A DNA stretch of 64,000 nucleotides, taken from the IMG/VR virus record IMGVR_UViG_3300045988_112172; one strand, 5' to 3'. This document shows, one piece after another, positions 1-64,000 of the stretch (within the stretch, counting starts at the first letter, position 1; every line of letters begins with the position of its first letter). This DNA comes from a virus. The notes below the pieces were generated by a model. It did not search any database, was not told the origin of the DNA, and saw nothing but the letters and a program-made list of their open reading frames with translations. Both the position numbers and the translations under genes were made by a program.

Positions 1-2
1 CT

Positions 3-212
3 TTGGATCCGGGTAATGATGAGTATGCGGATTACTGGAATAACATTCACCAGAAGTGTCCTCAGTACTTCTTTGTAAAATACGTGAAGGAGGCTGTTCA
101 AGAGCGTCTTGATCAGATGAGGGATCCGTATATGAGAGGAATAAATATCATGCCCAACATGAATGACAAGTTTAGTAAGTTGAACGATTTTTTGCAAAAA
201 ATTTATGGCTGA
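3..212 (+). CDS. C-terminal fragment (69 aa) of a gene continuing upstream of the window; product unknown
   Basis: ORF open to the window edge, same strand as the structural block and abutting the next gene (stop overlaps the start at 205). Confidence 0.45.
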   Translation: MDPGNDEYADYWNNIHQKCPQYFFVKYVKEAVQERLDQMRDPYMRGINIMPNMNDKFSKLNDFLQKIYG

Positions 213-3200
213 TAATAACATAGATAGATATAATCCTGCTGCTAAAACCACTTACGAAGATGTGGCAAGGCAAAGGAAATTAGCCGAAGAAGAGAATTAC
301 ACTCCGGCTACATTACCAGAGACGACAACGCCTCTGGTTCCTAATTATATGCCTGGTGAAGGTGTGTATGCCCAACCTAAATTTCCGGATTACGCATCAA
401 GGATAGCTGCTGCCGAATACGAAGAACCGTATATAGCCAAGGAGATAAGCAACAGCTACTCGGAGGCACTGGCTCGTAACAGCTACAGGGGGGCTACACC
501 TGCCCCTCCGCCTCTTAATCCCTATGGACCGAAGGTAAGTATCCGTGAAAGTCATCAGATGGGTAATGATGGGGTATGGCGTACAAAATACCCCAACTAT
601 ATTCCGGGTATAAACAATGAGGATTATTATGCCAGAAGACAGAGCGGATGGAGTAAGTTTTGGAATGGTGTAGGTAAATTCGCTTTAAAGTCTGCATTGT
701 ATGGTGCTCAAGGAGTTGTGTCATTGCCTGACAAACTTATCAATATGGCATCTGAGGGAAGTTATAAAGCTGCGTTAAACACTAACATGGATAAGTTCGT
801 AGGTGATCTTGACCAGCAAATAGACATGCTTCTTCCCCATTATTACAAAAAAGAGGTAGAAGATTATAATTTCGGCCAGAAGCTTTTTAAGGATACCGGT
901 AATTTCTTGTGGAATGACGTCCTTGGTAATGGTATGTCTTTTACCGTAGGAGCCATGATATCAGCGTACATGACCGGAGGACTTGGAGTTGGTTCATTAG
1001 GAAACATAGGCGCTAAATTAGGTGGAAGAATAGGGGCTAAGTTGGCAGCAAGGCAAGCTGCCAATAGGGGCATAGGAAACCTTAAAAGTGTGTTTAATGA
1101 CTATGTGAGAAAAGGGGTTGCTACTGGAAGGAATGTAGGAGAGGCGGCTAAGACCTTAACGTTGTTAGCTACCAGTGCCGGATTCGAGTCATCGGTTGAA
1201 GCAAATTCCTTCATGAAACAATCCGAGTCCGATTTCAAGGATTATTATCGTAAGATTTATGGTCGTGATCCCAATGCAGAGGAAATGGCTGTTTTTCGTA
1301 ATTCTAATGCTGATGTAGGTAGTGCTATATTTGCCGCCAATATAGGTATCGTAGGATTATCCAACTGGCTTCTTTTTGGTAAGTATATAGGGTTAGGAGG
1401 CAAGGCTATACCTGGGTTGGAAAAGAAGCTCAACAAGCATTTATTTGGATTAGGAACGGAAGTTGCGAAACCAGGAGAGATGGCTATTAAAATAACCAAT
1501 CCCAATATAGGACAGAAGATAGCAGGCAATGTTTTCAATATCATGAAAAGACCGGTATCTGAGGGTCTGTGGGAAGAAGGGTCTCAAGGTGCTGTCCAGA
1601 ATACGGCTGAAGAATATGTTAAGTCAAGATATGATAATGTCGCCATGAACGGAGCCGTTGATGTTCTTGATGCTATTTCTGAAGGATTTAAAAAACAATA
1701 TACGTCTAAAGAAGGATGGACTGAAATAGGAATCGGTGCTATTATCGGTTCTTTGTTCGGTATGAGGGAAGGCTTCTTTGGAGTGAAAGAGTATAGTAAC
1801 AATCAGATATTGCTGGAAAGGCAAGTAAATGAATATAACAAAGCATCTTCTAATCTTAATACGGCGGCTTTGAATACGTTGAAAAAGTCAATGAGTTTAG
1901 GGCCTCAAGTTCGTTCCGATGCTCAGTCTATGACCGGCAAGGAGCTTGATGATGCAATGTTTGAAAAGATGTCTATTGACAACCAAATGGGAACCTTAGA
2001 GGATTCGGCTGAAAATTTCAGGCAGATGGTTGATATGATGCCTATTTCGGAAATAGCCGAAGCCAACGGAATGTCTTTGGAAGAGGCAAAGAAATACAAG
2101 GATTCTATTATTGATAATTATAATAATCGTCTTTCTGATTTCAGATCTGCTCAGGGTTTTGCCGAAGATCTTATAGGTGATGACTCTAAGATCGAATTTA
2201 GAAAATACGTAGCTCGTAATGCCTTCCTTGGCCTTCAATCAGAATCAAGGATGAAAGACATAGCTTCTGTCATAGAAACTCTTTCGGGGCAGCCTCGCGT
2301 GGCGGATGCGCTAAGTACGTTTTCCCGGCTGTCGGACAGAGCAAGGGAGCGGGCTATGGCTATTCGTGGCATACGGTCAAGGATAGAAGAGCTTGAATCC
2401 GAAATAGAAGATCTTGCTACTCGTCCTCGTAACGTAGATGGAAAAGACCCACAAGCTGAATCCATACAACGAAAAACCAAAGAATTGGAAGATCTTAGAA
2501 CCAATTACAATAATTCGTTGTCTGAGTTATCAACGTTAATAGGAAAAGAGTTTTCGATAGAAGAGTTGGTAAGTAAAACCGAATCTGTTTTATCATCTCC
2601 TCTTTCTCCCATAAGTTCACAAGATGTGATAGAAGCCTATGATACGCTTGTGGCTTTTGATGATTATTTTAATGTAAAATCAAGACAGGAAAAGAAGTTT
2701 ACAGCCAAAGACAAAGCCATGAGATCCTTGGTAAATGAATACCGAAGGAGTTTGATGGACTATAGGAATATGAATAACTTCTTGTCTAAGATGCTTGATA
2801 AAAGATTCTTAGCTGAGGAAAACAGGGGATTTTCAAAAGCACTGTCTTCTCTGTGGTCTACTCCTTATAAAGGGGATGACAAGGTTCCTGATTTTGCAGA
2901 GCCTAATAAAGTTGGTGAATATGACACTGATGAGGTAGTAGATCAAGCTGTGTCAGAAGGTAAGATCTCGGAAGACGAAGCTTGGACTATCAAGGCTTTT
3001 ATGCATGCTCTTGATAAAGTAAGGGAAGATAGGATGAAGGAAGCAGAAGATGATATAAAAGAGTCACCGCTTACGGAGTCTGTATCGGATGAAGATTATG
3101 AGGCTGCTATGGATAATCCTATTATGGTTCCGGTCGTAAGGCAGTCTATAATTGATAAACTATATACAGGTAATGCCGACCTTCTTACTGCGAGAGAAAA

Positions 3201-6200
3201 AGATGTGTATGATAAATACAAACAAGATTTTGATGATTATGTATCGTCTTTGGGTGACAGTCCCGTTAATCTCATAAAATCATTATCTGAAAAGGCTGAC
3301 AGGCTTACAAGTCCGAGATCTGTGTATGAGGATAATAAAGCTATTATTGATATGGCTAAATCCAATTTGGAACCAGATCAAAGGAAGGAACTTGATGATG
3401 CTATTTCTTCGTATGTTGATATAATGAACAGACGGGATAAAGGGGAGAAGGTTGACGAAGATAAGCTTGCTGATTCGGTATTTACCATAGAAGACCTTGG
3501 CCAGGTTGGAAACATCACGGATCTCCTTCCTTATATCGAACAGAACAGGATTATTGACAAAGGTCGTATCTCTGAATCTACGTTAAGTAATTTTGGGGAG
3601 GATGATACCAATATAGATTCTCTTGTAAATGAGTTAGATGAATCCGATAATACGCCTGGAGCTAACATAGATAGTGCCCAAAATCCAGAGACGTTGATGG
3701 TTAGAAGAATATCCAACGATGGCAACGAAAGGTATGAAATTGCGGGTCTTAGAGCCGATAAATTTATATCTTCTATAAAATCATTGGTTCCTATTCAAAT
3801 AAGCTCTGAAACGAACGCTAATGGTACTAAAAGGTATTCTCTTAACATAGGTGGAGAAACGGCTACTATAATTGAACTGCCTTATCATGCGAGATGGTCT
3901 ATAGACAAAGAATCGGCTCGTGTTCTTAACCGTTACACAGACGTGTCTATTCAGGACGTGGGTAATTCCTATTCTTTGGTTTATAAGCGTCTTGATTCAG
4001 ATGAATTGGTTCCGTACAGAACGGGTGTCGGATTCGGAGAGAATGAGGTAGATAAAATAGATCAGGAAGCATTATCTTCTTTGAAAAAAGGAGATAAGGT
4101 TAATCTCGAAATAGATGTAAATGATACTTATAATCAGTCTCTTTTTGCCGAATACAATGATGCTGTTCAGTCCGGCGATAAAAAAAGAATAGAATCTGCT
4201 GAGAATAAACTGGTGTCCAATATGGTTATCAAGGTTATGAGTGGGAACAGATTCGTTTCTGTTGTAAAAGCTGATACAGGAGGCATAGATGGTATAAGTA
4301 AAATAAGAAGAACGGCTTTTAACAAGTGGAAGAAGGACGCCGGCCGGTCGGCTACCATCGGCGTCGGCACGCATGTTGTTGCCCAGACCCTTCCCGGAAG
4401 ACCGGTGTTTAACATGAGAGTAAACGGTCAAGGATATGGTCAGGTAGAAAATCTCCCTATTACCGAAAAAGGTGCTGAAAAAGTATCTGATGTTGGATAT
4501 GTATTAAATGGCAAAGTCGTGCTTAAGAACGGATCTAAATACACAGGCTTCCCATTTGCTTATTCTATATTAAATGACAAGGGGAATAATTACAAAAATG
4601 TAAGAGTTCCGGTAGTCGTCATCAAAGGTAAAAACGGTCTTAATTATCTTTTCCCAGTTAGCCTACGTTCTGTAGAATCAGAGGAAGGGCAGAAATGGAT
4701 GTCTTTTATAGATATGCTGCTTGAATCTGGTGATTCTGAATTGCTACAGATGGGTCAAGATGACATACAAGATCTTAATGCGTATCTAACCAAGTTAGGT
4801 CTTGATCCGGCTTCGTATCAAGTATCGTATTTGAATCCTATTTCAGGGCTTAGAAAAGCTCGTGAGGCTATAGAAAAATTATCTACGGTTCCTGATGTTG
4901 TTAAGTGGGTAGAAGATGAAAGCAGGAATGTGAAAGACATTGTGACGTCTGAAGTAGAATCTGGAATAGATTTCGAAGGTGAGATGTTTGTCGCTCCTAA
5001 GATCAGGATTCAGTTTGGCAAATCATCTTCCAGACCTAAATCGCTTATAGAGGATGATCTTCCTTTCTCTGATGAGGGTAAGACCGTTACTTCTAAGGTA
5101 GAAGATGTGGAAGTTTATGAAGAGGAAATGCCAGAGGAAGGGGCTGCCCGGGAGACTCAGCCGGCGCCATTAGCTCAGCCGGCTCCTGCGGCACAAGCTA
5201 CGCAGTCTTTACCTGGCAAGAAGCGTACCTCCAGGAAAAACTTCTCTCTTATGTTAAACGAAATAGAATCTCATATAGAAAAAGAAGGATTGCCGTCTTA
5301 TGCTAATATTTTTGATTTTATAGCAAGGAAGATTGTAGGAGGTGATTTGAGGTTTCTTCGTGAGAGAGGTAATCCTAAAAGCCTTAAGGAGGAAATGGGA
5401 TTAGAACCTAAAGGAACAGTAGGTGATAAAATATCCACTCCTTCCAGTAAAGGTGGTAAGACTTTAGAAGAATACGTTTCTTGGCTTCGTTCTCAAACAG
5501 ATCAGGTGGTGGTTGATTATGTTGGGCCAAGATCTGACGAACAAATTATATCAGAGTTGAAAAACTTTTTGAAATATATTAATTTTATTCCGAGCAAGGC
5601 TTTGAATTATTCTCTTAGAGTCAATGGCATGGATACCCTAAAAGAATATGGCACAAAAGAGGAAGTAGAAAAAATGGAATCTGATATCAATAGTTTGGTT
5701 TCTAAAGTTTTGCCTACGGTGGATAATAAAACTGTAGAAGATGTTTCTACTGCAATAAAATCAAACAACTTGCCTGCCATATGGGAGCCCGTGGAAAGCC
5801 TTGATATGACAAACGAGGAAAAAATAGAGTTTTTGAATAACGTAGCAGATTTCCTTAGCGGCATACCAGAGTATGATGCTGTCGTGGAGTCTATAGAGTC
5901 AGAATCAGATAATATTTTAAATGATGGAAAAGAAGGAAGTGCAGAAGGCGGTGCAGTACGCACTGAGGAAGATGGCGATAAAAAGGGAGATGGAGAAGGC
6001 AAAGGACAATCCAGAACAAATGTCGAAGTTGAAGGAAATGTCGAATTACCTGGATCTACAAAAGGAGAAATAGAAAAAGACGAACCTCGTATATCCGAAG
6101 AACCGCTTACTCACATATCAAGGGTAACATCTCCTTATTTCCTGTACGGCGGTGATGAAGCATATACATCTGTTCCGGCTAAGGTAGAACCTATACCAGA

Positions 6201-6540
6201 GAAGATAATGGGTCGTAATGGCATTAAATTTGGTATGAGTGTAGTCGAGTTAACCAAATTAGGGTACAAAAAAGCTGGTGGAAACTGGATATATAAATTC
6301 TATATGAACCCAGGTGTGTATGATTTGTATAATATCAGTACCGGTGAAGCGTTTAGGGCAAAACCGGATCTTGGAGTTAAGATAAGTTCCAGCGCATTCA
6401 TCCGTTCTTTATCTCAATCTGGTAGAAAAATACAAAATATGATGAGTAACATGAGCCAGGAAGAGATAGATAGGAATAAGAATCTCGTAGAAGGTTCTGA
6501 TAATTCGGATTCGATAAATGAGTTAAATAAAGAGTGTTGA
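205..6540 (+). CDS. giant virion-associated or ejected protein (2111 aa), function unknown
   Basis: Uninterrupted 6.3-kb ORF. It has Gly-rich hydrophobic (glycine-zipper-like) segments around aa 230-290, long predicted helical and coiled regions, and an acidic/Lys-rich low-complexity C-terminal region. Giant proteins of this size are typical of crAss-like or other large podophage cargo and tail modules. I saw no polymerase DxDGD motif. Confidence 0.85.
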   Translation: MADNNIDRYNPAAKTTYEDVARQRKLAEEENYTPATLPETTTPLVPNYMPGEGVYAQPKFPDYASRIAAAEYEEPYIAKEISNSYSEALARNSYRGATPAPPPLNPYGPKVSIRESHQMGNDGVWRTKYPNYIPGINNEDYYARRQSGWSKFWNGVGKFALKSALYGAQGVVSLPDKLINMASEGSYKAALNTNMDKFVGDLDQQIDMLLPHYYKKEVEDYNFGQKLFKDTGNFLWNDVLGNGMSFTVGAMISAYMTGGLGVGSLGNIGAKLGGRIGAKLAARQAANRGIGNLKSVFNDYVRKGVATGRNVGEAAKTLTLLATSAGFESSVEANSFMKQSESDFKDYYRKIYGRDPNAEEMAVFRNSNADVGSAIFAANIGIVGLSNWLLFGKYIGLGGKAIPGLEKKLNKHLFGLGTEVAKPGEMAIKITNPNIGQKIAGNVFNIMKRPVSEGLWEEGSQGAVQNTAEEYVKSRYDNVAMNGAVDVLDAISEGFKKQYTSKEGWTEIGIGAIIGSLFGMREGFFGVKEYSNNQILLERQVNEYNKASSNLNTAALNTLKKSMSLGPQVRSDAQSMTGKELDDAMFEKMSIDNQMGTLEDSAENFRQMVDMMPISEIAEANGMSLEEAKKYKDSIIDNYNNRLSDFRSAQGFAEDLIGDDSKIEFRKYVARNAFLGLQSESRMKDIASVIETLSGQPRVADALSTFSRLSDRARERAMAIRGIRSRIEELESEIEDLATRPRNVDGKDPQAESIQRKTKELEDLRTNYNNSLSELSTLIGKEFSIEELVSKTESVLSSPLSPISSQDVIEAYDTLVAFDDYFNVKSRQEKKFTAKDKAMRSLVNEYRRSLMDYRNMNNFLSKMLDKRFLAEENRGFSKALSSLWSTPYKGDDKVPDFAEPNKVGEYDTDEVVDQAVSEGKISEDEAWTIKAFMHALDKVREDRMKEAEDDIKESPLTESVSDEDYEAAMDNPIMVPVVRQSIIDKLYTGNADLLTAREKDVYDKYKQDFDDYVSSLGDSPVNLIKSLSEKADRLTSPRSVYEDNKAIIDMAKSNLEPDQRKELDDAISSYVDIMNRRDKGEKVDEDKLADSVFTIEDLGQVGNITDLLPYIEQNRIIDKGRISESTLSNFGEDDTNIDSLVNELDESDNTPGANIDSAQNPETLMVRRISNDGNERYEIAGLRADKFISSIKSLVPIQISSETNANGTKRYSLNIGGETATIIELPYHARWSIDKESARVLNRYTDVSIQDVGNSYSLVYKRLDSDELVPYRTGVGFGENEVDKIDQEALSSLKKGDKVNLEIDVNDTYNQSLFAEYNDAVQSGDKKRIESAENKLVSNMVIKVMSGNRFVSVVKADTGGIDGISKIRRTAFNKWKKDAGRSATIGVGTHVVAQTLPGRPVFNMRVNGQGYGQVENLPITEKGAEKVSDVGYVLNGKVVLKNGSKYTGFPFAYSILNDKGNNYKNVRVPVVVIKGKNGLNYLFPVSLRSVESEEGQKWMSFIDMLLESGDSELLQMGQDDIQDLNAYLTKLGLDPASYQVSYLNPISGLRKAREAIEKLSTVPDVVKWVEDESRNVKDIVTSEVESGIDFEGEMFVAPKIRIQFGKSSSRPKSLIEDDLPFSDEGKTVTSKVEDVEVYEEEMPEEGAARETQPAPLAQPAPAAQATQSLPGKKRTSRKNFSLMLNEIESHIEKEGLPSYANIFDFIARKIVGGDLRFLRERGNPKSLKEEMGLEPKGTVGDKISTPSSKGGKTLEEYVSWLRSQTDQVVVDYVGPRSDEQIISELKNFLKYINFIPSKALNYSLRVNGMDTLKEYGTKEEVEKMESDINSLVSKVLPTVDNKTVEDVSTAIKSNNLPAIWEPVESLDMTNEEKIEFLNNVADFLSGIPEYDAVVESIESESDNILNDGKEGSAEGGAVRTEEDGDKKGDGEGKGQSRTNVEVEGNVELPGSTKGEIEKDEPRISEEPLTHISRVTSPYFLYGGDEAYTSVPAKVEPIPEKIMGRNGIKFGMSVVELTKLGYKKAGGNWIYKFYMNPGVYDLYNISTGEAFRAKPDLGVKISSSAFIRSLSQSGRKIQNMMSNMSQEEIDRNKNLVEGSDNSDSINELNKEC

Positions 6541-6579
6541 GTATGAGAAGGAGATTTTTTTAATGCTGCGGATAATTTC

Positions 6580-7074
6580 GTGGGAGGATGTTATAATAAG
6601 TTATCTAATGAAGATATAAAAAGGCTTGGAGGAAAAAGACCTTATGTATGTCAGTTTAATAAAATTCATATACATATAGGGCCTGTATTAAAAGATCATG
6701 ATTCTGATGTTAGTTACATAATGTTTAATAGTAATTGGAATTATGGTGGTTATGATTCTATGGTTTATAATCATAGCAATAATGGTATTTTTATATTAGG
6801 CGAAAATAAAATTGGTAATATAGAAAATCATATACAGGATCTAACATATTGGTACGAATATGATCCAAACATTAATGAAAATTATTGTTATTATTATTAT
6901 GAAGCTGATAATAGTGGAAATGCTATTAAGTTGAATGGTGAGTTTAGTGATGTTAGCACTGTTTTTAACATTCCCAGTTTGAAAGTTACCACTCTTCGTG
7001 ATGGCAGTTTGAGTTTCCCAGAGATTTATATAGAAGGAGTTTGGGATCCGTCATTGTATAAGTCGATTTTATAG
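6580..7074 (+). CDS. hypothetical Asn/Tyr-rich protein (164 aa) in a very AT-rich segment; possible passenger gene adjacent to the IS
   Basis: ORF with markedly lower GC than its neighbours, low-complexity Asn/Tyr-rich composition, lying between the giant gene and the left end of the tnpB element. Confidence 0.4.
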   Translation: MGGCYNKLSNEDIKRLGGKRPYVCQFNKIHIHIGPVLKDHDSDVSYIMFNSNWNYGGYDSMVYNHSNNGIFILGENKIGNIENHIQDLTYWYEYDPNINENYCYYYYEADNSGNAIKLNGEFSDVSTVFNIPSLKVTTLRDGSLSFPEIYIEGVWDPSLYKSIL

Positions 7075-7084
7075 TTAATTTTGC

Positions 7085-8480
7085 AAAAAAGTTAATTATT
7101 ATGATGCAAAATAATATCAAAAATAATTAATTCTATTTCATAATCCAAATGAAATATGTATCTTAGATACATGGTTTGTAAATAGCATTTAATGTATTAA
7201 AAATAATGAGATTAGTATATAAGTTCAACATAGGGCAAAATGAAAATATATCATCTTTGTGTAAGATTAGCAACAACTTGTACAACCAAGCATTGTATAT
7301 TTTCAGAGAAACACTTTCTAAAGAAGATAAGTGGTTATCCTATTTTGAACTTGATGATATCATGAAGAATACCAAGAACTTAGATGGAGACATTAATTAC
7401 AGATTACTAAAGGCGCAATGTTCTCAACAAGTTCTTCGTATTCTTGATAAAAATATTAAAAGTTATTACAAATCGGTCCAAGATTACAAAAAACATCCAA
7501 CTAAGTATAAAGAAAAACCTGGTCTTCCAAATTACAAAAAGAGAGGTTATGAGTTCAATTTGTATTACACGAGTCAGAGTTGCAAAATAAAAGATGGGAA
7601 AATAATCCTATCAAATTCCTCAATATGAGAAGTATTCTGATTTGATAAAAGATTTCAAACAGATTAGAATAAAACCATTAGCATGTGGATATAAAATAGA
7701 AATCATTTATGAGGTAAAAGATGCTGAAGTATCTAAAGGTAGAGAAGAGAAGATTGCTTCAATCGATTTAGGGATTGATAATCTTGCAACTCTTATCAGT
7801 GAAGATTTTACTGTTCTATTTAGTGGTAAATTTGTTAAATCATACAATAAGCTATTCAATAAGACATTAGCTAAATTAAATAGTATCAAAGATTTACAAA
7901 AGATAAAAGGAACAACAAGACGAATAAAGAAATTATATTATGATAGAGAACAGTACATAGAAGATGTCTTTCATAAAATCAGTAGAAAGATAGTTAATTT
8001 ACTTATCGATTCCAAGATAACAAAATTAATTGTAGGCTACAACAAGGGATGGAAAACTGGAGTAAACATGGGAAAAAGGAATAACCAGAAATTCACACAA
8101 ATCCCTTTTGCGAGATTGGTTAGTTACTTAGAATATAAATGTGAATTAGCTGGTATTGAAATAGTTATTCATGAAGAGTCATATACTTCAAAATGTGATT
8201 TTCTTGCATTTGAGAAGATAGGAAAACATGAAAACTATTTAGGAAAGAGGAAGAAACGAGGATTGTTTCAATCCTCGGTAGGAAAACTCATAAATGCAGA
8301 CGTAAATGGAGCATTAAACATTATGAGAAAAGTAGTCGGTGATTCCTGTGAATCAATTCGTAGGATAATCGATAGAGGGTTATTGTTTAACCCGGTGAGG
8401 ATTACGAATGTATTTTGTTAAGAAGGTGCATTCTGAAACTTATAAAGAAATGTAATAAGTTTTATTGAATTTAATATTTT
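7085..8480 (+). mobile_element. IS200/IS605-family (IS1341-like) tnpB-only insertion element, copy 1, degenerate
   Basis: TnpB ORF flanked by AT-rich ends. A perfect subterminal hairpin sits at 7156-7172 (atgtatc tta gatacat), as expected of IS605-family left ends. There is no tnpA. The element lies in an intergenic gap of the structural block. Its boundaries are approximate. Confidence 0.6.
7206..8421 (+). pseudogene. tnpB: tnpB (RuvC-like, IS605 OrfB family), split into two frames (7206-7628 frame 0, 7642-8421 frame 1); zinc finger degenerate
   Basis: The second part has RuvC-I (IDLGIDNLA), a RuvC-II-like segment and a C-terminal NADVNGALNIMRK motif typical of TnpB. The N-terminal part matches the TnpB N-terminal region. 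The junction is not at a homopolymer, and only one Cys remains in the Zn-finger region. Confidence 0.7.
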
Positions 8481-8487
8481 TCATAAC

Positions 8488-10746
8488 ATGGGTGTCAAAT
8501 GTCAGATAGAAAAAAAGGAAAATGAAATAAAACGGGTTAAGGCTCCTAACGGGGAGCCTTCCGTCCTTTACGAAAGTGCTTTAAAAGTATTAGGAAACAG
8601 CGAGCGGGCTCTTCAGGTATGGGCTAAGGCTTACACTCCTGGTTTTTTGTCGTATTACGGTCATTGGAATAATCCGGCTCCAGGGGAGATATTTAATACC
8701 GATCCCAATGGCGAACCTCTTTTAGAAGACGTGCTGTCGTATATGAAGCGTCAGACTTATTTTGCTGATCCTTTAACGGCTCAGGACATTAAGGATGTAA
8801 GGGATTTCCTTTTGTCTACTCATTATTTTTTCAATGCGTCTTCATTGTCTAATGCTATTCTCTTCGATTTTTATGTAGATGGCAGTTTGATACTGAATGA
8901 GCAGAAATTAAGGAGATCCGGTTTGTATGATGAAACAGAGATAAGTCGTATTTTATCCGATCCTTCTGTTTTAAACGAGGTTTTGACTTCCATGAGAAAG
9001 TTAATAGATTCTTCTATTAACGAACATGATAGGGAAAAAGATAATTATTTTATGTCTATTGACTATCAGTATGGTCCTATTGTTTACAAGGAGGGAGTGT
9101 TTAACCAATTTGGTAAAAAGGTACCATATAATCCTTCTGAGCTTTATTATGCTATGCGTAAAACAGTAGCCGGCATAAAAAACTTTTCTGAATTTTCATC
9201 TGCTTTTGAATCGTTGAGAAATTCCTATCCTGAACTGGTTGAGAAATTCGTTTCTGATAAAGAATTTGCCGAATCTATGTTTGATGAGTTCTCATCTACG
9301 AATAAGATTCCGGTAATAAACATAGAAGGGGATGATGTGGTAGAAGGCAAGAGAAGATCCTTGTCTAAGTTACAAGATCTGTCTTATTACAATCCTGGCA
9401 AAATAGAGTTCCTAAGAGCTCGTATATCAGCTTATTTACATAGGGTTAATGCCGACACCGAATCCGATTTAAGAAGCATGATATGGGATATAGAAGAGGC
9501 TTGTACGTGGTTTGGCATAGATATAATAGGGACATCGGAAACTTATGATGGCACAGAAGAATCTTTGAATAAGATAGATAATTTGATGCTGGATCTTGAT
9601 ATTTATGTGGCCAGGCATAATGATGTAAATTATGCTCCAACGCTGGCATCTTCTATAGATGATGTTCTTGGTGATAGCACAGATTATTATTCTGAATTAT
9701 TGCCGGAGTATATGGATAATTTGAATATCGTTTATTCTGAATCCAATATAGACCCAGTAGAAGCGTTTGAGAAACATTCATTGCTTAAGGTAGGAGATAA
9801 TCTATATCAAAGGATCAGCAAAGATGATATTAACGAGATGTATCAAACATCAACAGTGTTAGCCAAGCACAACCTAACTCATTTTTCTACTAAAATATAT
9901 CCTGAATCTTGTTTTAAGAACGGCGTTTTGGATAAAGAGAAAGTACGGAACGTAGATAATAATACGCTCATGGATTCCATTAAAAAATACGTCAGATCGT
10001 TCATGGATTCTCAGAACACAGAGGACATGATAATGACCAGGATGGCGTTTGGGCACCCGGAGGTACTTGACGTTCCTTACGTGGATGTGGATCGGGAGTA
10101 TAGTCGATACATGAACAAAAAACAAGATAGCGAAAACCCATTATCCTTATTCGATTTATACCAATCTTACCTTGACAACAAACTCCATAAAACAAAATTA
10201 TATGATAATGCCTATAAGTATCTTGACTTCAAACCTGGTCCATCTTTGGGCCTTATTTCTGATGATCCTGATATTTTGAAATCAATAGAATTATCTTTAT
10301 CTGGAAAAGACAGGTTGATGTTGTTTGATTATAGCATGACCAGTACCGACCCTTCTTTATCAGAATTGTTTTATTTGGAGAAGTATGACCCTTCGTATGC
10401 CGGGAATGATTTTGAACACTATTTTTACACCAGGCACCCGTATTTGTTAAAAGAAAAATCGGGCCCTAATATCGTAGAGCAAGATGGTGTTATAACAGCC
10501 GAAGGTATTTATGATAATTTTATAAGAGTAGGTAATAAGATATGGTCTAAAGTAAGCGAGAGTAGTTCCGGCTCTATCTACCAAAATCTGACAGGAACCG
10601 AATCAGAGGTGAAATACGATTCTACTCAGAAGGCTAAGACGGTAGAAACCGATTACGCTCCATACCAAAACAGATCTGGCTTGACGCAAGACATGACCGT
10701 AAGCAAGTCTGAATTGGATGATCTTAACAAATTGGAATGCAGGTAA
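8488..10746 (+). CDS. large hypothetical virion or structural-block protein (752 aa)
   Basis: Long uninterrupted ORF, co-oriented with the giant genes and followed by a hairpin terminator. Confidence 0.8.
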   Translation: MGVKCQIEKKENEIKRVKAPNGEPSVLYESALKVLGNSERALQVWAKAYTPGFLSYYGHWNNPAPGEIFNTDPNGEPLLEDVLSYMKRQTYFADPLTAQDIKDVRDFLLSTHYFFNASSLSNAILFDFYVDGSLILNEQKLRRSGLYDETEISRILSDPSVLNEVLTSMRKLIDSSINEHDREKDNYFMSIDYQYGPIVYKEGVFNQFGKKVPYNPSELYYAMRKTVAGIKNFSEFSSAFESLRNSYPELVEKFVSDKEFAESMFDEFSSTNKIPVINIEGDDVVEGKRRSLSKLQDLSYYNPGKIEFLRARISAYLHRVNADTESDLRSMIWDIEEACTWFGIDIIGTSETYDGTEESLNKIDNLMLDLDIYVARHNDVNYAPTLASSIDDVLGDSTDYYSELLPEYMDNLNIVYSESNIDPVEAFEKHSLLKVGDNLYQRISKDDINEMYQTSTVLAKHNLTHFSTKIYPESCFKNGVLDKEKVRNVDNNTLMDSIKKYVRSFMDSQNTEDMIMTRMAFGHPEVLDVPYVDVDREYSRYMNKKQDSENPLSLFDLYQSYLDNKLHKTKLYDNAYKYLDFKPGPSLGLISDDPDILKSIELSLSGKDRLMLFDYSMTSTDPSLSELFYLEKYDPSYAGNDFEHYFYTRHPYLLKEKSGPNIVEQDGVITAEGIYDNFIRVGNKIWSKVSESSSGSIYQNLTGTESEVKYDSTQKAKTVETDYAPYQNRSGLTQDMTVSKSELDDLNKLECR

Positions 10747-10790
10747 TTTTTATATACATATATATAGTTTTTTCATAGTTATAATTTGGG

Positions 10791-10824
10791 AAGTGAGGCT
10801 TGTGAAAGTCTCACTTTTCTTATA
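10791..10824 (+). terminator. rho-independent terminator after the 752-aa gene
   Basis: 7-bp stem aagtgag / ctcactt with a 12-nt loop, followed by ttcttatat. Confidence 0.5.
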
Positions 10825-11356
10825 TATGCACGTATATCAATGACATATAAGAAAAGTTAGATTTTCATTGTTTATGGATTATTTTTGTTAAGTTTGCAAT
10901 ATTAGTTTCAGGAAGGGATTATGGGAATAAGGAAAAAGTAAGAACCGGACGTAACTAATAACAGTAGGAAATGAGAATCAGTACCATCAAACGTAACAAC
11001 AGCATTCATCTTATGTATAAAAACATTATGAATGATTTAGGTCAATTAAGAACTGTAGTTTCAAAATCCTATATTTATAATCTGATACAAAATCAAACCG
11101 GATTAAGTATCAGAACTATATCCCATGTCTTGAATCACACAAAAGAACAGGATACAGATTCTTTGTGAAAACCATACATTTTCATACATTTGTGTGTTCT
11201 TTAGTTTTTAGATTTAAGTTTTTCATGGTATTAGTTTAGATTAGTGTAGATCAGGGTTCGCAGTGATGCGGGCCCTGGTTTATTTTAATTCATATTGTTT
11301 TATTTTAAATCTAATTAATTCATGAATGTCGTACTTTTGTTGAAAAAGTATTCTAT

Positions 11357-11584
11357 ATGGAAAATAAGGAAGATTACGTTGGTTACGAAGATCAAGAGCT
11401 GTGTAACCGGTATTACAAAGAGGCAGAAGCCATGAGGCAAAAGCAGGACTGGCCTCGGCTTAGGGCTGTCCCTGCTCCGGCTAAGGGAACCCCATCGCCC
11501 GGCTGGGGTCAGCTTGGACGTGGAAATGGTGTCCGTGTTAAGTATGTGAGTATCAATTCAGGATTGGGAGGAGATAGGTTATGA
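11357..11584 (+). CDS. small hypothetical protein (75 aa)
   Basis: First of three small ORFs with overlapping stop and start codons (coupled atga junction at 11581). Confidence 0.35.
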   Translation: MENKEDYVGYEDQELCNRYYKEAEAMRQKQDWPRLRAVPAPAKGTPSPGWGQLGRGNGVRVKYVSINSGLGGDRL

Positions 11585-11799
11585 CCGTAGAAGAATTAGC
11601 CAGTAAAAGATACGGTGGCGAATTTGTTTTCATGTTTGGTCATCTTGAAGGTAGAACAAGATTCGTTTTTGAATGCTTTGATCCCAGACCTGATCACGAA
11701 GGTAAAAACACTTACATGGTTTCCTATTTTGAAAAGGGACTTCATAGAAGAGATGTGGTAGATGTGCCGTGTTATATGAATGTTTTGCCAAAATCATGA
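11581..11799 (+). CDS. small hypothetical protein (72 aa)
   Basis: Protein-like composition and a start overlapping the upstream stop. Confidence 0.45.
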   Translation: MTVEELASKRYGGEFVFMFGHLEGRTRFVFECFDPRPDHEGKNTYMVSYFEKGLHRRDVVDVPCYMNVLPKS

Positions 11800-11999
11800 A
11801 AACACTACTTTTAAATGTACCTGTATTTTCCGGTAAGATTATTTCTCCTATATGGATTAAGGCTGTAAGAGATTTTCAATCCAGACCGAAGGAAGAAAGA
11901 GACTCGTATTGTTCGGTTTGTGGATGTACGGAAGGGTGTAACCTGTGCGATGATATAAGTAAATATAGGATTTATGAACAATTAAAATATTACAAATAA
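11769..11999 (+). CDS. small Cys-rich hypothetical protein (76 aa)
   Basis: ORF with a CSVCGCTEGCNLC cluster (possible zinc-binding). Confidence 0.4.
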   Translation: MLYECFAKIMKTLLLNVPVFSGKIISPIWIKAVRDFQSRPKEERDSYCSVCGCTEGCNLCDDISKYRIYEQLKYYK

Positions 12000-12065
12000 T
12001 GGAATTAAAAGATTTTAAAGATGTAATTAGAATGATGACAAAAGAAGAGTTCGAATCAACAATCA

Positions 12066-12773
12066 ATGAAGATATTAAATTCGTTGAAAGATTCAAGTAT
12101 TTTTTTTAAACATGATGATGCTACGAGGATATTGGAACACATCGAGTCCGTGTTAAAAGCATCAGTGGACTACTACTATCCTAATCATTCTAAACCTGAA
12201 GCAGAACCAGGAGACATGGGAGAAGTTTCTGACGGATACCATACTTTCAATGAATTGTATCGGTACCGTATGTTGTATAATGCCGCCTTCTTTAATTTAT
12301 TAGCCAGAAACGGACAGGTTGAAGTTTGCAAATCAAGGAGACACAGCGACGGAGAAAGATGCTTCGGTTCTGATGACTGGTTTATTGTGATGGCAATGTT
12401 ACCCACTGGTCAGGTGTCTAATCACTATGAAAGCAAATACTGGGATTTGTTTGATGTTCCAGAAAGAGAAACCGCTTTCGAATATGATGGCCATACACCA
12501 AATGAAGCCGCAGACAGACTTGAACAGTATCTTTTTCGAAAGAAATCGGGTTTAACATTTGAAGAAGCTTTTAAATTTTTGAAAAATGGTAATAATATCA
12601 AAAGGCATGGGTGGAAAAATGAACATCTTGATGCTTTTAGAAAAAGTGGTGTTAGCTCAATTCATGTGGAAAAGTCATTGATCATAATTATAAATGAAGA
12701 AACACGGAGGCTGACATCGTGGAATCCAAGTATAGAAGATATATCGTCGAATGACTGGGAGGTTGTGAAATGA
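12066..12773 (+). CDS. hypothetical protein (235 aa); N-terminus may extend to 12002 through a frameshift in a T8 run
   Basis: Good ORF. An upstream 36-codon ORF (12002-12109) ends inside a tttttttt tract where the 12066 frame continues. Confidence 0.55.
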   Translation: MKILNSLKDSSIFFKHDDATRILEHIESVLKASVDYYYPNHSKPEAEPGDMGEVSDGYHTFNELYRYRMLYNAAFFNLLARNGQVEVCKSRRHSDGERCFGSDDWFIVMAMLPTGQVSNHYESKYWDLFDVPERETAFEYDGHTPNEAADRLEQYLFRKKSGLTFEEAFKFLKNGNNIKRHGWKNEHLDAFRKSGVSSIHVEKSLIIIINEETRRLTSWNPSIEDISSNDWEVVK

Positions 12774-13045
12774 GTTTGTTTGTTTGTTCACGATGTGGCT
12801 GTATAGATAATACAGCCACATCGTGTTACTGGGCTCTTACAAGACCTTGTAAGAATCGTATTTACGATAAGTCGCTAAAGGGATATGAAGGTAAGCCTCT
12901 TTGTTCTGAATGTGCTGCTATTGAATATGATAAGGAAGACCAACTGGTGGTGGTTCCTGGAACGTGGCACGGTAAGTTCAAGAAAGAATGGCCTACTGAA
13001 GAAGAAAAGAAGCATATTGGTAAAAACGGTATTTTAAATTATTGA
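12770..13045 (+). CDS. zinc-ribbon protein (91 aa)
   Basis: CxxC ... CxxC pattern (CSRCGC ... CSEC); start overlaps the upstream stop. Confidence 0.5.
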   Translation: MSLFVCSRCGCIDNTATSCYWALTRPCKNRIYDKSLKGYEGKPLCSECAAIEYDKEDQLVVVPGTWHGKFKKEWPTEEEKKHIGKNGILNY

Positions 13046-13048
13046 TTT

Positions 13049-13354
13049 ATGTGTGATAAGGAAATCGTGATATGCGCGGCCATCTGGGTGCAGGACGGCA
13101 AGAAGCGTCCCCATCAGCCCACCAATATACCATCCGGCGCCGTGTTCTGTGGATTGAGACATTGTTCTATCATTTCTCAGTTTGCAGCTTATGGTATTGC
13201 TCATAAAAACCGCAGTGTTCAAGGATTTTTGACAAGCAAGAACCGGTTTTTAACAAGAGAGGATGCGTCTGAACTTGTTAAAAATAATAATCAGGAAATG
13301 GTAGTAGATAGGAGTGCCATTAGGGAACAATTGTATTCAGAAGATTTATATTAA
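13049..13354 (+). CDS. hypothetical protein (101 aa)
   Basis: ORF in the small-gene module, tightly spaced with its neighbours. Confidence 0.5.
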   Translation: MCDKEIVICAAIWVQDGKKRPHQPTNIPSGAVFCGLRHCSIISQFAAYGIAHKNRSVQGFLTSKNRFLTREDASELVKNNNQEMVVDRSAIREQLYSEDLY

Positions 13355-13375
13355 CAACTAAAAAAACAGAATAAT

Positions 13376-13726
13376 ATGGGATTTGTAATCAAAAAGTCAA
13401 TCACTTATAATATGATGGACGGCAATCAGTTAGAGTATGTATTTGACAACATTAATTTAGATCATATCACATTTAAAGGTAATGGTAAAGAATCTTTTTC
13501 ATTTAACAGAGCTCTTGTTGAAAATTTAATTGAGACATTTGATACTATGCAGGATATATACTCTGATAATTACGGGATTAAGGTTTATACCGGTAATTGC
13601 ATAATTCAACTGAATGTAAATCCAAAGAACTTAAGTGAATCCTTTTTTGACGTATATGATAGAGATGGGATGAAATTGATATATAGTATACAAAATAGTA
13701 TTTTGAAAGAAATGTTTATAATATGA
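13376..13726 (+). CDS. hypothetical protein (116 aa)
   Basis: ORF; its stop overlaps the next start. Confidence 0.5.
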   Translation: MGFVIKKSITYNMMDGNQLEYVFDNINLDHITFKGNGKESFSFNRALVENLIETFDTMQDIYSDNYGIKVYTGNCIIQLNVNPKNLSESFFDVYDRDGMKLIYSIQNSILKEMFII

Positions 13727-14043
13727 TTACCAAGCAGGACATACAAGCAGCAGCATCGTATATTTTCCAAAGTAGTTTTGTCTCGGAGGACCAGGCAAGG
13801 AAAGCGATGGTAAGAGCTGGCAATAACGCTACCAAGATCCTCATCAAGACCTTCAGAGGAAAGTTGTTCAAGAAAGCTTTTGGAAGAGCTCGTAGAGGAA
13901 AGGATATCAGTTCTTTTGAAAGACAGGAAAAAGAAAGTGGTTTCAATTTTCTTTACAATTCTAATAATGGTAGTATGCAAAGCGGTCATGTAAAAATAGA
14001 TGAAATTGGACTATTTAAACAAATAATAAAGTCGGGTACGTAA
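13723..14043 (+). CDS. basic hypothetical protein (106 aa)
   Basis: Lys/Arg-rich ORF (KAFGRARRGKD), possibly nucleic-acid binding. Confidence 0.45.
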   Translation: MITKQDIQAAASYIFQSSFVSEDQARKAMVRAGNNATKILIKTFRGKLFKKAFGRARRGKDISSFERQEKESGFNFLYNSNNGSMQSGHVKIDEIGLFKQIIKSGT

Positions 14044-14072
14044 GTTATCCGACTTTTTCATATATTTGTGGC

Positions 14073-14396
14073 ATGGCACGAGGTTATTATTGGATACCGC
14101 AGACAGATGAAACGTTAAATGGCATAAGCTATTACGTGACTAAGGTAGTAGGAGATATCACGTTTGATACTAAACGAAAAAGAATAGTGTTTCAAACTAC
14201 CAGGTATTTCCCAGTAGGATCCGTATTCCATTTTACTCACAACTGCTTTAAATACGTCATAACCTGCCGGCTCCGTAAGCCGGGGCTGTGGTATGAGGCA
14301 AGGAGGGAAGACTGCGGACCTATTGGACCGGATGATGTGGAAAGGTTCGAATCTGGAAGGTTTATTCATAAAAATGGGTACAAATATAATGCATAA
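14073..14396 (+). CDS. hypothetical protein (107 aa)
   Basis: ORF followed by a hairpin terminator. Confidence 0.5.
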   Translation: MARGYYWIPQTDETLNGISYYVTKVVGDITFDTKRKRIVFQTTRYFPVGSVFHFTHNCFKYVITCRLRKPGLWYEARREDCGPIGPDDVERFESGRFIHKNGYKYNA

Positions 14397-14447
14397 GCGT
14401 AACTTGACGATTTACGTCAGATTATAATTTTTTTTCATATTATTTTT

Positions 14448-14485
14448 AAGCCATCAGACTGAGAAGTTAGATGGCTTTATTTTTT
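14448..14485 (+). terminator. rho-independent terminator
   Basis: 8-bp stem aagccatc / gatggctt, followed by tatttttt. Confidence 0.55.
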
Positions 14486-14489
14486 ATGA

Positions 14490-15750
14490 TTATTTAACCA
14501 ATAAACCCACCATGCTTTAGAAGGTGGATGAATTGGTTTGATTAATTTTGAATCAAAATTACAGATAAAAAAAATGATTTCATACAAATACAACATCTAT
14601 CATTCCAAGAAAACGAAGTATCTTGACAAGATACTTCGCGAATGTTGTTTTGTATGGAATCATGCGTTATCTCTACAACGTAGGTATTACAAACTGTTTG
14701 GAAAATATATATCAATTGGTAAGATGAAGAAGCATTTTGCCAAAAGAATTAAAAGAAACTTGCTTCATTCTCAAACAACACAAGAGATACTTGAACGACT
14801 GGATGAATCTTACAATCGTTTCTTTAAAAGAAAATCAAAGAGACCTCCTAAGTTTAAAGGATCTGATTGCTTCAGCTCCTTTGTTTTTAAACAAGGAGGT
14901 TTTACTATAAATGGCAATATTCTCACAATAAACAAAGTAAAGAAACGTTTTAAGTTTTCATACAGTAGAGTCTATGAAGGTAATGTCAAACAAATTAGAA
15001 TAGTTAGAAAAACTTGCCATCGATATAGTTTGATTATAATTACAGATCATAATCATTCAAACTCTTATAGAAAGACACATAATGGTGCATCTATCGGATT
15101 GGATTTTGGGCTGAAAACTTATCTAACTAAAAGCGATGGTAGCAAAATCGATTCTCCATTATTCTTCAAAAAAATATCAAAACAAGATTAGAAAACTAAA
15201 CAAACGGCTTTCTAATGCAAAGAAAGGATCCAACAATAGAAGAAGGAGACTGTTTGAACTACAACAAACGTATCGTAAAATAAACGATCTTCGATCAGAT
15301 TTTCAATGGGGATTAGCACACCAGTTATGCAAACAGTATGATTATATTTTTATTGAAGATCTAAACATTGAAGGAATGAAACGTTTGTGGGGAAAGAAGG
15401 TTTCTGATCTTAGTCATTCTTCTTTTATTGATAAACTTACGTATGTTGCCTCAAAGTATGGAGTAACTGTACATAAGATTGACAAATGGTATCCTTCTTC
15501 CAAAACTTGTGAATGTGGCTGCATTAATAAAGGGCTGTCGTTACGCGACCGCACGTGGGTGTGCCCCTCGTGCGGCGCAATCAACGACCGTGATGTTCTT
15601 GCAGCCCGTAATATATTTCGGAAGGGCATTTCCGAATTGGAGAGTATGGGTAATTCCGATGGTAGTAATACCGAGGTTCCATACGTTTGTATCCAAGAAT
15701 CCCATAGCCTTTAGGCGTGGGAGTATGTCAAGATATGCTTGATTTTTAAC
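14490..15750 (+). mobile_element. IS200/IS605-family tnpB-only insertion element, copy 2, a different subfamily from copy 1
   Basis: TnpB ORF with a conserved 3' end and right-end region that recurs as a solo copy at 59.4 kb. It sits immediately upstream of the second giant gene. Boundaries are approximate. Confidence 0.65.
14538..15714 (+). pseudogene. tnpB: tnpB (IS605 OrfB family, with RuvC-II IFIEDLN and CxxC...CxxC zinc finger), frame-shifted in an A7 run near 15165-15171
   Basis: Part one ends in RuvC-I (IGLDFGLKTY). Part two carries the basic linker, IFIEDLN, CECGC...CPSCG and a RuvC-III NDRDVLAARNI motif. The two frames overlap at ttcaaaaaaatatc. Confidence 0.75.
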
Positions 15751-15781
15751 TACCTTTGTCTTATAACAAAAATGTTTTACT

Positions 15782-18700
15782 ATGACATCAACGTGTATTA
15801 TTAAAAGAGATAATAAAAAGAAAGTTGTTTCTGTCTCTACCAGATCAGGGGACAGGTCTATGTTGTTTGATAAAATAGCATCTATTCCTCTTATGGAGAA
15901 TAGGGAACGGGCTACTACTGTTTTTAAAACCGTATTTTCTAATAAGTTCTTAAAGGCTTTTGGTGACTGGAGAAGGAATGTACCTGTTAATAAACAGGCT
16001 TATAATAAGGTAAAATCCAACATCGGCCTTATTCCGGAATCCTATAGAGAAAGGGTGCTGGATAAGGCGTCTAAGATGAGTAACCCTGTTCTTGTGTCAA
16101 AATCAGATGCACCTTATGAAATCCAAGAATCGGGCTTTGGATTCTACAGCCAAGATCTGGGTGATAATATTATGTTGGTGGATGCTATGGTTCCGTCAAG
16201 CATTTCCGTGCTGGAAGGACCTGGAATAGACGCCGGTCAGTATCTACAAGATGCTATATCTTCGGACTTCACTCCCGTATCTATGGTACAGGATAAGGAT
16301 GCTAATTATATGGTTATAAAAGACGGTCTTAAGATATTTAGCCCAGAAGAGCTACCGGAGGCAGATCCTAATCCTGTGGGTGTAACGTATCAGACCGGAG
16401 AGCCTCGTTTGTTTTTTATGAACGATCGTAGTCAATTATTTGAAGATTACGGAGAAGCTCTTCGTTCTGGTGGGAATGATATTAGAATAGGATTCTTATC
16501 CGGCACCGTTCAAGAATCTACCGTGGATGGCGTGGCAGACATTACATACAAGGCTGGAAAGTATGTTCTTAATAATCCCAAGTCTTTTATACCGGTCATG
16601 ACCGCGTCTGCTTCTACTTCTTTATCAACAAAAGGTGGTATAATTAACTACCTTATAAAGAAAGGTCTTTTGTCCGGATCTAAGATATTAGATCCTGAAA
16701 CAAGAAGCTATTATCTTACAGGAGAAGGACATACAGGACAAATTAGACTTTTCAATTCATCCTTATCCTACACCGAGCTCCGTAATCATTTTGGTTCCGA
16801 TGTTTCCATGAACGACCAAGGTATGATAACCATAAGCTCGTTGGATAATAGTAAGGTAACTATGAGGCTCGCCACCGGAGGAACGGAAAGGGTTAGCAAA
16901 GAGCAGATAAAGAACGATCTTAAGTCAGGAAGATACAATGAATTGGATGCTAAGTACGATCATTTTGATGCGCTTGTAGTTTCATTCATATTAGAAGACA
17001 ACGATCTTTATGCTGATACTAAAGCTAAGATCGTATCGGATTATAGCAGGCAGGAACGTGACCAACGAAATTCTATTGTCGAGATACTGAAAACGCTTGG
17101 CGTTAGTGTCATAGGTATGACCGATTATATAGAGAAGTACCAAACCAAATACGGGCATGAACCTTCTGCTAAGGCATTGGCGGATATTGCCAATAACGTA
17201 ATAGCAGTTGGTGAAGATGCTACTTTATCTGATTTAGTAGAAGAAACATCCCACTTCCTTGTAGAGGCATACAGAGATCAGAATGCTGTTGAGGCTGTTC
17301 TGCAAGATGTAGAAGGTACGGAAGAGTGGAACCAGTATGCAGGTCAGTATTATAATACATACGGTAAGGTATATGAAGGATCTGAGCTTGATAATGCCGT
17401 TAGGAGAGAAATTCTTGGAAAGATCCTCGCCAGGGAGATGCAGACCGGCACAGCACAGGCGCCGGTAGAGCCCACCTCCTTCCTGGGGCGCGTCCGGCAG
17501 CTTCTCTCTGGAATCGTAAGCTGGCTTAAATCAGCTTTATCAACCCAAAGACAAGATTTGAATAACGTTATTAAAAGCATTCGTGATCTTGCCATTACTG
17601 ACATAGATAAAGGATTTGACACTTCTCTGTTAAAGGATAATGACTTTACATTATACTCCCTTTCTTCTATGAACAAGAACAAGTTTCTTGAGTCTAAGAT
17701 CAGATCGCTAAGAAAAACATTAAGAGACTTACGTCAGATAAGCTCTGATAGGGCTGTAACTACGTCTATGACCCTTGCTCAGCTTAAGACCATAGAAGAT
17801 AAGATAAATAAAGTAGAGACCGAGATAGACAAGAATGAGATGGCGGCTGCCATGAACAGCATGATCTCCACAGCCGAAGCTCAGGTCAGATACTTAAGTA
17901 ATGTGGTGAACACCATCCTTCATGGTGATACCAAAGACGGTAAGCTTCATTTCAATACCAATGATCGAAAGAATGTAGATATTATCAACAATCAGGTTCT
18001 TCCGATCATGAACGATCTCCGAGGATATATCCGTAACAGAAGTACCGAATTTGATGAACGTGAAAAGCAGGATTATACAAATAGGATCAATACCGTCATT
18101 GCCGACATCAATGGTATTCAGTCTGATATTAAATCAGTACAAGACCTTGATGAAAGTACGTTGCTTGATAAGTTAATGAACGAACTTCATGTGCCGGCAG
18201 ATAAGGTAAAGAGAGTAAAAGAATTTTTCGACAAGGTTCAACACGATGTTTCTTGGATAAGTAGGTGGTTTGGTATATTAGAGCATTCTTCCAGTCCGTT
18301 CAATAACGCTCTTGGAGCTATGATTGCCAAAGACAATTACAATGCGATGGTGAATGCCCAGCCCGCCATATCCGACTTCCTGGCATATGCTAAAAAGCAT
18401 GGTTTTAACAAATCTGAATTTGAAAAACTGCTTCAGAAAGTAGACGGCAAAACTTCTAATTACCTTCGTAGTGCTCTTGATATGGCTAAATACGATCGTA
18501 ATAAGAAGCTGGCGCAGATGCGAGCGTTTGCGACTGCCATGAACATAGAGATATCAGAAGAAGAAATTGGTGATGTGGTTGACAATAACCGTAATTACGT
18601 ATTTAAAAGAGAAGTAGTTGACAAGGATGGAAATACGGTTACTGAAAACGCTAAATTCAAACCATCGTCTGATAGAGTTAATACCGATATTTTTACCATC

Positions 18701-21700
18701 GAGCAGGAAAAGATCTATACGGAGCAGATGGAAAAGTGGGATGCTGAAAATTCAGAATTGGAATTTAGTGAAAGTTATGCCACAAGAATGGAATCCATAT
18801 ACAAAAAGGCTGAAGAAGAATTAGGACATCCGGTTTCTCAAACAACCAAAGAATACCTTAATGCCTTATCCCGGCAAAAACGGATATTGAGGCAGCCTTT
18901 TATTGATAGCGGTGGTAATTTTGATGAGGTTGCCTACTATAAGAGTAGTAACTACGAAGAAGAAGGACTGCTTCGTAAACAACGTAAGGAGGCAGCTTCG
19001 GAATACATATATGTAGGAACCAGGAGAGTGGAAAAAACCGGCGACCAACTTAAGATGGCCAAAGAAATACAAGCCATAAATGAAGTTTGGAGAAAAGAAT
19101 CAAATAATGCCACTAATGCCGTATCAGAATCGTTTTTGCAAAAATTAAGAACGATTCAGAGCGAGTCTGGAGGAGAAGCTGCGCTGAAGACGCTTATGTT
19201 GGGGGGTCACCTGTCATTCAACGATCGGTTTTGGAATGACGTAGAATCGGAACAGTCGGCGCGTACCGAATCAAATAACAAGGCTTCGTATCTTAAAATG
19301 GCGCATGATATCATTAGTTCTACGACAAGTGATAGAGATGCGACTGACGTGGACTCGATTGTAAAAGATATAGAAAAAAATAAGGCCATTATCAAGGAAA
19401 TAATCGGAAACAATCGCGATGTGGCTGATATCGGAGAAATCAATGAAGCGACATTTACCTCATCTGAAAGAGATGCTTTTAGGGCCGCATCTGAAGCTAT
19501 TGAAGCCGATTACGCTATTTTGATAGATTATGCTAAGATGGTGGGTCTTGAAGATATTGATAAGTACCTTACTAAAAGCAGTAAGGCTGAAAACGAAGTA
19601 AATCAGTCTTATTTAAATGCTCTTGCTGACTCTAAGGAAATTGAATGGCAGTTTGCACAGCGTCATACTACTGCCAAAAAAGCCAAAAGGATTCAGGCTC
19701 TTAGAGATAAGTTATTCATGGCTCAAGATAACAGGTATATGTTTACCGTCTCTGAAACCAACTACTTGTCAGAAAAATTGGGAATAGATAAAAAGCTAGA
19801 TCGTAGAGATTTTAGGAATGCGGTTAGAGCCAAGATGTCTGACATATTTGGACACGATAACGGAGTAGCTGAAGTGAACGATATCGTTAATGAATTTGCC
19901 AGGAGCCAGGTCTTTTCGTACTATAAACGCATGGCGCCTACCGGATATGCGGCTATGATCGACAAAATCGGTCGAGGTGAGATAGATGTGGCGCAGATGG
20001 TTAAGGACGTACAAAACGGTACATCCACCCAAGATTATGGCATGGACATATCGTACCTGTCTTTCGATCCTGCAAGGGCATGGGTGGCTGAATCTGAAGC
20101 CGAAAATAGCGGCCGTAATCCTGATTATGTAAAAGATCATGGGTATGGTCATCGCATGCCTAAGAAAAGCCTGTATCGTGATGAATCGTATTTCAATGAC
20201 TTTGGTATCAAGTATGATGCTGACGGTAATGAAGTTGCTACTAAAAACGTAGAGCAGTGGAATATGATTCAAAAACTCAAGGAAATAAAAAGACAATCCC
20301 TTGATCTATACAAAGAGCAGAGTCCCAATTTGTATGCTATTCCACAGATATCAAAACAAGACATAGAACGTATGGAAGGATTGGGTATTAACTTCAAAAA
20401 TACGGTTCGTAATTTCGTATCAGATCTGTGCCTGGACAGAGTAGACGATTCTCTATATGGTAAGACCAGGCAAGGGGAAGTATATGATCCGGAAGACAGA
20501 CTTAGGTCTATACCTAAATACTACATATATGAGTTGGAGAACCAAGATGATGTATCTCACGATTTTGGCTACTCTTATTCGATGCTTATGATGCAGTCAT
20601 CGTTATACAACGAAAAGCAGAAATCTATAGAGCTTGCCCAAGGACTGGAGCAGATGTTGCTGAATAAGCAATTTGAAGGCGGTAAGAAAGCTGAAGCGAC
20701 TCAAGCATATCAGATGTTTAGAGACTTCTTTAACGATCATTATTATGGCATTAGGATGAACACCAAAAAACTGACGGTAAACATCGGTGGATACACAGTA
20801 GACCTTACCAGGATAATGATGGCCGTTGAAAGATTTATGTCGGTCATGAACTTGGCACTGTCTCCGTTTGTGGCAGCTACCGGCGCCCTTACCGGCCATA
20901 TCAACCTCATCATGGAATCAGCCGTAGGACAGTATATAAGCAAAGACTCCCTTAAATACGCATCGGCTGAGTTTTCACGCCTTGCGCCATCTTGTATAGC
21001 AGAAACCGGAGACATAGATAGGAAAAGCAAATTATATGTCATAGGTGAGAGAATGGGTATTTTCAACATACGAAACAGAATGTATGGTGCCGGATACAAT
21101 AGAGTGGCCAGGACCTTAATGCGTTCGCCTATGTATGCTTTTATGGAAATCCTGAACTACCCTCTTGATCCGCAGGTTATGATTGCTACTATGGACAATG
21201 TTCGTTATTACAAAGGCCGGTTCTACACGTTCCAAGATTTCAAGATGGAAAAAGAACGTAATAAAGAACAGAGTACCATAAAAAGAGAATGGAATGCATT
21301 AAAAGATCGTACTTTATGGAGTATGGTAGACGTCGTGGATGGGAAGGTGGTTGTAAAGCCAGGATCGGGTGTTACTGCCGAGGAAGTTGAAACCCAGATG
21401 GCTATAACCAGAAATCAAGTTCGTAGCTTGTCGCAGATATGTAACGGATCTTTGAATGAAGAAAACCGAACTGCCGCATCGCGCAACTGGATAGCCAGGT
21501 TCATGACCGCCCACCGAGGATGGTTGGTGCTGGCGGCTCAACGTCTGTGGAAAAGGCGTGGCTTCAATTTCCAAACAATGCAAGAAGAGGAGGGACTGTC
21601 AATTACGTTAAAGAATATGATAGCCAAAACATTTAGCTTAGCTTCCGAGTCTGGTATGAAAAACATCATAGATGCCTGGAACGAAAATAAAGACAATATG

Positions 21701-22195
21701 AATGAGGTAGAGAAAACCAATCTAAAACGTCTCAGTGTCTATGCCGGCACGTTCCTTATTATGCAAGCCGTATCTATGCTTCTTGCCGGGTGGCGTGATG
21801 ATGATGAAAACGAGGAAAGTTGGCTTACTCAATTCGGATCCTACGTCGGATTCAGAACCATAAACGAAATAGCTTCACAGATGCCATTTATTATGGAGCT
21901 TAACGTGGTTGATATCATTAACGACCCATTTGTTATGGGACGGAAACTTAAGGATCTTACCGATCTTAGGAATTATTCACTTGATAAAGTAACATCTGGT
22001 ACATACAAGGGAGAGTCTAAGTTATTTAGGCAGCTCGCCAAACAGACGTTTATCAAACAATGGTATAACATCAAGACACCAGAAGACGTGGCACGCGCCT
22101 ATAATTGGTGGCAGCAGACGAACAATAAGTCAATGATGTTCTTTATCGGCGCCACTCCTGATTCGGAAGGAGATGATGATGTTAGCTACAAATAG
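15782..22195 (+). CDS. giant virion-associated or ejected protein (2137 aa), function unknown
   Basis: Uninterrupted 6.4-kb ORF, largely helical or coiled-coil composition, with hydrophobic segments near the C-terminus. It is the second giant protein of the block. Confidence 0.85.
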   Translation: MTSTCIIKRDNKKKVVSVSTRSGDRSMLFDKIASIPLMENRERATTVFKTVFSNKFLKAFGDWRRNVPVNKQAYNKVKSNIGLIPESYRERVLDKASKMSNPVLVSKSDAPYEIQESGFGFYSQDLGDNIMLVDAMVPSSISVLEGPGIDAGQYLQDAISSDFTPVSMVQDKDANYMVIKDGLKIFSPEELPEADPNPVGVTYQTGEPRLFFMNDRSQLFEDYGEALRSGGNDIRIGFLSGTVQESTVDGVADITYKAGKYVLNNPKSFIPVMTASASTSLSTKGGIINYLIKKGLLSGSKILDPETRSYYLTGEGHTGQIRLFNSSLSYTELRNHFGSDVSMNDQGMITISSLDNSKVTMRLATGGTERVSKEQIKNDLKSGRYNELDAKYDHFDALVVSFILEDNDLYADTKAKIVSDYSRQERDQRNSIVEILKTLGVSVIGMTDYIEKYQTKYGHEPSAKALADIANNVIAVGEDATLSDLVEETSHFLVEAYRDQNAVEAVLQDVEGTEEWNQYAGQYYNTYGKVYEGSELDNAVRREILGKILAREMQTGTAQAPVEPTSFLGRVRQLLSGIVSWLKSALSTQRQDLNNVIKSIRDLAITDIDKGFDTSLLKDNDFTLYSLSSMNKNKFLESKIRSLRKTLRDLRQISSDRAVTTSMTLAQLKTIEDKINKVETEIDKNEMAAAMNSMISTAEAQVRYLSNVVNTILHGDTKDGKLHFNTNDRKNVDIINNQVLPIMNDLRGYIRNRSTEFDEREKQDYTNRINTVIADINGIQSDIKSVQDLDESTLLDKLMNELHVPADKVKRVKEFFDKVQHDVSWISRWFGILEHSSSPFNNALGAMIAKDNYNAMVNAQPAISDFLAYAKKHGFNKSEFEKLLQKVDGKTSNYLRSALDMAKYDRNKKLAQMRAFATAMNIEISEEEIGDVVDNNRNYVFKREVVDKDGNTVTENAKFKPSSDRVNTDIFTIEQEKIYTEQMEKWDAENSELEFSESYATRMESIYKKAEEELGHPVSQTTKEYLNALSRQKRILRQPFIDSGGNFDEVAYYKSSNYEEEGLLRKQRKEAASEYIYVGTRRVEKTGDQLKMAKEIQAINEVWRKESNNATNAVSESFLQKLRTIQSESGGEAALKTLMLGGHLSFNDRFWNDVESEQSARTESNNKASYLKMAHDIISSTTSDRDATDVDSIVKDIEKNKAIIKEIIGNNRDVADIGEINEATFTSSERDAFRAASEAIEADYAILIDYAKMVGLEDIDKYLTKSSKAENEVNQSYLNALADSKEIEWQFAQRHTTAKKAKRIQALRDKLFMAQDNRYMFTVSETNYLSEKLGIDKKLDRRDFRNAVRAKMSDIFGHDNGVAEVNDIVNEFARSQVFSYYKRMAPTGYAAMIDKIGRGEIDVAQMVKDVQNGTSTQDYGMDISYLSFDPARAWVAESEAENSGRNPDYVKDHGYGHRMPKKSLYRDESYFNDFGIKYDADGNEVATKNVEQWNMIQKLKEIKRQSLDLYKEQSPNLYAIPQISKQDIERMEGLGINFKNTVRNFVSDLCLDRVDDSLYGKTRQGEVYDPEDRLRSIPKYYIYELENQDDVSHDFGYSYSMLMMQSSLYNEKQKSIELAQGLEQMLLNKQFEGGKKAEATQAYQMFRDFFNDHYYGIRMNTKKLTVNIGGYTVDLTRIMMAVERFMSVMNLALSPFVAATGALTGHINLIMESAVGQYISKDSLKYASAEFSRLAPSCIAETGDIDRKSKLYVIGERMGIFNIRNRMYGAGYNRVARTLMRSPMYAFMEILNYPLDPQVMIATMDNVRYYKGRFYTFQDFKMEKERNKEQSTIKREWNALKDRTLWSMVDVVDGKVVVKPGSGVTAEEVETQMAITRNQVRSLSQICNGSLNEENRTAASRNWIARFMTAHRGWLVLAAQRLWKRRGFNFQTMQEEEGLSITLKNMIAKTFSLASESGMKNIIDAWNENKDNMNEVEKTNLKRLSVYAGTFLIMQAVSMLLAGWRDDDENEESWLTQFGSYVGFRTINEIASQMPFIMELNVVDIINDPFVMGRKLKDLTDLRNYSLDKVTSGTYKGESKLFRQLAKQTFIKQWYNIKTPEDVARAYNWWQQTNNKSMMFFIGATPDSEGDDDVSYK

Positions 22196-22331
22196 ACGAA
22201 GAATATTGGGCTTGCATTGTTTTGATATGACCCCAATATACTATCTTAGCATTGTCAAAGAGTAGATTGTACGTTTTTTGTTCTTACTTGAAAGATTATG
22301 TAGGTTTAATTTTTTCTGAAATTGTTTTCTT

Positions 22332-22372
22332 ACCGGTTCTCAGTCAGAGATGATAGAGAACCGGTTTCTTTT
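22332..22372 (+). terminator. strong hairpin terminator at the convergence of the plus and minus blocks
   Basis: Perfect 10-bp inverted repeat accggttctc / gagaaccggt with a 14-nt loop, then ttctttt. It lies between the ends of the convergent genes. Confidence 0.6.
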
Positions 22373-22406
22373 GTTATGAAAAAAAGGTATATAATTACCT
22401 AAGTTT

Positions 22407-22895
22407 TTAAGCATTAACTTCATGACCTCCCCTATCCGTGAAAACTAAACCAATACCTTCTATGATATGTCCTACTACAGGAGCTTTGTCAAATTCCTCC
22501 TTCGTAGCCCAAGTAGCATTATCAGGCATCAGATCCTTAAATGCATCCGAAACATCACCTTGGCACCAGCAGTTATTTGATGTAACAATACCCTTCCCTT
22601 CGATATTGATATACATTTTTCTTCCACCACATCCAAGGCTATTCCATCCTCTTGGCACGTTTTCCACCATAGGCTTAAGCACCCAGCTTTCACCGTCTAT
22701 CCTAACCCATCCAGGATCGTCTTTGTGCTTGTCGTACATATTTTGCCAAAAAGAGCATTCGTAGCACCATCCCATGTCTTCCATGACAGTTCTTATCTCA
22801 CACCTTTCAAATCCATCTGCATCCATCGTGTGCGGAGAATGAGGCTGGTGAGGGGTGCCACATTTTGGACATACGAGTTTTAAATTCTTTTTCAT
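22407..22895 (-). CDS. Cys-rich hypothetical protein (162 aa)
   Basis: ORF with several CxxC pairs (CPKCG ... CYEC ... CWC). Confidence 0.55.
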   Translation of the reverse strand: MKKNLKLVCPKCGTPHQPHSPHTMDADGFERCEIRTVMEDMGWCYECSFWQNMYDKHKDDPGWVRIDGESWVLKPMVENVPRGWNSLGCGGRKMYINIEGKGIVTSNNCWCQGDVSDAFKDLMPDNATWATKEEFDKAPVVGHIIEGIGLVFTDRGGHEVNA

Positions 22896-22896
22896 A

Positions 22897-23112
22897 TTAT
22901 TTAATTTTTACGATCTTAATAGAATCTCCGATATTGTATTCCCCTTGGTGTCCAACGAATTTTATGATTCTATTATGTTTAAATATTGAAATTCTTTCGT
23001 CTTCAGCATAATACATCACACGTCCACCCTGTAAAGGACGTAGATCATATATAACCCATCCGTCATTAACCTGATGATTATTTGAACATGATGATAATAC
23101 TAATGTCATCAA
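22897..23112 (-). CDS. possible small lipoprotein (71 aa)
   Basis: N-terminal ...LVLSSC lipobox-like motif; the listed start is TTG, and the in-frame upstream sequence KYFILL continues the hydrophobic signal. Confidence 0.35.
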   Translation of the reverse strand: MMTLVLSSCSNNHQVNDGWVIYDLRPLQGGRVMYYAEDERISIFKHNRIIKFVGHQGEYNIGDSIKIVKIK

Positions 23113-23137
23113 TAAAATAAAATACTTTATATTATTT

Positions 23138-23329
23138 TCAGCATAAAAATTTGTAACCTGGTTTTACAGCTTCCGCTTCTTCTCTCGTATCAAACATTAA
23201 GGTAGTGACAGCTCCTATTCCTTCACAAACGTAAGACACTTTCACCCACCACCTAAAAATCCCAGAGCCGTAATCATCATAGTACGGCTCAGAAAGAATC
23301 TCCTCTACATACCCATCCAAATAATTCAT
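23138..23329 (-). CDS. small hypothetical protein (63 aa)
   Basis: ORF within the tight minus-strand tiling. Confidence 0.35.
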   Translation of the reverse strand: MNYLDGYVEEILSEPYYDDYGSGIFRWWVKVSYVCEGIGAVTTLMFDTREEAEAVKPGYKFLC

Positions 23330-24048
23330 GATCGCTCCTCCTTGTTTTTAGATTCTGCTTCTTCGAGTATGCTGATCACCTTGTCAACAATATCCGAATC
23401 AGACATTTTCTCAATAAAAACATCCATTGCCTTAGTTATGTCATTGGCTTCTTTTTCTTCAAGAGCTATTTCTCCACCGGTAATAGCATCAGATAATGAT
23501 GTAGATAAGTGTCTTATCTTATCAATGCTCATAAACGTAAATGGATTACCACCCCATCCACCACCCATTTCTTTCATGATCTGATATCCACCTGAAATAA
23601 GTCTGCCTGATGTCGTGGCCAAGGAGGATACGATTAGGGACAGTACCGCCGCTTCCGTCCGCTCCTCGGACACACCCCTCGACCACACGGCTGCCCTTAT
23701 AGCGCCGGACAGGTCGTCTATGTATGGCATGAGGAAATCTTCCATCGCTTGTGTTATATCAGCTATAACCTCATTACGCTCTTTATTTATGTAGTAGATA
23801 GAAGCATTGTACCTCTTTATCTCTTTGTCCATATCATTTAAAAGACGCTTGATATTGTGCTTATACATAGGACCACCCTTAATCACTTCCTTTAGCTTAA
23901 GAATGTAATTATAAGCCTGGTCGTTTACGAACAACGTCATGGTCTCAACCGTTGAATGAAGCGTGTTAAGACTGTTAAGAATCTTATCGAAATTATTTAT
24001 CAAATAAGCTTTTCTGGCTTTTGCTGCGTAATTAATCATCGCATTCAA
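23326..24048 (-). CDS. hypothetical protein (240 aa)
   Basis: ORF with stop and start overlapping its neighbours. Confidence 0.6.
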   Translation of the reverse strand: MNAMINYAAKARKAYLINNFDKILNSLNTLHSTVETMTLFVNDQAYNYILKLKEVIKGGPMYKHNIKRLLNDMDKEIKRYNASIYYINKERNEVIADITQAMEDFLMPYIDDLSGAIRAAVWSRGVSEERTEAAVLSLIVSSLATTSGRLISGGYQIMKEMGGGWGGNPFTFMSIDKIRHLSTSLSDAITGGEIALEEKEANDITKAMDVFIEKMSDSDIVDKVISILEEAESKNKEERS

Positions 24049-24562
24049 ATTTTAGATTTTCAAGTTCATTCAATTGTTTCTTAATAGATTCGATCAGGTG
24101 CGCTCTCCGTTCCTCTGCATGTTTTAGAGCTTCTTCTTTGCTCTCAAAAGCATCCCTTCCTATTTCATAAGGAGTGAACCTATCAGGAATGTCAGCTAAC
24201 AAAAGACCACCATACTCTTCTATTTTAGCTTTTACTTTTCTTATTATACCGTCTCTCAGGCACGCATCCGTAACCCATATAAATCTATCACATTCTTCTA
24301 ATTCCCTTTCGTACAATTCATACCATTCCGGCTTAGGGAATCTTAATGTGAATCTAATTTCGGTATCTTTCTCTAAGACATTAATATCATACGCCTCCGG
24401 CCACAGTTCTTTTATGCTGTCTTCATCTTCAGCATACGCCACCAATACAAATGAATTACTGGATTCTGCGCTACACCAATACGGGTATTTTATAGGCCAT
24501 TTGACTGGACGGTAATCATTGTCACAGTCATCCTTTCTAATGTGAAATCTTGCTCTGATCAT
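24032..24562 (-). CDS. hypothetical protein (176 aa)
   Basis: ORF in the operon-like tiling. Confidence 0.6.
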   Translation of the reverse strand: MIRARFHIRKDDCDNDYRPVKWPIKYPYWCSAESSNSFVLVAYAEDEDSIKELWPEAYDINVLEKDTEIRFTLRFPKPEWYELYERELEECDRFIWVTDACLRDGIIRKVKAKIEEYGGLLLADIPDRFTPYEIGRDAFESKEEALKHAEERRAHLIESIKKQLNELENLKFECDD

Positions 24563-24563
24563 A

Positions 24564-24872
24564 TTATTCTACTTTTTTGATTTCGCTCAAATCGTCTTCA
24601 TACACCAAATAAGATCCTCTTCCAGGTCTTCCTTCTTTATTGGGTGCCTGGATCGTAAATATAACTGTTCCAGTACTCATGATTTGAACGATCTTGAAGA
24701 AACCAACAAGAGATTCTTTCGAACGTTTGTAAAGAACGCTCACTTTATCTCCCTTCTTGAATCCATAAACAGAATCGAAATAATCCTTTTTAATTCTTTC
24801 AATATTACTTCTGTGTTTGTCCATTGCTTCAAACTCGTCGTCTAACAGACGAATCATTTGTTCTTTTGTCAT
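24564..24872 (-). CDS. hypothetical protein (102 aa)
   Basis: ORF in the operon-like tiling. Confidence 0.55.
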   Translation of the reverse strand: MTKEQMIRLLDDEFEAMDKHRSNIERIKKDYFDSVYGFKKGDKVSVLYKRSKESLVGFFKIVQIMSTGTVIFTIQAPNKEGRPGRGSYLVYEDDLSEIKKVE

Positions 24873-25426
24873 TCCTTTTCCTCCTTATTCAATGGTATTA
24901 ATCCTTTTCCGTGCTTATCATACCACAGCATAGCTATACAATTCCACGCACATTGTGCAAGATGAAAACACCCTGTATCTGAGTCTATTCTTTCTCCTTT
25001 CATGTATTCCATTAGGTGTCGAAATATTGCAGCACGATACCGTTCAATGCCATTGTCAAGATTCTGCCAAGTATTAGGACCGTACTTTTTGGCTCCGGCA
25101 TGATAGACTTTTACAATGTCCTCAATCTCTTCCATTGGAAGCAAATCCCATCGTAGTTTATCATCAATGATGTCATTTTTCACCGATTTGTTTTCTATGG
25201 GGTCTTTGGTAAGAATAATATCCATAATATCCGTTTCTATGACGAACGTCTCCCCATTGCAACAAACCTCAGCATATTTATCATTTACTTCTATGTCTGA
25301 TACTGCCTCCGCTATAGCTCCTTTGACGATTTTAAATTCGGCACTGATTATATCATCTTTTAATATGCGAAAAATAGATCCTTTTGGATAAAGGATATTT
25401 TTAGTATTATCATCCATCTTTTCCAT
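24869..25426 (-). CDS. dATP/dGTP pyrophosphohydrolase-domain (MazG-like, phage type) protein (185 aa)
   Basis: The C-terminal half (RWDLLPMEEIEDIVKVYHAGAKKYGPNTWQNL ... YRAAIFRHLMEY ... GERIDSDTGCFHLAQCAWNCIAMLW) matches the conserved pattern of the phage dATP/dGTP diphosphohydrolase N-terminal domain family. Confidence 0.5.
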   Translation of the reverse strand: MEKMDDNTKNILYPKGSIFRILKDDIISAEFKIVKGAIAEAVSDIEVNDKYAEVCCNGETFVIETDIMDIILTKDPIENKSVKNDIIDDKLRWDLLPMEEIEDIVKVYHAGAKKYGPNTWQNLDNGIERYRAAIFRHLMEYMKGERIDSDTGCFHLAQCAWNCIAMLWYDKHGKGLIPLNKEEKE

Positions 25427-25478
25427 TGCTTTATCGTTGTTTTACCTCATTTCGATAGTAATATAATCCATCTTCGTC

Positions 25479-25766
25479 TTATACCCTATCATTTCTGTTT
25501 TTCTCAAAATACTGTCTTACGGCTTCAATCGCCTTATCGTCATCAAAAGCCTCTACAAACCCCTCATAGAATCTATTTCGCTCCATAGAGAACGTATTGC
25601 TTCCATCCGGAATGGTTCTGAACACAACTACCTTCTCTCCATCTACGTTCGTTTCTATGATGTTGTTATGGAGAATAATAGAATACCGCCCAGAGTTTTT
25701 GTTCTGGACGACACTATGTTCGAGATTGTAGAGTCTAAGTAGTTCTCTTATTTCTTTTACTCCCAT
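25479..25766 (-). CDS. hypothetical protein (95 aa)
   Basis: ORF. Confidence 0.5.
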   Translation of the reverse strand: MGVKEIRELLRLYNLEHSVVQNKNSGRYSIILHNNIIETNVDGEKVVVFRTIPDGSNTFSMERNRFYEGFVEAFDDDKAIEAVRQYFEKNRNDRV

Positions 25767-25767
25767 A

Positions 25768-26484
25768 TTATTTTACGTTTTTAGAAGTTACAGCCTCTTC
25801 TCCCCATTTCTTTACATATATAGATCTCATCATGTTCATTAAATTAGAGAAAGAAGAGATGGTTCCCATTTCTATACAAAATGCAAGATTAGATTGAAGC
25901 ATTTCAAGTTCTTTTAACTGCTCTTGAGTTGCTCTGTTATCTAAAACATATTTATGTTTATTGAATACAATCCAGTTTAACTTATCAGCCATTTCTATAT
26001 AATCAACATCTTCAAATTTTGATACAGACCTTGAAAGAGTATTGTATTTATCCCCTATCTCTATTCTATCCAAAATAAGTTTATCATTTAACCATCCAGT
26101 AACTTCTGCATACAGCATAGGATTTAATTCTATAGCGACTAATACCCATATGTAGGGATCACACATAACATTTCTGTTTGTTCCTCTTCCTGTAGTCTTA
26201 TAGGCATTATACCACTTCATTACTTTTATCAAAGAGTTGTTTTCCACTATATCCATAAACTCTTTCAAGGTTTCACTTTTTATGTATTTCTGTTTTTTAA
26301 GAATATAAAATATCCTTTCTGCACTCTCCTTGTTCGAAAGAATATTTTCTATTCTCTTATCATTCCACCCCATCTCCACTCTTTTTCTTGTATATGCCTC
26401 TTGTAATCCAGTTAATGACATAAAGGAAGTTTTAATGTCCTGTCTGATTACCACTCCATACAATAACCTGTCTTTAGAAATCAT
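25768..26484 (-). CDS. KilA-N/APSES-like DNA-binding domain protein (238 aa)
   Basis: Central segment TGRGTNRNVMCDPYIWVLVAIELNPMLYAEVTGWL resembles the KilA-N core. Confidence 0.45.
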   Translation of the reverse strand: MISKDRLLYGVVIRQDIKTSFMSLTGLQEAYTRKRVEMGWNDKRIENILSNKESAERIFYILKKQKYIKSETLKEFMDIVENNSLIKVMKWYNAYKTTGRGTNRNVMCDPYIWVLVAIELNPMLYAEVTGWLNDKLILDRIEIGDKYNTLSRSVSKFEDVDYIEMADKLNWIVFNKHKYVLDNRATQEQLKELEMLQSNLAFCIEMGTISSFSNLMNMMRSIYVKKWGEEAVTSKNVK

Positions 26485-26510
26485 AACTTTTAAATTATTT
26501 AATAAAATAA

Positions 26511-26566
26511 GCTTGTATTAAAATTACACGACGTAAAAATATAGATTGTGTAACTTTAATACAAGC
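26511..26566. promoter_or_regulatory. 19-bp inverted repeat (one mismatch) with an 18-nt spacer in an intergenic gap; candidate operator or terminator
   Basis: gcttgtattaaaattacac ... gtgtaactttaatacaagc, between the stop of gene 26605-26961 and the start of gene 25768-26484. Confidence 0.4.
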
Positions 26567-26604
26567 GTATTGTGTTAAATTTTACTTATAGTGTTTTTAT
26601 GTGT

Positions 26605-26961
26605 TCATATTATTCCTTCTAAATTTACTTTTATAGAACCATTTATGGTTTTAATGCTCCCATCTATGGTTGAAATCACATCATCTATATCATTTATAAT
26701 GCCTTCCATGTCATCAACCACCTCCTCCATATCAGTTACAGCCCGATCTGATTCCCAATATCTTTCTGAGTCTTGTAACGATTCCGGTATATTATCTCTC
26801 GCCTCCGTCTCTTCATCTAAAATCATATCAATATCATCTTTGGCTGAATTTATGTTGTGCTTTAACTCCGATAACTTTGATTTGATGTATTCAAAATCTG
26901 TTTTATACTTATTTGCGTTTTTGATAACATCTGATATTTTTTTTCTTCTCTTGTTGTTCAT
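26605..26961 (-). CDS. hypothetical acidic coiled-coil protein (118 aa)
   Basis: ORF. Confidence 0.5.
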   Translation of the reverse strand: MNNKRRKKISDVIKNANKYKTDFEYIKSKLSELKHNINSAKDDIDMILDEETEARDNIPESLQDSERYWESDRAVTDMEEVVDDMEGIINDIDDVISTIDGSIKTINGSIKVNLEGII

Positions 26962-28382
26962 GCTTTTATCCTATTATAATATTCGATAATCTTTTCTTTC
27001 CTATCTCCCGGTTTTACTGCCATATTCTCAGCCAAGAACCTAAAATACGACACCGGTATGTCCTTGAATCTAATTCCTTCATATTTTCCAAACCACATTA
27101 TTATACTGTCAAGATCGTCTTCTCTCCTACCATCTCCATTCACAGATTTAAGAGAAGCTGCCCGGCGAAGGATTTCGTCTTTGGTAATAATATCCCCCAT
27201 CCTTATATTGGATAGAAGCTGATTGCCGGCAAACATACACCAGCCCTTAGAAGGAAATTGTTCGATCGTTAAATCTTCTATCCGGCCGAAACGCCTCATG
27301 TTGTCGCAGCAATCAACTATCAGTGCCTCTTTCTTGTCAGGATGAATACGAACGCACCTGCCGAGCACCTGGTAATATGTTGAATATGAGAATGTTGGGC
27401 GCCCAAACATCACACAATCAAGTTCGGGAAAATCAAATCCGGTAGCAAGCGTTGAATAATTAAAAACCACCTTCAACTTACCTTCTTTGAAATCGGATAT
27501 GATTTGTTCTCTTTTCTTTTTGGTTGTTAGCGATGTTACGACGCCGGTTATGGCTCCCATCCTGGCATTCATGAACTCTGATATTCTATTACATGATTCG
27601 ATAGAATCCATGCAAACCAAAATGGCTTTACGCTCGTTCATAAGCTGAAGAAGACGCTTATAGATAGAGTTGTTTAAGCCATTTCGTACAATACTTTCTT
27701 TAATAGATTCGTTGGTGTATTCGGCCCCGGTACTGTTTAACATCAGAGCCGATTCATCAAAAGACCATCGTTCGTACTTAAGAGGGCACCAAAATCCCTG
27801 AGAAGTTAGCTCTTGTATTTGAGTCACATGAACTATCTTCTTAAAGAAGTTATGTTCGTCTTTCGTCAGCATATTGAGCTTGCTATAGTTCCCTTCCAGC
27901 ATGGAGCTGTAGGTCCGGAGGCGGCAGGGCGTGGCAGTGAAGCCCAGCACCTTCGCCTCTGGGAACTCGTTCATAAACTCCATAAATTCAGAACCTTCTT
28001 CAGGAGAATACCCGCTATGCACCTCATCTATCAATAACGTGTTTATCCCTATATCTTTCAACCTTGCTACGTCTTTCTTTATGCTTTTAAGTGTAGCATA
28101 GGTCATATCCGATAACTCTTTCTTTTTACATGAAGCAGAATATATAGTAGGCTCAGAACCGAATGATACGGCCTTCGCATAATTCTGCTCCAGAATCTCT
28201 TTAGATGGCTGTAATACAAGGATGGGTCTTTTTAATTCATGAGCTATCTTGCTGATTATCAAAGATTTACCCGCTGCACACGGCAAGACTTCTATGCCAG
28301 GCTTCTTAGATCTTCCTGTAAGAAACTTAAGCCCGGCATCTACTGCCTCTTTTTGGTAAGGTCTAAGTTCAAAGCCCATCAC
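26958..28382 (-). CDS. SF2 DExH-box DNA helicase (474 aa)
   Basis: LRPYQKEAVD (Q-motif and motif I region), AAGKS, LLIDEVH (DEVH motif II) and GFTATP (motif III), followed by a C-terminal helicase lobe. Confidence 0.75.
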   Translation of the reverse strand: MMGFELRPYQKEAVDAGLKFLTGRSKKPGIEVLPCAAGKSLIISKIAHELKRPILVLQPSKEILEQNYAKAVSFGSEPTIYSASCKKKELSDMTYATLKSIKKDVARLKDIGINTLLIDEVHSGYSPEEGSEFMEFMNEFPEAKVLGFTATPCRLRTYSSMLEGNYSKLNMLTKDEHNFFKKIVHVTQIQELTSQGFWCPLKYERWSFDESALMLNSTGAEYTNESIKESIVRNGLNNSIYKRLLQLMNERKAILVCMDSIESCNRISEFMNARMGAITGVVTSLTTKKKREQIISDFKEGKLKVVFNYSTLATGFDFPELDCVMFGRPTFSYSTYYQVLGRCVRIHPDKKEALIVDCCDNMRRFGRIEDLTIEQFPSKGWCMFAGNQLLSNIRMGDIITKDEILRRAASLKSVNGDGRREDDLDSIIMWFGKYEGIRFKDIPVSYFRFLAENMAVKPGDRKEKIIEYYNRIKA

Positions 28383-28746
28383 AATCTATTATATTATTTT
28401 TTGAAAGTTCTATTATCGCCTCTTTCAACATCTCCCTTGCTTTATCTTCGTTATCTTCAAGCAAGCATACACTGCACGATATGCCCATACGATCTCCATA
28501 AGCCTCGGCATTACCTAATGTGAATGCGCAGCAGTAATCATAATCCATGTTTTTTGCTACGGTAATAAACTGATTATCTTCTATCAGTACAGCATATTCA
28601 GCATTGGTTTCACACATGATAATGGCTTTATCTTTTTTTATAGACAATACCTTGTTTCTGAAAAGTCCGTTATAAATCCATAGTTCCTTTCCTGCATTTT
28701 TATAAAACGCAGCCATATCTTCCTTGATTGTAACTTCTTTTTTCAT
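28369..28746 (-). CDS. hypothetical protein (125 aa)
   Basis: ORF. Confidence 0.5.
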   Translation of the reverse strand: MKKEVTIKEDMAAFYKNAGKELWIYNGLFRNKVLSIKKDKAIIMCETNAEYAVLIEDNQFITVAKNMDYDYCCAFTLGNAEAYGDRMGISCSVCLLEDNEDKAREMLKEAIIELSKNNIIDCDGL

Positions 28747-28749
28747 GAC

Positions 28750-29106
28750 TTACTTGTGTTTAACATCAGTAATTAAAACATATCTTTTAACAATATCTTC
28801 AAGACTCACAGAAGAACGTATATATAGTTTTTCTTCGTACTCATATAGAGCGTACCCTTCTTTTATGTCTAATATCTTAATCACATGCTTGCCTCTTTCA
28901 AATGGATCCTTAAAGTAGCTCTTATGTTCGTATCTTTGACCGACTTTGATTTTGTCAGTTTTCTTCTTCATCTTATAACGATCTACTGCTCTACCTGTTT
29001 TTATGAAAGCTGTCGTGAGTAAGTATAATAAAACTAAATACAAAAGGATCGCTACTCCACATATTAGATCTTCTTTCATTGGACTCCTTTTAAATAGTTG
29101 AACCAT
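28750..29106 (-). CDS. hypothetical membrane protein (118 aa)
   Basis: N-terminal hydrophobic helix (AILLYLVLLYLLTTAFI). Confidence 0.45.
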   Translation of the reverse strand: MVQLFKRSPMKEDLICGVAILLYLVLLYLLTTAFIKTGRAVDRYKMKKKTDKIKVGQRYEHKSYFKDPFERGKHVIKILDIKEGYALYEYEEKLYIRSSVSLEDIVKRYVLITDVKHK

Positions 29107-29245
29107 ATATCCTCCATCTTCTCCTGAAGCTCAAACGCTTTCTTGAAATTCTCGCATCGTACAGCAACGTCTCTCATGTATGTCAAGTTTATAACTTCCG
29201 GATCTTGCCGGTATTTTGTTCTTAACTTTTGAACGTCCTCGTATT

Positions 29246-30265
29246 TCATCGTTTTATCTTTTTAGACGGATCCCAATCCGAAGAGAAAGGGCATTCGTTT
29301 TTGTTATGTAATCCAAAGTCACAATAATAACACAGTGCTGACGGGCAGGGTAGCTTGTTTTGCGAAACAGGCTGGCTTAGGGTGGCACGCCTCTTGCTAT
29401 ACCTGGTTCCTTCTGCTCCCTGGATGTATGCTTGAAATGCTTTTACACTATTATCTTCAAAATCATACATTTTAGACAAAGTGTCATTTAGCATCTCTAT
29501 AGATTTTGTTTTACGTTCCTCATCTACCTTAACCTTTTGGTACTGTCTGGTCCTGGTAAAGAAATAGATGTTCATATCTGGCAGAACTCCGCCATATCTT
29601 CTATAGATGTAAAATGAATATATAGGATGCTGTAAATTTGTTTCCAACTTCTTAGAGTCAAAAACCTTATTACCGGATTTCCAATCTATGACATAATGGT
29701 GAACTACGTTCTTGCTTTTTATAGCCAGATGAAGGTCTACCGATCCTACTATGTACACATGAGTATGAACGGTCCCATTTATATCAACAGGCTTAGGAAG
29801 ACGGTACGGCAGCACAAAATCTTCTTCGACTCCAACTATGGCGCCGTGTCTGATAAGTTTCTCGCAGGGATTAAGATCACTATCAGCTATCATAAACCTA
29901 TTGCCGTCTTTTTTGAACAGATCCACAATCCAAGCAAGAAGTTCCCCAGATTGCTTCATGGCCATCATCATATTTTCCGGTGATTGCCAAGGTATGTCCT
30001 CCTGGTAAGCATAGTAACTTATCGCTTCTCCAAGGTCTTTACCAGAAGGCTGTCTTCCGTTCTTAAAAAAGTATTCCAGTGTCTTATGGATAACCGTACC
30101 ATAAGACGTAGCTTCTTGTTTTTCCGTAGACCTTTTGCCCTCTACGTAAGTCTTATACCATTTCATTGGACAGGTAAGAAACGTATCTATCTGGGAATAA
30201 GATATGGCAAGACGTTTCACACCATTAAACTCCTTATATAGCAAATGCGTTTCCGGGACCATCAT
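29246..30265 (-). CDS. PD-(D/E)XK nuclease, Cas4/RecB-like, with a C-terminal Cys cluster (339 aa)
   Basis: VGSVDLH ... VIDWKSGN (motif II/III-like D ... D/ExK pattern) and a C-terminal CPSALCYYC ... C cluster, as seen in Cas4/AddB-type nucleases. Confidence 0.6.
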   Translation of the reverse strand: MMVPETHLLYKEFNGVKRLAISYSQIDTFLTCPMKWYKTYVEGKRSTEKQEATSYGTVIHKTLEYFFKNGRQPSGKDLGEAISYYAYQEDIPWQSPENMMMAMKQSGELLAWIVDLFKKDGNRFMIADSDLNPCEKLIRHGAIVGVEEDFVLPYRLPKPVDINGTVHTHVYIVGSVDLHLAIKSKNVVHHYVIDWKSGNKVFDSKKLETNLQHPIYSFYIYRRYGGVLPDMNIYFFTRTRQYQKVKVDEERKTKSIEMLNDTLSKMYDFEDNSVKAFQAYIQGAEGTRYSKRRATLSQPVSQNKLPCPSALCYYCDFGLHNKNECPFSSDWDPSKKIKR

Positions 30266-30609
30266 AAGTCATTGTCTTTAAATCCTTCCGGGTAATATAC
30301 GACATACTTCTTACCGTCTTCTGGTGTCATGGCAAACTGCATGTAGTTATTACGATTACGATGCTTGCCATCTAATCCTCGCTTCCAATACAGGATGCCG
30401 TCTATATCCACATAAGACCGTCCGCGTTCGGCTCTAACTACGTCCGTGTGTAGCAGATACCCGTCGGAAGACACAATCCATACTTTATCCCCTTTGTTTA
30501 AATAAGATATTCTTTTTCTTACAACAACCTTTTTCTTATTATCCAATACAAATTCCTCATCAGTCATACTCTTCATCCTCCTCTTCTTCTGTTTCAAAAT
30601 CAATTCCAT
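30262..30609 (-). CDS. hypothetical protein (115 aa)
   Basis: ORF with its stop overlapping the nuclease start. Confidence 0.55.
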   Translation of the reverse strand: MELILKQKKRRMKSMTDEEFVLDNKKKVVVRKRISYLNKGDKVWIVSSDGYLLHTDVVRAERGRSYVDIDGILYWKRGLDGKHRNRNNYMQFAMTPEDGKKYVVYYPEGFKDNDL

Positions 30610-30639
30610 ATCCCATATTCTATTAAATATATTTAAAGC

Positions 30640-31152
30640 TATTCGTATGTTTTAATACATCCCCTCGGAGACCTTTCGGTCTCCTTGGTAGATGTAAATC
30701 CCGTTAGGGATAAGTCAGGATTTCTCCTGTAAGTACCCATCGCCAATGTTATTTAAGGTTTTGAATAAGCAACACTGTTCCTGAATACCAGAACTGTTTA
30801 ATCACTTACCTTAGAGCTACAGACTTGGGCAAACATCCGTAGGTAACTATCTATTCTTAAATAACGTAGCCTTTGTTTCAAGGCTTAGGCTAATAACCCG
30901 ATCTCTTAAAGAGATGTATTAAACTTTTATAATAGAATTATATTGGTTTAATACTATTTGGGGTTATAACACTGATCATAATGATTGGTCAGTTCTTCTG
31001 GTTCTAAATCTTGTCCAAAATCCATGTTAAAAATATCGTAATTAGTAAAGCACTAAAAATCACTATTCCTGCTGGCATGAAATCTATAAATGCTGCTTTT
31101 GCTTCTTCAATTAGGCCCAAGTGTAACCTTGGGCCATTGTATTTATTTTTTG
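30640..31152 (+). ncRNA. candidate structured noncoding RNA (about 500 nt), antisense to the flanking gene block
   Basis: A 530-bp stretch with no ORF of 60 aa or more on either strand, inside an otherwise gap-free gene block. It is GC-richer than its surroundings. It has several perfect hairpins (GGAGACC-tttc-GGTCTCC, CAGGA-tttc-TCCTG, ATCTCTT-aa-AGAGAT, AGCCT ... AGGCT). It ends in a canonical plus-strand terminator (8-bp stem ggcccaag / cttgggcc at 31114-31135, followed by attgtatttattttttg). Confidence 0.4.
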
Positions 31153-32843
31153 TCATCTCCTTTTAATTTCTTTAAAGTATCTGCAATCGGAAGCTGATCA
31201 ATGACTCCCAATGCCGGAGCGACGGTCTTGACAACATTGTTAAGGAAATTACCGGTACTGTTCTGACCGCCGTCAAATACCGTGATATTTCCGAGATTAA
31301 TGTGCTCAAATGCTTTAACCTGTTCTCCAGCAATTTCTTTCCACTGATTAACCATCTTGTACTGGATGGCGATCTGAGGATTGGATTCTGCTGCTTCCAC
31401 CATAGCCTTAAATCCGTCGGCTTCTGCCATCAACGATTTTTTCTTACCTTCGGCTTCTGCCTCCAGCTTCATCTGAATAGCTTTTGCCTCCGCCTCAGCT
31501 TTTGCCAAATGTGCTGCTGCCTCTGCCTCAGCCCGGCGTTTGATCTTCTCTGCCTCAGCATCAGCTTGCAAGATAGCCTCTTCCTTCTGGGTTTCAGCCG
31601 GCACAATCTTTTCAGCCTTAAGCGCAGCCTGAACTTTCTTAGCCTTAGCTTCTTCCACTTCTTTATCAGCAAGCTCTTTTGCCGTTTTTACAGCCGCTTC
31701 CGATTTAACTTTTTCTTCTCCGGCCTTCTTTTCTGATTGAGCTTTGATAATCTGTAGTTCTGATACTGACACAGCAACCTCCTTCTGGGCATTGTTGTAT
31801 CCTATAGACGCATTTTTCTCAGCCTCAGCCTTCTTAATCTGAGCTTCAGAGTCTTGTATTGCTATAGCTGCTTCCTTGTCAGCTTCAGCCTTATTCTTTC
31901 CGACTTCTTCCATCCTTTCAGCCTCGGCTTTATTTACTTCAAGTTCTGCCTTAGATCTTACAATCGCCGATTCCTTGTCGGTTAAAGTTTTTGCGATAAC
32001 CGCAGCCCTGTCTCTATCTGCTTGAGCTACGCCGATCTGTTTCTCTTTATCGGTTAAAGCCAAGGCTATTTCTTTTTCTTTCTTCGTTTCAGCTACTATC
32101 GTTTCCTTTTCTTTTTCAGTACAAGCAATTTGAATCTCTTGTTCTTTTTTGGTATTAGCCACAGCCGTTTCTTTCTCCTTCTGCTGTACAGCAATCTTAA
32201 TAGCACCCAGCTTCTCCTGCTCTTCGATATTAGCTTGTGCTTCGTTCAGAGCCCTACTTTCAGCCTCCTTACCAAGGTTCATAATATAACCTGCTTCGTC
32301 TCTGATGTCACTGATGTTGATGTTCAGGAGGTAAAGACCTAACTTGTTAAGCTCGTTATCAATGTTCTTTCTTGCCTTATCCAAAAACTCATCCCTGTCA
32401 GAATTAAGTTTTTCGATTGTCATTTCAGCAATAATCAAACGCATCTGACCGTAAACGATGTCCGTAATAAGATTTTCAGTAGATTCGGTATCCATCCCCA
32501 AAAGTCTTTCTGCCGCATTTTGCATGATTTCGGGATTTGTACTGATAGCTACTGTAATGGTCGTAGGTACATCTACTCTAATATTCTGAGATGACAAAGC
32601 ACCGGTAAGCTTGCAATCTATTTGCATAGGCTCCATTGACAAAACATCATAGCTTTGAATAATAGGCAAGACGAATGCCGCTCCACCATGATATAATTTC
32701 GCCGACTTCTTTTCCCCACCTGTCTTACCGTAAACGACCAAGACCTGATTAGGCTTACATCTACGATACCTTGATAAGACTCCGATGATTGTCAAAATAA
32801 TCACTACAGCTAAGATAGCTGACACGTACATGATTGTTGTCAT
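31143..32843 (-). CDS. flotillin-like SPFH/band-7 domain protein (566 aa)
   Basis: N-terminal transmembrane helix, then an SPFH-like domain, then a long Ala/Glu/Lys-rich coiled-coil (EAEAEKIKRRAEAEAAAHLAKAEAEAKAIQ) characteristic of flotillin (FloT/YqiK type). Confidence 0.75.
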   Translation of the reverse strand: MTTIMYVSAILAVVIILTIIGVLSRYRRCKPNQVLVVYGKTGGEKKSAKLYHGGAAFVLPIIQSYDVLSMEPMQIDCKLTGALSSQNIRVDVPTTITVAISTNPEIMQNAAERLLGMDTESTENLITDIVYGQMRLIIAEMTIEKLNSDRDEFLDKARKNIDNELNKLGLYLLNINISDIRDEAGYIMNLGKEAESRALNEAQANIEEQEKLGAIKIAVQQKEKETAVANTKKEQEIQIACTEKEKETIVAETKKEKEIALALTDKEKQIGVAQADRDRAAVIAKTLTDKESAIVRSKAELEVNKAEAERMEEVGKNKAEADKEAAIAIQDSEAQIKKAEAEKNASIGYNNAQKEVAVSVSELQIIKAQSEKKAGEEKVKSEAAVKTAKELADKEVEEAKAKKVQAALKAEKIVPAETQKEEAILQADAEAEKIKRRAEAEAAAHLAKAEAEAKAIQMKLEAEAEGKKKSLMAEADGFKAMVEAAESNPQIAIQYKMVNQWKEIAGEQVKAFEHINLGNITVFDGGQNSTGNFLNNVVKTVAPALGVIDQLPIADTLKKLKGDDKK

Positions 32844-32874
32844 AACTTTTAAAATTTAATTGTTGATAAAAAAA

Positions 32875-33369
32875 TTAGATACTTAATTCTCCTTCTTCAT
32901 ATTTTATATTCGCCTTGTCGCCGTTTTTGTAGGTTTTTCCAGACAAGCATCTTACTCTCATTTGCTCTTGTCTTCCATTTTTCGAAATATTTACCATATA
33001 ATGATTCTTCCCTGATCTAAATACTATCTCCACTTCTCTTCCGTTTAAATCTTCCGGACATTCGTACACCATTTCTTGCTTTAACTTAAGAAGTAACTTA
33101 TATACGTAAAACAAAATGATAAAGAAAAACGACCCTATCACAACCCCTACTAAATGGGAACCCGAAAAGTACGTGGCCCAGCTATATCCAAGAATAAAAT
33201 GCGTTATACCCTTGAATGATATGATGTCCGACAAAGACATGCTTAAATCAGAAGCACTGTCAATGTCAATATCCGTATCCAGATCAGATCCTAATATCGA
33301 CAACAAAAACTGTATAACAAAAGCAAATGACGCTATTAAAGCCATGCATAAAATTATATCACTTCCCAT
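32875..33369 (-). CDS. NfeD/YqiJ-like membrane protein (164 aa), partner of flotillin
   Basis: Two or three N-terminal transmembrane helices plus a C-terminal OB-fold-like beta segment (GREVEIVFRSGKNHYMVNISKNGRQEQMRVR). It lies immediately upstream of the flotillin gene, as in bacterial yqiJK/floA operons. Confidence 0.55.
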   Translation of the reverse strand: MGSDIILCMALIASFAFVIQFLLSILGSDLDTDIDIDSASDLSMSLSDIISFKGITHFILGYSWATYFSGSHLVGVVIGSFFFIILFYVYKLLLKLKQEMVYECPEDLNGREVEIVFRSGKNHYMVNISKNGRQEQMRVRCLSGKTYKNGDKANIKYEEGELSI

Positions 33370-33610
33370 ATCCTTTTGTTATTATTTTGTAAACAAGATC
33401 AGTCATATCTTTGATGGATTCTGTATCATAATCAATAATAACGATATTGAATTTTTGTTCCACCATCACATCAAGCTCAATTCGATCAATAGAATCTAAT
33501 CCAAGTTCTTCAAACGACACATCTTCTTCATGAACTATATCTATTTCCGAATGAAGAAACTGAGTAATAATTATATCCTCTATTATCTTTCTAATTCTTA
33601 CTTTTTCCAT
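33359..33610 (-). CDS. acyl carrier protein-like small acidic protein (83 aa)
   Basis: EELGLDSIDRIELDVMVEQKF matches the ACP phosphopantetheine-attachment motif (DSL-type Ser followed by an acidic helix). Small, acidic and single-domain. Confidence 0.6.
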   Translation of the reverse strand: MEKVRIRKIIEDIIITQFLHSEIDIVHEEDVSFEELGLDSIDRIELDVMVEQKFNIVIIDYDTESIKDMTDLVYKIITKGYGK

Positions 33611-34311
33611 TGCTTTCTAATTTTGTTAAATAAATACGTTTTTATATTTTTCAATCGCTCTTTGTCTGTTTCTGAGCTTCCGGTAAACAAATAATCCGGA
33701 TTTCCTTTAGCCGGCGGCGTGGGCAATTTAGATACAGCAAACAACCAATCCATTTCCTTATTCTTCTTAGGCTCCAAATAAGGCTCGGTAGCGATCTTAA
33801 ATTTTTCAGCTATTAAGTCAAAGAGTTTTGAGTTTTTGAGGTTCATATGAACCGAGAAAGCCTGAGAAGGCGGTTTCCATATGAAGTTACATAAACTCAT
33901 TGTGTAATCTCCTGACTCTGCTATATAAGATTCTGTTACTTGAAGTATGACCTCTTTCTTAAATGAAGTATTACCCATAAACCAACACAATCTGGATTCC
34001 GCTTCTTTTCTGCTGACACCTATGTCTTTTGAATATGATTCGTACATTCCTATCATAATCTTCAACGTCTCCAGAACCTCGTCCGTCATTTCCGGTGTCT
34101 CTATATAATTCACAAAAGACGTTCCTTTGTTGGTTAATCTCATCACGCCTGATTTTAATTTCTCAACCAGACCAAGCTCTATATATCTCCCAGCATCTTC
34201 TTCCGGCATGGCTTCGATCATAACCGTGTCCTTCTGTCTTATGGCAAGAAGATTGGCAAGATCATTAGGCGTCATGTCTGATGCTGCAAGTTGTCTGAAA
34301 TTGATGTACAT
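33598..34311 (-). CDS. hypothetical protein (237 aa)
   Basis: ORF at the head of the ACP-NfeD-flotillin gene string. Confidence 0.55.
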   Translation of the reverse strand: MYINFRQLAASDMTPNDLANLLAIRQKDTVMIEAMPEEDAGRYIELGLVEKLKSGVMRLTNKGTSFVNYIETPEMTDEVLETLKIMIGMYESYSKDIGVSRKEAESRLCWFMGNTSFKKEVILQVTESYIAESGDYTMSLCNFIWKPPSQAFSVHMNLKNSKLFDLIAEKFKIATEPYLEPKKNKEMDWLFAVSKLPTPPAKGNPDYLFTGSSETDKERLKNIKTYLFNKIRKQWKK

Positions 34312-34313
34312 GC

Positions 34314-34520
34314 CTAATCAGCTTTAATAAAAATAACATCCCTATTATCCTCTCTCTCTGCGTGATTACACGGACCTGCAATCACATCCACTGCCCCGCG
34401 TGTAAAGTAATTAAATATACATCCTTCACATCCTGCATCTGGTGCCATTGGTTCCACACATTTTAATCTCACAAGTCCGGCATCAAATACTTCTCCTACT
34501 TTAAATTCCTTCTTTTCCAT
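34314..34520 (-). CDS. small Cys-rich protein (68 aa)
   Basis: CVEP ... CEGC ... C cluster. Confidence 0.4.
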   Translation of the reverse strand: MEKKEFKVGEVFDAGLVRLKCVEPMAPDAGCEGCIFNYFTRGAVDVIAGPCNHAEREDNRDVIFIKAD

Positions 34521-34535
34521 ATTTCCTCCTTGTTT

Positions 34536-35138
34536 TTAACTGTTGTACCCTTCTTTGATAATCGAATTTCTACCGGTAGACACCGACTGACGAAGATCAT
34601 CATGTACAGAATCTACCGTAGAATACTTGTTTCTGGTTGTAAAAATCACTTCCAACATCTCCTTATAATCACCTAAAGCTACTTCATATCTCGGATCTAC
34701 TTTGGCTTTTCTTTCAGCTTCGGCATTACTCTTAGCCAGCTCCCGGTCAAGAAGATCTTCTTTGATTCGGTCAGCAATCATATCAAGCTCTTTTTTGATT
34801 ACTTCGCCGGCTGCCCGAAGTTGACCTTCTACATCACCAAGCTGGTCTTGGACGGTTCCTATTTCTTTCTTTAAACGATCATATTCGTTAATCATACCCA
34901 TATCACCTGCATAGCCGGAAAAGTCCTTGATTATTCTGGTTCCTTCTTTAAGGAGCTCAATGACTCGTCTTTTACGTTCTCTGCTTATTAAAGACGGAAG
35001 ACGATAATTCATATCCGCCACCGCCTTGTCATGTATGGAGTTGATTAAAAACATCTCTCTCTCATCCCCTGCAAACTCCGTAAGAACCAAAAGGAACTTA
35101 CTTATCAGGTATTCGTTTTCTTCTACTGTTAGTCTCAT
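34536..35138 (-). CDS. coiled-coil hypothetical protein (200 aa)
   Basis: ORF with heptad-like charged repeats. Confidence 0.55.
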   Translation of the reverse strand: MRLTVEENEYLISKFLLVLTEFAGDEREMFLINSIHDKAVADMNYRLPSLISRERKRRVIELLKEGTRIIKDFSGYAGDMGMINEYDRLKKEIGTVQDQLGDVEGQLRAAGEVIKKELDMIADRIKEDLLDRELAKSNAEAERKAKVDPRYEVALGDYKEMLEVIFTTRNKYSTVDSVHDDLRQSVSTGRNSIIKEGYNS

Positions 35139-35153
35139 GGTTCTTATTTTTTT

Positions 35154-36287
35154 TTAATACAATGACTGTTCTTCTCTTGTCTCTTGTTCTTGTTCCTGAT
35201 TGTCCGTAACATCTTCCACAGTATAGAGCTTGGGCGGCGTCGGCGGCTGGTTGGGATTCACGAACTTCGTCCCTCCCTCCCCGTACATCCATCCATGCCC
35301 CGGCAGAATCTCTGGGTGGATTGTGTTAGTAAGCTCTTCCATGCTAACCTGCCTTACTTTCAGTATATGATGAAACACCAGTCCGGCTGTCCTGAATGAT
35401 GTTTTGTTTTCAGTTTTAAACCTATCAAGAGTCTGATACCAATCTTTCCCAAATATCATATACTTATCCAGCCCGTACCGACGAGGATTATGCAAACCTA
35501 TCATTAACGTACATAACTGACCCAGTGTATCAGATTGGTAAAAATCAGAAAGACGAGGAGGCTGCTCTTGTGGACTTTTTATCCTTCCTTCTATCTCTCT
35601 GTTGAATTGGGATATGATGAGGAAAAATATGTTTTTATATACTAATTTAGCCTCATTCATAACCGCCACCAAATCATCTATAGCCGACTTAGGATCTAAT
35701 CCCATTCTTTTTATTAAAGCAATATGATCGACTTTAAATATTATAAGACGTTTGTTTTTGTGCTTGTTAGCTATATGATACACAGCCGCCTCAAACTCTT
35801 TTACCGTACACGGAGCATCGATGTATATTATATTATTTCTGATTTCACCTTGAAGGATTTCAAACATCCTCATCTCTTCTACTGTATTAGAATCTTGCCT
35901 TCTTAATATTTCAGGAGCTCGCTTTTTCATATCTTGGCTCATTCTGCGAAGAAGAAGATCCTGAGGATTCATTTCGAACTCGCAATTGACAAGAAAATAA
36001 TCTTCTGCTTGCGGGTTGATCATCGGATTCATCACATTTTCCAATATCTTTTGGGCCACATACGATTTACCTACAGATGGCCGGGCTCCTATAGCAATAG
36101 CATGCTGAGGAAAAATACCTCCAAGCAAAGCCTCGTCAATATAATCGTATCCGGTTTTAGCGGGGATAAGCTCTCCCCGCCTGTATTTTAAGATATTCTC
36201 ATACGCCTCTTCCATAACCTGTTTAGAGGTCTTGAATATCCTTCTTATATCTATCCTATTTGCTATCTCCTCTTGCATTTTTGTCAC
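35154..36287 (-). CDS. DnaB-family (RecA-fold) replicative helicase-like ATPase (377 aa)
   Basis: GYDYIDEALLGG ... IAIGARPSVGKSYVAQK (DnaB C-terminal-domain entry plus Walker A), Walker B-like IIFKVDH, and no DnaB N-terminal domain. Confidence 0.6.
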   Translation of the reverse strand: MTKMQEEIANRIDIRRIFKTSKQVMEEAYENILKYRRGELIPAKTGYDYIDEALLGGIFPQHAIAIGARPSVGKSYVAQKILENVMNPMINPQAEDYFLVNCEFEMNPQDLLLRRMSQDMKKRAPEILRRQDSNTVEEMRMFEILQGEIRNNIIYIDAPCTVKEFEAAVYHIANKHKNKRLIIFKVDHIALIKRMGLDPKSAIDDLVAVMNEAKLVYKNIFFLIISQFNREIEGRIKSPQEQPPRLSDFYQSDTLGQLCTLMIGLHNPRRYGLDKYMIFGKDWYQTLDRFKTENKTSFRTAGLVFHHILKVRQVSMEELTNTIHPEILPGHGWMYGEGGTKFVNPNQPPTPPKLYTVEDVTDNQEQEQETREEQSLY

Positions 36288-36534
36288 CTTTTGTATCCGA
36301 TTTGGACCCTCTATTAGCTTTTACTGATTTATACCTAAGACCGTTCTTGGTATGAGAACAATCCTTGCCTTTCCTCCAGCCCTTGCCCTTCTTCTTGTCC
36401 GTTTCGTAGTTTTTACGACCAAGCTCCCGGCGTTTGGCTTTCTGTTCCGGTCTGGCATTTATCTCCTTGTCCTTTTTAGCCTTTTTCTTCCTGGCTTCGG
36501 GATGAGTCCTGTAGTACTCTGTTGATCTGCCCAT
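36256..36534 (-). CDS. highly basic Lys/Arg-rich small protein (92 aa), possibly DNA-binding or histone-like
   Basis: More than 35% K/R, no hydrophobic core. Confidence 0.4.
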   Translation of the reverse strand: MGRSTEYYRTHPEARKKKAKKDKEINARPEQKAKRRELGRKNYETDKKKGKGWRKGKDCSHTKNGLRYKSVKANRGSKSDTKGDKNARGDSK

Positions 36535-36585
36535 GTGCTTATATTTTTTTGATTAATAATAGCACAAAGATAGGCAATTCGCGCC

Positions 36586-37152
36586 CTATTTCAACCTGCC
36601 GTAGCTCATATCAGGATCACACCAGACATATCCGTCTTTCTCATCATGAAGATACTCAGGACATCCTCTGCATGCGCTACTTCCTGACACTATTTGATTG
36701 TTCTTATTAGGGCACTTATCTCCAGGCTTATGCCATTCTATTCTCGAACCTGATCGCTCTTTGTTCACATGACAGAACTGAAAGACTTTTCCCATCGTCT
36801 TCTCGCCGAACATACCTATATGTGTGTACTCTTCCGGTATAGCGAGAAATTCAGATAAATCCTTATACATCCTTTCCCGTTCCTCCGGCGTAGACCATAG
36901 TCTGTCAAGTTCGGCATGGACTCTTATCTTAAGAGACCTTAGTGATGGCCCCGCAAGCCGGCCTTTAGCTTTTCCCTTATTCGGCCCTGATTCATGAACA
37001 CCGACATAAGCATTGCATGGTTTACACATCATAACCATCCCTAAGCCTTTTCTGCTATATATTTTATCGGCATTGACCAACTCGGTTTCTCTTCCACAAT
37101 AAGGACAAATTTCGCCTCTTAAAACCCGTTGTTGGCGCTCATTAAGTTCCAT
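36586..37152 (-). CDS. zinc-ribbon protein (188 aa)
   Basis: CPYCG ... CKPC at the N-terminus and C ... CRGC at the C-terminus. Confidence 0.5.
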   Translation of the reverse strand: MELNERQQRVLRGEICPYCGRETELVNADKIYSRKGLGMVMMCKPCNAYVGVHESGPNKGKAKGRLAGPSLRSLKIRVHAELDRLWSTPEERERMYKDLSEFLAIPEEYTHIGMFGEKTMGKVFQFCHVNKERSGSRIEWHKPGDKCPNKNNQIVSGSSACRGCPEYLHDEKDGYVWCDPDMSYGRLK

Positions 37153-37397
37153 ACCCTATTCTTTTGTTTTTCTTTAAACTTTTCATACAAACTGTTTTCA
37201 GTTTCCATTTCCGAGATCTCTACCTCTACGTCCTCTCTTTTGAAAATTACTTTCTTGGCTGTCGGATACGCGCATTTAGAGATACGAATAGCATTACGAA
37301 TAGCGTAAACAAAATACGTTTCTGGTGACGATTCGATCACCACTACCTCATTTAAAGTATTTTTATAATTTTCCATGTTGTTATCTACTTGCTTCAA
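37119..37397 (-). CDS. hypothetical protein (92 aa)
   Basis: ORF. Confidence 0.45.
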   Translation of the reverse strand: MKQVDNNMENYKNTLNEVVVIESSPETYFVYAIRNAIRISKCAYPTAKKVIFKREDVEVEISEMETENSLYEKFKEKQKNRVWNLMSANNGF

Positions 37398-37734
37398 TTA
37401 TATAACCCGGATGATCTTCACACGCCTCTTTGTATTTGATAAGAAACTTAAGAAATGAATCATAAGACCCCCATCCATTTTCTGGCTCGTATTTCAAAAG
37501 ACTTTTTCTCTTGGAGATCATAATACATATACCTTTTGTAAGTACATTCTTCATCTCATTGGTATCTATTTCCCTACCCAATTCTTCTGGTCTCCAAACA
37601 TAATCGTACAGCGTTTCTTTATTTTCTGATACGAATATTCTTTGTGCCATCTTGTTCATGTTGTGGGTGATGTTTGCAACCCATTCACGATCCTCTTCTT
37701 TCTTCTTGTTCTTAATATAAACATCCAGGCTCAT
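37381..37734 (-). CDS. hypothetical protein (117 aa)
   Basis: ORF. Confidence 0.5.
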   Translation of the reverse strand: MSLDVYIKNKKKEEDREWVANITHNMNKMAQRIFVSENKETLYDYVWRPEELGREIDTNEMKNVLTKGICIMISKRKSLLKYEPENGWGSYDSFLKFLIKYKEACEDHPGYIIEASR

Positions 37735-38725
37735 GATATTTCTCTTTTACCTTGTTATTAATTATCAAATCTGCCACATCATCTCCGTCTCCTACATTTT
37801 CAACATTTTGAAGATAGTCCGATACTTTTATCCTTGACTTCATCATCATCCCATCTATCTTTTTACTCCATGTCTCAAATGCTTGTCCTTTGTCCGGAAA
37901 AGCTACAGTCTTTCTATCTTTTAAGACATCTATCACTTCCGGCCTTAGATTCTGCAACCCACCGGTAGCTACAAATAACTCATCTGGTTTATTCACAGCG
38001 CATATAATAGCCGTCTTTTCTGATTCCACCAGATTAACCACCTTATCCGGATACTGGCTTAGAAGATGCTCTCCGAACAGGCATTGTCTAAACAAGAAGT
38101 CTCTTGCATGCAACGAGTGATAAAACATAACATGAGGCCGCTCATTGTCACCGTCTTTTTCCTTCACTCTTTTTACATCAATCTCATTCCCCTGGCTGTC
38201 GGTCTTTATATAAAAGTCCATGATTTTGCCAGTTCTACATACAAAATCCTTATCTATCTGCCAGAATATACAACACCCTTTCCATCCCCATAAGTCCATT
38301 GTTCCGACATGATATCTTCTAAACACGTCAGATACCCTTTCTTTTCCCCATAGAGACGATAAAAACCTAAACACAGTATTTCTATCATCTGGAACCACAG
38401 TCCTCTCAAACTCGCTAAAAGGTATGTAATTTACAACATCAGGATTTACAGGAGGGCGATAAGCTCTTATACACTTATTCCCAGAAATCCAAAGATCTTT
38501 GTCGCCCACATCCTTACCAGTAGGTCGTTTATCGTAACCGCAAGTCCGTTCATGATCGCATCTTCCGAACTCGTTGCCAACAACCTGACCTGTTGCCACA
38601 TCAATATAAGGAGTGAGGCACCGGCTTTTCCCGCAAGCCGGGCAGGTCAGCTTTAGTCGGCTCCTGCCAGGCCTGCGGTCAAGTTGAAACCGGGGTACGT
38701 TTTCGTATCTTCTAAAATCAAGCAT
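37712..38725 (-). CDS. DNA primase-like protein (zinc ribbon plus TOPRIM-like core) (337 aa)
   Basis: N-terminal CPACG ... C ... C zinc ribbon, acidic motifs (LVESEKTAI, VAFPDKGQ) consistent with a TOPRIM-type primase core, and a position next to the helicase. Confidence 0.5.
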   Translation of the reverse strand: MLDFRRYENVPRFQLDRRPGRSRLKLTCPACGKSRCLTPYIDVATGQVVGNEFGRCDHERTCGYDKRPTGKDVGDKDLWISGNKCIRAYRPPVNPDVVNYIPFSEFERTVVPDDRNTVFRFLSSLWGKERVSDVFRRYHVGTMDLWGWKGCCIFWQIDKDFVCRTGKIMDFYIKTDSQGNEIDVKRVKEKDGDNERPHVMFYHSLHARDFLFRQCLFGEHLLSQYPDKVVNLVESEKTAIICAVNKPDELFVATGGLQNLRPEVIDVLKDRKTVAFPDKGQAFETWSKKIDGMMMKSRIKVSDYLQNVENVGDGDDVADLIINNKVKEKYHEPGCLY

Positions 38726-38734
38726 AATGCTTAT

Positions 38735-40051
38735 TTATATTACAAATCTTTTAGACATTTCCTCAGCAATATCATATACGACAATATGATCCTCTTCATT
38801 GTAAGGCTTATTGATATTCAGCACTCCTTTTCTCACTTTGAACTTCTTATCTTTTCTAAGGTGATTCAACATACCTTGTTGGAACACGCAGTCCGCCTTT
38901 TCAAGTGCTATACTGTCTTCTGTCCATTCTTTCAACGTATATCCTTTGCTGCTCGTGCTTTTTGGAGAAAAGTTCATAATACGTGCATCAATCCCATACC
39001 ATGCTTTAACCATTCTTCTTTCAGCTTCTAATTGAAATGCGTATGATTCCCATATTCCCCCTGATTTAAAGTCGAGAATAACCACTTCTTCCTTCTCCAC
39101 GTCTCTTACCTCCTTCTTCGGATCACCTTTTTTGAACTGCCCTGTGGCCCTTTGATACACGGCTCCAAAATAACCTTCTTCTTTGTATTTGAATGTCATT
39201 TTAACCATCGCATCTATCGGCGTAGCTACCAAATAGTCCTCTAATGACAATATTCTTTCAATCATCATCGGCTTAACCTTATACTCCGAACAAAATTTGG
39301 CAAACTTCATAACTCTGACAATCATATCGTCAAGATCATCTATGCTGTTAAAGAATCGGTCAAGATTTTTCTTCGATATCTTCAGCTTACCTTCTTGTAC
39401 GGTCTTAACTATAAAACTTCGATTTAAGACCATATCTCTACCTGTTAGGTACAATCCGTATAGGTAGTGCATGATCGTTCCCTTATCGGCTTCATACTGC
39501 GCTATCTCTTCTGGATTGCGACCAAGCATCTTTATCTCTTGCTTCCATTCCTGAAGTGCTGTCTTATCATCTACATATCCGTCTTTGATTAAGGTTGTTA
39601 CCGAAGCATATATCTTGGCTGTCCCATCATCCATCTTCCTTACATAAAAACGATTGTCGTCTAATGTCAATCTTACGAATTTGGGAGTCTCAATCTTCTT
39701 TAACTCATCACAGATATAAAACGGTTCTAACGTTTCCTGATTTTCTGTAAACGGATTCGAATCCTCTTCTCCAGGGTTAGGAGCGGCTTCCTCCGCCGGA
39801 GCTTCCGGTTCCTCCTTCTGGGCCTGCTCTGTCTCAGGCGCCGGCTCTTCAACTACTGGAACCTGTCCGCCTCTTTCTGCTATGTCTCTGTTCTTTATTA
39901 AAGACATAACCTCCTTCTTCAACTGCTCTGGTGTTTGGTTAGGATCTGACACCGACATCACAACATCGTTCATTCTAAACAACGTATTTCCTTCTCCTTC
40001 CACCATAGGGACAAACCCTAAATCTGTCAATATTTTTATTTTCTCTTTCAT
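38735..40051 (-). CDS. PD-(D/E)XK-family nuclease-like protein (RecB/YqaJ-like) with an acidic Pro-rich N-terminal extension (438 aa)
   Basis: VVILDFKSGG (the D-x-K motif of RecB-family nucleases) and GTIMHYLYG upstream. Confidence 0.4.
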   Translation of the reverse strand: MKEKIKILTDLGFVPMVEGEGNTLFRMNDVVMSVSDPNQTPEQLKKEVMSLIKNRDIAERGGQVPVVEEPAPETEQAQKEEPEAPAEEAAPNPGEEDSNPFTENQETLEPFYICDELKKIETPKFVRLTLDDNRFYVRKMDDGTAKIYASVTTLIKDGYVDDKTALQEWKQEIKMLGRNPEEIAQYEADKGTIMHYLYGLYLTGRDMVLNRSFIVKTVQEGKLKISKKNLDRFFNSIDDLDDMIVRVMKFAKFCSEYKVKPMMIERILSLEDYLVATPIDAMVKMTFKYKEEGYFGAVYQRATGQFKKGDPKKEVRDVEKEEVVILDFKSGGIWESYAFQLEAERRMVKAWYGIDARIMNFSPKSTSSKGYTLKEWTEDSIALEKADCVFQQGMLNHLRKDKKFKVRKGVLNINKPYNEEDHIVVYDIAEEMSKRFVI

Positions 40052-40233
40052 GATCTTCCTCTAATCAATTCTTCTTTAATACAATGTAACACTGTTTCCA
40101 CTTCATCTTTATCTCTATCTTTCACTGCGATAGCTATATCCTTGCCATAACTCTCTCTTTTTATGTGCGCATAAAAGATAGTTTCATCGTCAGCTTCTAT
40201 TCTTATTTTATAAAGTTTTCTCATATCTATCAA
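40048..40233 (-). CDS. small hypothetical protein (61 aa)
   Basis: ORF. Confidence 0.35.
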   Translation of the reverse strand: MIDMRKLYKIRIEADDETIFYAHIKRESYGKDIAIAVKDRDKDEVETVLHCIKEELIRGRS

Positions 40234-40732
40234 TTATTTCAATAATTAATCTACCTCTTTCTTTAATCATTCCCCGGCTTTCCATATCCAGTACCTTCTT
40301 TACCGCATACTTCCACACAAAAGGAAATTCTGTTTCAAGTTTATCAAATTCCATCCGGTCAAGATACATGTCGAATACCGTATGCTCTGATTCATGAAGG
40401 AAAACTATATTATCCCTGCAAGTGGCAACCGACTTATATAACCTTTTCGGAAGTATGTGACAGACGTTACATACTGTAGGAAAATGAATAGCTTTACCAG
40501 TCATAGACATTCGAATAGTACTCAACTCCTCCAACATAAGACGAAAAAACCCGGATAAATCCGGGTTCTCTAACTTTTTCTTCTTGCTGCTGTTTTTAAT
40601 GGATGTAATTCTGTCTTTTTTCTTCGGAGTCAACTCTTTGCTCCTGCAAGCCTGGCATAAGCCATGACTTCTTATCATTACTTTTCGTCCGCATTTTTCG
40701 CAGACGTATAGCTTCTTCTCCTTGCTTTCCAT
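40208..40732 (-). CDS. zinc-ribbon hypothetical protein (174 aa)
   Basis: CEKCG ... CQAC at the N-terminus. Confidence 0.5.
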   Translation of the reverse strand: MESKEKKLYVCEKCGRKVMIRSHGLCQACRSKELTPKKKDRITSIKNSSKKKKLENPDLSGFFRLMLEELSTIRMSMTGKAIHFPTVCNVCHILPKRLYKSVATCRDNIVFLHESEHTVFDMYLDRMEFDKLETEFPFVWKYAVKKVLDMESRGMIKERGRLIIEIIDRYEKTL

Positions 40733-40917
40733 TCGAATAATAATGATATTATTGAAAAGAACAATCCCACTGAAGCCAGTAGATAAGGTGCGCTCATTAA
40801 CAATTTAGACACCTCGTCTGTCTTAATCACTATCAGAAGGAAAGCGACTGCTGAAAGCAATGATATTATCGCCACAACAAGCGCTATGTTGGAAACTACA
40901 TCAGCCTTACTCTTCAC
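40678..40917 (-). CDS. small membrane protein (79 aa)
   Basis: Two hydrophobic helices. Confidence 0.4.
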   Translation of the reverse strand: MKSKADVVSNIALVVAIISLLSAVAFLLIVIKTDEVSKLLMSAPYLLASVGLFFSIISLLFEWKARRRSYTSAKNADEK

Positions 40918-41377
40918 TCTTCTTCTCGCCTAATTTTTCAGCTCCCTTCTGAAGATCATATTTGAATACTTCAATGATTTTCGTTTCTGCAATAGATTCA
41001 CAATTCCAGTCGCCCAACGTGCCCTGCATGCCTTTAGTCAACACGGCTTCGGCATCTTTAGGATTGCCGGCCTGGACATACATATAGCATGGTGTTTTCT
41101 TTTCTTTGCCTTTCTTTTCATCCAGTGTAATGTAATTCACCTTACACTTATACCAGTACTCAGCTTCTCCGTTGAAGAAGATTTCAGACACTTTAATAGG
41201 ATTTATTTTTACAACCTCGAAAGAATTGTACAAATCCTTGAAAATTTCCAAAGATCTTGATTCTGCCTCTGTGTAAGACAAGGCATCTACCAAATACTTT
41301 TCAGTTACTTTCTTTTTTTTGCCGTTCTCGATATTATCAATCTCGGCTTTTACCGTAATTTCAAACCAGCGATTCAT
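40907..41377 (-). CDS. hypothetical protein (156 aa)
   Basis: ORF. Confidence 0.5.
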   Translation of the reverse strand: MNRWFEITVKAEIDNIENGKKKKVTEKYLVDALSYTEAESRSLEIFKDLYNSFEVVKINPIKVSEIFFNGEAEYWYKCKVNYITLDEKKGKEKKTPCYMYVQAGNPKDAEAVLTKGMQGTLGDWNCESIAETKIIEVFKYDLQKGAEKLGEKKSEE

Positions 41378-41388
41378 TGTATTAATAT

Positions 41389-41649
41389 TTAATTAGTTGA
41401 TTTCTTTCCTTTTTCTATTTCTGTTTGAAGCCTGGCTGAGCACCATTGTAGTACATCCATCATCATCATATTATTATTTGATAATACACCTTTTATAACC
41501 AAAGCCAGTTGACGAGGAGACATACGCTGACTCATATCAAACCTACATTCTTCTTCGTTTACTATCGTGGCCACAAAATATTTGCAATCTTCTAAATGTA
41601 TCAGGGCTTCAGTCATAGCCTCTTTAATCTTTTCTTCTTCCTCTTTCAT
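41389..41649 (-). CDS. hypothetical protein (86 aa)
   Basis: ORF. Confidence 0.45.
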   Translation of the reverse strand: MKEEEEKIKEAMTEALIHLEDCKYFVATIVNEEECRFDMSQRMSPRQLALVIKGVLSNNNMMMMDVLQWCSARLQTEIEKGKKSTN

Positions 41650-41717
41650 GTTTCTTATTTTTCGGACAAAGATATGTCTTTTGTTGCTTAATAAGAAACA
41701 GAATGATTTAATATAAA

Positions 41718-42386
41718 TTAATTTTCTTCTGGGTTAACATCGATAGACATATTGTATCTTTTCCTGATAAAGACTTCTGTTTCTTCATTAAACGGGCAGG
41801 CTTCTTTCAAGAAAGCCATAGCCCGCTCCGCATCTTTATCTGCTATCTCAATATATCTCTCGAAAGTCATGCAAAGGTCGATGTTGTACGCACGCTCCTG
41901 TTTTATCTTGTCCACGTATTTCAACACTCGGCTTCTTATGTTGTTGGCTTCCTCTACTGTCTTATTAAATGATCCTATTTTTGCTGATTCAGGATCATTG
42001 TTTTCTTTGTTAACTCTTTCAAATTCTTCATTGGTGTATCCTACGCAACCCTCTACTGCCGGCACGACGCCCTCGTTTATGACGTTTAACCTCTCATAAG
42101 ATCGGTTTAAATACTTTGAACCCACCTTAAAAGCCCTGGACCTGACCAGTAAATTCACCACCTCTGTAGCGTCCTCTATCTTTCTAAATCCTACACCTAT
42201 GTCTTTAATAACAAATATCGGAACCCCGCAATCCGGGTACACAACTTCCTTTTCGTTCTTTATATTCCAATTTTTAGCTTCAATTGGAATACCCTTACCA
42301 GCAAGCTCTTTGTCTATATACAGACTTATCTCTTCGTCTGTCAATGCCACAATCTCATCTCTGCTTAAATCAAAAACTGTTTTCAT
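41718..42386 (-). CDS. hypothetical protein (222 aa)
   Basis: ORF. Confidence 0.55.
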   Translation of the reverse strand: MKTVFDLSRDEIVALTDEEISLYIDKELAGKGIPIEAKNWNIKNEKEVVYPDCGVPIFVIKDIGVGFRKIEDATEVVNLLVRSRAFKVGSKYLNRSYERLNVINEGVVPAVEGCVGYTNEEFERVNKENNDPESAKIGSFNKTVEEANNIRSRVLKYVDKIKQERAYNIDLCMTFERYIEIADKDAERAMAFLKEACPFNEETEVFIRKRYNMSIDVNPEEN

Positions 42387-42585
42387 TTCTTTTATTCATT
42401 AAATTAAACAATCTACCTCTTTGTTCAGGCTCCGTATATTCCACCCATATATCGGCTGCCACATTTCTCAGAAATTCCATAAAGTCTTGATGATCTCTAT
42501 ATTCAGTAGAATCTATTTTCTTTATAAAACTTAGGATTTCCTTTAGCATTTTATTGTTTTCTTCAAGAAGCTCTCTGTCGGTCAT
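42370..42585 (-). CDS. small hypothetical protein (71 aa)
   Basis: ORF. Confidence 0.4.
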   Translation of the reverse strand: MTDRELLEENNKMLKEILSFIKKIDSTEYRDHQDFMEFLRNVAADIWVEYTEPEQRGRLFNLMNKRNENSF

Positions 42586-42606
42586 GATCTCGTGAAAATA
42601 TATTAT

Positions 42607-42942
42607 TCAACATGTAATAGGCAGTAAATTTTCGATGTAGGCCCATCTTACGATATGGAAAATTCTAACAGCTATTTTCCAATTAGAGTTATTTGGCCCA
42701 CAGACAATAGGAGTTTCATCTTGTTTAATAGCAATCAACATTCCACTGTGTTGTGGTGTTTCGCTTGCATCATGCCACGCGCTGCTGATGCTCCATTCTG
42801 CACCTGCCATGAAGTCTTCATAGCAATTATCCTTGCGTAAAACATAATCGTCTGCATCCACTTCTTTGAGAACGTTTCGCCGAAAATGTGTTTTACCTAT
42901 GGTATAATCTTTTGCTGCTTTTTCAATATCTTCTCGTTTCAT
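42607..42942 (-). CDS. hypothetical protein (111 aa)
   Basis: ORF. Confidence 0.45.
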   Translation of the reverse strand: MKREDIEKAAKDYTIGKTHFRRNVLKEVDADDYVLRKDNCYEDFMAGAEWSISSAWHDASETPQHSGMLIAIKQDETPIVCGPNNSNWKIAVRIFHIVRWAYIENLLPITC

Positions 42943-42955
42943 TTCTTTTTAAATT

Positions 42956-43375
42956 TTACAGCATAGATTGAACATATTCCAAATATTCTTGAGCTTGTTC
43001 AGGGGATTCGAATTGAGATGTCTCTTCGTTATATAAAGGAGCATAGTTGGCTTGTTTCAATAAATTGTCGTAAAACATATTGATGAATATTTTTAATAGA
43101 TCGGCTGTATTATTCGCTGTTCCCATTGTTACTCCATGACATCCATCCCCCATATTTACATATTCGTTACTAAAAGACATCCCACCTTTTATACCATATC
43201 GAATTTGAGCGATGTATATGCGTTCGAAATGTACTTCAAACCAAAGATTATGTTCTGATTTTTCATATTCTTTGATTGATAAGCAGAATATGCCAAAAAC
43301 AAATTTCAACTCTTCTTTTGTAATTCCTGCCGGATTTTTTGTCAATATTTCTTTAACTTGTTCTTTCGTTATCAT
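42956..43375 (-). CDS. hypothetical protein (139 aa)
   Basis: ORF. Confidence 0.5.
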   Translation of the reverse strand: MITKEQVKEILTKNPAGITKEELKFVFGIFCLSIKEYEKSEHNLWFEVHFERIYIAQIRYGIKGGMSFSNEYVNMGDGCHGVTMGTANNTADLLKIFINMFYDNLLKQANYAPLYNEETSQFESPEQAQEYLEYVQSML

Positions 43376-43397
43376 GATTCGCTATTTTTTTATATTA

Positions 43398-43658
43398 TTA
43401 CCAATCTCCGCCATCATTTGGAATATTTATAGTATCTATAGAATTGTTGTAATTACTGCCACCAAATTTTTCAAATTCCGGTTCAGGATTATCTTCTGTA
43501 TCTCCATGCATCATTACATGTAGCGTTCCACTTGCACTATAAAGCCAAAGACGCTTACCATACTTTTCCCACTTTTTTGCAAGTCGTTTCAGAGAGTCAA
43601 TCAACTTACATTCTTCTGGAGTACATTCTATTCCGGCTTCTGTTCTGTATTTGCTCAT
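43398..43658 (-). CDS. hypothetical protein (86 aa)
   Basis: ORF. Confidence 0.45.
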   Translation of the reverse strand: MSKYRTEAGIECTPEECKLIDSLKRLAKKWEKYGKRLWLYSASGTLHVMMHGDTEDNPEPEFEKFGGSNYNNSIDTINIPNDGGDW

Positions 43659-43669
43659 ATCTTTTTATG

Positions 43670-43885
43670 TTATTTTAAATCATCAATTTCACAACTCCAA
43701 TTTATCGCATCTTTTTCTACGATGTTATCAGCGAGCCATTCAGCCGCAATGGAATCTTCAGGAACTTCCCACACTCCGTTATCGTAGTTTTCTATTAGAT
43801 CATCATATACTTCTTCTGGAACTTCTATATCCTCTAATCCTACTGTGTAAGTAACCGTTACAGTCAAATTCTTTATAGCTTTCAT
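43670..43885 (-). CDS. small acidic protein (71 aa)
   Basis: ORF. Confidence 0.4.
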   Translation of the reverse strand: MKAIKNLTVTVTYTVGLEDIEVPEEVYDDLIENYDNGVWEVPEDSIAAEWLADNIVEKDAINWSCEIDDLK

Positions 43886-43888
43886 GAC

Positions 43889-44320
43889 TCAATTATTTTT
43901 AGTTGTTATTTGATCTTCTAAATTGCCTTTACCCTCTAATTTAGATAATGCTTGTTCAAATTCCTTTATTTCCTTTAAGGCGCATTCCTTACAATAGGTG
44001 ATAATATCAAATTCCTTTATTTCCTTTAAGGTATATTCCTTACGATAGGTGATAATATCAAGTTGTGTATAATCCGTAAAAAATCTGTCTATCATGTTCT
44101 TATAATGAAACCGTACAGGTTCTTCACAATGATTTAGTAAAATCACAAAATTGGAATTTCTCGGATGAAAACACAAGAATCTGTAATAATTCACTTTCCC
44201 TGCTATACATTCAATTAACTTTTCATCCATCTTCAATTTATTGATGTCTTCTATGTTTAATATCGGTTTCATATCTTTAGTTATTGGATAGAGATAAAAG
44301 CGATTCGTTTGACTCCGCAA
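43889..44320 (-). CDS. hypothetical protein with an internal 17-aa tandem duplication (143 aa)
   Basis: The ORF contains an in-frame 51-bp tandem repeat (two copies, 43957-44058), giving DIITYRKEYTLKEIKEF / DIITYCKECALKEIKEF. Confidence 0.5.
   Translation of the reverse strand: MRSQTNRFYLYPITKDMKPILNIEDINKLKMDEKLIECIAGKVNYYRFLCFHPRNSNFVILLNHCEEPVRFHYKNMIDRFFTDYTQLDIITYRKEYTLKEIKEFDIITYCKECALKEIKEFEQALSKLEGKGNLEDQITTKNN
43957..44058. repeat. 51-bp tandem repeat, 2 copies (about 90% identical), in-frame inside a CDS
   Basis: caaattcctttatttcctttaagg[cg/ta][c/t]attccttac[a/g]ataggtgataatat occurs twice. Confidence 0.7.
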
Positions 44321-44513
44321 TTGCTTTTATTTGTTCTGGATTGATAAAACTCTTAATTTGTTCACTTATCTTACAAATAGATTTGATCATATCAACGAAT
44401 AATTTTGAGGTGCATTCGTTACATTCCACTTCCATTACCGGTTTATGTCTATTGTATGATATGCATGTTACACAATTCAACCAGTGTGTATAAGTTCCTT
44501 TTTCTGCATTCAA
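44277..44513 (-). CDS. small Cys-containing protein (78 aa)
   Basis: ORF that overlaps its neighbour by 44 nt. Confidence 0.35.
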   Translation of the reverse strand: MNAEKGTYTHWLNCVTCISYNRHKPVMEVECNECTSKLFVDMIKSICKISEQIKSFINPEQIKAIAESNESLLSLSNN

Positions 44514-44617
44514 TCTATCGTATTCTACCTTTGTCTCTCCATTTCCATATTCAATTACTCTTTTTAGAAATGGTTTTGCATAAATACTAAAACCGAAAGG
44601 TTGGGTGTTTAAGGCAT

Positions 44618-45016
44618 CTAAACGGGAAGTTCCATCTCTCCATTTTCATCGCCTCCTGTCCATTCCTTAGAGGGGTTAGGGACAATATTTCCGTTTTTGT
44701 CATAGGAAAACACGCAATTCGTTTCCAGTTGATACTTAATAACAGGCACTTCTTCTACTATTTTATAACTCAAACATCTCTTCAGAACTTCCCTGATTTG
44801 ACTTTCCAAATCAGAAAGTGCTATACTATTGAAATATCCTTCGTTGCCTAATCTGTTTGTAGGTAATTTGATCCCATAAGAATGAATCTTATCCACATCT
44901 TCTTTTGACAAGGTAGTGGTAAACACCCCTTCTTTGGTGACATTCACTTTAGCAGTTACAGACAAACTGTTATTAGCGTTCTTTTCCGTTATATTTAGTG
45001 TTGTTAATGCTGCCAT
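44618..45016 (-). CDS. hypothetical protein (132 aa)
   Basis: ORF. Confidence 0.5.
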   Translation of the reverse strand: MAALTTLNITEKNANNSLSVTAKVNVTKEGVFTTTLSKEDVDKIHSYGIKLPTNRLGNEGYFNSIALSDLESQIREVLKRCLSYKIVEEVPVIKYQLETNCVFSYDKNGNIVPNPSKEWTGGDENGEMELPV

Positions 45017-45034
45017 AATCAGATCTTTTTAAAA

Positions 45035-45286
45035 TCAATTCGAATAAATATAATACATTCCTGCTTCATATACCTTATGTACATCAGGGTCATTCTTGTC
45101 TTCCGGTTCCAATTCACTCTCTTCACAAGTATAATCCCATTCAGAGTTGTAGTACATATCCTCGTCTGTTTTCTCCAAGGAACAATCTTTCATTAGATTC
45201 ATATTTTCTCCCCATACTGCAACTTCTTGTCGTTGCTCTTCTTCCGTCATAAGGGATATTTTGTCTTTTAATTCTTTCCAGGTCAT
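45035..45286 (-). CDS. small acidic protein (83 aa)
   Basis: ORF. Confidence 0.45.
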   Translation of the reverse strand: MTWKELKDKISLMTEEEQRQEVAVWGENMNLMKDCSLEKTDEDMYYNSEWDYTCEESELEPEDKNDPDVHKVYEAGMYYIYSN

Positions 45287-45310
45287 GATTTTTAAAAGAT
45301 GATTAATAGT

Positions 45311-45694
45311 TTATTCTACATCAAAAAGCTGATCTAACACCAACAATTCCGCATTCATATCTTCATCTTTCGGGAAACGAACTTTTATATTTCCAAACTT
45401 AGATGTCTTAAACAAGATGTAGGGGTTCATATCTTCGGCAGTCACCGGCTTATATTCCTTAACTTCCGACATCTTGAGATACCAGTCACCTATTTTTACA
45501 AACCCAGAAAAGATAGAACACAGATGCGCTTTTACAGACTGTATCTCCTTTTTATCTTTGAAAGGTATAATTTCGTCCTTTCCCCTTATCCTGATTGACA
45601 AGAAAGGACGAATGTTATCTGTTTCATTTTGAAATTTGAAGCCTGTTATGGCTTGCTTGGGGATTCTTCTTCCCATTAATATAAAATAGCTCAT
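45311..45694 (-). CDS. hypothetical protein (127 aa), downstream partner of the ABC ATPase
   Basis: ORF. Confidence 0.5.
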   Translation of the reverse strand: MSYFILMGRRIPKQAITGFKFQNETDNIRPFLSIRIRGKDEIIPFKDKKEIQSVKAHLCSIFSGFVKIGDWYLKMSEVKEYKPVTAEDMNPYILFKTSKFGNIKVRFPKDEDMNAELLVLDQLFDVE

Positions 45695-45734
45695 TGTGAT
45701 AAGTTTATAAAAAAATGGTATATAATTACTTCAA

Positions 45735-46532
45735 TTAATTAGATGCAAATATGCTAATTTTGTTTAGATATCCTTCTGTCATCTCTATGAAATTCACACA
45801 ATCTAATTTGCTTAACTTGTAAATCAATGCCGGATTGTGTACTATGGCTATAATTTGCGTTTGTGGTTTATGGAATGACAATACATTATAAATTTGCATT
45901 ATATTGTCAATGTCAAGATTTCTGTCTGGCTCATCCATGAGAACCGTGTATTCAAAACTGCTTTCTGTTAATGTTATGCGGTTTCTTCCATAATACTTCA
46001 ACAGGTTATCAATTCTTTTAATCCAAAACGCATTTGATTTTTTCTTGTATTCTACAAGATCTTGTATTGGAAATGTATAATCCTTTTGACCGAACATTAA
46101 ATTGAAGAGTGATTCCAATGATAACACCACTTTCTCTCCATAAGATCTTCGAATATTATTCACATACAAATCGAAATTGCTGATGTTTTTCAATACGCTA
46201 TCTCGATTCATCTCCGCCGATGGCAATAAACGGAATACTTTCCCTGCATAATCAGATGATATGTCAATCCCATCAAGAACCTTGTCATCATCATCAAATA
46301 TAGGTGGAAAATCCAGCGCCTCAGCCGGCATTTCAGAGCACATGGACTTCTCGCATAACGCATACATTGATATGATGTTAAGCAAAGTTGTTTTTCCACT
46401 ACCGTTTTTACCTATAATTACATTCACTCCTGGCTTGAAAATAAATTCTTTACCATTTTCAAACGCTTCTATGTCCGAAGCATATTCAAATGGAGTTTTT
46501 GTATTGTCTTTTATTTTTACTGATGTTATCAT
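45735..46532 (-). CDS. ABC-type (AAA_21/SMC-like) ATPase (265 aa)
   Basis: Walker A VIIGKNGSGKTTLL, degenerate signature RRSYGEK, Walker B VLMDEPDRNLD and H-loop IAIVHNP. Too short for a transporter NBD with a canonical LSGGQ. It resembles small defence or abortive-infection-type ATPases. Confidence 0.65.
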   Translation of the reverse strand: MITSVKIKDNTKTPFEYASDIEAFENGKEFIFKPGVNVIIGKNGSGKTTLLNIISMYALCEKSMCSEMPAEALDFPPIFDDDDKVLDGIDISSDYAGKVFRLLPSAEMNRDSVLKNISNFDLYVNNIRRSYGEKVVLSLESLFNLMFGQKDYTFPIQDLVEYKKKSNAFWIKRIDNLLKYYGRNRITLTESSFEYTVLMDEPDRNLDIDNIMQIYNVLSFHKPQTQIIAIVHNPALIYKLSKLDCVNFIEMTEGYLNKISIFASN

Positions 46533-46543
46533 TGTAATCCTTT

Positions 46544-47050
46544 TTAAAAATCAATTACCGCCCGAACCATGTCTCCGATGTGCTTGTTGCCGGTGCCCGT
46601 GAGGCCACTGGAGAAGACCACGTACCACGCGACGGCCTGGCTGCTCTCAGTACTGGACCAATACCACGTCGAGGAGAGGGGAGATGCCGAAACATAAGCG
46701 AATGCTTTGTTTAGTTCGTTCATATAATGGGCCATTAAATTTAATTGACCAAGAGATGGTATATACTCGCCATCTTCCAGCAGATTTCTCAATTTTGGAT
46801 TTCTGGCTACAAGGCGTTCCGTATTGCCGCGTCCGTCAATGTCAAACAGCGCATCACATTCACGTTCGTAATATGTCCCACTTCCGGATTCTTCACGGCT
46901 ATCATCGTCAAGCAACCGTACACTATCATGCTCCGCCAATGAGATAGCAAACGATACGTCTTTGTGTTTTAATCCGATATAACGCACATTCTTTTTGAAA
47001 TTCTCTCCAGTAAACGGCTCAGCATGTCCGTTTCCGTAGATTAGATACAA
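46544..47050 (-). CDS. DUF1566 (Lcl C-terminal)-like domain protein (168 aa)
   Basis: The C-terminal segment SSTWYWSSTESSQAVAWYVVFSSG ... RAV matches the conserved W-rich pattern of DUF1566. Confidence 0.4.
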   Translation of the reverse strand: MYLIYGNGHAEPFTGENFKKNVRYIGLKHKDVSFAISLAEHDSVRLLDDDSREESGSGTYYERECDALFDIDGRGNTERLVARNPKLRNLLEDGEYIPSLGQLNLMAHYMNELNKAFAYVSASPLSSTWYWSSTESSQAVAWYVVFSSGLTGTGNKHIGDMVRAVIDF

Positions 47051-47332
47051 ACCATCTTTTCTTTTTTTACAAGCTTTTCCAATAATGGTTCTATGTTTTT
47101 GATTATATCTTCTTTGGTAAGGTGAAGTTCATTTAATATGAAGTTCCTTACCGCCTTGTATTCTTTACTTGCGCTCATAATATATCTACTTAATACTGTG
47201 AATTATATTTTTTCTCTCTCCCACTGTCTTCCCCTATAGGATTATTCCATCCGTATTTTACAGCCATAGCTTTAAATAGAGGAAGTCCATAAAATTTATA
47301 ATCATTCTCAGGATGAGCATATACTGTTGATT

Positions 47333-47996
47333 TCATTTCAGTTCTTTAATTAAAGCATCCGCATATATTACAGCTAATTCAGCCGCCTTATCACACGTCT
47401 CCAATATTAATTCACCGTGAGGTCCACGCCCTGATACGAGTGTGATCGGAAGCATGGTTTTTGCTATCTCGTATCTACGTTGTTCCCAATCTACATGGGT
47501 GTTACACGGTTCTTGATTGACCTGTATATATCTTCCTTCAATATTAGAAGATCTTAATGTTTCCGCATTCTCTTCGCCGAATGCGACCAGAATAGACCCA
47601 CATCCTGGACTTTCACCTATTGTTCCATCTTCTCTGTGGAATTTTATCCTTCCTTTCATGAACAATACACCTTTTGCTTTCGGGAATACAACATCCTGAA
47701 ACATCTTATTGTCAAGACGATTAAAAAGAAGAGCTATTCCATTATTGTGCTCTACCATACGAGTAATAAAATGCTCTATAGTCGGTCTTGAATAAGGTGG
47801 GTTTAACCATACCCCTTCCTTCCCATTTTTGTTTTAATCCATCTTGCTCTTTGTTATACATAACCCTGGCTGTCCTCCATAACGGACGCATAGGCGCACA
47901 TGGATCTAAATCAAATTCCCCTAAAGCGTCTATAATTTCTTTAGGTGTGTACCATTCATCTGTACTGTTTTTAGATTTCTCAAATGATGTATTCAT
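47333..47996 (-). pseudogene. Dam-like N6-adenine DNA methyltransferase (phage DNA N-6-adenine-methyltransferase family), split by a frameshift at a G4/C4 run (47812-47815); may be intact if the run length was miscalled
   Basis: The N-terminal ORF (47742-47996) has DEWYTPKEIIDALGEFDLDPCA, the hallmark of this methylase family. Translating the alternative frame across 47790-47830 gives VWLNPPYSRPTIEHFITRMVEHNNG, that is, an intact catalytic NPPY motif, which joins ORF 47333-47758. Confidence 0.6.
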
Positions 47997-48014
47997 ATAT
48001 CTATGTTTTATAAG

Positions 48015-48692
48015 TTAATCCCATCCTCCAGTAGTGTACAAAGATACATCTTCCTCCTCTACGTTTACACCTTTAATAGCCTGTAGAAGTTTTTTCTTTG
48101 TCTCCCGGCACATATTGTAACCATATCCTTTATACCGATATGAGCGTTCCCATGTGCTTACTGGAAAAGGAATATTTTCATCAATGACCAGTCTCTTCAT
48201 ATGAAGATGTTCGAAGAATTTCTCATGGTAGAGTAGTTTGTACTCGTATGCTACTATACTTGCAGATGAGAATGGAAAATAATCATCTTCCTCTTCTTCG
48301 TATTCCTCTTCTTCGTATTTAGGCTCCTTGTAGTAAGCCATTTTTGCCACAGTAAAGTCGAAGCTCCTGAGAATCTCTTCTGGCTTTCCGAACTCTGACT
48401 CTATGAACTCTCCCCATACCTTTTCTCCCTCTTTCTGGAATGCGCATACCTTCTCATTCCTGTACTTAAATTTCCATCCTTCTTTCTGATGTTTTTCATC
48501 ATTGAACAAATCAACAGCTTCCTGAAAATCGTCTTCGCTTTCAAAGAAAATATCAATGTCTTTTACTCTTTCTCCGGAAAGGATATTTTTAAAACATCCA
48601 CCAGCTATGAATCCTTTGTGGCCTTCCATATACTTGTCAAGCCATCTTATTTGCCAGAAATTATCTGGAGTATCTATTACAAAATTATTCAT
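48015..48692 (-). CDS. minimal nucleotidyltransferase-fold protein (Pol-beta-like or SMODS-like) (225 aa)
   Basis: GFIAGGCFKNILSGERVKDIDIFF fits the NTase hG[GS]x9-13Dh[DE]h signature. A third acidic residue lies in SFDFTVAKM. It is adjacent to the methyltransferase. Confidence 0.55.
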   Translation of the reverse strand: MNNFVIDTPDNFWQIRWLDKYMEGHKGFIAGGCFKNILSGERVKDIDIFFESEDDFQEAVDLFNDEKHQKEGWKFKYRNEKVCAFQKEGEKVWGEFIESEFGKPEEILRSFDFTVAKMAYYKEPKYEEEEYEEEEDDYFPFSSASIVAYEYKLLYHEKFFEHLHMKRLVIDENIPFPVSTWERSYRYKGYGYNMCRETKKKLLQAIKGVNVEEEDVSLYTTGGWD

Positions 48693-48710
48693 ATTGTTTA
48701 TGTTTTGCCG

Positions 48711-48965
48711 TTACCAAGCGAGATAAAAATTCCGCTTCACAATAATACAATGAGTGTAATTACTCAGGTCGATTCCGTTGTCCGTAAATGCATCCAGGAC
48801 CCGTTTTTCCACGTATTTGAGTTTTACTGTTATCCCCTTCTTAAACACTTCTATTAACTTCTCATTGCACTCAATAGGTCCAATAAGACAGTATCTATTC
48901 GAAGGACTGTCTGATATACAATATGTCTGACATCCTAACATGTTGCTTAAAATTACTTCGTTCAT
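48711..48965 (-). CDS. hypothetical protein (84 aa)
   Basis: ORF. Confidence 0.4.
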   Translation of the reverse strand: MNEVILSNMLGCQTYCISDSPSNRYCLIGPIECNEKLIEVFKKGITVKLKYVEKRVLDAFTDNGIDLSNYTHCIIVKRNFYLAW

Positions 48966-48972
48966 AATTTCT

Positions 48973-49449
48973 CTATGATTCTAATATGGTGTCTACAAAC
49001 TCCGTTATTTTATCAACGGATTCTTTTGATAAGGTATATCTTCTCCAATCCCATCTAAAATGCGCTTTTGGGAGATTTTTAGTAGAATATTTTTCATTTC
49101 CGTCCTTGTTAGTCCATTCGTAATTATCCTCTGGATCCGCCACTTTTATCCCCGATTTAGGTCCGTTACGAAAGCTATATAGCATTCTTATAACCGATTC
49201 AAAATCCGAACCTATATCAAATATCATATGATACACCTTGTTTATTAAAGCCCTATCAGCTTGTTCCAAGTCTTCACCAAACAACTCTCTTACACTCCAA
49301 TTTTTCATTTCTGAATAACGAATGAAATTAAGTTTCCCTTTTTCTATATTAGGATCTTTTCTTGATAATACAAGCTCCAAATCTTTCACAAATGATTCTT
49401 TTAGTTTCTGTTGTCCTAACAAGGCGGTGTATTTGCTCACTATATCCAT
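48973..49449 (-). CDS. hypothetical protein (158 aa)
   Basis: ORF. Confidence 0.5.
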   Translation of the reverse strand: MDIVSKYTALLGQQKLKESFVKDLELVLSRKDPNIEKGKLNFIRYSEMKNWSVRELFGEDLEQADRALINKVYHMIFDIGSDFESVIRMLYSFRNGPKSGIKVADPEDNYEWTNKDGNEKYSTKNLPKAHFRWDWRRYTLSKESVDKITEFVDTILES

Positions 49450-49820
49450 TATCCAAAGTTTTTTAATATTGCTCCAAACGAATCATATTTAATCCCTAAT
49501 GTATCATGTGCCTTTTGGGATCCACATTCACATTCACCAACTCTTGCGCCGGACCCACACTCGCATAAGTCTATTCCCCAATGGTTGACGCAGTGGTTGC
49601 AGCAGCAGGACTGGTGAAGCCATGTGGCATCACCAGCATCCAAATCCAATTTTTCAAATGTTTCCCAAAACATGCTATTCGAAGCACCATTATCAAAGCT
49701 GATAGTGACTGCGCCGCATTTACATTTTTGTATGTATTCTATTTTCATATATGTTCCATTTTCAAAATTTCTGGGGATAGATATTCTTGTAACTCCAATT
49801 TGCGTATTGGGACAAGACAA
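49449..49820 (-). CDS. Cys-rich protein (123 aa)
   Basis: CKC ... CCCNHC ... CEC ... CEC; overlaps the upstream gene by about 75 nt, so the real start is probably internal. Confidence 0.4.
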   Translation of the reverse strand: MSCPNTQIGVTRISIPRNFENGTYMKIEYIQKCKCGAVTISFDNGASNSMFWETFEKLDLDAGDATWLHQSCCCNHCVNHWGIDLCECGSGARVGECECGSQKAHDTLGIKYDSFGAILKNFG

Positions 49821-50191
49821 TCCAGATGTTTAGCGTCCATTTCTTGCCTATTCTCATCTACCCACATTAAAGTATCTTTACTGCTACATTCTGGGCATTT
49901 GTCAGCTCCACATGGAAGAAGCATTTGTGCTCCACATAAGACACATCTTACCCAGTCTCCGTGCTGCACCCCTTCGTATGTTCTTGTTTTCATATTTGTC
50001 ATTTTATCATTTACAACTTTCACTTCTTCGCTCCACAAACGTCTCTTATATATCGGAGTGATGCCGATCAGAATACCACTATCTTCACCCCAATACTGAA
50101 GTGTTTTGGACTCAATTTTATGATGCAATTCCTGTATTCCTCCTTTGTTTCTGTCATAAGGATAAAAATCAGATAATTTTACCATTTTCAT
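49745..50191 (-). CDS. zinc-ribbon protein (148 aa)
   Basis: CVLCGAQMLLPCGADKCPEC. Confidence 0.5.
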   Translation of the reverse strand: MKMVKLSDFYPYDRNKGGIQELHHKIESKTLQYWGEDSGILIGITPIYKRRLWSEEVKVVNDKMTNMKTRTYEGVQHGDWVRCVLCGAQMLLPCGADKCPECSSKDTLMWVDENRQEMDAKHLDCLVPIRKLELQEYLSPEILKMEHI

Positions 50192-50925
50192 TTTTCTGGA
50201 TTTTCAGTAGTTCCTAAAAGACATTCATTACCCTCAAAATGAATACAATAATCCCATAATGTTCCATTGGAACATTCGTACTTATAAGGCAATCCATTAT
50301 AATCGTCCACAATTTCCCTTGCAAACAAACTGATATTCCATTTTTTATTTCCTTCTTTTCTTACCAGCACTTTGTCAAACGGCTTAAAATCATATTTCAG
50401 CTTTTCTTCAATCCCGAAGAAGCGTTTCAGATACTCTTTAGCTTCAGGTTCTTTGCTTGCCTTTAATGCGTCAACCAACTTTTGTCTTTCGGATTCAGTG
50501 GCAAATCTGTATTTTTCTATCTTATTTTCCCAAGCAGATAAACCATCTTCTATTTTAAGAATACCTTTTTGATTTAAAGAGGCATAAAAAAACGTTAAAT
50601 ATTTCCCATGTGTATTTAAAATAAAGATATAGCTACCATCTTTATTACTTAACACCTCTCCATCTTTAAACGTAGTATATTCTGGAACTTCAAGAAGGAG
50701 TCGATTTGCGCTGCTAAGTGCTTTTCCTGTAGCAGAAAACCAGTCTGCCGATACAGAAATCGAATGAATTACAACCAATAACGGACAATTTGACGAATTG
50801 TCTTCATATACGATTTCTGCTCTATTTTGTCCTTTCTCTGTCACAATACGACCTGCTATTTCCCCTATGTTTATTTTTTTCGCCGTTTCTAAATCAAACG
50901 GGATTGTTACTGTTTTCTGTTCCAT
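50188..50925 (-). CDS. hypothetical protein, paralog A (245 aa)
   Basis: Same length and colinear similarity with 51273-52010 (PFDLETAKKI / PFDLNTARKI; FKPFDKVLVRK / LKPFERVLVRR; C-terminal YECSNG ... C ... EGNECLLGT / YECLGG ... C ... EGNEHLLGT). Confidence 0.6.
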   Translation of the reverse strand: MEQKTVTIPFDLETAKKINIGEIAGRIVTEKGQNRAEIVYEDNSSNCPLLVVIHSISVSADWFSATGKALSSANRLLLEVPEYTTFKDGEVLSNKDGSYIFILNTHGKYLTFFYASLNQKGILKIEDGLSAWENKIEKYRFATESERQKLVDALKASKEPEAKEYLKRFFGIEEKLKYDFKPFDKVLVRKEGNKKWNISLFAREIVDDYNGLPYKYECSNGTLWDYCIHFEGNECLLGTTENPEK

Positions 50926-51272
50926 AATCTTATTTGTTTTAGTAATTATATACTATTTTACGACATCTATGTTATAAAACATACGAATGATAATTAATTT
51001 CATATTCTTCTTTTCTAACTTTGTTTTACTCAATCGAATCAATAAGTCCCTTGTTTCGGACAAGACGGTTGAGTAAAAGAGGTCTTTGATATAAGGTTCC
51101 GTCTTGAAAACGTAAGATGGGTAAAATCAAAAACGTTTTTTAGTAAAAGAATCCGGCGATCTCACTTTTGAGCAATCGGTAGAGGGTATTGGTGATACCC
51201 AGTATGATGCTTCGTACAAATGTATATCATTTTTCATCTTTGATATAAAATGGTGTATAATCACCTTAGTTC

Positions 51273-52010
51273 CTAAAAATGTTTGTTAGTTCCTAAAAGA
51301 TGTTCATTCCCTTCGTATGGGATACATTGACTAAATCCTACCCCTCCTAAGCATTCGTATTTATTATCTCCTCCTGATTCTCTGGAAAATAGATGCACTT
51401 TCCATCTCTCTTGGTTATTTCTTCTCACCAGCACTCGTTCAAATGGTTTGAGGTCGTGTTTCGGCATCTCATCTAATAGATACTCATATTCACTTAAATA
51501 TCGTTTTATTATATCTACCTTTCTACTGTCTTCGGCTTTTATAATCTTTTCTGCTAAAAATTTCTTCTCTTCCTCTATAGCCTTTCTTACATGCCGTTTT
51601 TTATATCCGTCATACACATTAGTCCATAATTTGCAATCAAACCCAATATCTCCAAATGATGCCATTCCGCATATACATCCCATTACCCCTTTGGTAATAA
51701 TACCATTATATATAAATGGGTTCCCAAGCGTGCTTATTAATACATCTCCTTTCTTAAAATACGCTCCAGCCTCTACTTCCAATTCCAGATCGTTGTTGAA
51801 AAAAGTACGACCTTCTGTATCGGCATATATAGCACTTATCCCAGATTCATCTTTTTTTACAAAAAGTAAATTATAACGATCTGCACAGTCTTTTGACTCA
51901 TATACAAATTCTATTTTAATATTACCAATTAATACTGAACCTTCTATTTCTCCGCTTTTAATTTTTCTCGCCGTATTTAAATCAAACGGAACAACAATTG
52001 GATTTTCCAT
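51273..52010 (-). CDS. hypothetical protein, paralog B (245 aa)
   Basis: Paralog of 50188-50925 (see that entry). Confidence 0.6.
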   Translation of the reverse strand: MENPIVVPFDLNTARKIKSGEIEGSVLIGNIKIEFVYESKDCADRYNLLFVKKDESGISAIYADTEGRTFFNNDLELEVEAGAYFKKGDVLISTLGNPFIYNGIITKGVMGCICGMASFGDIGFDCKLWTNVYDGYKKRHVRKAIEEEKKFLAEKIIKAEDSRKVDIIKRYLSEYEYLLDEMPKHDLKPFERVLVRRNNQERWKVHLFSRESGGDNKYECLGGVGFSQCIPYEGNEHLLGTNKHF

Positions 52011-52050
52011 ATCTTTTCGTTTTTAATTGTTATAAAACAGGATGAGCTAC

Positions 52051-53115
52051 TTACACCCATCCCAGTTGTTTAGCAATGCCTTCCATCTCGCTATATGCAA
52101 TGCGATGACACCCGGCTGTCAGTATATCGTTTTCATACCGGTTTATGCTCCACTGGTGACCGGTGACGTCCTCCACCAGACCGTGCCGGAACGGGCCTCC
52201 CCGGTGCAACAGTGACACCATCTGCCACATCCTTCTGGCTTCTTCTATCCCGATTTTTATTTGTTTGCTCGTTTCAATAATTCCCCCTTTTATGCGCATC
52301 CAAGCATTTACGTCAGCACAATCAATAAAATAATATGAATGCAAGAAATTAAGTTCTCCCGACTTCCATTTTTCTAATTTTTCATAAAAATCCTTACGAA
52401 ATTTGTCTAATTCTTCTTCCCTTGCCCTTCGCTTTTTTTCCTGTTTTGCTTCTATATTTATTCTATATTTTTCAACTCTTTCCCGATATTTCAACCAAGT
52501 TCCTTCACCACAAACTTCATCTACAATCACAATAACGGTTCCAAGGACTTCCAGTGCTTGATGATTCAATAATATCTGGAAAACACGTTTCAACTCACGG
52601 ACATGTTCACGTTTAATCTTATCTGATTTCCATGATAATTCATGGTTAGTTCCAAGCCATTCGTCTGCGCTCTTTTTAAGAAGACGCTGGGGAGTCCCCA
52701 TATCGAAGAACTCAATATAATCCATCAGATTTTTAAAATTCCCCCAAACATCCCGATAAGACAATTCAGTTCTGGCTTTCTTGTATTTTTCAATAGCATC
52801 TTTAATACATTCCAACATATTGGTAACAAAGAGCATGTTACCGATACAATATGATATATTACATTCAACATAGAACACCTTTGAGCCAGTTGGTATTGCT
52901 TCACGAACATAATATTGATGCTTGCTTGTAGTAGAAGAATAGTATGTATCATTAATCAAATACGCCTTTTCTCCACGCTTGTTTCGCACGATTCTTCCGA
53001 CCTCAAAATGTCTTCCATAGGAGTAAATACTTTCACCTTCAAAATAGAAATTACTACCATTTGCAGATTCTTGCTTTTTGTTTGCCCACAAGTGAGCGAC
53101 CATTGAATTGTTCAT
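52051..53115 (-). CDS. hypothetical protein (354 aa)
   Basis: Long ORF. Confidence 0.6.
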   Translation of the reverse strand: MNNSMVAHLWANKKQESANGSNFYFEGESIYSYGRHFEVGRIVRNKRGEKAYLINDTYYSSTTSKHQYYVREAIPTGSKVFYVECNISYCIGNMLFVTNMLECIKDAIEKYKKARTELSYRDVWGNFKNLMDYIEFFDMGTPQRLLKKSADEWLGTNHELSWKSDKIKREHVRELKRVFQILLNHQALEVLGTVIVIVDEVCGEGTWLKYRERVEKYRINIEAKQEKKRRAREEELDKFRKDFYEKLEKWKSGELNFLHSYYFIDCADVNAWMRIKGGIIETSKQIKIGIEEARRMWQMVSLLHRGGPFRHGLVEDVTGHQWSINRYENDILTAGCHRIAYSEMEGIAKQLGWV

Positions 53116-53127
53116 ATAAATATCTTT

Positions 53128-53442
53128 TTAATTGTTTAACTTACCTTTATCATATGACATTCTCTTTTCGTATTTTTCAATACGTTCGGTTATCATATCG
53201 CAGAAGACTTGCCCCTCTTTTTCGGAACCTCTGAAGTAACCAACCATCTTCAGAATATTTCCGTCAAATTCATGGACAAACTTGTTATAATAATGTTCAC
53301 CCATAACTTTCCCGTATTTTCCCATAAACAAATCCTTGTCTAACGACTCATCCTTGAAACAACGGTTGTAATCCCATCTTACAATACGAAACAATGTTTC
53401 AAAATCCAATCTTTCCATATCCTGTATTTTATTTAAGCTCAA
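53128..53442 (-). CDS. hypothetical protein (104 aa)
   Basis: ORF. Confidence 0.5.
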   Translation of the reverse strand: MSLNKIQDMERLDFETLFRIVRWDYNRCFKDESLDKDLFMGKYGKVMGEHYYNKFVHEFDGNILKMVGYFRGSEKEGQVFCDMITERIEKYEKRMSYDKGKLNN

Positions 53443-54439
53443 ACTTAATACCTTCCGGCAACTGAGAGCGGTCTACCTTATTCACAAAATCATCAAACTC
53501 TTCCTGTGTGATTTTTTCTCCATAACCGTTCCAGTTGAAAGACAAAGTGTTCGTGTGAGAATAATATATAACATTATCGGTAGACAACCCATAATCAAAC
53601 ACACAGAGCATTATCTTCTTTTCTGCTTCTGCTTGTCTGATTTTCTTATCGTATCGCTCACAAATTTCAGCACGTTTTGCCGCCATCTTTGCTTTATGGG
53701 CTTCCACTCTGCGTTTCTCTATATTTTCTGAGGAATAATGCCCGGCTTTAATACGCTCTTCAATAAGAGATCGTTCCTCGTCCGTTAGTGTTAAAACAGA
53801 TCTTTCTTCTTCCGGCTTATATGGATTAACCCACTTCTTACCACACAATTTTTCAAGTTCCGCAATAAGTTCTTCTAATTCTCTTTTCCATCTATCCACG
53901 ATCCCCAGATTGAAAAGCATATACCTGAAATACAACTTATCCTCAGAGGCTTTATATAATTCTACGCATTCTTGTTCTGATATACGCAAATACTCCATTG
54001 CCACAGACATACCACTTCTTCTAACGTGATATATGCCATTTTCCACCGGATACATAGGAGCACCATAATGGTTACAAAGATGCAACGATATGAATTTCGA
54101 CAATTCCGGAAAATGTTTTGCGACTTCATCGTGGCAGCAGCCTCCTAAGTAATCCTCATATTTTCCATGCTTGTTTTTCCAGTCAACGTCGGCTTCCCGC
54201 CACAACCGGTCATACAATGCAGCCAGTTCACGATTGCTTTCATAATGCTGCCAGATTTTATGATTCAATACCAGCGTCAATTCTGTAAAGAACTTATAAT
54301 CGTCTTTCCATTCATTAAACGCACGTCTGTAGGTATCCTTGACACCTGCTATACTATACTTGTCGGCTATGCTGAAATCTTCCCAAAAGGTAGTCATTAG
54401 GTTATAGCCCACTTCTTTCATAAATTCTTTGAATGTCAT
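53429..54439 (-). CDS. hypothetical protein, possible HD-like metal-dependent hydrolase (336 aa)
   Basis: His and HD cluster (HGKYEDYLGGCCHDEVAKH ... HLCNH). The assignment is weak. Confidence 0.5.
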   Translation of the reverse strand: MTFKEFMKEVGYNLMTTFWEDFSIADKYSIAGVKDTYRRAFNEWKDDYKFFTELTLVLNHKIWQHYESNRELAALYDRLWREADVDWKNKHGKYEDYLGGCCHDEVAKHFPELSKFISLHLCNHYGAPMYPVENGIYHVRRSGMSVAMEYLRISEQECVELYKASEDKLYFRYMLFNLGIVDRWKRELEELIAELEKLCGKKWVNPYKPEEERSVLTLTDEERSLIEERIKAGHYSSENIEKRRVEAHKAKMAAKRAEICERYDKKIRQAEAEKKIMLCVFDYGLSTDNVIYYSHTNTLSFNWNGYGEKITQEEFDDFVNKVDRSQLPEGIKFELK

Positions 54440-54470
54440 AAGCTATTATTTTAGGTATATAATTACCTCA

Positions 54471-54761
54471 TTAAATTTTTGAATTGTCATATAATTCCCC
54501 TGAATATGGACTGTATATTGTTCCGGCTTCCACCGCTCCAGGTTCTACCGCCATCAGTCCTACACCTACTTCATAATACAATTCAAGTTCTATTGGCTCC
54601 ATCGCCATCCTCTCAGCTTCTTTCTTGCTAAGACCTGAAAGCATTAAACATTTCACCTTATTTGCGTACGCAATAGGATACTCTTCTGGAGTTAATCTTA
54701 TTAAGATTAACTCTGCTTCTTCTGCGCTGTTAAGTTTTAATTCGTTTCCCATTTTATACAT
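54471..54761 (-). CDS. hypothetical protein (96 aa)
   Basis: ORF. Confidence 0.45.
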   Translation of the reverse strand: MYKMGNELKLNSAEEAELILIRLTPEEYPIAYANKVKCLMLSGLSKKEAERMAMEPIELELYYEVGVGLMAVEPGAVEAGTIYSPYSGELYDNSKI

Positions 54762-55019
54762 TGTTTTCGTTGTTCACTATCTGATTAATGTATAATCCTG
54801 GCCACGAACAGCCAGGCTGGCCTCATTGTAAGGCAGGCGCCGCCTTATTCTGGCTGTTCTACCCACTCTCTGTACCCTACATTAAAACCAATAGGATCAT
54901 ACCTTTTGATCATAGTGCCGTAATTCTCTCTACCGCAATACCTGTTCTTTCCTCCAATGATCCATGCCTCATCGTCTCTATCTGGAGATATGGAGTTAAG
55001 ATATTTTTCATAATCCTTT

Positions 55020-55388
55020 CTACTCTTTCCCATCTTTGTCTTGATTTAAGCAATAGTTAATAAAATAAGCAACCTGTTCATTTTCCCCTGGATTATTATA
55101 ATCATAAAAAGTCATATCAGTATAATCCAGCATGACTACACGAAAATCGTTTTTTTTGACATACACTTCCGTTAAATACATAGGATTTTCATCAATTTCT
55201 ATTATCACCGGAAACTGATCATCAAAGTCAAATACATCATTAGTTTCTTTAAATTCTTTAAACCCTTTAAATTTTAGCCTTATAATTCCATTGTTTTCTG
55301 CTAATGCTTCTCTGATGTACTCTAATCTTTTTGCATTCAGACTGGCCTCTGCTTCTTCTATTTCTTTATACAACTTATTTAAATCCAT
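55020..55388 (-). CDS. hypothetical acidic protein (122 aa)
   Basis: ORF. Confidence 0.45.
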   Translation of the reverse strand: MDLNKLYKEIEEAEASLNAKRLEYIREALAENNGIIRLKFKGFKEFKETNDVFDFDDQFPVIIEIDENPMYLTEVYVKKNDFRVVMLDYTDMTFYDYNNPGENEQVAYFINYCLNQDKDGKE

Positions 55389-55890
55389 ATTCCACTATAT
55401 TTATGTTATCGAATTTTTCTTTTATAATATCCAAGGCGCGGCACTCGTTTGTTATCATGGCATACTTACCTGGCTTCATTCTCCACAAATTAAAATACCT
55501 TGTCACATTCATAGTGGCATTAAATAATGATATTTCATATTTTGTGTTTCCATTTTTATCACGTCCTATGTTTTTAACATAACATATGTCTGGCTCGTAT
55601 TTGAAATAATTTAAAAGCCTATACCAGCCTTTTCCCTGACATGTCTCAAAATTCCATTTTCCAACAAGCCTTCTGTATCCTCTTACTGGTATTTTCACTA
55701 TTTCCCTTGGCACGATTTCAATATACTTTCCTTCTCCGATTGGTATAGTCATATTACCTGCCTCTTCCGTGCAAAAGTATTCTATTTCAGATGCCATGTC
55801 TTTATATACATAGAACCGGTATAGGTTCCCGTCAGGGTCTACCCGATCCATGTAATATAATATCACTTTGTCTACTTTTATCGTTTTCAT
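55375..55890 (-). CDS. hypothetical protein (171 aa)
   Basis: ORF. Confidence 0.5.
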   Translation of the reverse strand: MKTIKVDKVILYYMDRVDPDGNLYRFYVYKDMASEIEYFCTEEAGNMTIPIGEGKYIEIVPREIVKIPVRGYRRLVGKWNFETCQGKGWYRLLNYFKYEPDICYVKNIGRDKNGNTKYEISLFNATMNVTRYFNLWRMKPGKYAMITNECRALDIIKEKFDNINIVEYGFK

Positions 55891-56138
55891 TCCTTTATTC
55901 TACTTATCTTTAAATCGTTATTCCCACAGTATTCCTTCAACCAACTATCCGTTAGATAACGATTAACTCTATCGTATTTCTTTTTCGGACCCTTGCTCCA
56001 GAATTTCCATTCGTTTGTGATATCATACCCATATTTATCAAACCAATGGATATAATACACTACGTTACCGTACAAATCCACTCTTTTTCTTTCCTGTATG
56101 ACTACCTCGTAAGGCATCTTCTTGCCTCTTTTCTCCAT
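55887..56138 (-). CDS. hypothetical protein (83 aa)
   Basis: ORF. Confidence 0.45.
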   Translation of the reverse strand: MEKRGKKMPYEVVIQERKRVDLYGNVVYYIHWFDKYGYDITNEWKFWSKGPKKKYDRVNRYLTDSWLKEYCGNNDLKISRIKE

Positions 56139-56216
56139 CTTTGTCCTCCTTTCTTGAATAAAAAAAACGGCACCTATCTTCGCAGACCAGTGCCGGTAAC
56201 TAACTTACATGGAAAA

Positions 56217-56627
56217 CTATTTTACTTCACTAAATTCTACAGAGCTGTAGAATTTAGTGAAGCTACCAACAAATTCTCTTATATTTTTATATTCTTCTGG
56301 TCGTTTTCTGTTACCGTCTTTTATATAATTTACCCACAGTCTATCTTCTATGCTCTTAATCGCATTTTCTATAGTAAATTCGTCGCTGACACACATTAAA
56401 CACGAAGATCCGGTTTTCTTATGTGGTTTATACACCCTTGAAAAAGACCACATTTTTATCCTGTCGTATATATATCCGTTGTTTGGATAAACGAATCCTA
56501 TCCGGCTGTCACCTTCTTTAGCGTAAAACACACCTGGCTCCTTCCCGCCCTTTCTATATACTACAAATCCTTTTTCTTTTAGGATCTTAACTACTTTATC
56601 TAATTCATTTTCTACGTTCATTTTCAT
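56217..56627 (-). CDS. hypothetical protein (136 aa)
   Basis: ORF. Confidence 0.5.
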   Translation of the reverse strand: MKMNVENELDKVVKILKEKGFVVYRKGGKEPGVFYAKEGDSRIGFVYPNNGYIYDRIKMWSFSRVYKPHKKTGSSCLMCVSDEFTIENAIKSIEDRLWVNYIKDGNRKRPEEYKNIREFVGSFTKFYSSVEFSEVK

Positions 56628-57078
56628 GCAAAAATTTAAAAACGACCTTCATTACATTTCCAAAGTTCTCCACCTTAACCCACTCATGAGCTACTGCTCT
56701 AAGTACGGATGTCTCGTATGTCGGAATATCGTCTTCTTCAACCACCTTACAAGAAGCCAGAACTCCTTCGGTCGGCTTTAGTCCTCGGTCATGCAGCTCG
56801 CAGAGACCGTCCGGCTGGCGGAATGCGCACCACCCGTCTTTCACTGTTGGCTGGATCATCGCTATTGGTTTTTCTTTCACTGCAAGATACCCTACCATCC
56901 ACATTGTTTCTTTTAACCTGTCAGCGTATCCGGCATCTATGATAGCCTCTATGTCTTTTGGCGTACCAATACAAGGAACTTTACACATGTTTTTACATTT
57001 ATCACATGTACAAGGTTGCTCCCATCTGTTATGATCTATGCCAACCAACTTCTTTATCCGTTCTACTTCCTCTTTCAT
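56605..57078 (-). CDS. Cys-cluster protein (157 aa), possible metal or Fe-S binding
   Basis: CTCDKCKNMCKVPC followed by further Cys (C ... C ... C). Confidence 0.45.
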   Translation of the reverse strand: MKEEVERIKKLVGIDHNRWEQPCTCDKCKNMCKVPCIGTPKDIEAIIDAGYADRLKETMWMVGYLAVKEKPIAMIQPTVKDGWCAFRQPDGLCELHDRGLKPTEGVLASCKVVEEDDIPTYETSVLRAVAHEWVKVENFGNVMKVVFKFLHENERRK

Positions 57079-57079
57079 A

Positions 57080-57364
57080 TTATACTGTCTCTGTTAGTTT
57101 TTCGTAATACAACTTCATTTCCGGTGAAGCGTATTCCATGAATGCTTCGAATAAGTGTGGTACCTCTATTATCATATTCACATTACAACCTTCTGTCTGT
57201 GAAAGCGATTCAAGATCATTACTGTACAGGCACGTAACATAGGCACCTATATTAAATACATGCAAATCTATCCTTACGTATTCTATACATGAAGACAATG
57301 CATTAAACAAATTCTTTACTTCATTCTTGTCAAAAAGTTCTACAAATTCTCTCAACCCCATCAT
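57080..57364 (-). CDS. hypothetical protein (94 aa)
   Basis: ORF. Confidence 0.45.
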   Translation of the reverse strand: MMGLREFVELFDKNEVKNLFNALSSCIEYVRIDLHVFNIGAYVTCLYSNDLESLSQTEGCNVNMIIEVPHLFEAFMEYASPEMKLYYEKLTETV

Positions 57365-57744
57365 TTTACCACCCTTTCTATGTGTTTAATTAATACTACT
57401 GCTATTCCCTTACCGGTTTTTATCGCACATTCCGACCCTTTTATCCATTCTACACACCCTACATACTTTTCCGTAGCATGAAATCCGGGATTGTATTTTC
57501 CAGATGTACTGAACTCTACCGTATCCCCTACCCTCAGATCATCAAAAGCAATAGACCATGTGGTCCAAATTCTGTCATGTCTCCCAGGCTGAATGGCCCC
57601 GATTACGCCTTTTTTACGACCGTTTTTTATTGCCCTTAGTATTATCTTCCTATCACCTTCGATAAGGCTGCAAAAGCGCCCGTAAAAGGTCAAATCAACC
57701 TGTTTTCCTCCTATTTCTTCTCTTATTTTTATTATTCTGTTCAT
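57361..57744 (-). CDS. hypothetical protein (127 aa)
   Basis: ORF. Confidence 0.45.
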   Translation of the reverse strand: MNRIIKIREEIGGKQVDLTFYGRFCSLIEGDRKIILRAIKNGRKKGVIGAIQPGRHDRIWTTWSIAFDDLRVGDTVEFSTSGKYNPGFHATEKYVGCVEWIKGSECAIKTGKGIAVVLIKHIERVVK

Positions 57745-57968
57745 TTTCTGATTTTGTTTTATTTTTTTCTTTGTTTTTTCTATCTTCTATAGAAGATGAT
57801 AATAACATTATCTTTTCTATGTTACTTTTTGACTGTAAAAAAGAATCGCATTTCATTACTACTACCACCTTCTTAAGTTCCCCATTATCGTATAGCGATA
57901 CACGCATCATGTTTTGCACCTCGTCCACTATCAGACCTGGAGTAGTCTTAGCCATTTTGCGTAGCTTA

Positions 57969-58253
57969 TTATACTCCGGTCTTTCCATTTCCTCTGTTTA
58001 TTACTCTATAGTATTTATCCTTATCCCCTTCTTTTAACTTCTCCAGATAGAAAATTCCATCATGTAAATGAGACAAACAAAACCTGTATCCGTATTTCTG
58101 TACTCTTCTTACATGATCCCGCAGTCTTATCTCTTCACTTTTGTCTTGTACTTTGATTTTAATACTGTCTCCTTCTTTGATTGTGTATAAAATAGTTTGA
58201 ATCTCTTCTTTTTTCATCTTATAAAATATTTTAACGGCAGCACCTATACTCAC
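57969..58253 (-). CDS. hypothetical protein (94 aa; the listed start is GTG, and an internal ATG 12 codons in is also possible)
   Basis: ORF. Confidence 0.45.
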   Translation of the reverse strand: MSIGAAVKIFYKMKKEEIQTILYTIKEGDSIKIKVQDKSEEIRLRDHVRRVQKYGYRFCLSHLHDGIFYLEKLKEGDKDKYYRVINRGNGKTGV

Positions 58254-58280
58254 GCACCACTACTGCCTTATGTTTAACAA

Positions 58281-59090
58281 TTAAATACTTAACTCTTCAA
58301 TGGTCAAGCCTTTTTCTTTTGCCCACTTTAGCATCGCGCATAATTCTGTTTCTGACTTATATTTCGGATCACGCCACGCCCATCCGAATTTATCCAGGAC
58401 ATGATGATATAATTCGTCGGCCTTTGCCGTGTAAATGTCTTTGAATAAATGCTCCGAACCTTCCGGTATAAGCATCTCTGTTGTTGCAAAATCGGAATAC
58501 GATAAACATCCGTAAGCATATTCTGTTATTTCACTCCATGCTTCTCCGGCTTTAAATCCAAATTCTTTTACAAAAGCCAAAGTTAGATACATATTTAATA
58601 ATATTGTTACATCATATCCGGAATCCGACTTTCTTTCTATTATTTCCTTTTCAAATTCCTTTAAATCTTCAGGTCCTAAAAAGATGTATCCTGATACCGA
58701 CCGGTAATTAGTCTCCGCATACTTCTTGCATTTATCATCATTGACAATCTTACTAATGTTAGATAACATCTTTTGCCTCCATTCATCACAAAACTCTACC
58801 TCTACGTTCATCCAATCAGTACCATAATTATATTCTTTCGGATATCCGACCGATGTTACCTTTATACTATTCACGCCATATCCGTAAAGGCGTTCACTTA
58901 CCTCATTCGCCCATTCCTGTACAAAAGGAATAAACTTATTGTAATAAGAATCAAAATCAAAATCTAATTCCTCCTCATATTCCGGCATCTCTTCATAATC
59001 CTGTTCAAAGAAATGACGAGGATCTGCTATTGTTTCGTAGAAACTTACGTTAATGAAACAAAACTCGTTGGTTGTCGTTTTTAATATCAT
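58281..59090 (-). CDS. hypothetical acidic protein (269 aa)
   Basis: ORF. Confidence 0.55.
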   Translation of the reverse strand: MILKTTTNEFCFINVSFYETIADPRHFFEQDYEEMPEYEEELDFDFDSYYNKFIPFVQEWANEVSERLYGYGVNSIKVTSVGYPKEYNYGTDWMNVEVEFCDEWRQKMLSNISKIVNDDKCKKYAETNYRSVSGYIFLGPEDLKEFEKEIIERKSDSGYDVTILLNMYLTLAFVKEFGFKAGEAWSEITEYAYGCLSYSDFATTEMLIPEGSEHLFKDIYTAKADELYHHVLDKFGWAWRDPKYKSETELCAMLKWAKEKGLTIEELSI

Positions 59091-59341
59091 AACTTTTTGT
59101 ATTTACGTACATTTTTCTTGCCATAGAATCTACACATGGCACGAATCTGACTATAAAATACTTTTGTCCTCCTGGCCTCAAAGTATTTAAACATTTCTTC
59201 ATTCTTTGTTTCCCAAACGTAATCCGTTTGGGAACTCATGCGATCTTTCTCCTTGCGTGAATAATGGTAATATGATACCACAACACGTTTCATACCATTC
59301 TTTACAGGTACGATATTTACGTCTATACTATTCTCTGTCAT
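59087..59341 (-). CDS. hypothetical protein (84 aa)
   Basis: ORF. Confidence 0.45.
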   Translation of the reverse strand: MTENSIDVNIVPVKNGMKRVVVSYYHYSRKEKDRMSSQTDYVWETKNEEMFKYFEARRTKVFYSQIRAMCRFYGKKNVRKYKKL

Positions 59342-59419
59342 ATTATTATTGTTTTATGTTATTTAATGGTAATACTGATCCCATTTATGTGTCAGATGAT
59401 AATTAAACATTATATTTGC

Positions 59420-59549
59420 CCTGTCTTGCGACCTCGGAAGGGCATTTCCGAGTTGGAAAGTACGGGTGATTCCAACGATTGTAAAACCGGGGGTTCCGTA
59501 CGTTTGTATCCAAGAATCCCGTTTGCTTTAGCGATGGGAGTATGTCAAG
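59420..59549 (+). mobile_element. solo remnant of the IS605-family tnpB 3' end plus right end (omega-RNA/reRNA-like scaffold), related to tnpB copy 2
   Basis: About 80% identity over roughly 105 nt to 15628-15732 (tcggaagggcatttccga[a/g]ttgga ... gttcc[a/g]tacgtttgtatccaagaatccc ... gggagtatgtcaag). The only coding potential is a relic of the TnpB C-terminus (RKGISELES.G.S); no tnpB body is present. Confidence 0.65.
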
Positions 59550-59651
59550 CATTATACAAATACAAAGAGCGCATACCTTCACAGGCCGGCGCTCCTTTCA
59601 ATAAAAATGAAAAAACTAATATTACATAAACATATTGTTTTCTACTCTTTA

Positions 59652-59885
59652 TTACAATACTTTTGTTCCGCAATTATTATATCTTCCGTACTCTTTTTTC
59701 GTATCATTCAAGATTTCAAAAACCATCTTCTTGTGATCTTCGTTTGGTAACCTATCCTTAACAGCCGATATTACGCCCACTATAGACGTAAAGCCTGAAT
59801 CTGTTATTGAACACAGCAACACGCCTCTGTCGGCTCCGGTGCTTATTGCTGACGCCTTTATAATATCATTCTTATATATTCTCAT
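59652..59885 (-). CDS. hypothetical protein (77 aa)
   Basis: ORF whose start lies 21 nt downstream (in minus-strand sense) of T-arm-like motif 1. Confidence 0.45.
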   Translation of the reverse strand: MRIYKNDIIKASAISTGADRGVLLCSITDSGFTSIVGVISAVKDRLPNEDHKKMVFEILNDTKKEYGRYNNCGTKVL

Positions 59886-59906
59886 AACTTTTTTGTTTTA
59901 TTGTTT

Positions 59907-59985
59907 GTGAGATGCCCAGAATCGAACCAGGACCGGCACATACGCACCGGCACGCCGCGTCATCCCCCTATATGATACAGAAATA
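59907..59985 (-). other. tRNA-like element 1 (T-arm plus acceptor-3'-like motif; cloverleaf not confirmed)
   Basis: The minus-strand sequence reads ...CCTGGTTCGATTCTGGGCATCTCAC, a T-stem-loop with the TTCGATT loop. I could not pair a canonical 5' acceptor strand by hand, and the only candidate gives a roughly 61-nt molecule. Confidence 0.3.
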
Positions 59986-60061
59986 GGCATGCCTATCCTC
60001 ACGAACCGACATGCCAAAACCCAAAACTTAATTTGATGAATAAAATAGATTAACAAAAATA

Positions 60062-60376
60062 CTATTCTAATTCTTTTATAATATCTTTCACAATATTCAG
60101 CCTTACCTCCTTCGTTTCTGGACTAAGACAACCAAACCACCCATAAAACGTTCTTGTTTCCTCTGGTTCTGTGGCCATACTTATCTTCTCCTCCAATTCC
60201 GGGAAATATATTCTCACCATTTCGTCTGAACGAAACTCATAGATATTTTTATGTGTTTTGAAATACATAAACACTACATTTCTTAACGCAACACATATGT
60301 ATTCCCCATCCTCTAACCTATCAATCATCTCATATACCTTTTTCCATATGAATAATCGCTCTTCTTTTGTAAACAT
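60062..60376 (-). CDS. hypothetical protein (104 aa)
   Basis: ORF. Confidence 0.45.
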   Translation of the reverse strand: MFTKEERLFIWKKVYEMIDRLEDGEYICVALRNVVFMYFKTHKNIYEFRSDEMVRIYFPELEEKISMATEPEETRTFYGWFGCLSPETKEVRLNIVKDIIKELE

Positions 60377-60384
60377 ATCTTTCT

Positions 60385-60732
60385 TTATTTTTGTGGTATT
60401 ATTTGACTGTATGCAGACTTTTCCATGTACACAACACTATGCTCCTGTCCAAGTATTTTCTTTGCTGCCTCTTTCTTTATCGCACAATATCTCCCTGTAC
60501 GATACGGATTCTTTTGATCTGATCCATCCTCAACTTCGATAATAAAACAACCTCCGTCATCTATTATCTTTTTGCAATTGTCACATATTTCTCCCGTGCA
60601 TATATGATGCGGCGCCTGCCCTTTGATGTTATTCCCTAATAAAGCAATCCCCATCTCTTCACCGCATACTATGCATAGTTCTATGGATGGATTCAACCCA
60701 TGCTCTGGATGCAATACAATACCGTCTTTCAT
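60385..60732 (-). CDS. zinc-ribbon protein (115 aa)
   Basis: CIVCGEE ... CTGEICDNC. Confidence 0.45.
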   Translation of the reverse strand: MKDGIVLHPEHGLNPSIELCIVCGEEMGIALLGNNIKGQAPHHICTGEICDNCKKIIDDGGCFIIEVEDGSDQKNPYRTGRYCAIKKEAAKKILGQEHSVVYMEKSAYSQIIPQK

Positions 60733-61133
60733 TTTCTATCCTCATTTATTAATTCTATTATAAACTTTTTATCTTGTTCCCACAATGGCAGCCCTTCTTT
60801 TACTGTGTATGCCACTGTTTCCCTCTCTCCTATTAATCGCACGGCAATCTCTCTTGCTTTCAAGTCATCCTCCTCATGCGATTTGTTTATTAAATCATAG
60901 GCACATGATTCCACCTTTTGCCTTTCGATTATTATCGAACCCATTAACTCGCTTATATGCGATCCTAAAAACGATAAGACATTAATAGCTTTCCCAATAT
61001 CATTTGAAATAGCACTTGCTAAATACATCTTATCCATATACTCCGGCAAAGCCTCGTATGCCGTTTCTATGTTTTTATACTGATTTTCGTTTACCTCCCT
61101 TTTAATCAGTTCTTCAAATTCTTCTTTTAACAT
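60729..61133 (-). CDS. hypothetical protein (134 aa)
   Basis: ORF whose start lies 23 nt downstream of T-arm-like motif 2. Confidence 0.45.
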   Translation of the reverse strand: MLKEEFEELIKREVNENQYKNIETAYEALPEYMDKMYLASAISNDIGKAINVLSFLGSHISELMGSIIIERQKVESCAYDLINKSHEEDDLKAREIAVRLIGERETVAYTVKEGLPLWEQDKKFIIELINEDRK

Positions 61134-61156
61134 GTTCTTCCCTATTTTAATGTTGT

Positions 61157-61245
61157 GTGAGATCGCCGGAATCGAACCAGCCTACCGCACCATGAATCCC
61201 ATAAAGCAAATGCTCCGATCTTCGCAGATGGGAGCATTCTGTCTA
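61157..61245 (-). other. tRNA-like element 2 (T-arm plus acceptor-3'-like motif; cloverleaf not confirmed)
   Basis: Minus strand ...GGCTGGTTCGATTCCGGCGATCTCAC. Upstream of it is a perfect 8-bp hairpin AATGCTCC(14 nt)GGAGCATT. No canonical acceptor closure found by hand. Confidence 0.3.
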
Positions 61246-61801
61246 AAGCATAAGAAAATTAATGAAGAAATTTTTCTCACTTACGCCATAGCATCTAAAA
61301 TAGCTATCAGCACTATTTCTATGACAAACATAATAGAAAATATCTTAAATGCCTTTTTCATATCGCTATCTCCTCCTTTTTATTTTTTTAGTTCCACAAT
61401 AAACTGTTCCGGCTCTGCTCCGAACTACGTTCCACCTACAACCGCAGGCCTTAGCCCAAGGCGCCGCCTACTCCCCCTCTATGGCAGCCTGTTCGTACCT
61501 ACAAATCCAGTCTCCTTCCATACAACTATCACTACGCGATAACAAACATGTATCTTTATAACAATCATAAAAAAATACATCTCTCACAACTGTAATCCCT
61601 AATTTCTACACAGCTAACTACCTTAGCATATACTATTCCATCACTGCCTTCTATTCCTCTTACCCCAAAAATAGAACCTTCTCCCTCCTTACTCAAATCT
61701 AAGTCAGGCGCAAAGTCATATACGTTCATGTTGTTTATGTTTTAATTGTTATACATTCCGATTACTACTAATCTATAGAATATAGTTTTCAACTCTCAAC
61801 C

Positions 61802-61922
61802 TATTGAATTTTGTTGAATAAACTCACATTATGCCGTTTTAAAGCACTGATCTGTTGAATTTTGTTGGATAAACTCACATTATGCCGTTTTAAGGCACTG
61901 ATCTGTTGAATTTTGTTGGAAG
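61802..61922. repeat. 51-bp tandem repeat, 2.4 copies, noncoding
   Basis: t[a/g]ttgaattttgttg[a/g]ataaactcacattatgccgttttaa[a/g]gcactgatc at 61802, 61853 and partially at 61904. The overlapping 67-aa ORF is probably a translation artefact of the repeat. Confidence 0.7.
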
Positions 61923-62442
61923 GAAGTGCCCTCCCTCTCCCCAACCCCGGCTGATCCTCCGACTTTCTGCATAGAAACTGCGCTCTCGGCCTCACTACAG
62001 GCATACGGAGAGCGTTACAAGCTTATACTATGGCATGGGATATGGGGTATTTAGAGATAATATCATTCCATAGAGAGAATAGAGAGCCTTCAGCCCACGC
62101 CCTACCGCCTGCTCCTCCTATCAAGATAGATATTTAAGCCTATAATCAAAGCCAACAAAGAAAAGCAAAAAGCCATTACGATATTATACTGATCCGGTCC
62201 GTACTCCAACATAGAACGAATACCAACCGACAGAAAATACAAGTCAGCTACTAATAAAAACCACAACATAAAATAAAAAAAATACAATAAGTATATCCGA
62301 AAATACGGGGATTATAAAACCTAACTAATTGATAATCAAGCATACATCATTTTTAAGAAAAATACAATAAGCCTAATTTTCAATCCATAGAGACGAAAAA
62401 GGCGGCATCCGACGCCCTATTTTGGGTCAGAAAACCGCCTAA

Positions 62443-62535
62443 AGTTTCGTTTTAGACCAATTTTAACGACATGATATAGACAAAATACCGGCATTATATC
62501 CGAATACTCCTATTTTAGTTTCGTTTTAGACCAAT
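62443..62535. repeat. 19-bp direct repeat, two copies 74 bp apart
   Basis: agtttcgttttagaccaat at 62443-62461 and again at 62517-62535. Confidence 0.6.
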
Positions 62536-62640
62536 ATAGCTCACATCCGCCGTTCACTCTCAGAATATTCTACCCGTAAATAGAAAGAGTAGGATACAAA
62601 AATAGGGCTGCTCCGATATTCGAAACAACCCTATTCATAT

Positions 62641-62847
62641 TTAAATACTGTTTATATTTTCCTTAACGTACGTTCGTGACGTATGAACCTTACGTTTGCA
62701 TTTGTCCTTTCCTGTATCGGCATGATACGCTTCTTTAAGATCACGATACAGCATAAATTCACGATACGCTCTTTTCCGCTTTTCTTTAGCTTCTTTCCTG
62801 GACAGACCGCGGACGTCTACCATATGAGATTTAAATTTCCCTTCCAT
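62641..62847 (-). CDS. small basic protein (68 aa)
   Basis: Lys/Arg-rich ORF. Confidence 0.35.
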   Translation of the reverse strand: MEGKFKSHMVDVRGLSRKEAKEKRKRAYREFMLYRDLKEAYHADTGKDKCKRKVHTSRTYVKENINSI

Positions 62848-62880
62848 TTTCTTTATGCTTTAATTATGATTAACTCCAGC

Positions 62881-63054
62881 GGTTAAGTGCTTCGATATAG
62901 AAACCTTCCGCCTCTTTGTACTCACTTTCGCTCAATGTTTCCACCGTCTCGATATAGTTACGCAATGTTATTTTTACGCAACTGTTTTTAGATTTATTGA
63001 ACGCTTCAATTAAAGCGTTGATCATTGCTTTCTTTTCCATGCTATTATATTATT
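62881..63054 (-). CDS. small protein (57 aa; MEKKAMINALIEAFNK...), below the ORF-track cutoff
   Basis: Clean ATG-to-stop ORF that starts 24 nt downstream of T-arm-like motif 3. Confidence 0.35.
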
Positions 63055-63063
63055 TGTAATTTA

Positions 63064-63135
63064 GAGGTTGCTCCGGAATCGAACCGGACACGCATTCCTA
63101 CCCTGTACGAATTTTATGCTACAACCAACAGCCCG
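63064..63135 (-). other. tRNA-like element 3 (perfect T-arm TCCGG-TTCGATT-CCGGA; cloverleaf not confirmed)
   Basis: Minus strand GTCCGGTTCGATTCCGGAGCAACC. A 5' acceptor can only be paired with a 1:72 mismatch, and that would leave no D-arm (about 64 nt). Confidence 0.3.
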
Positions 63136-63599
63136 TAATTAGTACGTAGTTCTTGTGTACAGGCCCGTACTATGTTGTTATTATATTTTCCGTCTGCTAC
63201 ACAATTTAGCCACAAATAAAGGCGATTGTGTCCTTGCGTTTTGATATAAGATGCTCCTACATGATAGGTTACATGCTCATACCCTGTAATTTAATCTACA
63301 GCCTTGTCCTATTTTACGTGTAGGCAAGTAAGACACGTTCCCGAACGGAGACAAACCTCGTACAACGGTATATTTTCTAAACTATACTCACATACCTAAC
63401 ATAAACCATACCTATTCGGATAGTCCATGCAGTAATACCGGCCCTTTAATTGCCAACGGCAAGGGCAATGGTATATCTATCTCCAATATGTAAAATAACT
63501 CTCTGTTTTGTCAGCTTCAGTCTAAAGCATACGCGGGACGTGCACCCACCAACAACGGCGTACAGACGCGTTTAAAGGTACGCGCCCAACCTTGTTTTT

Positions 63600-63941
63600 T
63601 TACTGCTGATTACTTTCGTGTGCTAAATACTCAGATACGCACTTTGCAACGGTGTGGATAGAATAAGACTTAATCTTAACGGCCACATAAGTGGCTTTAT
63701 ATTCGCCCGTCTCTTTAACGATCCATTTTGCACTACTTTTCGTTTCCAACGTTTCCGCGGTTGCAAATCCGAAAGGCTTATACTCACCGCCATAAACTAC
63801 ATTATCGAAACACCAATCAGCCGTTTTTGCCTCAATTCCTTTCTCTTTATCTACTTTGCTATCCTTATATACTTTAGAGTATAGGGAAAACTTAACAAAG
63901 GTATCATCAACTTTTGGTAACATTTGGCTACACACAGCCAC
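63600..63941 (-). CDS. hypothetical protein (113 aa)
   Basis: ORF at the right end of the window. Confidence 0.45.
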   Translation of the reverse strand: MAVCSQMLPKVDDTFVKFSLYSKVYKDSKVDKEKGIEAKTADWCFDNVVYGGEYKPFGFATAETLETKSSAKWIVKETGEYKATYVAVKIKSYSIHTVAKCVSEYLAHESNQQ

Positions 63942-64000
63942 CAGGCGTTTTTTATCCTTGGCCAGAGATGCAACCTTTACAGCGTATTCTGCCGGTATTT

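Follow-up and report, generated by a model that had tools for sequence, protein, structure and literature searches.

Flotillins with NfeD partners occur widely among bacteria and are poorly understood. In Bacillus subtilis YuaF (NfeD2)-FloT (yuaFG) and in Escherichia coli YqiJ-YqiK, a short non-protease NfeD protein is encoded directly upstream of the flotillin. We know of no reports on flotillin/NfeD pairs in Bacteroides, and a literature search (crAss-like phages, phage-encoded flotillins, Bacteroides, phage infection) did not find a study of phage flotillins. Here, a phage-borne pair was analysed within a window of 64,000 nucleotides, the whole stretch of DNA considered. Like yuaFG and YqiJ-YqiK, it has a predicted OB-fold-tailed, NfeD-type membrane protein encoded directly upstream of the flotillin. 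Unlike them, its flotillin does not reach the FloT equivalog cutoff and the partner falls below the Pfam NfeD and YqiJ models.

Layout of the locus and its phage context

The block is flanked by genes for a DnaB helicase and a PD-(D/E)XK exonuclease, and its features are as follows:

36287-35154: DnaB helicase gene, flanking the block
34311-33598, minus strand: gene for a 237-aa protein (open reading frame)
33610-33359, minus strand: ACP-like gene, 83 aa (open reading frame and PF00550)
33369-32875, minus strand: NfeD-like partner gene, 164 aa (open reading frame and predicted fold, no Pfam match)
32843-31143, minus strand: flotillin gene, 566 aa (open reading frame, Band_7 and Flot)
31156-31004, minus strand: 50-aa ORF with one TM helix
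33358-30266, minus strand: variable cargo slot between the ACP-like and exonuclease genes
30265-29246: PD-(D/E)XK exonuclease gene, flanking the block

The 237-aa and ACP-like genes overlap by 13 nt and the ACP-like and NfeD-like genes by 11 nt; a gap of 31 nt separates the NfeD-like and flotillin genes, and the 50-aa ORF overlaps the flotillin stop codon by 14 nt. Scans for sigma-70 promoters, intrinsic terminators and a Bacteroides-type promoter pattern found no more matches than expected by chance.

The region 29000-37000 of the window was found to be 95.9% identical to a complete 151-kb phage genome, whose genes include those for the terminase, portal and major capsid proteins as well as for ring and muzzle proteins of the crAss type. 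The flanks of the NfeD-like/flotillin cassette were the same in 80 IMG/VR loci and in ENA and Logan contigs, and the great majority of the best 120 flotillin matches were on contigs no longer than about 155 kb. The initial annotation had described three to four overlapping, co-oriented genes at 31143-34311 in a phage replication or early block. Both points hold: all four lie on the minus strand, and the DnaB and exonuclease flanks, together with the match to the complete phage genome, confirm the location. Host contamination or host chromosomal DNA is ruled out by this match and by the flanks shared among the IMG/VR loci.

To our knowledge, the epsilon crAss-like phages are uncultured and have no cultured host. 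GenBank entries already label these genes "flotillin family protein" and "acyl carrier protein", and the words "flotillin", "acyl carrier", "SPFH" and "membrane" are all absent from the text of the CrAssE-Sib paper. The locus is an under-examined feature that already carries labels, and not a discovery of a new kind.

The contents of the cargo slot vary among relatives. In the window it holds the NfeD-like and flotillin genes, the 50-aa ORF, a HEARO RNA insert and a conserved 115-aa ORF. The 50-aa ORF, annotated in CrAssE-Sib as WOZ57344.1, has a counterpart at the corresponding place in two related loci (L118 and L120), alike in size and layout. No match to it was found in the bacterial loci, and it is truncated in the commonest class of flotillin deletion.

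The encoded proteins

Judged from its sequence, the 566-aa protein is a flotillin, though not a FloT equivalog. Band_7 (PF01145) scored 91.7 bits over residues 30-211 (E=7.6e-26; threshold 23.6 bits), and Flot (PF15975) 38 bits over residues 450-559 (E=2.1e-9; threshold 27 bits). FloT was its only substantial match in NCBIfam (E=5e-42), at 144.5 bits against the 700 bits of the equivalog cutoff (NF058507). The closest solved structures were human flotillin-2 and flotillin-1 (E=7e-23). The following parts were distinguished:

Residues 1-28: hydrophobic N-terminal segment, the membrane anchor
Residues about 29-215: SPFH domain
Residues about 216-445: Ala/Glu/Lys-rich coiled coil (Ala makes up 22%, Glu 18% and Lys 17% of residues 201-480)
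Residues about 446-545: C-terminal Flot domain

The 164-aa partner has hydrophobic helices split by a conserved acidic DTDIDID loop; in the predicted structure, its C-terminal part (about residues 105-164) is a beta domain of the OB-fold type. The helices of the model span residues 2-25, 52-69 and 72-100, and the hydropathy segments residues 1-30 and 67-96. With only 164 residues, the protein carries no ClpP-type protease domain. The window protein matched nothing in Pfam, even at E≤10, or in NCBIfam, and a word-indexed homologue search returned only close phage relatives; an exhaustive profile search, a fold search and a profile-against-PDB search were needed. The predicted fold matched that of YuaF (2k14), to which the family profile aligned across the whole domain at E=0.04, and PF01957 matched two of 84 family members (best E=6e-5). 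A viral homologue, 34% identical, bears the NfeD-like name. The Bacteroides and Phocaeicola partner proteins likewise fell below Pfam recognition; only one from Planctomycetia touched these models, with sub-threshold matches to YqiJ_N (E=0.013) and to NfeD (E=0.024). The NfeD assignment is a putative one, based on fold and weak profile support and not on a significant sequence HMM match. The gene lies directly upstream of the flotillin gene, in the same orientation, in the window, in phage relatives and in Bacteroidota chromosomes.

The 83-aa ACP-like protein is acidic and carries the motif GLDSID; it scored 26.7 bits with PF00550 (E=6.7e-6; threshold 20.8 bits) and also matched phrog_5934 "acyl carrier protein" at E=2.6e-8. 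Sixteen NCBIfam families, mostly ACP models, matched below their cutoffs (best 30.9 against 71 bits), and the protein does not appear to be equivalent to canonical AcpP or to a named ACP subfamily. The attachment Ser was retained in 147 of 149 related loci. The fold search showed the 237-aa protein to consist of a MarR-like winged-helix domain at the N-terminus and a helical domain at the C-terminus, and a Sfp-type phosphopantetheinyl transferase was rejected on this result. The latter idea had arisen from the size of the protein and the overlap with the ACP-like gene.

The protein assignments of the initial annotation fared well on the whole. The canonical flotillin was corroborated by the TM anchor, Band_7 and Flot above threshold and the Ala/Glu-rich coiled coil, and the ACP-like protein with a DS(I/L) motif by PF00550 and GLDSID. 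The NfeD-like partner beside the flotillin is upheld by fold and not by Pfam. Among the HMM searches it had proposed, those with Band_7, Flot and PP-binding exceeded their cutoffs, while NfeD gave no match to the window protein.

Host origin, constraint and loss

Flotillins 62-66% identical in the best segment were found in 29 genomes of Bacteroides, Phocaeicola and other Bacteroidota. Over the whole length, the phage flotillin is 66-68% and the partner about 40% identical to the Bacteroides/Phocaeicola proteins; between Bacteroides and Phocaeicola the values are 73% and 47%, respectively. The SPFH and C-terminal domains of the phage flotillin are 79% and 84% identical to those of Bacteroides xylanisolvens. 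In 13 Bacteroidota loci with a recoverable upstream ORF, a gene of 165-205 aa precedes the flotillin in the phage-like order, and one homologous pair lies on a bacterial chromosome with lysS, pgi and chorismate synthase nearby. Sequence comparison demonstrates that the phage pair was copied from a chromosomal operon of two genes, present in those Bacteroides and Phocaeicola genomes that gave matches.

Within the phage population, dN/dS was 0.03 for the flotillin, 0.07 for the NfeD-like and 0.055 for the exonuclease gene. Within-population values were used because dS between lineages is saturated for most genes; between lineages, with dS saturated, dN was lower for the flotillin (0.119) than for DnaB (0.148). 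A sister lineage retains the cassette with a flotillin 82% identical, so that the gene order recurs in phage relatives, as the initial annotation had proposed to verify.

Most or all of the flotillin gene was missing from 23 of 79 assessable IMG/VR genomes, near-identical loci that were picked through the 237-aa gene. At least eight different deletion junctions were found over several flank-sequence clusters, and six further remnants were in-frame NfeD::flotillin fusions. Two of the fusions were verified on colinear contigs of 41 kb and 69 kb; some of the deletion and indel variants are short-read assemblies and could include assembly errors. Two abundant truncated flotillin clusters (P0129 and P0161, ending at residues 507 and 425) may be cut by contig ends and were left out. 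The dN/dS of the NfeD-like gene was 0.083 in flotillin-less and 0.067 in full genomes, both values being relative to the window and not independent. Where present, the cassette is under strong purifying selection, yet it is dispensable. Host-clade homologues, a phage genome context and dispensability (23/79 losses), the marks of an auxiliary gene, were all found.

The length of the coiled coil differs widely among the phage flotillin variants. This region is very rich in in-frame indels, with an excess of lengths that are multiples of 11 residues. They are not accounted for by an evident array of DNA repeats, since Tandem Repeats Finder gave one trivial 20-nt match (9-nt period) in the flotillin gene.

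The host pair has been copied by an uncultured phage lineage that is very abundant in the human gut and holds the pair under strong constraint; a flotillin function evidently matters in infection. The natural flotillin-plus, flotillin-minus and coiled-coil length variants constitute a ready-made allelic series for flotillin function.

Proposed role in infection and comparison with known systems

With moderate confidence, the cassette is best explained as a dispensable, host-derived membrane-scaffold cargo whose role in infection we infer. An ancestor of the epsilon crAss-like lineage probably captured the NfeD-like/flotillin operon from a Bacteroidaceae host, and the cassette now occupies a variable slot of the minus-strand replication-gene array. 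In an infected cell it would be transcribed together with the replication genes around it. The flotillin may insert through its N-terminal anchor and form an SPFH-type oligomer on the host inner membrane, acting with its own co-evolved NfeD-like partner, and this assembly would supplement or take over the host flotillin microdomains. The likely benefit would be a favourable membrane organisation, fluidity and integrity, hence energy supply and lysis timing, in a long or persistent infection. In Bacillus subtilis, the handling of envelope stress and the timing of lysis are affected by membrane-remodelling and SPFH proteins, as described for DynA (PMC8844932) and for YdjI-PspA (PMC8581546). A conditional benefit would explain both the tight constraint in most genomes and the clean loss in about three out of ten. 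The frequent loss shows that the benefit is not general, and it would fit a role in competition or defence just as well.

Such a role could consist in superinfection exclusion or inter-phage competition: the flotillin/NfeD pair would reorganise the inner membrane, or sequester a component required for DNA entry, and shield the infected or carrier-state cell from competitor phages. The presence/absence polymorphism and the indel-rich coiled coil are typical of conflict genes. In relatives, the slot carries DNA methylase and radical-SAM genes, a cargo that hints at host-defence interplay and not at housekeeping, and persistent or temperate-like lifestyles have been proposed for this phage group (PMC11054128). 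However, none of the eight block proteins matched in PADLOC at E≤0.01. The SPFH and C-terminal domains, still 79-84% identical to the host flotillin, are not visibly retooled, and the dN/dS of 0.03 reveals no diversifying selection outside the indels. Exclusion, which the initial annotation had also suggested, received no direct support and is considered rather doubtful.

A counter-defence function is also conceivable, although unlikely. The scaffold would protect the inner membrane, by stabilisation or repair, from premature lysis or from abortive-infection effectors that disrupt membranes; the indels would tune the cage size, and the flotillin-plus/flotillin-minus polymorphism would be under balancing selection. 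The latter would act across Bacteroides strains with different defences. If this were true, a host membrane-scaffold protein would represent a new class of phage anti-defence factor.

HflK/C modulates the degradation of lambda CII by FtsH, and a link to FtsH is likewise described for FloT of B. subtilis. By analogy, the flotillin/NfeD pair could cage a host membrane protease as in HflK/C-FtsH and alter regulator turnover, by which the switch between lysis and persistence would be tuned. The flotillin belongs to the SPFH family, and conserved repressor and anti-repressor genes are described for Epsilonunoviruses (PMC11054128). Nevertheless, the protein is a flotillin, with FloT as sole substantial NCBIfam match, and not an HflK/C orthologue; the 164-aa partner has no protease domain and no FtsH link was found at the locus. 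Protease control is therefore regarded as improbable.

The initial annotation had read flotillin, NfeD and ACP as a single functional operon of three or four genes, remodelling lipids or membrane for a replication or assembly compartment. The genes are indeed adjacent, co-oriented and overlapping inside a replication-gene block, but the comparative data largely refute this reading, which is now very improbable. The pair and the ACP-like gene occur apart. In two relatives (L203 and L204), whose 237-aa protein is 60% identical, the 237-aa and ACP genes are retained and a DNA methylase and two radical-SAM genes replace the cassette between ACP and exonuclease; their ACP homologues have Asp in place of the attachment Ser. 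Natural deletion variants have lost the flotillin and kept the ACP-like gene. Conversely, no ACP stands beside the pair at the B. xylanisolvens locus, the one locus examined in full, and a tblastn search with the ACP-like protein gave no match in any of the 32 bacterial loci. For these reasons the ACP is separate from the cassette, and the ACP-like and winged-helix genes would form an older, neighbouring pair. In addition, constraint on the ACP-like gene is much weaker (dN/dS 0.41 against 0.03), the fourth gene encodes the winged-helix protein, the annotation of the 151-kb reference genome lists no phosphopantetheinyl transferase, acyl-ACP enzyme or lipid enzyme, and a dispensable cassette fits a core replication compartment poorly. 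Tight packing of phage genes does not amount to one functional operon.

Finally, a decaying passenger without function, or contamination or misassembly, as the frequent loss and the many truncated or fused forms in assemblies might suggest, is refuted and has a negligible probability, given dN/dS values of 0.03-0.07, similar to the exonuclease gene (0.055), retention across lineages 18% apart in flotillin sequence and the same flanks in 80 IMG/VR loci and ENA/Logan contigs.

Compared with the Bacteroides/Phocaeicola operon (for example B. xylanisolvens XB1A, locus L016, 5471-7641), the host-derived phage pair has the same order and domain layout and similar gene sizes (165-177 aa, then about 545-566 aa in the bacteria). 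Its coiled coil is 33 aa longer than in B. xylanisolvens. Unlike the bacterial loci, the phage copy lies in a replication-gene array, is followed by the 50-aa TM ORF, and is both present/absent and length-variable. The "flotillin family protein" of Vibrio phage KIT04 (LC487410.1) is also phage-encoded, with a Band_7 match and 29% identity over residues 26-309. In contrast, KIT04 is a cultured T5-like phage, phage and host being unrelated to the present ones; its protein shows no detectable Flot C-terminal domain, and no NfeD-like partner is recognisable, the upstream ORF (82 aa) having no family match. The SPFH domain and the first part of the coiled coil align with human flotillin-2 (E=7e-23), whereas the phage coiled coil is much longer than those of the human flotillins and length-variable. 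By analogy with flotillin-1/2 (PDB 9bq2, 9l3g) and HflK/C-FtsH, the phage flotillin would be expected to form a cage-like membrane oligomer.

Gene block and its products

Five open reading frames make up the block, all of them ORF calls:

34311-33598, minus strand: 237-aa winged-helix protein
33610-33359, minus strand: ACP-like protein, 83 aa
33369-32875, minus strand: NfeD-like protein, 164 aa
32843-31143, minus strand: flotillin, 566 aa
31156-31004, minus strand: 50-aa single-TM ORF, overlapping the flotillin stop codon

The genes between 31143 and 34311 are tightly packed, with overlaps of 13 nt (237-aa and ACP-like genes) and 11 nt (ACP-like and NfeD-like genes) and a gap of 31 nt between the NfeD-like and flotillin genes, which together form the cassette. 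The block is flanked by a DnaB helicase gene on one side and a PD-(D/E)XK exonuclease gene on the other. Window positions 29000-37000 were 95.9% identical to OR575929.1 ('phage csAssE-Sib', hereafter CrAssE-Sib), a complete 151-kb human-gut genome that encodes terminase, portal, major capsid and crAss-type ring and muzzle proteins. The DNA carrying the cassette is phage DNA, and the initial annotation was right to place the block among phage replication genes, as it lies between helicase and exonuclease in a phage genome. The same flotillin was also found on contigs of up to ~155 kb from several public sources, and flotillin relatives are encoded in 164 IMG/VR stretches. Elsewhere in the window, the plus strand has two giant ORFs (2111 aa at 205-6540 and 2137 aa at 15782-22195), the probable counterparts of the large 'structural protein' genes in CrAssE-Sib.

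Pfam recognised two domains in the 566-aa protein above their gathering scores, Band_7 (E=7.6e-26) and, at the C-terminus, Flot (E=2.1e-9), which confirms the flotillin proposed initially. The protein displays a hydrophobic N-terminus (residues 1-28) and a coiled coil rich in Ala, Glu and Lys, and its nearest solved structures are human flotillin-2 and flotillin-1. FloT was the sole substantial NCBIfam match, with a score far under the equivalog cutoff.

The NfeD claim stood in part. The 164-aa protein had no match of its own in Pfam or NCBIfam, and it was accepted as 'NfeD-like' by fold, architecture and gene position. An exhaustive profile search gave a family of 418 cluster representatives, mostly of 155-185 aa; Pfam NfeD was reached by two of 84 members. 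The family profile aligned over the full length of the soluble YuaF domain from B. subtilis (2k14; E=0.04), and a viral homologue, 34% identical, bears the name 'NfeD-like C-terminal domain-containing protein'. Between helices 1 and 2 (residues ~28-45, window 33230-33290) lies an acidic D-x-D-x-D-x-D loop, DLDTDIDIDSASD, which is kept throughout the 84-member alignment, including the Bacteroides, Phocaeicola and Planctomycetia partners. The loop is disordered in the structure model (pLDDT below 50) and might be a cation-binding site.

Host origin and the cargo slot

When one genome was scanned for each prokaryotic species, 29 genomes of Bacteroides, Phocaeicola and other Bacteroidota proved to encode a flotillin 62-66% identical in the best segment. 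In the 13 Bacteroidota loci with a recoverable upstream ORF, a gene of 165-205 aa, homologous to the phage 164-aa gene (39% identity, E=4e-40), precedes the flotillin gene. A homologous pair also sits amid housekeeping genes on a bacterial scaffold from a metagenome. Flotillin and partner identities were 68% and ~40% between phage and Bacteroides, 66% and ~40% between phage and Phocaeicola, and 73% and 47% between the two bacterial genera. The agreement between flotillin and partner shows joint acquisition of both genes from a Bacteroidaceae-like host, either not recent or followed by faster evolution in the phage. Short human-gut contigs (L002, 873-2645) carry another NfeD-like and flotillin pair, distant from this one (35% and 39% identical), and a putative 'Bacteriophage sp.' scaffold (MT836799.1, L212) has an NfeD-like gene at its end.

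The 83-aa protein passed the Pfam PP-binding threshold, matched the PHROG 'acyl carrier protein' and carries the motif GLDSID, in line with its initial description as ACP-like; it scored well under the cutoff of all NCBIfam ACP models. The further proposal of a joint flotillin, NfeD and ACP operon was not supported. No ACP was found near the flotillin pair in the B. xylanisolvens locus, and none of the 32 bacterial loci gave a tblastn match to the ACP-like protein. Among related phage loci, the order 237-aa, ACP-like, NfeD-like, flotillin and small ORF, on to the exonuclease, is kept in L118 (flotillin 82% identical) and L120 (99% identical, minus 85 coiled-coil residues). More distant relatives, L203 and L204 (237-aa protein 60% identical), retain the 237-aa and ACP-like pair without the cassette, and their interval from ACP-like gene to exonuclease holds a DNA methylase gene, a pair of radical-SAM genes and two small ORFs; in a further lineage, L205, it holds two unrelated small genes. 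Since the content differs among relatives, this interval is a variable cargo slot of which the NfeD-like/flotillin pair is one of several fillings. The ACP-like and 237-aa genes are neighbours separate from the cassette. The methylase of L203 and L204 (slot at 5941-8946, in an epsilon-like relative) is a DNA cytosine methylase, and together with the two radical-SAM enzymes it may represent DNA-modification or anti-restriction cargo.

No other gene of the block evolves as fast as the ACP-like gene (dN/dS 0.41), which has 51 alleles among 149 loci and a product only 37-42% identical between lineages with 82% identical flotillins. Asp replaces the attachment Ser in L203 (ACP-like gene 5675-5938) and L204 (GFDDLD), which raises the possibility that the protein acts without a phosphopantetheine arm. 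The annotation of OR575929.1 includes neither a PPTase nor an acyl-ACP enzyme.

Selection, loss and length variation

Values of dN/dS were determined within the population, comparing the window with distinct IMG/VR alleles.

dN/dS of genes in and around the block
200-aa protein upstream of the block (34536-35138): 0.002
237-aa protein: 0.018
Flotillin: 0.031
Exonuclease: 0.055
NfeD-like protein: 0.068
ACP-like protein: 0.41

For the loss survey, 80 IMG/VR loci were picked via the 237-aa gene, with no selection for flotillin; one was cut by a contig end and 79 could be assessed. Most or all of the flotillin gene was gone in 23 of these, with the 237-aa and ACP-like genes kept, and usually an intact NfeD-like ORF as well. 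The cassette was thus shown to be under purifying selection yet dispensable. The commonest junction, 32872|31031 (12 loci), runs from just past the NfeD-like stop codon into the 50-aa ORF; 32870|31034 (three loci) is near-identical to it, and eight other junction types were mapped. The common deletion is present on several distinct flank-sequence backgrounds, so it has either arisen repeatedly or spread by recombination. Separate evidence came from protein clusters, in which six in-frame fusions join the NfeD-like N-terminus to the flotillin C-terminus, all at different junctions; two were verified on otherwise colinear contigs of 41 kb and 69 kb from different sequencing runs. The reading of flotillin-less loci as empty ancestral sites is countered by the 50-aa ORF truncated at the common junction and by the paired arrangement in hosts, both of which argue for deletions.

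A full-length HEARO RNA, the IscB omega-RNA scaffold (Rfam RF02033; 30729-30967, minus strand; 112.9 bits against a gathering score of 83), immediately follows the flotillin and 50-aa ORFs. No IscB-sized ORF was found beside it. The 357-nt segment that holds it (30610-30966) is an indel, absent from most related IMG/VR genomes, and possibly represents an omega-RNA on its own or a miniature element of the IS200/IS605 type. Several flotillin-deletion junctions end near the RNA 5' end (30966-30969, 31031-31034). In some relatives an intein-like Hom_end_hint insertion lies within the ResIII/DEAD helicase encoded downstream of the exonuclease (607 aa in L122, 6882-8480; at least 817 aa in L205, 8014-9837), and the window copy (26958-28382, 474 aa) is without it. 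In L204 a TnpB-type gene (OrfB_IS605/Cas12f1-like; 592-1812) is inserted on the opposite strand of the replication-gene array, and CrAssE-Sib has two TnpB genes elsewhere in its genome.

The 120 best cluster representatives had flotillins of 408-659 aa. A total of 44 distinct internal in-frame deletions (3-159 aa) and a few insertions were found, nearly all within residues 200-480 (window 31400-32240), and no substantial DNA tandem repeat was found behind them. Fourteen of the deletions were multiples of 11 residues (11, 22, 33, 88, 99, 154), about three times the chance expectation. Such a hendecad register would be compatible with an assembly walled by helices, its height varying with length; some variants may be assembly errors.

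Possible role and comparison with known systems

From ~22.4 kb to 59 kb every gene of at least 150 aa lies on the minus strand, the sole exception being a 172-aa ORF (49581-50099), and the cassette would be co-transcribed with the replication genes. Its proteins would be made in the infected cell, where the phage flotillin and the NfeD-like partner encoded with it would form an assembly on the inner membrane of Bacteroides, possibly together with host flotillin. Compared with the B. xylanisolvens flotillin, the SPFH and C-terminal domains are 79% and 84% identical, about the level between the two host genera, which suggests ordinary flotillin biochemistry; the phage coiled coil, in contrast, shows 55% identity and has 33 extra residues.

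The favoured reading is a conditional benefit in membrane maintenance or organisation, namely fluidity, integrity, energy supply and lysis timing. It is plausible because the membrane-remodelling protein DynA alters lysis timing (PMC8844932) and because an SPFH protein recruits PspA in B. subtilis (PMC8581546). Alternatives are superinfection exclusion, as also considered initially, control of a protease in the manner of HflK/C, and counter-defence against abortive-infection effectors that attack the membrane; PADLOC gave no support for a known defence system.

Population genetics is the most interesting aspect of the cassette, which is a real, host-derived accessory cassette with genes already labelled and hitherto unexamined. 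In OR575929.1 GenBank labels them 'flotillin family protein', 'transmembrane protein' and, for the neighbour, 'acyl carrier protein'; the words flotillin, acyl carrier, SPFH and membrane are all absent from the genome paper (Babkin et al. 2024, PMC11054128), and no paper analysing phage flotillins was found in the literature searched. SPFH proteins are sporadically annotated in phages. Only 11 of 50,697 phage records matched the phage flotillin at all, several of them short fragments, and a weak match to phrog_200 shows that there is a related phage family. A 'flotillin family protein' is also encoded by the cultured Vibrio phage KIT04, but this has neither a recognisable NfeD-like partner nor a Flot domain.

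Follow-up and report, generated by a model that had tools for sequence, protein, structure and literature searches.

A mini-element with a HEARO guide-RNA gene interrupts a gut-phage operon and probably serves an IscB nuclease made elsewhere

The window, by which we mean the whole stretch of 64,000 nucleotides of viral DNA that was analysed (IMG/VR record IMGVR_UViG_3300045988_112172), contains a series of minus-strand genes that abut or overlap, except at one gap (30610-31142) in which neither strand holds an ORF of 60 aa or more. In the reading direction of these genes, an SPFH/flotillin gene lies upstream of the gap and a 115-aa ORF downstream of it, while a 50-aa ORF that is annotated in the nearest GenBank phage overlaps the flotillin stop (Table 1). 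The 50-aa protein, whose C-terminal half is hydrophobic (..FMPAGIVIFSALLITIFLTWILDKI), is conserved in relatives, and codons 7-16 of its ORF form a perfect 8-bp GC-rich hairpin that is invariant in 14 relatives. The perfect stem-loops mentioned in the preliminary description of this gap are indeed present, at 30667-30684 (7-bp stem), 30698-30711 and 30716-30729, and in two of them the loop reads tttc on the plus strand. Contrary to what had been stated, the gap is not GC-richer than its surroundings: its GC content amounts to 35.1%, whereas the window averages 37.6% and the adjoining 2-kb flanks 38-41%. Promoter-like sites occur in the region at chance level (4 against 4.0 expected).

The nearest phage in GenBank, csAssE-Sib (OR575929, 151 kb, human gut), is ~97.5% identical to the window on both sides of the gap and lacks 358 bp of it. 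The uninterrupted junction, which reads ..GATCAGTGTT / ATGGAATTG.. in the minus-strand sense, is present in csAssE-Sib and in 110 viral stretches. The pairwise comparison leaves the boundary of the inserted DNA ambiguous by 3 nt, and copies of the same DNA at ~15 or more other sites fix it at 30610-30967. The insertion sits in a 24-nt spacer between two co-transcribed phage genes, immediately 5' of an ATGG, without target-site duplication, and its boundary coincides with position 1 of the covariance model for the HEARO RNA family. What had been taken for one unit of ~500 nt is composite, consisting of the 358-bp insertion, 36 nt of native spacer and the 50-aa ORF. Neither does the flotillin operon end here, as had been suggested, because in csAssE-Sib the next gene follows the 50-aa gene after just 24 nt.

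Table 1. Positions of the genes and element parts at the locus, in window coordinates.
Feature	Position	Strand	Remarks
SPFH/flotillin, 566 aa	31143-32843	-	upstream gene
50-aa ORF	31004-31156	-	overlaps flotillin stop; annotated in csAssE-Sib; conserved in relatives
Presumed guide 5'-CAUUAUGAUCAGUGUU-3'	30968..30983	-	native phage sequence directly 5' of scaffold; length of 16 nt assumed
Whole 358-bp element: omega-RNA gene and left-end segment, no protein gene	30610..30967	-	absent from csAssE-Sib
HEARO/IscB omega-RNA scaffold	30729..30967	-	RF02033 model positions 1-211; compensatory changes across copies
Hairpin H1, CAGGA-GAAA-UCCUG	30716..30729	-	just 3' of the Rfam model; also in IscB-linked omega RNAs
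Hairpin H2, AUCCC-UAAC-GGGAU	30698..30711	-	IscB-linked copies have a hairpin of other sequence at the same position
Hairpin H3, ACAUC..GGAGACC-GAAA-GGUCUCC..GAUGU, ~40 nt	30657..30695	-	compensatory changes among variants
Terminal left-end segment (..UUUAAAUAUAUUUAAUAGAAUAUGGGAU)	30610..30656	-	last ~20 nt resemble the end of IscB-bearing elements
Target-adjacent motif ATGG (N; ATGR class)	30606..30609	-	abuts the element
115-aa ORF	30262-30609	-	no Pfam match; its start codon ATG is part of the ATGG abutting the element

An Infernal/Rfam scan of both strands identified the RNA encoded by the insertion. HEARO (RF02033) is the sole Rfam match at gathering thresholds in the window, running from 30967 to 30729 on the minus strand over model positions 1-211, with a score of 112.9 bits against a gathering threshold of 83 and an E-value of 1.7e-22 (cmscan). 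A permissive scan of the whole window, with E up to 0.1, yielded no second HEARO and no plus-strand family, and a tRNA/tmRNA scan of the window found none. HEARO is now known to be the omega RNA that belongs to IscB, a transposon-encoded protein from which Cas9 descends (Meers et al.). The earlier suggestion of a structured noncoding RNA was thus right in that a structured RNA gene is present, and wrong as to its strand, extent and nature, the gene being a minus-strand HEARO within a mobile 358-bp insertion. As the sole covariance-model match lies on the minus strand, and so points the same way as the genes around it, it is not a plus-strand unit antisense to them; nor is it a micro-ORF leader.

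Covariation analysis across relatives revealed double changes at 17 of the 73 predicted pairs in 16 copies (for example GCCUU/AAGGC versus GUGUU/AACAC, and UACGGA/UCUGUA versus AAGGAA/UUUCUU), a number of limited statistical weight because the 16 copies are closely related. The 5' end of the scaffold coincides with the transposon end and a variable sequence lies just outside it, the upstream 20 nt differing at every site. A co-oriented ORF for IscB (RRXRR and HNH domains) directly downstream, a further hallmark of the family, is absent from the window and present at L005, L014, L149 and other related loci. By its model score, its covariation and the coincidence of its 5' end with the transposon end, the RNA is on sequence grounds a member of the HEARO family, one without adjacent IscB. 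A long-range pairing of the 5' end (AUAACCCC) with GGGGAUGUA near the left end, proposed by RNAalifold, is not preferred, since the Rfam P1 helix covaries equally well.

In the omega-RNA sense the element reads 5'-ATAACCCC...AUAUGGGAT-3', its ends being ATAACC...GGGAT. When copies from different sites are compared, position 30967 is exactly where the conserved sequence begins, and everything upstream varies from site to site; a guide located just 5' of the scaffold corresponds to the published architecture of IscB omega RNAs (Meers et al.). In place of an IscB ORF, the part covered by the Rfam model is followed by ~118 nt of extra hairpins and transposon end. RF02033 is known to miss downstream structural elements (Meers et al.), a remark with which H1, being common to IscB-linked omega RNAs, is in agreement. 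H1, H2 and H3 are kept in every variant, and in the L002 subfamily (77% identical) H3 has the same shape in another sequence (ACAUUCC..GGGGAACC-cuc-GGGUUCC..GGAAUGU). H3 and the last 47 nt form the left end of the element. Conserved hairpins occur near both ends, at 30657-30695 and at ~30925-30955 (the first HEARO hairpin), and they are candidate binding sites for a transposase. H3 is a candidate subterminal left-end hairpin for a Y1 transposase or else a 3' structure of the RNA. No U-run follows H3, and therefore the element should not terminate the operon transcript. One copy of 320 bp (L075) is without H3 through a deletion between GGGAT repeats, and in another (L010) the left end is shortened by its final ~45 nt. 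The native spacer with the presumed guide lies within an imperfect hairpin (30971-30993, ACTGATCATAATGATTGGTCAGT) that is also found in the empty allele, a kind of structure that single-strand transposases often favour.

The way in which this DNA is inserted points to the ISC transposons. These transposons, most of which are non-autonomous, carry subterminal hairpins and make no duplication when they insert, which they do directly 5' of ATGA-like targets (N|ATGA); the GUCA with which the Rfam HEARO consensus begins is the 5' terminus reported for them (Kapitonov et al. 2016). In IscB elements the target-adjacent motif (TAM) abuts the left end and is common to TnpA and the nuclease; in Geobacillus it is TTCAT, which corresponds to ATGAA when read from the opposite strand. 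At the RNA-side end, the motif departs from the TAM in a few bases, and the elements are preferentially co-oriented with the upstream gene (Meers et al.). At the locus studied here, ATGGAA comes directly after the guide match in the empty site, and in the filled site ATAACC takes this place. We therefore regard the insertion as in all likelihood a non-autonomous mini-ISC element of the IS200/IS605 superfamily, which contains an omega-RNA gene and both ends without iscB or tnpA, and which would provide a guide for homing by an IscB acting in trans.

Such an element shares with HEARO/IscB OMEGA systems the full-length model match, a 5' end that is the transposon end, a variable guide upstream, the co-orientation with the upstream gene and the existence of close relatives directly upstream of RRXRR and HNH-containing IscB genes; it differs from them in that no IscB ORF follows and in that it lies in a phage operon. 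The lack of a duplication, the insertion 5' of an ATGA-like tetranucleotide, the putative subterminal hairpins, the precise presence/absence polymorphism and the lack of a transposase of its own are likewise properties of ISC transposons and PATEs. Unlike ISC elements, which measure 1.3-1.7 kb and encode IscB, and unlike PATEs, which consist of ends only, it has a length of 358 bp and keeps the guide-RNA gene alone, and as such it is intermediate between the ISC element (RNA and IscB) and the PATE (ends only).

Copies of the element were sought among the IMG/VR viral contigs with a pattern of 25 nt taken from the RNA's 3' part. This pattern was matched by 105 stretches, nearly all of them from 80-250-kb gut-phage contigs that are 90-97% identical to the window where they overlap with it; of the loci retrieved, none is identical to the window and the best reach 96-97%. 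Among 185,579 species genomes scanned for exact occurrences of the pattern, there were 0 matches. The copies of the mini-element are 357-365 bp long and comprise 64 distinct sequences with 23 flank pairs, representing ~15-18 independent sites, and several contigs carry two of them. The sequence on the 5' side of HEARO differs at every site and the opposite side begins with ATGR almost always, with ACGT as the one exception. Some contigs (L019, L046, L059 and L075 compared to the window, and L015 compared to L029) have only the upstream or only the downstream flank in common (e.g. downstream TATGGAATTGATTTTG...), because of which the element seems to be located at breakpoints of phage gene-cassette shuffling.

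As for the protein partners, a tblastn search with the IscB of a relative found no IscB in the 64-kb window, and no TnpA was detected in the window, nor in related loci totalling 1.27 Mb, nor in the phage contigs (scan for close relatives). The neighbouring ORFs were considered as IscB or IsrB candidates and discarded, the 339-aa ORF being a PD-(D/E)XK nuclease and the 115-aa ORF having no Pfam match. In relatives, HEARO is followed after ~50 nt by an IscB of 403-408 aa (Pfam RRXRR 8e-60, HNH 3e-9), and the canonical order of HEARO (124 bits), a 450-aa IscB and an IS200-type TnpA is found in Clostridioides phage pCD1602_4. A protein scan identified 224 IscB-coding stretches in viral contigs, and when 80 of these 224 IscB loci were listed, at least 11 contigs were found to contain both a mini-element and an IscB at a separate locus.

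The IscB-linked scaffold of L149 is 93% identical to window positions 30727-30896. The first ~70 nt of the scaffold differ between the mini-elements and the IscB-linked copies, and for this reason their compatibility with the phage IscB is presumptive. Both architectures are collinear up to ...CAGGAGAAAUCCUGACUUAU, where they diverge, and become similar again in the last ~20 nt and the following ATG. An origin of the mini-element by simple internal deletion of the phage IscB element is not supported, since its 106-nt tail is absent from the IscB loci.

At the site occupied in the window, the empty junction of the 110 viral stretches stands against ~25 filled alleles, and 17 empty alleles match the guide-side flank of the window exactly over at least 25 nt. 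In a neighbour-joining tree based on 2 x 600 nt of flanking DNA from 22 filled and 85 empty alleles, the filled alleles were scattered, requiring 16 parsimony changes compared to 20.3 (range 16-22) for shuffled labels. The flanks of the window are 99.25% identical to those of an empty allele and 97.8% identical to those of the nearest other filled allele, and in one pair of a filled and an empty allele the flanks differ at just one of the 1200 positions. The identity between elements shows no correlation with that between their flanks (r = 0.05), to the extent that 24 of the 85 pairs with flanks less than 90% identical have elements more than 97% identical. From the scattered filled alleles, the near-identical flanks of filled and empty alleles and the r of 0.05, it follows that gain and loss at this site outpace the divergence of the flanks. 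Either repeated precise excision or ordinary phage-phage recombination would account just as well for such a scatter of presence and absence, and repeated precise excision together with phage recombination could also contribute to the turnover.

An A/G polymorphism at 30973, 6 nt outside the element, bears on the way in which the element moves. The G (GATCGGTGT) occurs in 0 of 111 empty alleles and only in element-bearing ones, always together with a 364-bp variant of the element and in both deep clades of the flank tree. It may be a marker of co-conversion, or a guide mutation that does not match any empty site any more. The element travels with at least a few adjacent bases; both this and its rapid turnover at the site are expected under homing with co-conversion. 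In about half of the filled alleles, a guide-side polymorphism falls within the presumed seed and has no match among the empty alleles observed, which would weaken the homing of those alleles.

We propose that the element probably homes into empty alleles by providing the guide for an IscB that is encoded at another place. Read-through from the transcript of the upstream flotillin/50-aa gene would yield the RNA, with ~16 nt of flanking phage sequence at its 5' end as a guide, and an IscB from another locus, either in the same genome or in a co-infecting relative, would load it. This IscB would then cut alleles in which the guide match is contiguous to ATGR, which is the situation in the empty site, the predicted cleavage target in the empty allele being CATTATGATCAGTGTT + ATGGAA. 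The filled site would escape cutting because ATAACC replaces ATGGAA beside the guide match. Recombinational repair from the element-bearing genome would copy the element in (homing) or restore it after excision, and moves to new sites would need a Y1 TnpA supplied in trans.

A more far-reaching version of this proposal is possible, although we advance it only tentatively. IscB might be the common trans-acting homing nuclease for a fleet of guide-only mini-elements in a lineage of ~150-kb gut phages, with one iscB locus per genome and several dispersed 358-bp elements, each of which would guide to its own empty site, invade co-infecting relatives, drag markers along and perhaps exclude competitors. 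If true, this would amount to a natural gene drive between viruses, built on a nuclease-free 'guide cassette', and its functional counterpart would be the mini-CRISPR arrays of phages, which borrow an effector.

Among the other explanations, an inert relic or hitch-hiker has most in its favour, although we find it unlikely. Here, the element would be a PATE/MITE-like mini-transposon moved by a transposase in trans, its omega RNA would be loaded by no nuclease, and presence and absence would result from excision and recombination. Neither IscB nor TnpA is encoded in the window, protein-free PATEs derived from IS200/IS605 ends are known (Meers et al.; Kapitonov et al.), the scatter on the flank tree is compatible with repeated precise excision, and some copies are visibly decaying, such as L075 without the long hairpin and L010 with its truncated end. 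However, a transposase needs the ends only, and therefore mobility alone leaves the conservation of the RNA unexplained: the full 211-position model is kept at 113 bits, with compensatory changes in many helices. Moreover, at least 11 of the same genomes also contain an IscB whose scaffold is 93% identical, and the flank polymorphism travels with the element, both of which speak against a relic.

Far less probable is a structured or antisense noncoding RNA of ~500 nt on the plus strand, ending at a terminator at 31114-31135. The hairpin at this position does exist and is followed by a T-rich run on the plus strand, as had been described, but it belongs to the conserved 50-aa ORF, outside the insertion, and is unrelated to the element, since it also occurs in csAssE-Sib where the insertion is missing. 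The 1.8 kb that was scanned contains 3 terminator-like matches, a number that does not clearly exceed the 1.4 +/- 1.2 of shuffled sequences, and conservation across sites starts and stops at the borders of the element instead of at the hairpin. The plus strand folds well too (z = -4.6 compared to shuffles), but the minus strand folds better (z = -5.5) and its loops, which appear as tttc on the plus strand, are GAAA tetraloops of the GNRA type. Both strands outfold shuffles because the region is rich in palindromes, and therefore the folding energy is unable to assign the strand, which is assigned by the covariance model; even at E up to 0.1 no Rfam family matches the plus strand. A cis-regulatory leader, acting as attenuator or translational regulator of the downstream 115-aa gene, can practically be dismissed: the element does end exactly at the start codon of a downstream co-oriented gene, here and at at least 8 other sites, but these genes are mutually unrelated, the downstream gene functions without the element in 110 empty-site stretches, and the preference of ISC transposons for ATGR targets explains the position.

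Turning back to homing guided in trans, the presumed flank-derived guide, the adjacent motif that is also the transposase target, the predicted protection of the filled site and the existence of guide-matching empty alleles are all features in common with TnpB/IscB homing (Meers et al.), from which the proposed process would differ in that the nuclease would act in trans and in that its likely arena would be co-infecting phage genomes and not sister chromosomes. As a selfish insertion between conserved genes, patchy in close relatives and accompanied by flank markers, the element also resembles the free-standing homing endonucleases of phages with their intronless homing and marker exclusion. 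In contrast to these endonucleases, target recognition would be RNA-guided and the mobile unit is without nuclease gene.

Omega RNAs that stand alone have been noted before in work on OMEGA systems. In the part of the literature covered by our search, no paper was found on guide-only elements spreading in phage genomes. As the RNA family and the transposon superfamily have both been described, the bare finding is a gain in annotation, by which an unannotated gap in a phage operon can be labelled as an OMEGA guide-RNA element. Less routine is the multiplication of a guide-RNA-only derivative to many sites in one lineage of large human-gut phages, beside separate iscB loci, and its gain and loss at the site in the window, faster than the 1.2-kb flanks diverge. 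If homing in trans is true, it would offer a natural system in which to study RNA-guided homing between viral genomes and what it contributes to phage mosaicism and competition, as well as compact pairs of IscB and omega RNA that use a TAM of the ATGR type and come with their natural targets.

Some further observations concern the IscB-bearing relatives. A cassette of the window (12015-13048) encodes on the plus strand a 235-aa protein (12066-12773) with WDGH (1e-36) and Tad2-like/Thoeris anti-defence 2 (7e-12) matches; at L182 and L187 the homologous cassette is replaced by omega RNA and IscB, and homology resumes at the ATG on the far side. At L146 and L149, omega RNA and IscB occupy a site homologous to 41378-41717 (especially ~41413-41568), 340 bp without an ORF of 100 aa or more. 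This case is a replacement and not a clean insertion, given that the upstream homology is ~76% and ends ~150 nt before the downstream ATGAATCG. In bacterial genomes, the IscB protein scan gave a single match (86%) at L298, a phage-like 20-kb contig (NZ_JBHMEP010000019.1) of Vibrio olivae CECT 8064, which also holds a HEARO RNA 79% identical to that of the window and a stretch 71% like window positions 25999-26487. This contig is either a related phage in or with the Vibrio olivae strain or a contamination, and although no other clue to a host was obtained, we do not trust it as a host assignment.

Finally, the only other matches in the permissive Rfam scan were weak ones at 10805-10865, where a palindrome matches a microRNA model on both strands with scores of 31 and 29 bits, below the threshold of 84. 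This palindrome, which follows the 752-aa ORF, is probably no more than a long inverted repeat, perhaps a bidirectional terminator.

Follow-up and report, generated by a model that had tools for sequence, protein, structure and literature searches.

The window, i.e., the whole 64,000-nt stretch of virus record IMGVR_UViG_3300045988_112172, derives from a very common human-gut crAss-like phage of Bacteroidales. An 8-kb query matched csAssE-Sib (OR575929.1) with 96.2% identity over 95% of its length, and the presence of terminase, portal and capsid genes in that genome confirms the phage origin of the window presumed in the original prediction. No literature was found under the name csAssE-Sib. 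The gene studied here, which we refer to as the window ACP (acyl carrier protein), is present as single protein variants on 1000 or more contigs, and the phage is among those most frequently assembled in the human gut; because it is so frequent, its natural variation can be used as an experiment.

The window ACP gene starts with an ATG codon and encodes a product of 83 amino acids (Table 1). Within the replication module it occupies the first position of a variable slot, directly after the winged-helix gene h237, to which it is translationally coupled. The slot is closed by genes of the h115 family, which have homologues in lineages L166, L174, L177 and L175 (31-85% identity), and these are followed by the exonuclease gene, so that the order is h237, slot, h115 family, exonuclease. 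All 79 loci that were anchored on h237 and reach far enough have an ACP-like ORF after this gene. In the related lineages L175, L176, L177, L179 and L180, the slot is empty or contains non-ACP genes, and in L179 the exonuclease gene is located directly after h237. Since several related lineages have no ACP in the slot, the function of the slot gene is dispensable. A consensus scan of the minus strand, from the start of h237 to the end of the cassette that follows the ACP gene, detected a single terminator-like site, the hairpin listed in Table 1.

The winged helix of h237 was seen by fold search alone, and no match to this protein was found in Pfam, PHROGs or NCBIfam, or by PDB sequence or profile searches. 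The fold match is to the MarR family in general and is not specific for FabT. As h237 is similar in length to Sfp-type phosphopantetheinyl transferases (PPTases), we considered this identity and rejected it because no PPTase profile matched and the fold is that of a winged helix. The PADLOC defence models gave no meaningful match for the ACP or its neighbours.

Table 1. Features of the ACP locus and its surroundings in the window.
Feature	Coordinates	Strand	Basis or remark
ACP-fold gene, allele A of the ACP-like slot	33359..33610	-	ORF list; Pfam, PHROG and PDB matches; AlphaFold2; Foldseek
Ser40 codon (TCT), predicted 4'-phosphopantetheine attachment residue, D39-S40-I41-D42 motif	33491..33493	-	Sequence, AlphaFold2 model, ACP alignment
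Helix II, residues 40-54, acidic recognition helix	33449..33493	-	AlphaFold2 model, alignment and polymorphism tables
h237, N-terminal MarR-like winged-helix and helical C-terminal domain	33598..34311	-	Upstream gene; overlaps the ACP start by 13 nt
TM164, membrane protein, first gene of the captured host cassette	32875..33369	-	Start overlaps the ACP stop by 11 nt
Flotillin (SPFH/Band 7 and Flot domains), host-derived, optional cassette gene	31143..32843	-	Pfam, NCBIfam, YqiK and Bacteroidales matches
50-aa ORF with hydrophobic C-terminal stretch	31004..31156	-	Lost with flotillin in most deletion variants
Terminator-like hairpin	30868..30885	-	Consensus scan only
h115, conserved backbone gene closing the variable slot	30262..30609	-	Homologues in related lineages
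PD-(D/E)XK exonuclease, backbone gene flanking the slot	29246..30265	-	Pfam PDDEXK_1

The slot gene encodes a complete ACP fold

The original prediction described an acidic, ACP-like protein with a serine-attachment helix, and Pfam, PHROG 5934, PDB, AlphaFold2 and Foldseek all agree with this description. The predicted attachment region, LGLDSIDRIELDVMVEQKF, corresponds to residues 36-54. The protein contains 20 Asp and Glu residues versus 10 Lys and Arg residues, giving a net charge of -10 and a pI of 4.44. The Pfam PP-binding model (PF00550), proposed at the outset as a check, matched above its gathering score (26.7 versus 20.8 bits, E 6.7e-6), and a Pfam scan at E<=1 returned only this model and ACP_SdgA_C; DUF1493, as orthologues are named in NCBI MAG records, was not among the matches at that threshold. 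PHROG 5934, named "acyl carrier protein" and categorised under auxiliary metabolic and host-takeover genes, aligned residues 9-74 to profile positions 18-82 of 93 (E 2.6e-8, 34.9 bits; PHROGs carries no curated cutoff). A phmmer search of PDB sequences gave 116 distinct matches at E<=1, with alignments covering residues 3-78, and all 60 matches listed are named as ACPs or ACP subunits. Sixteen NCBIfam models matched, nearly all of them ACP models, the best covering residues 1-77. Their scores of 18-31 bits are to be read against curated cutoffs of 66-106 bits, and the protein falls below the cutoffs of the AcpP equivalogs TIGR00517 (28.4 versus 70.45 bits) and PRK00982, the best equivalog score being 30.9 bits versus 71.

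The AlphaFold2 model (pLDDT 77.7) contains helices at residues 2-19, 40-54, 60-65 and 69-78, which form a four-helix bundle in which a long loop joins helices I and II, as in the PP-binding superfamily. When this model was compared with the PDB using Foldseek, all of the top 50 matches were ACPs (TM 0.64-0.84, rmsd 1.4-4.3 Å); the structural matches include ACPs in complex with AcpS, FabF, FabH, FabZ, FabI and LpxA-type partners (TM 0.69-0.86). In the model, helix II begins with Ser40, which lines up with the serine of the DSL motif in other ACPs, and D39, D42, E45, E51 and F54 occupy near-invariant columns of the ACP alignment. The similarity is therefore not confined to the short DS motif but extends over the whole domain. 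These results confirm that the ORF encodes a full ACP fold, with a similarity far beyond chance, and the gene is a divergent stand-alone member of the acyl carrier protein (PP-binding) superfamily.

As an entity the gene is not new. The csAssE-Sib orthologue (WOZ57347.1) is already annotated as "acyl carrier protein" in GenBank, IMG labels the window gene likewise, and phage ACPs are present in the literature. A tblastn search of 50,697 deposited phage genomes with the window ACP identified csAssE-Sib as the sole carrier, and among 1.84 billion representatives the best matches outside its own family are 31-46% identical.

Search for partner enzymes

None of the 101 proteins encoded by the window matched the Pfam families of PPTases or of fatty-acid or polyketide synthesis. 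The original prediction had noted that such genes are missing nearby and had suggested a search for a PPTase elsewhere in the genome. Extending the search to 57 further proteins, from the rest of the 96%-identical complete genome, again gave no member of these families, and none is annotated there, so that the observation now holds for the whole genome. Similarly, neither Pfam matches in the window and the 96%-identical genome nor the annotation revealed a phage-encoded acyltransferase or adenylating enzyme. Enzymes of the host could still serve the phage ACP. Literature searches yielded nothing on a combination of phage ACP, PPTase and auxiliary metabolic genes, and nothing relevant on apo-ACP toxicity in a phage context.

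The adjacent cassette is a captured Bacteroidales operon

The two genes following the ACP gene encode the membrane protein TM164 and a flotillin. The flotillin matches Pfam Band_7 (7.6e-26) and Flot (2.1e-9) and NCBIfam FloT (5.1e-42), is 24% identical end to end to E. coli YqiK (E 1e-20), and shows 62-67% full-length identity to flotillins of Bacteroides, Parabacteroides, Phocaeicola and Prevotella. TM164 belongs to no Pfam family, but is 39-41% identical (E about 1e-34 to 1e-36) to the product of a gene of about 165 codons located directly upstream of flotillin in 80 of 80 Bacteroidales loci, the bacterial homologues having been recovered via a flotillin scan of the genome collection. Thus, TM164 and flotillin constitute a two-gene operon captured from Bacteroidales, and TM164 does not belong to the ancestry of the ACP gene. 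The cassette resembles the yqiJ-yqiK type operons of E. coli (NfeD-like protein plus flotillin), in which the gene directly upstream of a flotillin of about 550 aa likewise encodes a small membrane protein that is polytopic, contains an Asp-rich loop and ends in a beta-rich domain. For TM164, this agreement is one of position and overall architecture only, and it concerns the neighbours of the ACP gene, not the ACP itself: TM164 and its bacterial homologues matched no YqiJ_N, YqiJ_OB or NfeD profile (BLASTP E 0.22), hhalign gave probabilities of 1.3-5.7% over only the last 25-26 residues, and a PDB profile search did not place it in NfeD/YqiJ.

The original prediction raised the possibility that the ACP is tied to this adjacent membrane module, and the comparative data speak against it. 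No ACP gene is present beside the TM164-flotillin pair in the 80 Bacteroidales loci. The cassette is missing from 26 of 103 distinct allele-A loci, and ACP is intact in all 26; overall, ACP is intact in 100 of the 103 loci, with flotillin present or absent, and the other three contain 1-nt frameshifts or internal stops. In addition, TM164 and flotillin are absent beside the ACP-like genes in all loci examined of two other slot alleles, B and C, described below. Judged from these gene contents, the ACP appears not to be functionally tied to the TM164-flotillin cassette.

The attachment serine is replaced in sister forms

Allele A exists as 959 protein clusters. In 119 allele-A clusters compared at this site, Ser40 is conserved in 117 and replaced by Pro in the other two; S40P was seen on at least 24 contigs, which come from several samples. 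A Tyr at this position (S40Y) was found in locus L010, where the cassette is intact. The S40P genomes hinted at a joint degeneration of Ser40 and flotillin, which we rejected: 25 of the 26 flotillin-less loci retain the serine, ACP is intact in 26 of 26, and serine loss occurs on both backgrounds. The sequences P0121 and P0123 are in-frame deletion fusions.

Forms without the serine occupy the same slot within the same phage species as well as in relatives. The 23 protein clusters of allele B are encoded on about 220 contigs, among them genomes of about 150 kb, and have Tyr or Phe at the serine site; the allele-B ORFs are intact (84-87 aa), and the sequence checked, P0220, contains no serine at all. 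In allele C (L174 and L178), the motif is GFDDLD, with Asp at the serine site. The two allele-C proteins are 46.5% identical to each other and score 33.9-35.4 bits against Pfam PP-binding (gathering score 20.8), and the next gene in these genomes encodes a DNA methylase. A fourth form, L173, retains the serine; its identity to the window is 82% for flotillin, 64% for TM164, 77% for h237 and 36% for the ACP. The two serine-bearing forms, A and L173, are those that co-occur with TM164 and flotillin, an association that comprises only four lineages.

The forms in the slot are only 31-38% identical, and the fold-defining and acidic residues are conserved among them: the phage forms largely retain both the Asp-x-x-Asp...Glu...Phe pattern and the acidity (net charge -10 to -15). 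Because fold and acidic helix persist in the sister forms in which the serine is replaced, the slot would function independently of a prosthetic group. Forms A, B, C and L173 may represent one rapidly diverging lineage or separate captures, possibly with different functions; the sequences fit both.

Helix II is the most variable part of the protein

The pN/pS ratio of ACP is 0.41 versus 0.008-0.083 for six well-conserved neighbours, i.e., ACP evolves 5-50 times faster. The ratio of nonsynonymous to synonymous variants is highest in helices II and III (0.87-0.92) and lowest in helix I (0.25), and the polymorphic positions in helix II are 41, 43, 44, 47 and 48. Variant numbers are low (47 nonsynonymous and 17 synonymous). 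Across the deeper split within allele B, pN/pS is 0.13, which indicates purifying selection. The value of 0.79 obtained for the allele-C pair was discarded, as synonymous sites are almost saturated and a gap-free alignment had been assumed. The upstream protein h237 is 98-100% conserved, whereas ACP varies widely.

Discussion

The closest known counterparts of the window ACP are the stand-alone phage ACPs of PHROG 5934, such as ORF32 of Erythrobacter phage vB_EliS-R6L and the duplicated ACPs of flavobacterial jumbophages, which have the same small acidic ACP fold and likewise no fatty-acid or polyketide pathway. The window ACP differs from them in forming an isolated clade, in being located behind a winged-helix gene within the replication module, and in having sisters without the serine; a limited literature search found no report of such forms among phage ACPs. 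The function of stand-alone phage ACPs has been stated to be unclear (PMC5463345), and a "host-interface island" that includes ACPs has been noted (PMC13573597). We found no experimental demonstration of a function of any phage-encoded ACP in the literature.

With bacterial AcpP, the window ACP shares the four-helix fold, the D-S-x-D motif at the start of helix II and the acidity of this helix. It differs in that helix II, the most conserved part of AcpP, is its most variable part, and in that the phage gene is optional and has no fab context. Helix II is normally the most constrained part of an ACP that acts as a carrier. A precedent for the use of the ACP scaffold purely as a protein-binding module, without a prosthetic group, is the mitoribosomal protein mL50 (Pfam Ribosomal_L50). 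The L173 and allele-C forms show weak, below-threshold matches to this family (E 0.002-0.025) that probably reflect the shared fold only; moreover, the phage locus has no ribosomal context, and the window allele still has its serine.

The reading that we tentatively favour, and hold to be plausible though somewhat short of probable, is that the gene is an accessory ACP fold selected for docking via its acidic helix-II face, and not an obligatory carrier. The acidic face would dock onto a protein that normally binds ACP, and the phage protein would thus act as a mimic, decoy or adaptor during host takeover. Candidates for the partner are ACP-client enzymes or regulators of the host and, possibly, the winged-helix protein of the phage. 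This proposal is close to one branch of the original prediction, a repurposed protein-binding adaptor, which fits the sister alleles without serine and the fast evolution of helix II; the window allele itself keeps the serine. The lack of phage-encoded PPTase and acyl-processing enzymes in the searches above, the near-invariant residues around helix II and the retention of the gene also speak for docking, and the dispensability of the slot gene in related lineages speaks against it. The pN/pS value and the variable helix-II positions would be expected equally under relaxed constraint.

An alternative is that the protein is a genuine auxiliary acyl carrier, converted to holo-ACP by host AcpS, loaded by host FAS II enzymes or acyltransferases, and supplementing or redirecting lipid synthesis, possibly together with TM164 and flotillin. 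AcpS-type transferases recognise the Asp-Ser-x-Asp motif context and acidic residues. Because the window allele keeps both, the host may well phosphopantetheinylate it, and since the majority allele retains Ser40 in its canonical context, in nearly all clusters, a carrier role is possible for forms A and L173. The conserved acidic helix-II residues, the filing of PHROG 5934 under auxiliary metabolic and host-takeover genes, the occurrence of precisely the serine-bearing forms beside TM164 and flotillin, and the 11-nt overlap of the ACP stop with the TM164 start are all in line with such a role. Nevertheless, the searches of the window and the 96%-identical genome revealed no phage-encoded partner enzyme, the host operon from which the cassette originates lacks an ACP, and the loss of the cassette in about a quarter of the allele-A loci is not accompanied by ACP decay. 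Furthermore, forms unable to carry the prosthetic group fill the same slot in the same species and its relatives, helix II is the most variable part of the protein, and all scores are far below the NCBIfam AcpP cutoffs. Taken together, we regard a carrier role as possible but rather unlikely.

A different partner is envisaged if the ACP-like protein is the ligand of h237, modulating its DNA binding and thereby linking the replication or transcription of the phage to the host's state. The Firmicutes winged-helix regulator FabT, whose DNA binding requires a complex with acyl-ACP (PMC6509188), provides a precedent for an ACP as ligand that also counts in favour of the docking reading, and h237 shares with FabT a MarR-type winged helix. 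However, this likeness does not extend beyond the generic fold: h237 carries an additional helical domain (about 145 aa) and is located among genes for replication, and FabT needs the acyl-4'-phosphopantetheine arm, which phage alleles B and C cannot carry. Homologues of h237 also occur without a following ACP gene in L176, L177, L179 and L180, and the strong conservation of h237 next to a variable ACP is unexpected for an obligate co-evolving pair. We therefore consider this relationship unlikely. An acidic DNA mimic or anti-defence protein built on the ACP scaffold, which would inhibit a host DNA-binding defence or repair protein, would account for the strong acidity of all forms and for their position in a variable accessory slot with the rapid turnover and allelic replacement typical of counter-defence loci; the genome contains other counter-defence-type genes, one of them with a Tad2-like domain, and the allele-C gene precedes a DNA methylase gene. 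Acidity does not discriminate here, because it is a general property of ACPs. Also, there was no PADLOC match and no likeness to known DNA mimics in the Pfam, PDB and Foldseek searches, and the conserved residues are the classical ACP docking residues and not an array resembling a phosphate backbone, which makes this function very unlikely. Finally, the raised pN/pS, the occasional loss of the serine, the disrupted copies in 3 of 103 loci, the deletion fusions and the lack of the gene in several related lineages could reflect the decay of a captured ACP gene of which only a functionless remnant is left. Against this stand the intact gene in almost all allele-A loci and its presence in every anchored locus, pN/pS values well below 1 and still lower across the deeper allele-B split, the conservation of fold-defining and acidic residues among highly diverged forms, and the scores of both allele-C proteins above the Pfam threshold. 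A functionless remnant is accordingly the least probable of the alternatives.

If docking is indeed the selected property, a more specific and distinctly speculative version, which we consider improbable although worth stating, is that the slot after h237 harbours a family of viral "apo-ACP mimics". Such proteins would have lost the serine on no fewer than two occasions, and probably on more (giving Tyr/Phe, Asp or Pro), without giving up the acidic docking helix, and would titrate a host ACP-binding protein (a lipid-synthesis enzyme, AcpS or an ACP-dependent regulator) or serve as ligand of the winged-helix protein. Overproduction of apo-ACP is reportedly toxic in E. coli and inhibits glycerol-3-phosphate acyltransferase, which is said to have been found by Keating, Carey and Cronan (J Biol Chem 1995). 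If the slot proteins are apo-ACP mimics, an arms race with host partners would account for the variable surface of helix II, and this would be the first described use by a virus of the ACP scaffold as an effector independent of its prosthetic group.

Phage ACPs have repeatedly been annotated as "auxiliary metabolic genes". The natural variation of this very frequent phage indicates a gene that is kept, that is independent of the flotillin cassette, and in which the serine is replaceable while the fold and the acidic face persist. If this picture is not upheld, the gene would be an ordinary host-dependent auxiliary ACP. If it is upheld, the Ser, Tyr, Asp and Pro forms would provide a simple test set for the partner, and the customary view that phage ACPs carry acyl groups and boost lipid synthesis of the host would have to be revised, at least for this family.

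The ACP gene product is a divergent acyl carrier protein

The protein encoded by the ACP gene (computed net charge -10, pI 4.44) is an ACP over its whole domain. It scores 26.7 bits against Pfam PP-binding (gathering score 20.8) and matches PHROG 5934 ("acyl carrier protein") over residues 9-74 (E 2.6e-8). A phmmer search against PDB sequences gave 116 distinct sequences at E ≤ 1; the 60 matches listed are all named ACPs or ACP subunits, and the alignments span residues 3-78. Sixteen NCBIfam models, nearly all of them ACP models, also match, the best one covering residues 1-77. These NCBIfam scores are all far below the curated equivalog cutoffs (28.4 versus 70.45 bits for TIGR00517), and we therefore rejected an AcpP orthologue and consider the protein a divergent member of the superfamily. 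An AlphaFold2 model built from a 47-sequence alignment (pLDDT 77.7) contains the four ACP helices, of which helix II begins with Ser40, the predicted 4'-phosphopantetheine attachment residue, and the best 50 Foldseek matches in the PDB are all ACPs (TM up to 0.84). The likeness noted in the original prediction is thus real and, according to the profile searches, extends well beyond the DS motif; the window's form, allele A, has both the ACP fold and Ser40.

The observation was correct, yet public annotation has it already. Over an 8-kb region surrounding the gene, the window shares 96.2% identity with phage csAssE-Sib (OR575929.1), a 151-kb human-gut phage. That record labels the orthologue WOZ57347.1 "acyl carrier protein"; the genes beside it are labelled "transmembrane protein" and "flotillin family protein". 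IMG also labels the orthologues "acyl carrier protein"; NCBI MAG records use "DUF1493", a label that a Pfam scan of the window protein did not reproduce. ACPs encoded by phages form an established annotation category, and the literature calls their function unclear (PMC5463345; PMC13573597); our literature search turned up nothing on csAssE-Sib. In metagenomes the clade is very abundant, with 959 protein clusters, 186 IMG/VR loci and individual variants that reach 1000 or more contigs. Of 50,697 deposited phage genomes, just one has it, and among 1.84 billion library representatives the matches beyond its own family drop to 31-46% identity (generic ACPs and tandem-ACP megasynthases). Judged by these comparisons, the clade is isolated despite its abundance.

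Features of the window discussed in the text
Feature	Coordinates	Strand	Description
WDGH/Tad2-like gene	12066-12773	+	235-aa protein
Split TnpB/IS605 OrfB-type gene	14538-15714	+	two overlapping ORFs
Terminator-like site	30885-30868	-	after 50-aa ORF; sole minus-strand one in the cluster
50-aa ORF		-	after flotillin gene
Cassette deletion polymorphism	31004-32843	-	several loci
Flotillin	31143-32843	-	566 aa; after TM164
TM164	32875-33369	-	164-aa membrane protein; start overlaps ACP stop by 11 nt
ACP gene	33359-33610	-	83-aa product, MEKVRIRKIIEDIIITQFLHSEIDIVHEEDVSFEELGLDSIDRIELDVMVEQKFNIVIIDYDTESIKDMTDLVYKIITKGYGK
A-run region in ACP gene	33449-33460	-	GAACAAAAATTC; codons about 51-53
h237	33598-34311	-	237 aa; stop overlaps ACP start by 13 nt
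Cys-rich ORF	34314-34520	-	68 aa; between h200 and h237

The phage encodes no partner enzymes for the ACP

Pfam scans (E ≤ 0.01) of the 101 window proteins, and of 57 others encoded in the remainder of the 96%-identical genome, detected no PPTase, ketosynthase, acyltransferase, adenylating enzyme or other lipid or polyketide family, the sole exception being one marginal "Lit" match (E 0.0096). The deposited csAssE-Sib annotation likewise lacks a PPTase and lipid or polyketide enzymes. The absence of PPTase, fatty-acid and polyketide genes, originally noted for the vicinity of the gene, therefore holds across the window proteins and the rest of this genome. Without partner enzymes from the phage, any modification or loading of the ACP would fall to the host.

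Other genes were seen in the window. In the 235-aa protein a WDGH domain (E 1.2e-36) is joined to a Thoeris anti-defence 2-like (Tad2-like) domain (E 6.6e-12) at the C-terminus, and a second Tad2-like protein is encoded elsewhere in the csAssE-Sib genome. The split TnpB gene, which has HTH_OrfB_IS605 in its first ORF and OrfB_IS605 plus a Cas12f1-like TNB domain in its second, is probably frameshifted. Intact TnpB genes at other positions in relatives (L169 and L177) indicate that these elements are mobile within the phage group.

The ACP-like gene occupies a variable slot after h237

We traced homologues of the winged-helix gene h237, from 99% down to 36% identical, into more distant phages. 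Their conserved backbone runs primase, DUF3268, DnaB, h200, h237, a slot, the h115 family, another slot, PD-(D/E)XK exonuclease and helicase. The position of the ACP gene is the variable slot directly after h237. An ACP-like ORF follows h237 in 79 of the 79 h237-anchored loci that extend far enough. A second form, allele B, stands in place of the ACP gene and the whole TM164-flotillin cassette within the same phage species as the window. The slot of L173 (h237 77% identical) contains a canonical ACP (LELDSLDEVEF), TM and flotillin genes; in L174 and L178 (58-60%) an ACP-like gene precedes a C5 DNA methylase, and two radical-SAM genes come later. In L179 the exonuclease directly adjoins h237, and just small non-ACP genes lie between in L177 and L180. 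This comparison indicates that the ACP-like gene opens an accessory hotspot in the replication module and is not part of the membrane module.

In the L174 (4675-7946) and L178 (3675-6711) regions, the Ser-less Asp-form ACP-like gene is succeeded by the C5 DNA methylase, the h115-family gene, a 53-aa ORF and the two radical-SAM genes, ahead of the exonuclease; this may be a DNA-modification cassette. The h237 protein itself is 98-100% conserved within the species and consists of a winged helix and a helical C-terminal domain of ~145 aa, the latter without a convincing match to a solved structure. Given its place after DnaB, h237 may serve in replication as an initiator or loader-type protein.

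The TM164-flotillin cassette is a captured and optional host operon

The flotillin contains Band_7 and Flot domains (Pfam), matches FloT (NCBIfam) and can be aligned with E. coli YqiK from end to end. Over its full length it is 62-67% identical to flotillins encoded on the chromosomes of Bacteroides, Parabacteroides, Phocaeicola and Prevotella. A TM164 homologue of ~165 aa (39-41% identity, E about 1e-34 to 1e-36) lies directly upstream in 80 of 80 bacterial flotillin loci, and none of these 80 has an ACP near the pair (best tblastn E > 2). The cassette is therefore an operon of two host genes that the phage has acquired, and its origin points to Bacteroidales as the host. The TM164 family has no Pfam model; it resembles YqiJ/NfeD in position and architecture only, as tests for a sequence link, with phage and bacterial members, were negative or weak.

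Flotillin is complete in 74 of 103 distinct allele-A loci, partial in 3 and absent from 26; the 26 flotillin-less loci have an intact ACP without exception, and 25 of them keep Ser40. The ACP is thus independent of a separate, optional cassette, and its proposed tie to the adjacent membrane module does not survive these comparisons. In-frame deletions have also produced fusions in which the ACP continues into the C-terminal end of TM164 (P0121, 124 aa) or that of flotillin (P0123, 144 aa). The cassette deletion polymorphism is seen in L009, L011, L015, L016, L028, L085, L086 and others, and a P0122-like ACP sub-allele is enriched among flotillin-less genomes.

The ACP evolves fast, and sister forms in its slot lack the attachment serine

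Among genomes whose flanking proteins are 95-100% identical, ACP identity is 78-94%. The ACP evolves fast, with a pN/pS of 0.41 versus 0.008-0.083 for DnaB, h200, h237, TM164, flotillin, h115 and the exonuclease. Helix I has the lowest nonsynonymous/synonymous variant ratio (0.25), and the highest ratios belong to helix II (0.92) and to loop 2 plus helix III (0.87), on small counts (47 nonsynonymous versus 17 synonymous). Between L173 and the window, flotillin is 82%, h237 77% and TM 64% identical, and the ACP only 36%. Alleles A, B and C and the L173 form share 31-38% identity, as distant from each other as from unrelated ACPs, so that rapid divergence in situ and repeated replacement fit alike.

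A frameshift or stop in the ACP gene was found in 3 of 103 loci, at an A-run where inspected, and may stem from assembly. Among the h237-anchored loci, 3 of 79 (L135, L141 and L147) have 1-nt frameshifts at this A-run, which may have arisen in assembly of the homopolymer or may be genuine mutations, inactivating or phase-variable. The Cys-rich ORF is a second fast-evolving small gene of the module (pN/pS 0.29), with discrete allele classes of about 58-65%, 80% and 90-96% identity to the window copy between flanking genes that are 98-100% identical.

The Ser-less sister forms are under constraint. Allele B comprises 23 clusters on about 220 contigs, ~150-kb genomes included, with the motif LAFD[Y/F]F(D/E/K)KIEL; P0220, whose sequence was checked, has zero serines. 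Its ORFs are intact (84-87 aa) and down to 76% identical among themselves, the deeper split inside the allele has a pN/pS of 0.13, and one member still exceeds the Pfam PP-binding threshold (24.2 bits). The two allele-C proteins (L174 and L178), only 46.5% identical to each other, both have GFDDLD, with Asp at the attachment position, and PP-binding scores (33.9-35.4 bits) exceeding that of the window's own protein. Two allele-A clusters have S40P, one of them represented on at least 24 contigs from different samples, and L010, whose cassette is intact, has S40Y. All forms are acidic (net charge -10 to -15). D39, D42, E45, E51 and F54 hardly vary in the ACP alignment, and the phage forms largely retain the docking pattern Asp-x-x-Asp...Glu...Glu-x-x-Phe. 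Comparison of these alleles shows that the attachment serine is dispensable in this slot.

Discussion

Since the fold and the acidic helix-II face outlast the serine, docking onto an ACP-binding protein would most likely be the activity selected in this slot. The protein might then serve as a mimic, decoy or adaptor in host takeover, or as a ligand of h237, and we put this forward tentatively. In E. coli, apo-ACP owes its toxicity to inhibition of glycerol-3-phosphate acyltransferase. A precedent for an ACP as protein ligand is FabT, a winged-helix repressor (PMC6509188). The main alternative, that the Ser-bearing majority allele is a true carrier serviced by the host, seems to us only somewhat less likely; in its favour, the Ser-bearing forms are those adjoining TM and flotillin, though in four lineages only. 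A decaying ACP remnant is unlikely, because the gene is retained and its pN/pS is below 1. The original prediction, a hijacker tied to the membrane module or a repurposed adaptor or DNA mimic, thus holds for the fold and the lack of a PPTase and is plausible as to an adaptor, and fails on the membrane link. What the present analysis adds is evidence, from comparison of loci, that the attachment serine can be lost in this slot and that its loss has become fixed in some lineages.

Follow-up and report, generated by a model that had tools for sequence, protein, structure and literature searches.

A probable mosaic of early accessory genes in an epsilon crAss-like gut phage, including a putative short-form Gad2 nucleotidyltransferase and a DGR-type variable region

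DUF1566 is a target domain of diversity-generating retroelements (DGRs). Gad2 (Gabija anti-defence 2), found in Bacillus phage SPbetaL7 and in a Brevibacillus laterosporus prophage, is an anti-Gabija protein that has been verified experimentally (Yirmiya et al., bioRxiv 10.1101/2023.05.01.538930). The phage crAssE-Sib (OR575929.1), an epsilon crAss-like phage (Babkin et al. 2024, PMC11054128), showed 94.6% DNA identity to the window, that is, the whole stretch of 64,000 nucleotides analyzed here (IMG/VR virus record IMGVR_UViG_3300045988_112172), and the window is itself from an epsilon crAss-like gut phage ('Epsilonunovirus'). Within positions 45311-48692, all coding was on the minus strand (Table 1). 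A previous sequence-only reading had placed its genes correctly; its "four consecutive genes" and the ORF beside them stood as to position, but the 48- and 45-aa ORFs were not listed. For this interval we describe the gene anatomy, two lesions, the family assignments, population frequencies, and selection regimes of the genes, and a DGR signature with a remote template; the biochemical roles of all of the genes are what we infer.

Table 1. Features of the interval and their coordinates in the window
Feature	Position	Strand	Remarks
127-aa protein (p127), matches no family	45311..45694	-	dN/dS 0.055
ABC-type ATPase, 265 aa, intact, stand-alone	45735..46532	-	AAA_21, AAA_23; starts 11 nt past the Lcl_C stop codon
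Lcl_C/DUF1566 C-type-lectin-like gene, C-terminal fragment, 168 aa, TTG start	46544..47050	-	phrog_4245 4e-9
DGR-type variable-region core, 26 codons	46568..46645	-	anchors 46646-46663 and 46544-46567 conserved
Lcl_C/DUF1566 gene, N-terminal fragment, 45 aa	47041..47178	-	deletion junction ~47063/47064, within 47052-47070
48-aa ORF	47190..47336	-	ATGA overlap between its start and the stop codon of Dam
Phage Dam-family N6-adenine DNA methyltransferase, frameshifted	47333..47996	-	extra G at 47812-47815
Nucleotidyltransferase, 225 aa, intact	48015..48692	-	Gad2 family (PF26128), short form; class-II CCA/poly(A)-polymerase head-domain fold

Presence/absence matrices were prepared from 80 ATPase-anchored loci and from 65 loci obtained via an independent anchor. 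Using the latter, the ATPase was present in 58/65 relatives, p127 in 51, the full Lcl_C gene in 47, the nucleotidyltransferase in 43, an alternative 145-aa gene in 26, and Dam in 12. Phages of ~74-107 kb contained the same genes in another order, with the ATPase missing. The interval is probably a mosaic early-gene accessory array, and not one defence module. A synteny comparison had been advised to see whether the block is variable cargo. The stretch proved to be a variable mosaic, with Dam at the low frequency given above, but the ATPase is near-core and not cargo.

The nucleotidyltransferase had been recognized as a minimal enzyme with the hG[GS]...DhD signature, and this was confirmed: in an alignment of 24 sequences G31, G32, D45, D47, and D112 were invariant, and the catalytic motif (GG...DxD) and the third carboxylate were both intact. 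The protein matched phrog_4400 at 3.4e-63, and its dN/dS value was 0.09. Assignment to Gad2 was based on precomputed PF26128 ('Gad2') matches on homologues of 55-98% identity and on our own alignments, in which identity was 22%: BLASTP against the verified B. laterosporus Gad2 homologue gave an E value of 3e-10 (residues 22-207 against 22-177), and hhalign a probability of 96.7%. By these sequence comparisons, the protein belongs to the Gad2 family. Both are phage-borne and contain a Pol-beta-type nucleotidyltransferase domain, in which four motifs were colinear: IAGG...D.D.(F/Y)F, P.EI...FDFTV, H.(D/K)F..H...(K/Q)(R)L, and (F/Y)P..S..R..(Y/K)Y..(K)GY. On the other hand, Gad2 has 394-400 residues and the window protein 225; the match ends at about residue 177-180, and the C-terminal ~215 residues that complete the full-length (~400 aa) Gad2 architecture are missing, so that the window protein corresponds to the catalytic, N-terminal half of Gad2 alone. 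The host of the window phage would also be of the Bacteroidales type, whereas that of Gad2 belongs to the Firmicutes.

In the structural comparison by Foldseek, the top 34 matches were all class-II tRNA nucleotidyltransferases or poly(A) polymerase (PAP), with E values of 1.9e-5 to 1e-3 and TM scores of ~0.5 (query-normalised) over the head and part of the neck. The possibility of nucleotide-signal manipulation by an enzyme of the CD-NTase/SMODS type, raised in the sequence-only reading, was not upheld: DncV, CdnD, and MenT all gave E values above 0.1 (0.18-0.42 for DncV and CdnD across ~95-127 columns) against 1.9e-5 for class II, and PADLOC returned no CD-NTase match for this protein. The predicted head fold resembled that of the Aquifex A-adding (4wc2/1vfg) and Thermotoga CCA-adding (3h37) enzymes and E. 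coli PAP (3aqm), with GG...DxD and DFT motifs in common. An alternative is an RNA 3'-end enzyme instead of a Gabija inhibitor, which would tail or CCA-add tRNA as part of a phage RNA-repair toolkit against host tRNA nucleases. In addition to the A-adding, CCA-adding, and poly(A) polymerase folds being the nearest solved ones, the invariant FDFT resembles class-II motif B (RRDFT); crAssE-Sib codes for a polynucleotide kinase/3'-phosphatase, an NrnA-like phosphodiesterase, a Ro60-related protein, and six tRNAs, and its orthologue is annotated as 'polyA polymerase / CCA-adding enzyme'; and CCA-adding enzymes are included in phage RNA repair (PMC7824862). We nevertheless consider this alternative unlikely: the protein (225 aa) lacks the tRNA-holding body and tail domains of enzymes with 350-420 residues and both arginines of motif B, the Pfam PolyA_pol score of 13.5 bits did not reach the cut-off of 23, no match to PDB sequences emerged from a profile search, and the likeness in sequence is to Gad2. 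Only a fold resembling the class-II head is present. Since the mechanism of Gad2 is unsolved (PMC12904381), the RNA-end and anti-Gabija readings may both hold.

The adjacent gene had been read as a DNA N6-adenine methyltransferase. The Dam domain was real after repair, but the gene was not one ORF: an extra G (GGGG against GGG in 17 relatives) divided it into ORFs 47742-47996 and 47333-47758. This G was located just before the NPPY motif (47792-47803), which no longer shared the frame of the start codon; no uninterrupted frame therefore runs through (D/N)PP(Y/F). The N-terminal fragment alone scored 20.6 bits against PF05869 (cut-off of 28.1), and the 220-aa protein repaired by removing one G scored 55.2 bits, with further matches to phrog_111 (1.2e-41) and the PADLOC profile 'oMTase' (5e-11). 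This repaired protein was 96-98% identical to the copies of relatives, which were mostly intact 220-aa ORFs (the gene was intact in 16 of the 18 relatives compared), and contained EWYTP, DLDPC, and NPPY as in the phage Dam family (PF05869; TIGR01712, phage_N6A_met). It differed from that family in its score for TIGR01712 (40.2 bits against an equivalog cut-off of 97), a ~70-aa C-terminal extension (phrog_28300), and the frameshift. Dam was present in 18-24% of relatives, and its synonymous divergence was ~10-fold lower than that of neighbour genes; the gene is recent, minority cargo. In relatives without Dam, its slot was filled by the alternative 145-aa gene, and the 48-aa ORF of the window was homologous to the C-terminal tail of that gene (Sib145 residues 107-145 matched 47309-47193). 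The window contained 223 GATC sites (O/E of 0.78) and thus did not avoid this sequence, an observation that says little on the specificity of Dam. Anti-restriction by methylation, as had been proposed, is plausible for this variable cargo, but the methylase is broken in the present genome.

The Lcl_C gene was cut by an out-of-frame deletion of 202 nt at the junction given in Table 1; the full gene encodes 278-284 residues in relatives, and all close relatives had ~202 additional nt at this site. Pfam Lcl_C (formerly DUF1566, PF07603; cut-off of 34.9) scored 22.7 for the window fragment and 21.8 for the full-length crAssE-Sib protein, while many full-length homologues with 82-90% identity carried a precomputed PF07603 match, and a related 1132-aa target protein of phage L171 passed with 36.9 bits. 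The ORF described as a "DUF1566-like protein" represents the 3' remnant of a gene cut by this deletion. The gene would encode a cytoplasmic C-type-lectin-like binding protein. The gene is non-structural and lies in the early region, and by eye the N-terminus was not signal-peptide-like.

Fifty-two other ORFs common to the window and crAssE-Sib were each uninterrupted in frame, and a split in one further ORF was the normal state in 35 relatives; the two lesions therefore look real and not like the product of generally poor sequencing. On the other hand, because both are private to this sequence, they may be artefacts of sequencing or assembly, with the methylase and the lectin-like gene intact in the real phage. 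Among 2.9 million IMG/VR contigs, neither the exact frameshifted Dam sequence nor the junction sequence of the Lcl_C deletion was found in any other contig; furthermore, the Dam lesion alters a homopolymer run by one base, and in another gene of crAssE-Sib a homopolymer likewise differed by one base. An artefact is nonetheless doubtful in view of the unbroken frames of the 52 common ORFs, a clean deletion of 202 nt that is atypical of assembly error, independent inactivating-type changes of Dam at the same spot in two other genomes (+1 A, 12 nt upstream, in L015; NPPY to NPPH in L031), and the relaxed constraint on Dam (dN/dS of 0.36).

The DUF1566-like gene also contained a DGR-type variable region, overlooked in the previous reading. 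This stretch had a G+C content of 56.7% (window, 37.6%) and 31 DNA alleles in 136 loci, and its pN/pS was 1.1-2.0 against 0.3-0.46 for the remainder of the gene. At least eight codons were of the NNC form, the third base being invariably C, and variation was adenine-specific (AAC to NNC); this variation and the C-terminal scaffold YWSSTE.S...AW.V.FS.G...VR.V are shared with DGR targets containing DUF1566/Lcl_C. A matching template repeat and reverse transcriptase were found only in other gut phages. In L171, a reverse transcriptase (RVT_1, 6e-11) adjoins the template, which differed from the two variable regions of that phage at template adenines only, within the repeat; the homologous gene in L171-type phages is a true remote target of this cassette. 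Between the L171 template and the 31 epsilon-phage alleles, 32 adenine sites accounted for 444 mismatches and 46 other sites for 129. The epsilon phages differed from L171 in that the sequence after GTTCGGGCGGT (presumed homing signal) was not the same, and nothing like the downstream inverted repeat of L171 was seen in the 11 nt that precede the ATPase start in the window. The window copy also carries the deletion, unlike DGR targets in general. No cognate template repeat was found in the window, within 6-10 kb at 142 Epsilonunovirus loci, or in the searched 150 kb of crAssE-Sib (which has its own DGR with an unrelated template), and no epsilon-type template in JGI metagenomes; a cognate template and reverse transcriptase were thus lacking from the sequences searched. 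Differing variable regions on near-identical backgrounds, a sign of ongoing diversification, were not observed: where the flanks of two loci differed at fewer than 20 of 1118 nt, their variable regions differed at no more than two sites, and alleles co-varied with their flanks. A diversity-generating retroelement would have diversified the C-terminal pocket of the Lcl_C protein, whose variable region appears to be an orphan, a fossil, in this lineage.

The ATPase agreed with its earlier description as ABC/AAA_21-like: AAA_21 and AAA_23 scored 36.6 and 35.6 bits, respectively (cut-off of 27 for each), and Walker A, the S-x-G-E signature, Walker B (DEPD), the D-loop, and the H-loop were invariant in an alignment of 20 sequences. 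Members of this family were stand-alone phage proteins of ~245-300 residues; homologues with 50-65% identity had unrelated neighbours, and no conserved partner gene was found across the family. Unlike AriA (PARIS), PtuA (Septu), GajA (Gabija), mad3 (MADS), and retron ATPases, the window protein is single-domain and has no effector or partner (there is no Toprim, HNH, or other effector, whether fused or in a neighbouring gene, such as those of PARIS, Septu, Gabija, and OLD), is phage-encoded, and is equally similar to the nucleotide-binding domains of transporters. PADLOC detected only generic ATPase-domain and 'orphan methyltransferase' profiles in the interval, without system partners. Judging from its motifs, this stand-alone ABC ATPase would be catalytically intact, and its family is phage-specific.

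The ORF downstream of the ATPase, p127, is genuine and strongly constrained (dN/dS in Table 1), with no match in Pfam, PHROGs, PADLOC, NCBIfam, or PDB. It had been proposed as the partner of the ATPase in an abortive or superinfection-exclusion module, and the comparison of relatives spoke against this: the spacer between the two genes ranged from 15 to 832 nt (15, 43, ~312-325, and ~786) with 0-2 inserted ORFs, p127 was missing from 12 ATPase loci, and it occurred without the ATPase in another phage group (L175, L176). p127 is a gene in its own right, rather than a partner of the ATPase. One coherent module for defence, abortive infection, or superinfection exclusion, in which the ABC ATPase acts with p127 downstream or with the lectin-like protein upstream, is improbable also because the block contains no partner of the nuclease, Toprim, or HNH type, the matches lay mainly in the P-loop region and were no better than those to transporter ATPases, p127 and the Lcl_C gene occurred in L175, L176, and L171, where the ATPase is missing, distant phages had the ATPase without p127 and without the Lcl_C gene, and the ATPase remained where the Lcl_C gene was replaced (58 against 47 of the 65 loci). 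The lectin-like gene was separated from the ATPase by 11 nt (stop to start codon) in the window and by 14-15 nt in nearly all Epsilonunovirus relatives (from tblastn hit boundaries), a spacing that may point to a functional pair in these phages. That this pair is a phage sensor and ATPase against host defences or rival phages, its pocket re-diversified in trans by a co-resident L171-type DGR, seems remote. The DNA scaffold of the L171-type template repeat is near-identical to that of the orphan variable region, and the L171-type phage has other accessory genes in common at 90-97% DNA or protein identity.

For the mosaic array, five unlinked genes would have been gained, lost, and swapped independently across gut phage lineages. 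The proposal that these genes are defence or counter-defence cargo survived in part: it is supported as counter-defence for the nucleotidyltransferase, a Gad2 homologue, and plausible for the methylase, but nothing tied the ATPase or the lectin-like gene to either. A Dam-family orphan N6-adenine methylase would pre-emptively methylate phage DNA against restriction, and the +1 frameshift would inactivate it in this genome. The Pol-beta-type active site of the nucleotidyltransferase (GG...DxD and the Asp of FDFT) would transfer nucleotides to a nucleic-acid or small-molecule substrate, and, as judged from its homology to Gad2, an anti-Gabija role may be assigned to this protein, which would be an early counter-defence enzyme of the phage, blunting Gabija-like immunity.

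The DNA at 44.5-49.5 kb of the window matched a single GenBank phage, OR575929.1 (151 kb, human gut; spelled 'csAssE-Sib' in the record, referred to as crAssE-Sib), at 94.6% identity and 75% query coverage, and approximately 52 of the 64 kb were colinear with this genome, from its 85 kb position to its end. Babkin et al. 2024 (PMC11054128) assign crAssE-Sib to the epsilon crAss-like phages, within the proposed genus Epsilonunovirus; the terms 'methyltransferase', 'nucleotidyltransferase', 'polyA', 'AAA ATPase' and 'DUF3988' do not occur in the text of that paper. From 22.4 to 64 kb, only the minus strand of the window was coding. Genes for replication (helicases, a DnaB-like helicase and exonucleases) were located at 26-40 kb, and no tRNA genes were found within the 64-kb window. 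The studied interval lies in a long run of small genes transcriptionally upstream of the replication genes, which is the early or accessory region. Epsilon crAss-like phages are abundant and uncultured in the human gut virome and, to our knowledge, their early genes are essentially without annotation.

Genes and open reading frames of the studied interval, in order of transcription
Feature	Start to end	Strand	Length	Order and remarks
Nucleotidyltransferase	48692 to 48015	-	225 aa	First
Dam-like gene	47996 to 47333	-		Second; two frames
48-aa ORF	47336 to 47190	-	48 aa	Third
45-aa ORF	47178 to 47041	-	45 aa	Fourth; N-terminal piece of lectin-like gene
'DUF1566-like' ORF	47050 to 46544	-	168 aa	Fifth; TTG start
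ABC ATPase	46532 to 45735	-	265 aa	Sixth
127-aa ORF (p127)	45694 to 45311	-	127 aa	Last

The sequence-only reading had described this interval as an accessory island of four genes with domain types of defence and counter-defence cargo. This was confirmed in part, and its interpretation was supported in part: the nucleotidyltransferase and ATPase were intact, and the other two (Dam and DUF1566-like) were pseudogenes. Rather than a module, the interval is a mosaic in which the accessory genes are independent of one another, and every piece of it is a new member or short variant of an already known kind.

The best PHROG match of the nucleotidyltransferase was phrog_4400 (unknown function; 3.4e-63), Pfam PolyA_pol was under its cut-off, and neither the single sequence nor a profile matched any PDB sequence. 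In the AlphaFold model (mean pLDDT 73.9), residues 1-120 were confident and the C-terminus was poor. Since the best 34 Foldseek matches of this model against the PDB were all class-II tRNA nucleotidyltransferases or poly(A) polymerase (top E 1.9e-5), while MenT, DncV and CdnD gave E > 0.1, a CD-NTase identity was ruled out, and the proposed role in nucleotide-signal manipulation was not borne out. PF26128 ('Gad2') was precomputed on homologues of this protein. Gad2 is a 400-aa anti-Gabija protein from Bacillus phage SPbetaL7 with a predicted nucleotidyltransferase domain, and its homologue from a Brevibacillus laterosporus prophage cancelled Gabija defence (bioRxiv 10.1101/2023.05.01.538930). 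Using the verified B. laterosporus sequence (Supplementary Table 10 of bioRxiv 10.1101/2023.05.01.538930) as the reference, similarity was obtained with BLASTP (E 3e-10, covering Gad2 residues 22-177) and with hhalign using a 24-sequence profile (probability 96.7%). The two proteins had colinear catalytic and flanking motifs; the C-terminal half of Gad2 was missing from the window protein. This short form is widespread: it was found in 97 cultured-phage records, among them phages of Bacteroides fragilis (at 56% identity), Streptococcus thermophilus and Bacillus cereus, and in 864 protein clusters from metagenomes. Among the epsilon relatives, it was present in 43 of 65 (counted with an independent anchor), with a dN/dS value of 0.09. 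These alignments place the intact nucleotidyltransferase in the Gad2 family, which has a proven counter-defence member, and the counter-defence reading stood to this extent. Since crAssE-Sib also has a polynucleotide kinase/phosphatase, an NrnA-like enzyme, a Ro60-related protein and tRNAs, an RNA-end activity is a live alternative, and one that could be compatible with the Gad2 assignment.

The N-terminal ORF of the Dam-like gene (84 aa) contained EWYTP and DLDPC, then read '...KWEGRGMVKPTLFKTD...' and stopped, and the neighbouring frame of the same DNA ('VWLNPPYS...') was open for 141 codons. When one G was taken out of the GGGG run at 47812-47815, a 220-aa protein was obtained that matched PF05869 (55.2 bits; cut-off 28.1), phrog_111 'DNA methyltransferase' (1.2e-41) and PADLOC 'orphan methyltransferase' (5e-11), and was under the TIGR01712 equivalog cut-off. 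In IMG/VR, 18 related contigs encoded a protein 96-98% identical to the repaired Dam, uninterrupted in all except one (L015), and 17 of them had GGG at the position of the window's GGGG. The copy in L015 (~4337-4997) was frameshifted independently, by an additional A within an A-run lying 12 nt upstream of the extra G, and in a second contig (L031, ~4332-4991) the catalytic NPPY was changed to NPPH. Dam was intact in 16 of the 18 relatives. Of the 19 copies compared, three (that of the window included) had changes of an inactivating type in the catalytic motif or immediately ahead of it. Programmed frameshifting was rejected because 16 relatives encode Dam as one ORF containing GGG; the exact frameshifted sequence was found in no IMG/VR contig.

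The synonymous divergence of Dam among relatives was low (mean dS 0.03, vs 0.19-0.41 for five other genes measured) and its dN/dS was relaxed (0.36), a combination that fits recent spread as a cassette. Three states were found at this slot: Dam with the 48-aa ORF, an unrelated 145-aa gene (the tail of which is the 48-aa ORF), or neither gene. Dam was present in 12 of 65 relatives when an independent anchor gene was used, and in about 18 of 80 ATPase-anchored loci; it behaved as the variable cargo that had been proposed. A divergent Dam-like gene (70% identical) was observed in another slot, downstream of the ATPase, in one relative (L026, 7796-8275). crAssE-Sib lacks Dam and has a Dcm-type methylase, while in the window Dam is broken and Dcm is absent. 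This Dcm-type C5 methyltransferase gene (crAssE-Sib 113296-114423) was cleanly absent at ~24562/24564 of the window, where both flanking genes are adjacent, and therefore the methylase content of the two genomes differs at two separate loci. Within this phage group, methylase genes are cargo that varies from strain to strain. It is plausible that Dam serves as an anti-restriction methylase, as proposed, yet the copy in the window is frameshifted and dead.

The second pseudogene is the DUF1566-like (lectin-like) gene. Every close relative had ~202 more bases between 47064 and 47063 of the window, and the gene was one ORF of 278-284 aa in these phages. The deletion joined GTAAAAA to AAGAAAAGATGG and shifted the frame, leaving the 45-aa N-terminal and 168-aa C-terminal fragments, and the junction was absent from IMG/VR contigs. 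Pfam Lcl_C (formerly DUF1566) gave 22.7 bits on the window fragment, under the 34.9 threshold, and PF07603 was precomputed on many homologues; the crAssE-Sib label 'DUF3988' was not reproduced with hmmscan, and the full-length protein had no PDB sequence match.

Both lesions, the Dam frameshift and the 202-nt deletion, were private to the window sequence, and for this reason we keep a minority but appreciable probability that they are artefacts. On the other hand, the assembly was not generally frameshift-prone, because 52 ORFs common to the window and crAssE-Sib were in a single frame, and the one other apparent split (49745-50925; two ORFs of 245 and 148 aa with an ATGA overlap) was the same in 35 relatives. 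The corresponding 393-aa fusion ORF of crAssE-Sib (138777-139958; L001 ~9151-10332) arose from one extra A (A6 vs A5); the split is thus the normal two-gene state, and crAssE-Sib is the odd one.

The last ~45 residues of the lectin-like protein were hypervariable between copies otherwise 85-95% identical, and 136 loci yielded 31 DNA alleles of this region. Of the 26 core codons (46568-46645 of the window), at least 8 were NNC with an invariant third C, and the intervening codons (TGG, GCG, GTG, TTC, TCC, GGC and ACG) were almost fixed. This AAC-to-NNC pattern is the hallmark of a diversity-generating retroelement (DGR). The pN/pS value was 1.1-2.0 in the variable core vs 0.3-0.46 in the remainder of the gene, and G+C was 56.7% in the variable stretch vs 37.6% in the window. 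Searches of the window, of 142 related loci and of 150 kb of crAssE-Sib revealed no second copy of the repeat. crAssE-Sib has its own DGR (43.8-47.8 kb; tail-fibre target), which was rejected as the template source since its template repeat was unrelated (local alignment score of 13).

Using a pattern built from the inferred template, a template repeat was found in an IMG/VR contig, L171, and the same repeat in three more viral contigs. Six metagenome contigs matched the pattern, with the template adjoining a reverse transcriptase in four (contigs of 13-95 kb); a strict pattern with the epsilon-type 3' end was not found in JGI metagenomes. In L171, the template repeat is part of a classical DGR cassette, preceded by a 1132-aa Lcl_C target and a 154-aa ORF and followed by a reverse transcriptase (RVT_1, 6e-11). 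A homologue of the lectin-like gene located ~9 kb away in L171 (77.6% identical over the last 85 aa; DNA identity of 90% over 246 nt) had a variable region that departed from the template, within the repeat, at template adenines only, which identifies it as a true remote target. When the L171 template was compared with the 31 epsilon-phage alleles, 444 mismatches were at 32 adenines and 129 at 46 other positions. The sequence following GTTCGGGCGGT differed between the epsilon copies and L171, and an inverted repeat lies 3' of the L171 stop codon, where the window has just 11 nt before the ATPase start. Ongoing diversification was looked for in pairs of epsilon genomes with near-identical flanks and was not seen: their variable regions differed at no more than two sites. 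With no template found in the lineage, a different 3' sequence and alleles that track their flanks, the epsilon variable region is read as an orphan fossil: its alleles would have arisen through a DGR acting elsewhere or at an earlier time, and would now move together with the flanking sequence. The lectin-like gene is accordingly a fossil DGR target, and in the window it is also dead. It is very improbable that the lectin-like protein and the ATPase form a sensor pair re-diversified in trans by the DGR of another phage.

Phages of ~74-107 kb contained the same 280-aa lectin-like gene together with homologues of p127 and of the neighbouring 132-aa protein (44618-45016); their gene order was different and the ATPase was absent. 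The accessory genes common to DGR-carrying and epsilon crAss-like phages suggest that both groups draw on one gene pool and, probably, that their hosts overlap. A 289-nt stretch of L171 (4636-4924) was 97% identical to crAssE-Sib 132858-133146, and a homologue (94%) of the 83-aa protein of the window (45035-45286) was observed in another contig (L181, 6982-7230). Two short gut metagenome contigs (L179, ~164-270; L184, ~887-993) contained a VR-type copy of the repeat with a VR-type 3' end, followed by a PcfK-like gene; all diversifiable codons in these copies were still AAC or AAT, and they look undiversified.

The ATPase exceeded the cut-offs of Pfam AAA_21 and AAA_23, its ABC motifs were all invariant in homologues down to 50% identity, and its dN/dS was 0.14. 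It was present in 58 of 65 relatives (independent anchor) and did not behave as variable cargo. A profile search of 1.84 billion representatives yielded 184 clusters at E <= 1e-30, mostly full-length stand-alone proteins of about 245-300 aa with shorter fragments as the remainder; they lay within arrays of small phage genes, and no neighbour recurred between these contexts. The proposed pairing with p127 also failed: the spacer was 15, 43, about 312-325 or about 786 nt depending on the relative, and p127 was missing at 12 ATPase loci. p127 had no match in Pfam, PHROGs, PADLOC, NCBIfam or PDB, and both proteins are conserved unknowns. In crAssE-Sib, the lectin-like gene and the ATPase are separated by a ~320-nt segment with a 73-aa ORF. 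The same segment was observed at 50946-51267 of the window, between paralogous 245-aa genes (50188-50925 and 51273-52010; 30% identical), and seems to represent a small mobile ORF.

Several other features of the window were observed. CTAG occurred once in 64 kb vs about 108 expected (maximal-order Markov; O/E 0.01), GGCC was at O/E 0.52, and GATC (223 sites; O/E 0.78) was not avoided. Since CTAG is the recognition site of BfaI-type enzymes of Bacteroides, its scarcity may reflect restriction avoidance, or may be tied to TAG codon usage. A HEARO RNA (Rfam RF02033), which is associated with IscB/HNH ORFs, was matched over the full model at 30729-30967 (-) with 112.9 bits (gathering score 83). 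No IscB-sized ORF was found directly downstream, the next minus-strand ORF being 30262-30609 (115 aa), and the match may represent an OMEGA-type RNA that is orphaned or a remnant. The sequence at 14570-15736 matched the TnpB-family transposase gene of crAssE-Sib (58963-60129) with just 76% identity, at another genomic position and in the opposite orientation, and looks like a mobile TnpB element.

At least three phage lineages share a non-structural lectin-like protein with a DGR variable region, and just one of them has the template and reverse transcriptase; this distribution is a possible case of inter-phage gene flow, or of diversification in trans. The small stand-alone ABC ATPases of phage early regions comprise at least 184 clusters at 50% identity, none with an assigned function. 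Since the mechanism of Gad2 was still given as unknown in a 2026 review (PMC12904381), a Gad2 of 200-225 aa consisting of the catalytic domain only could make the biochemistry of this family easier to approach.
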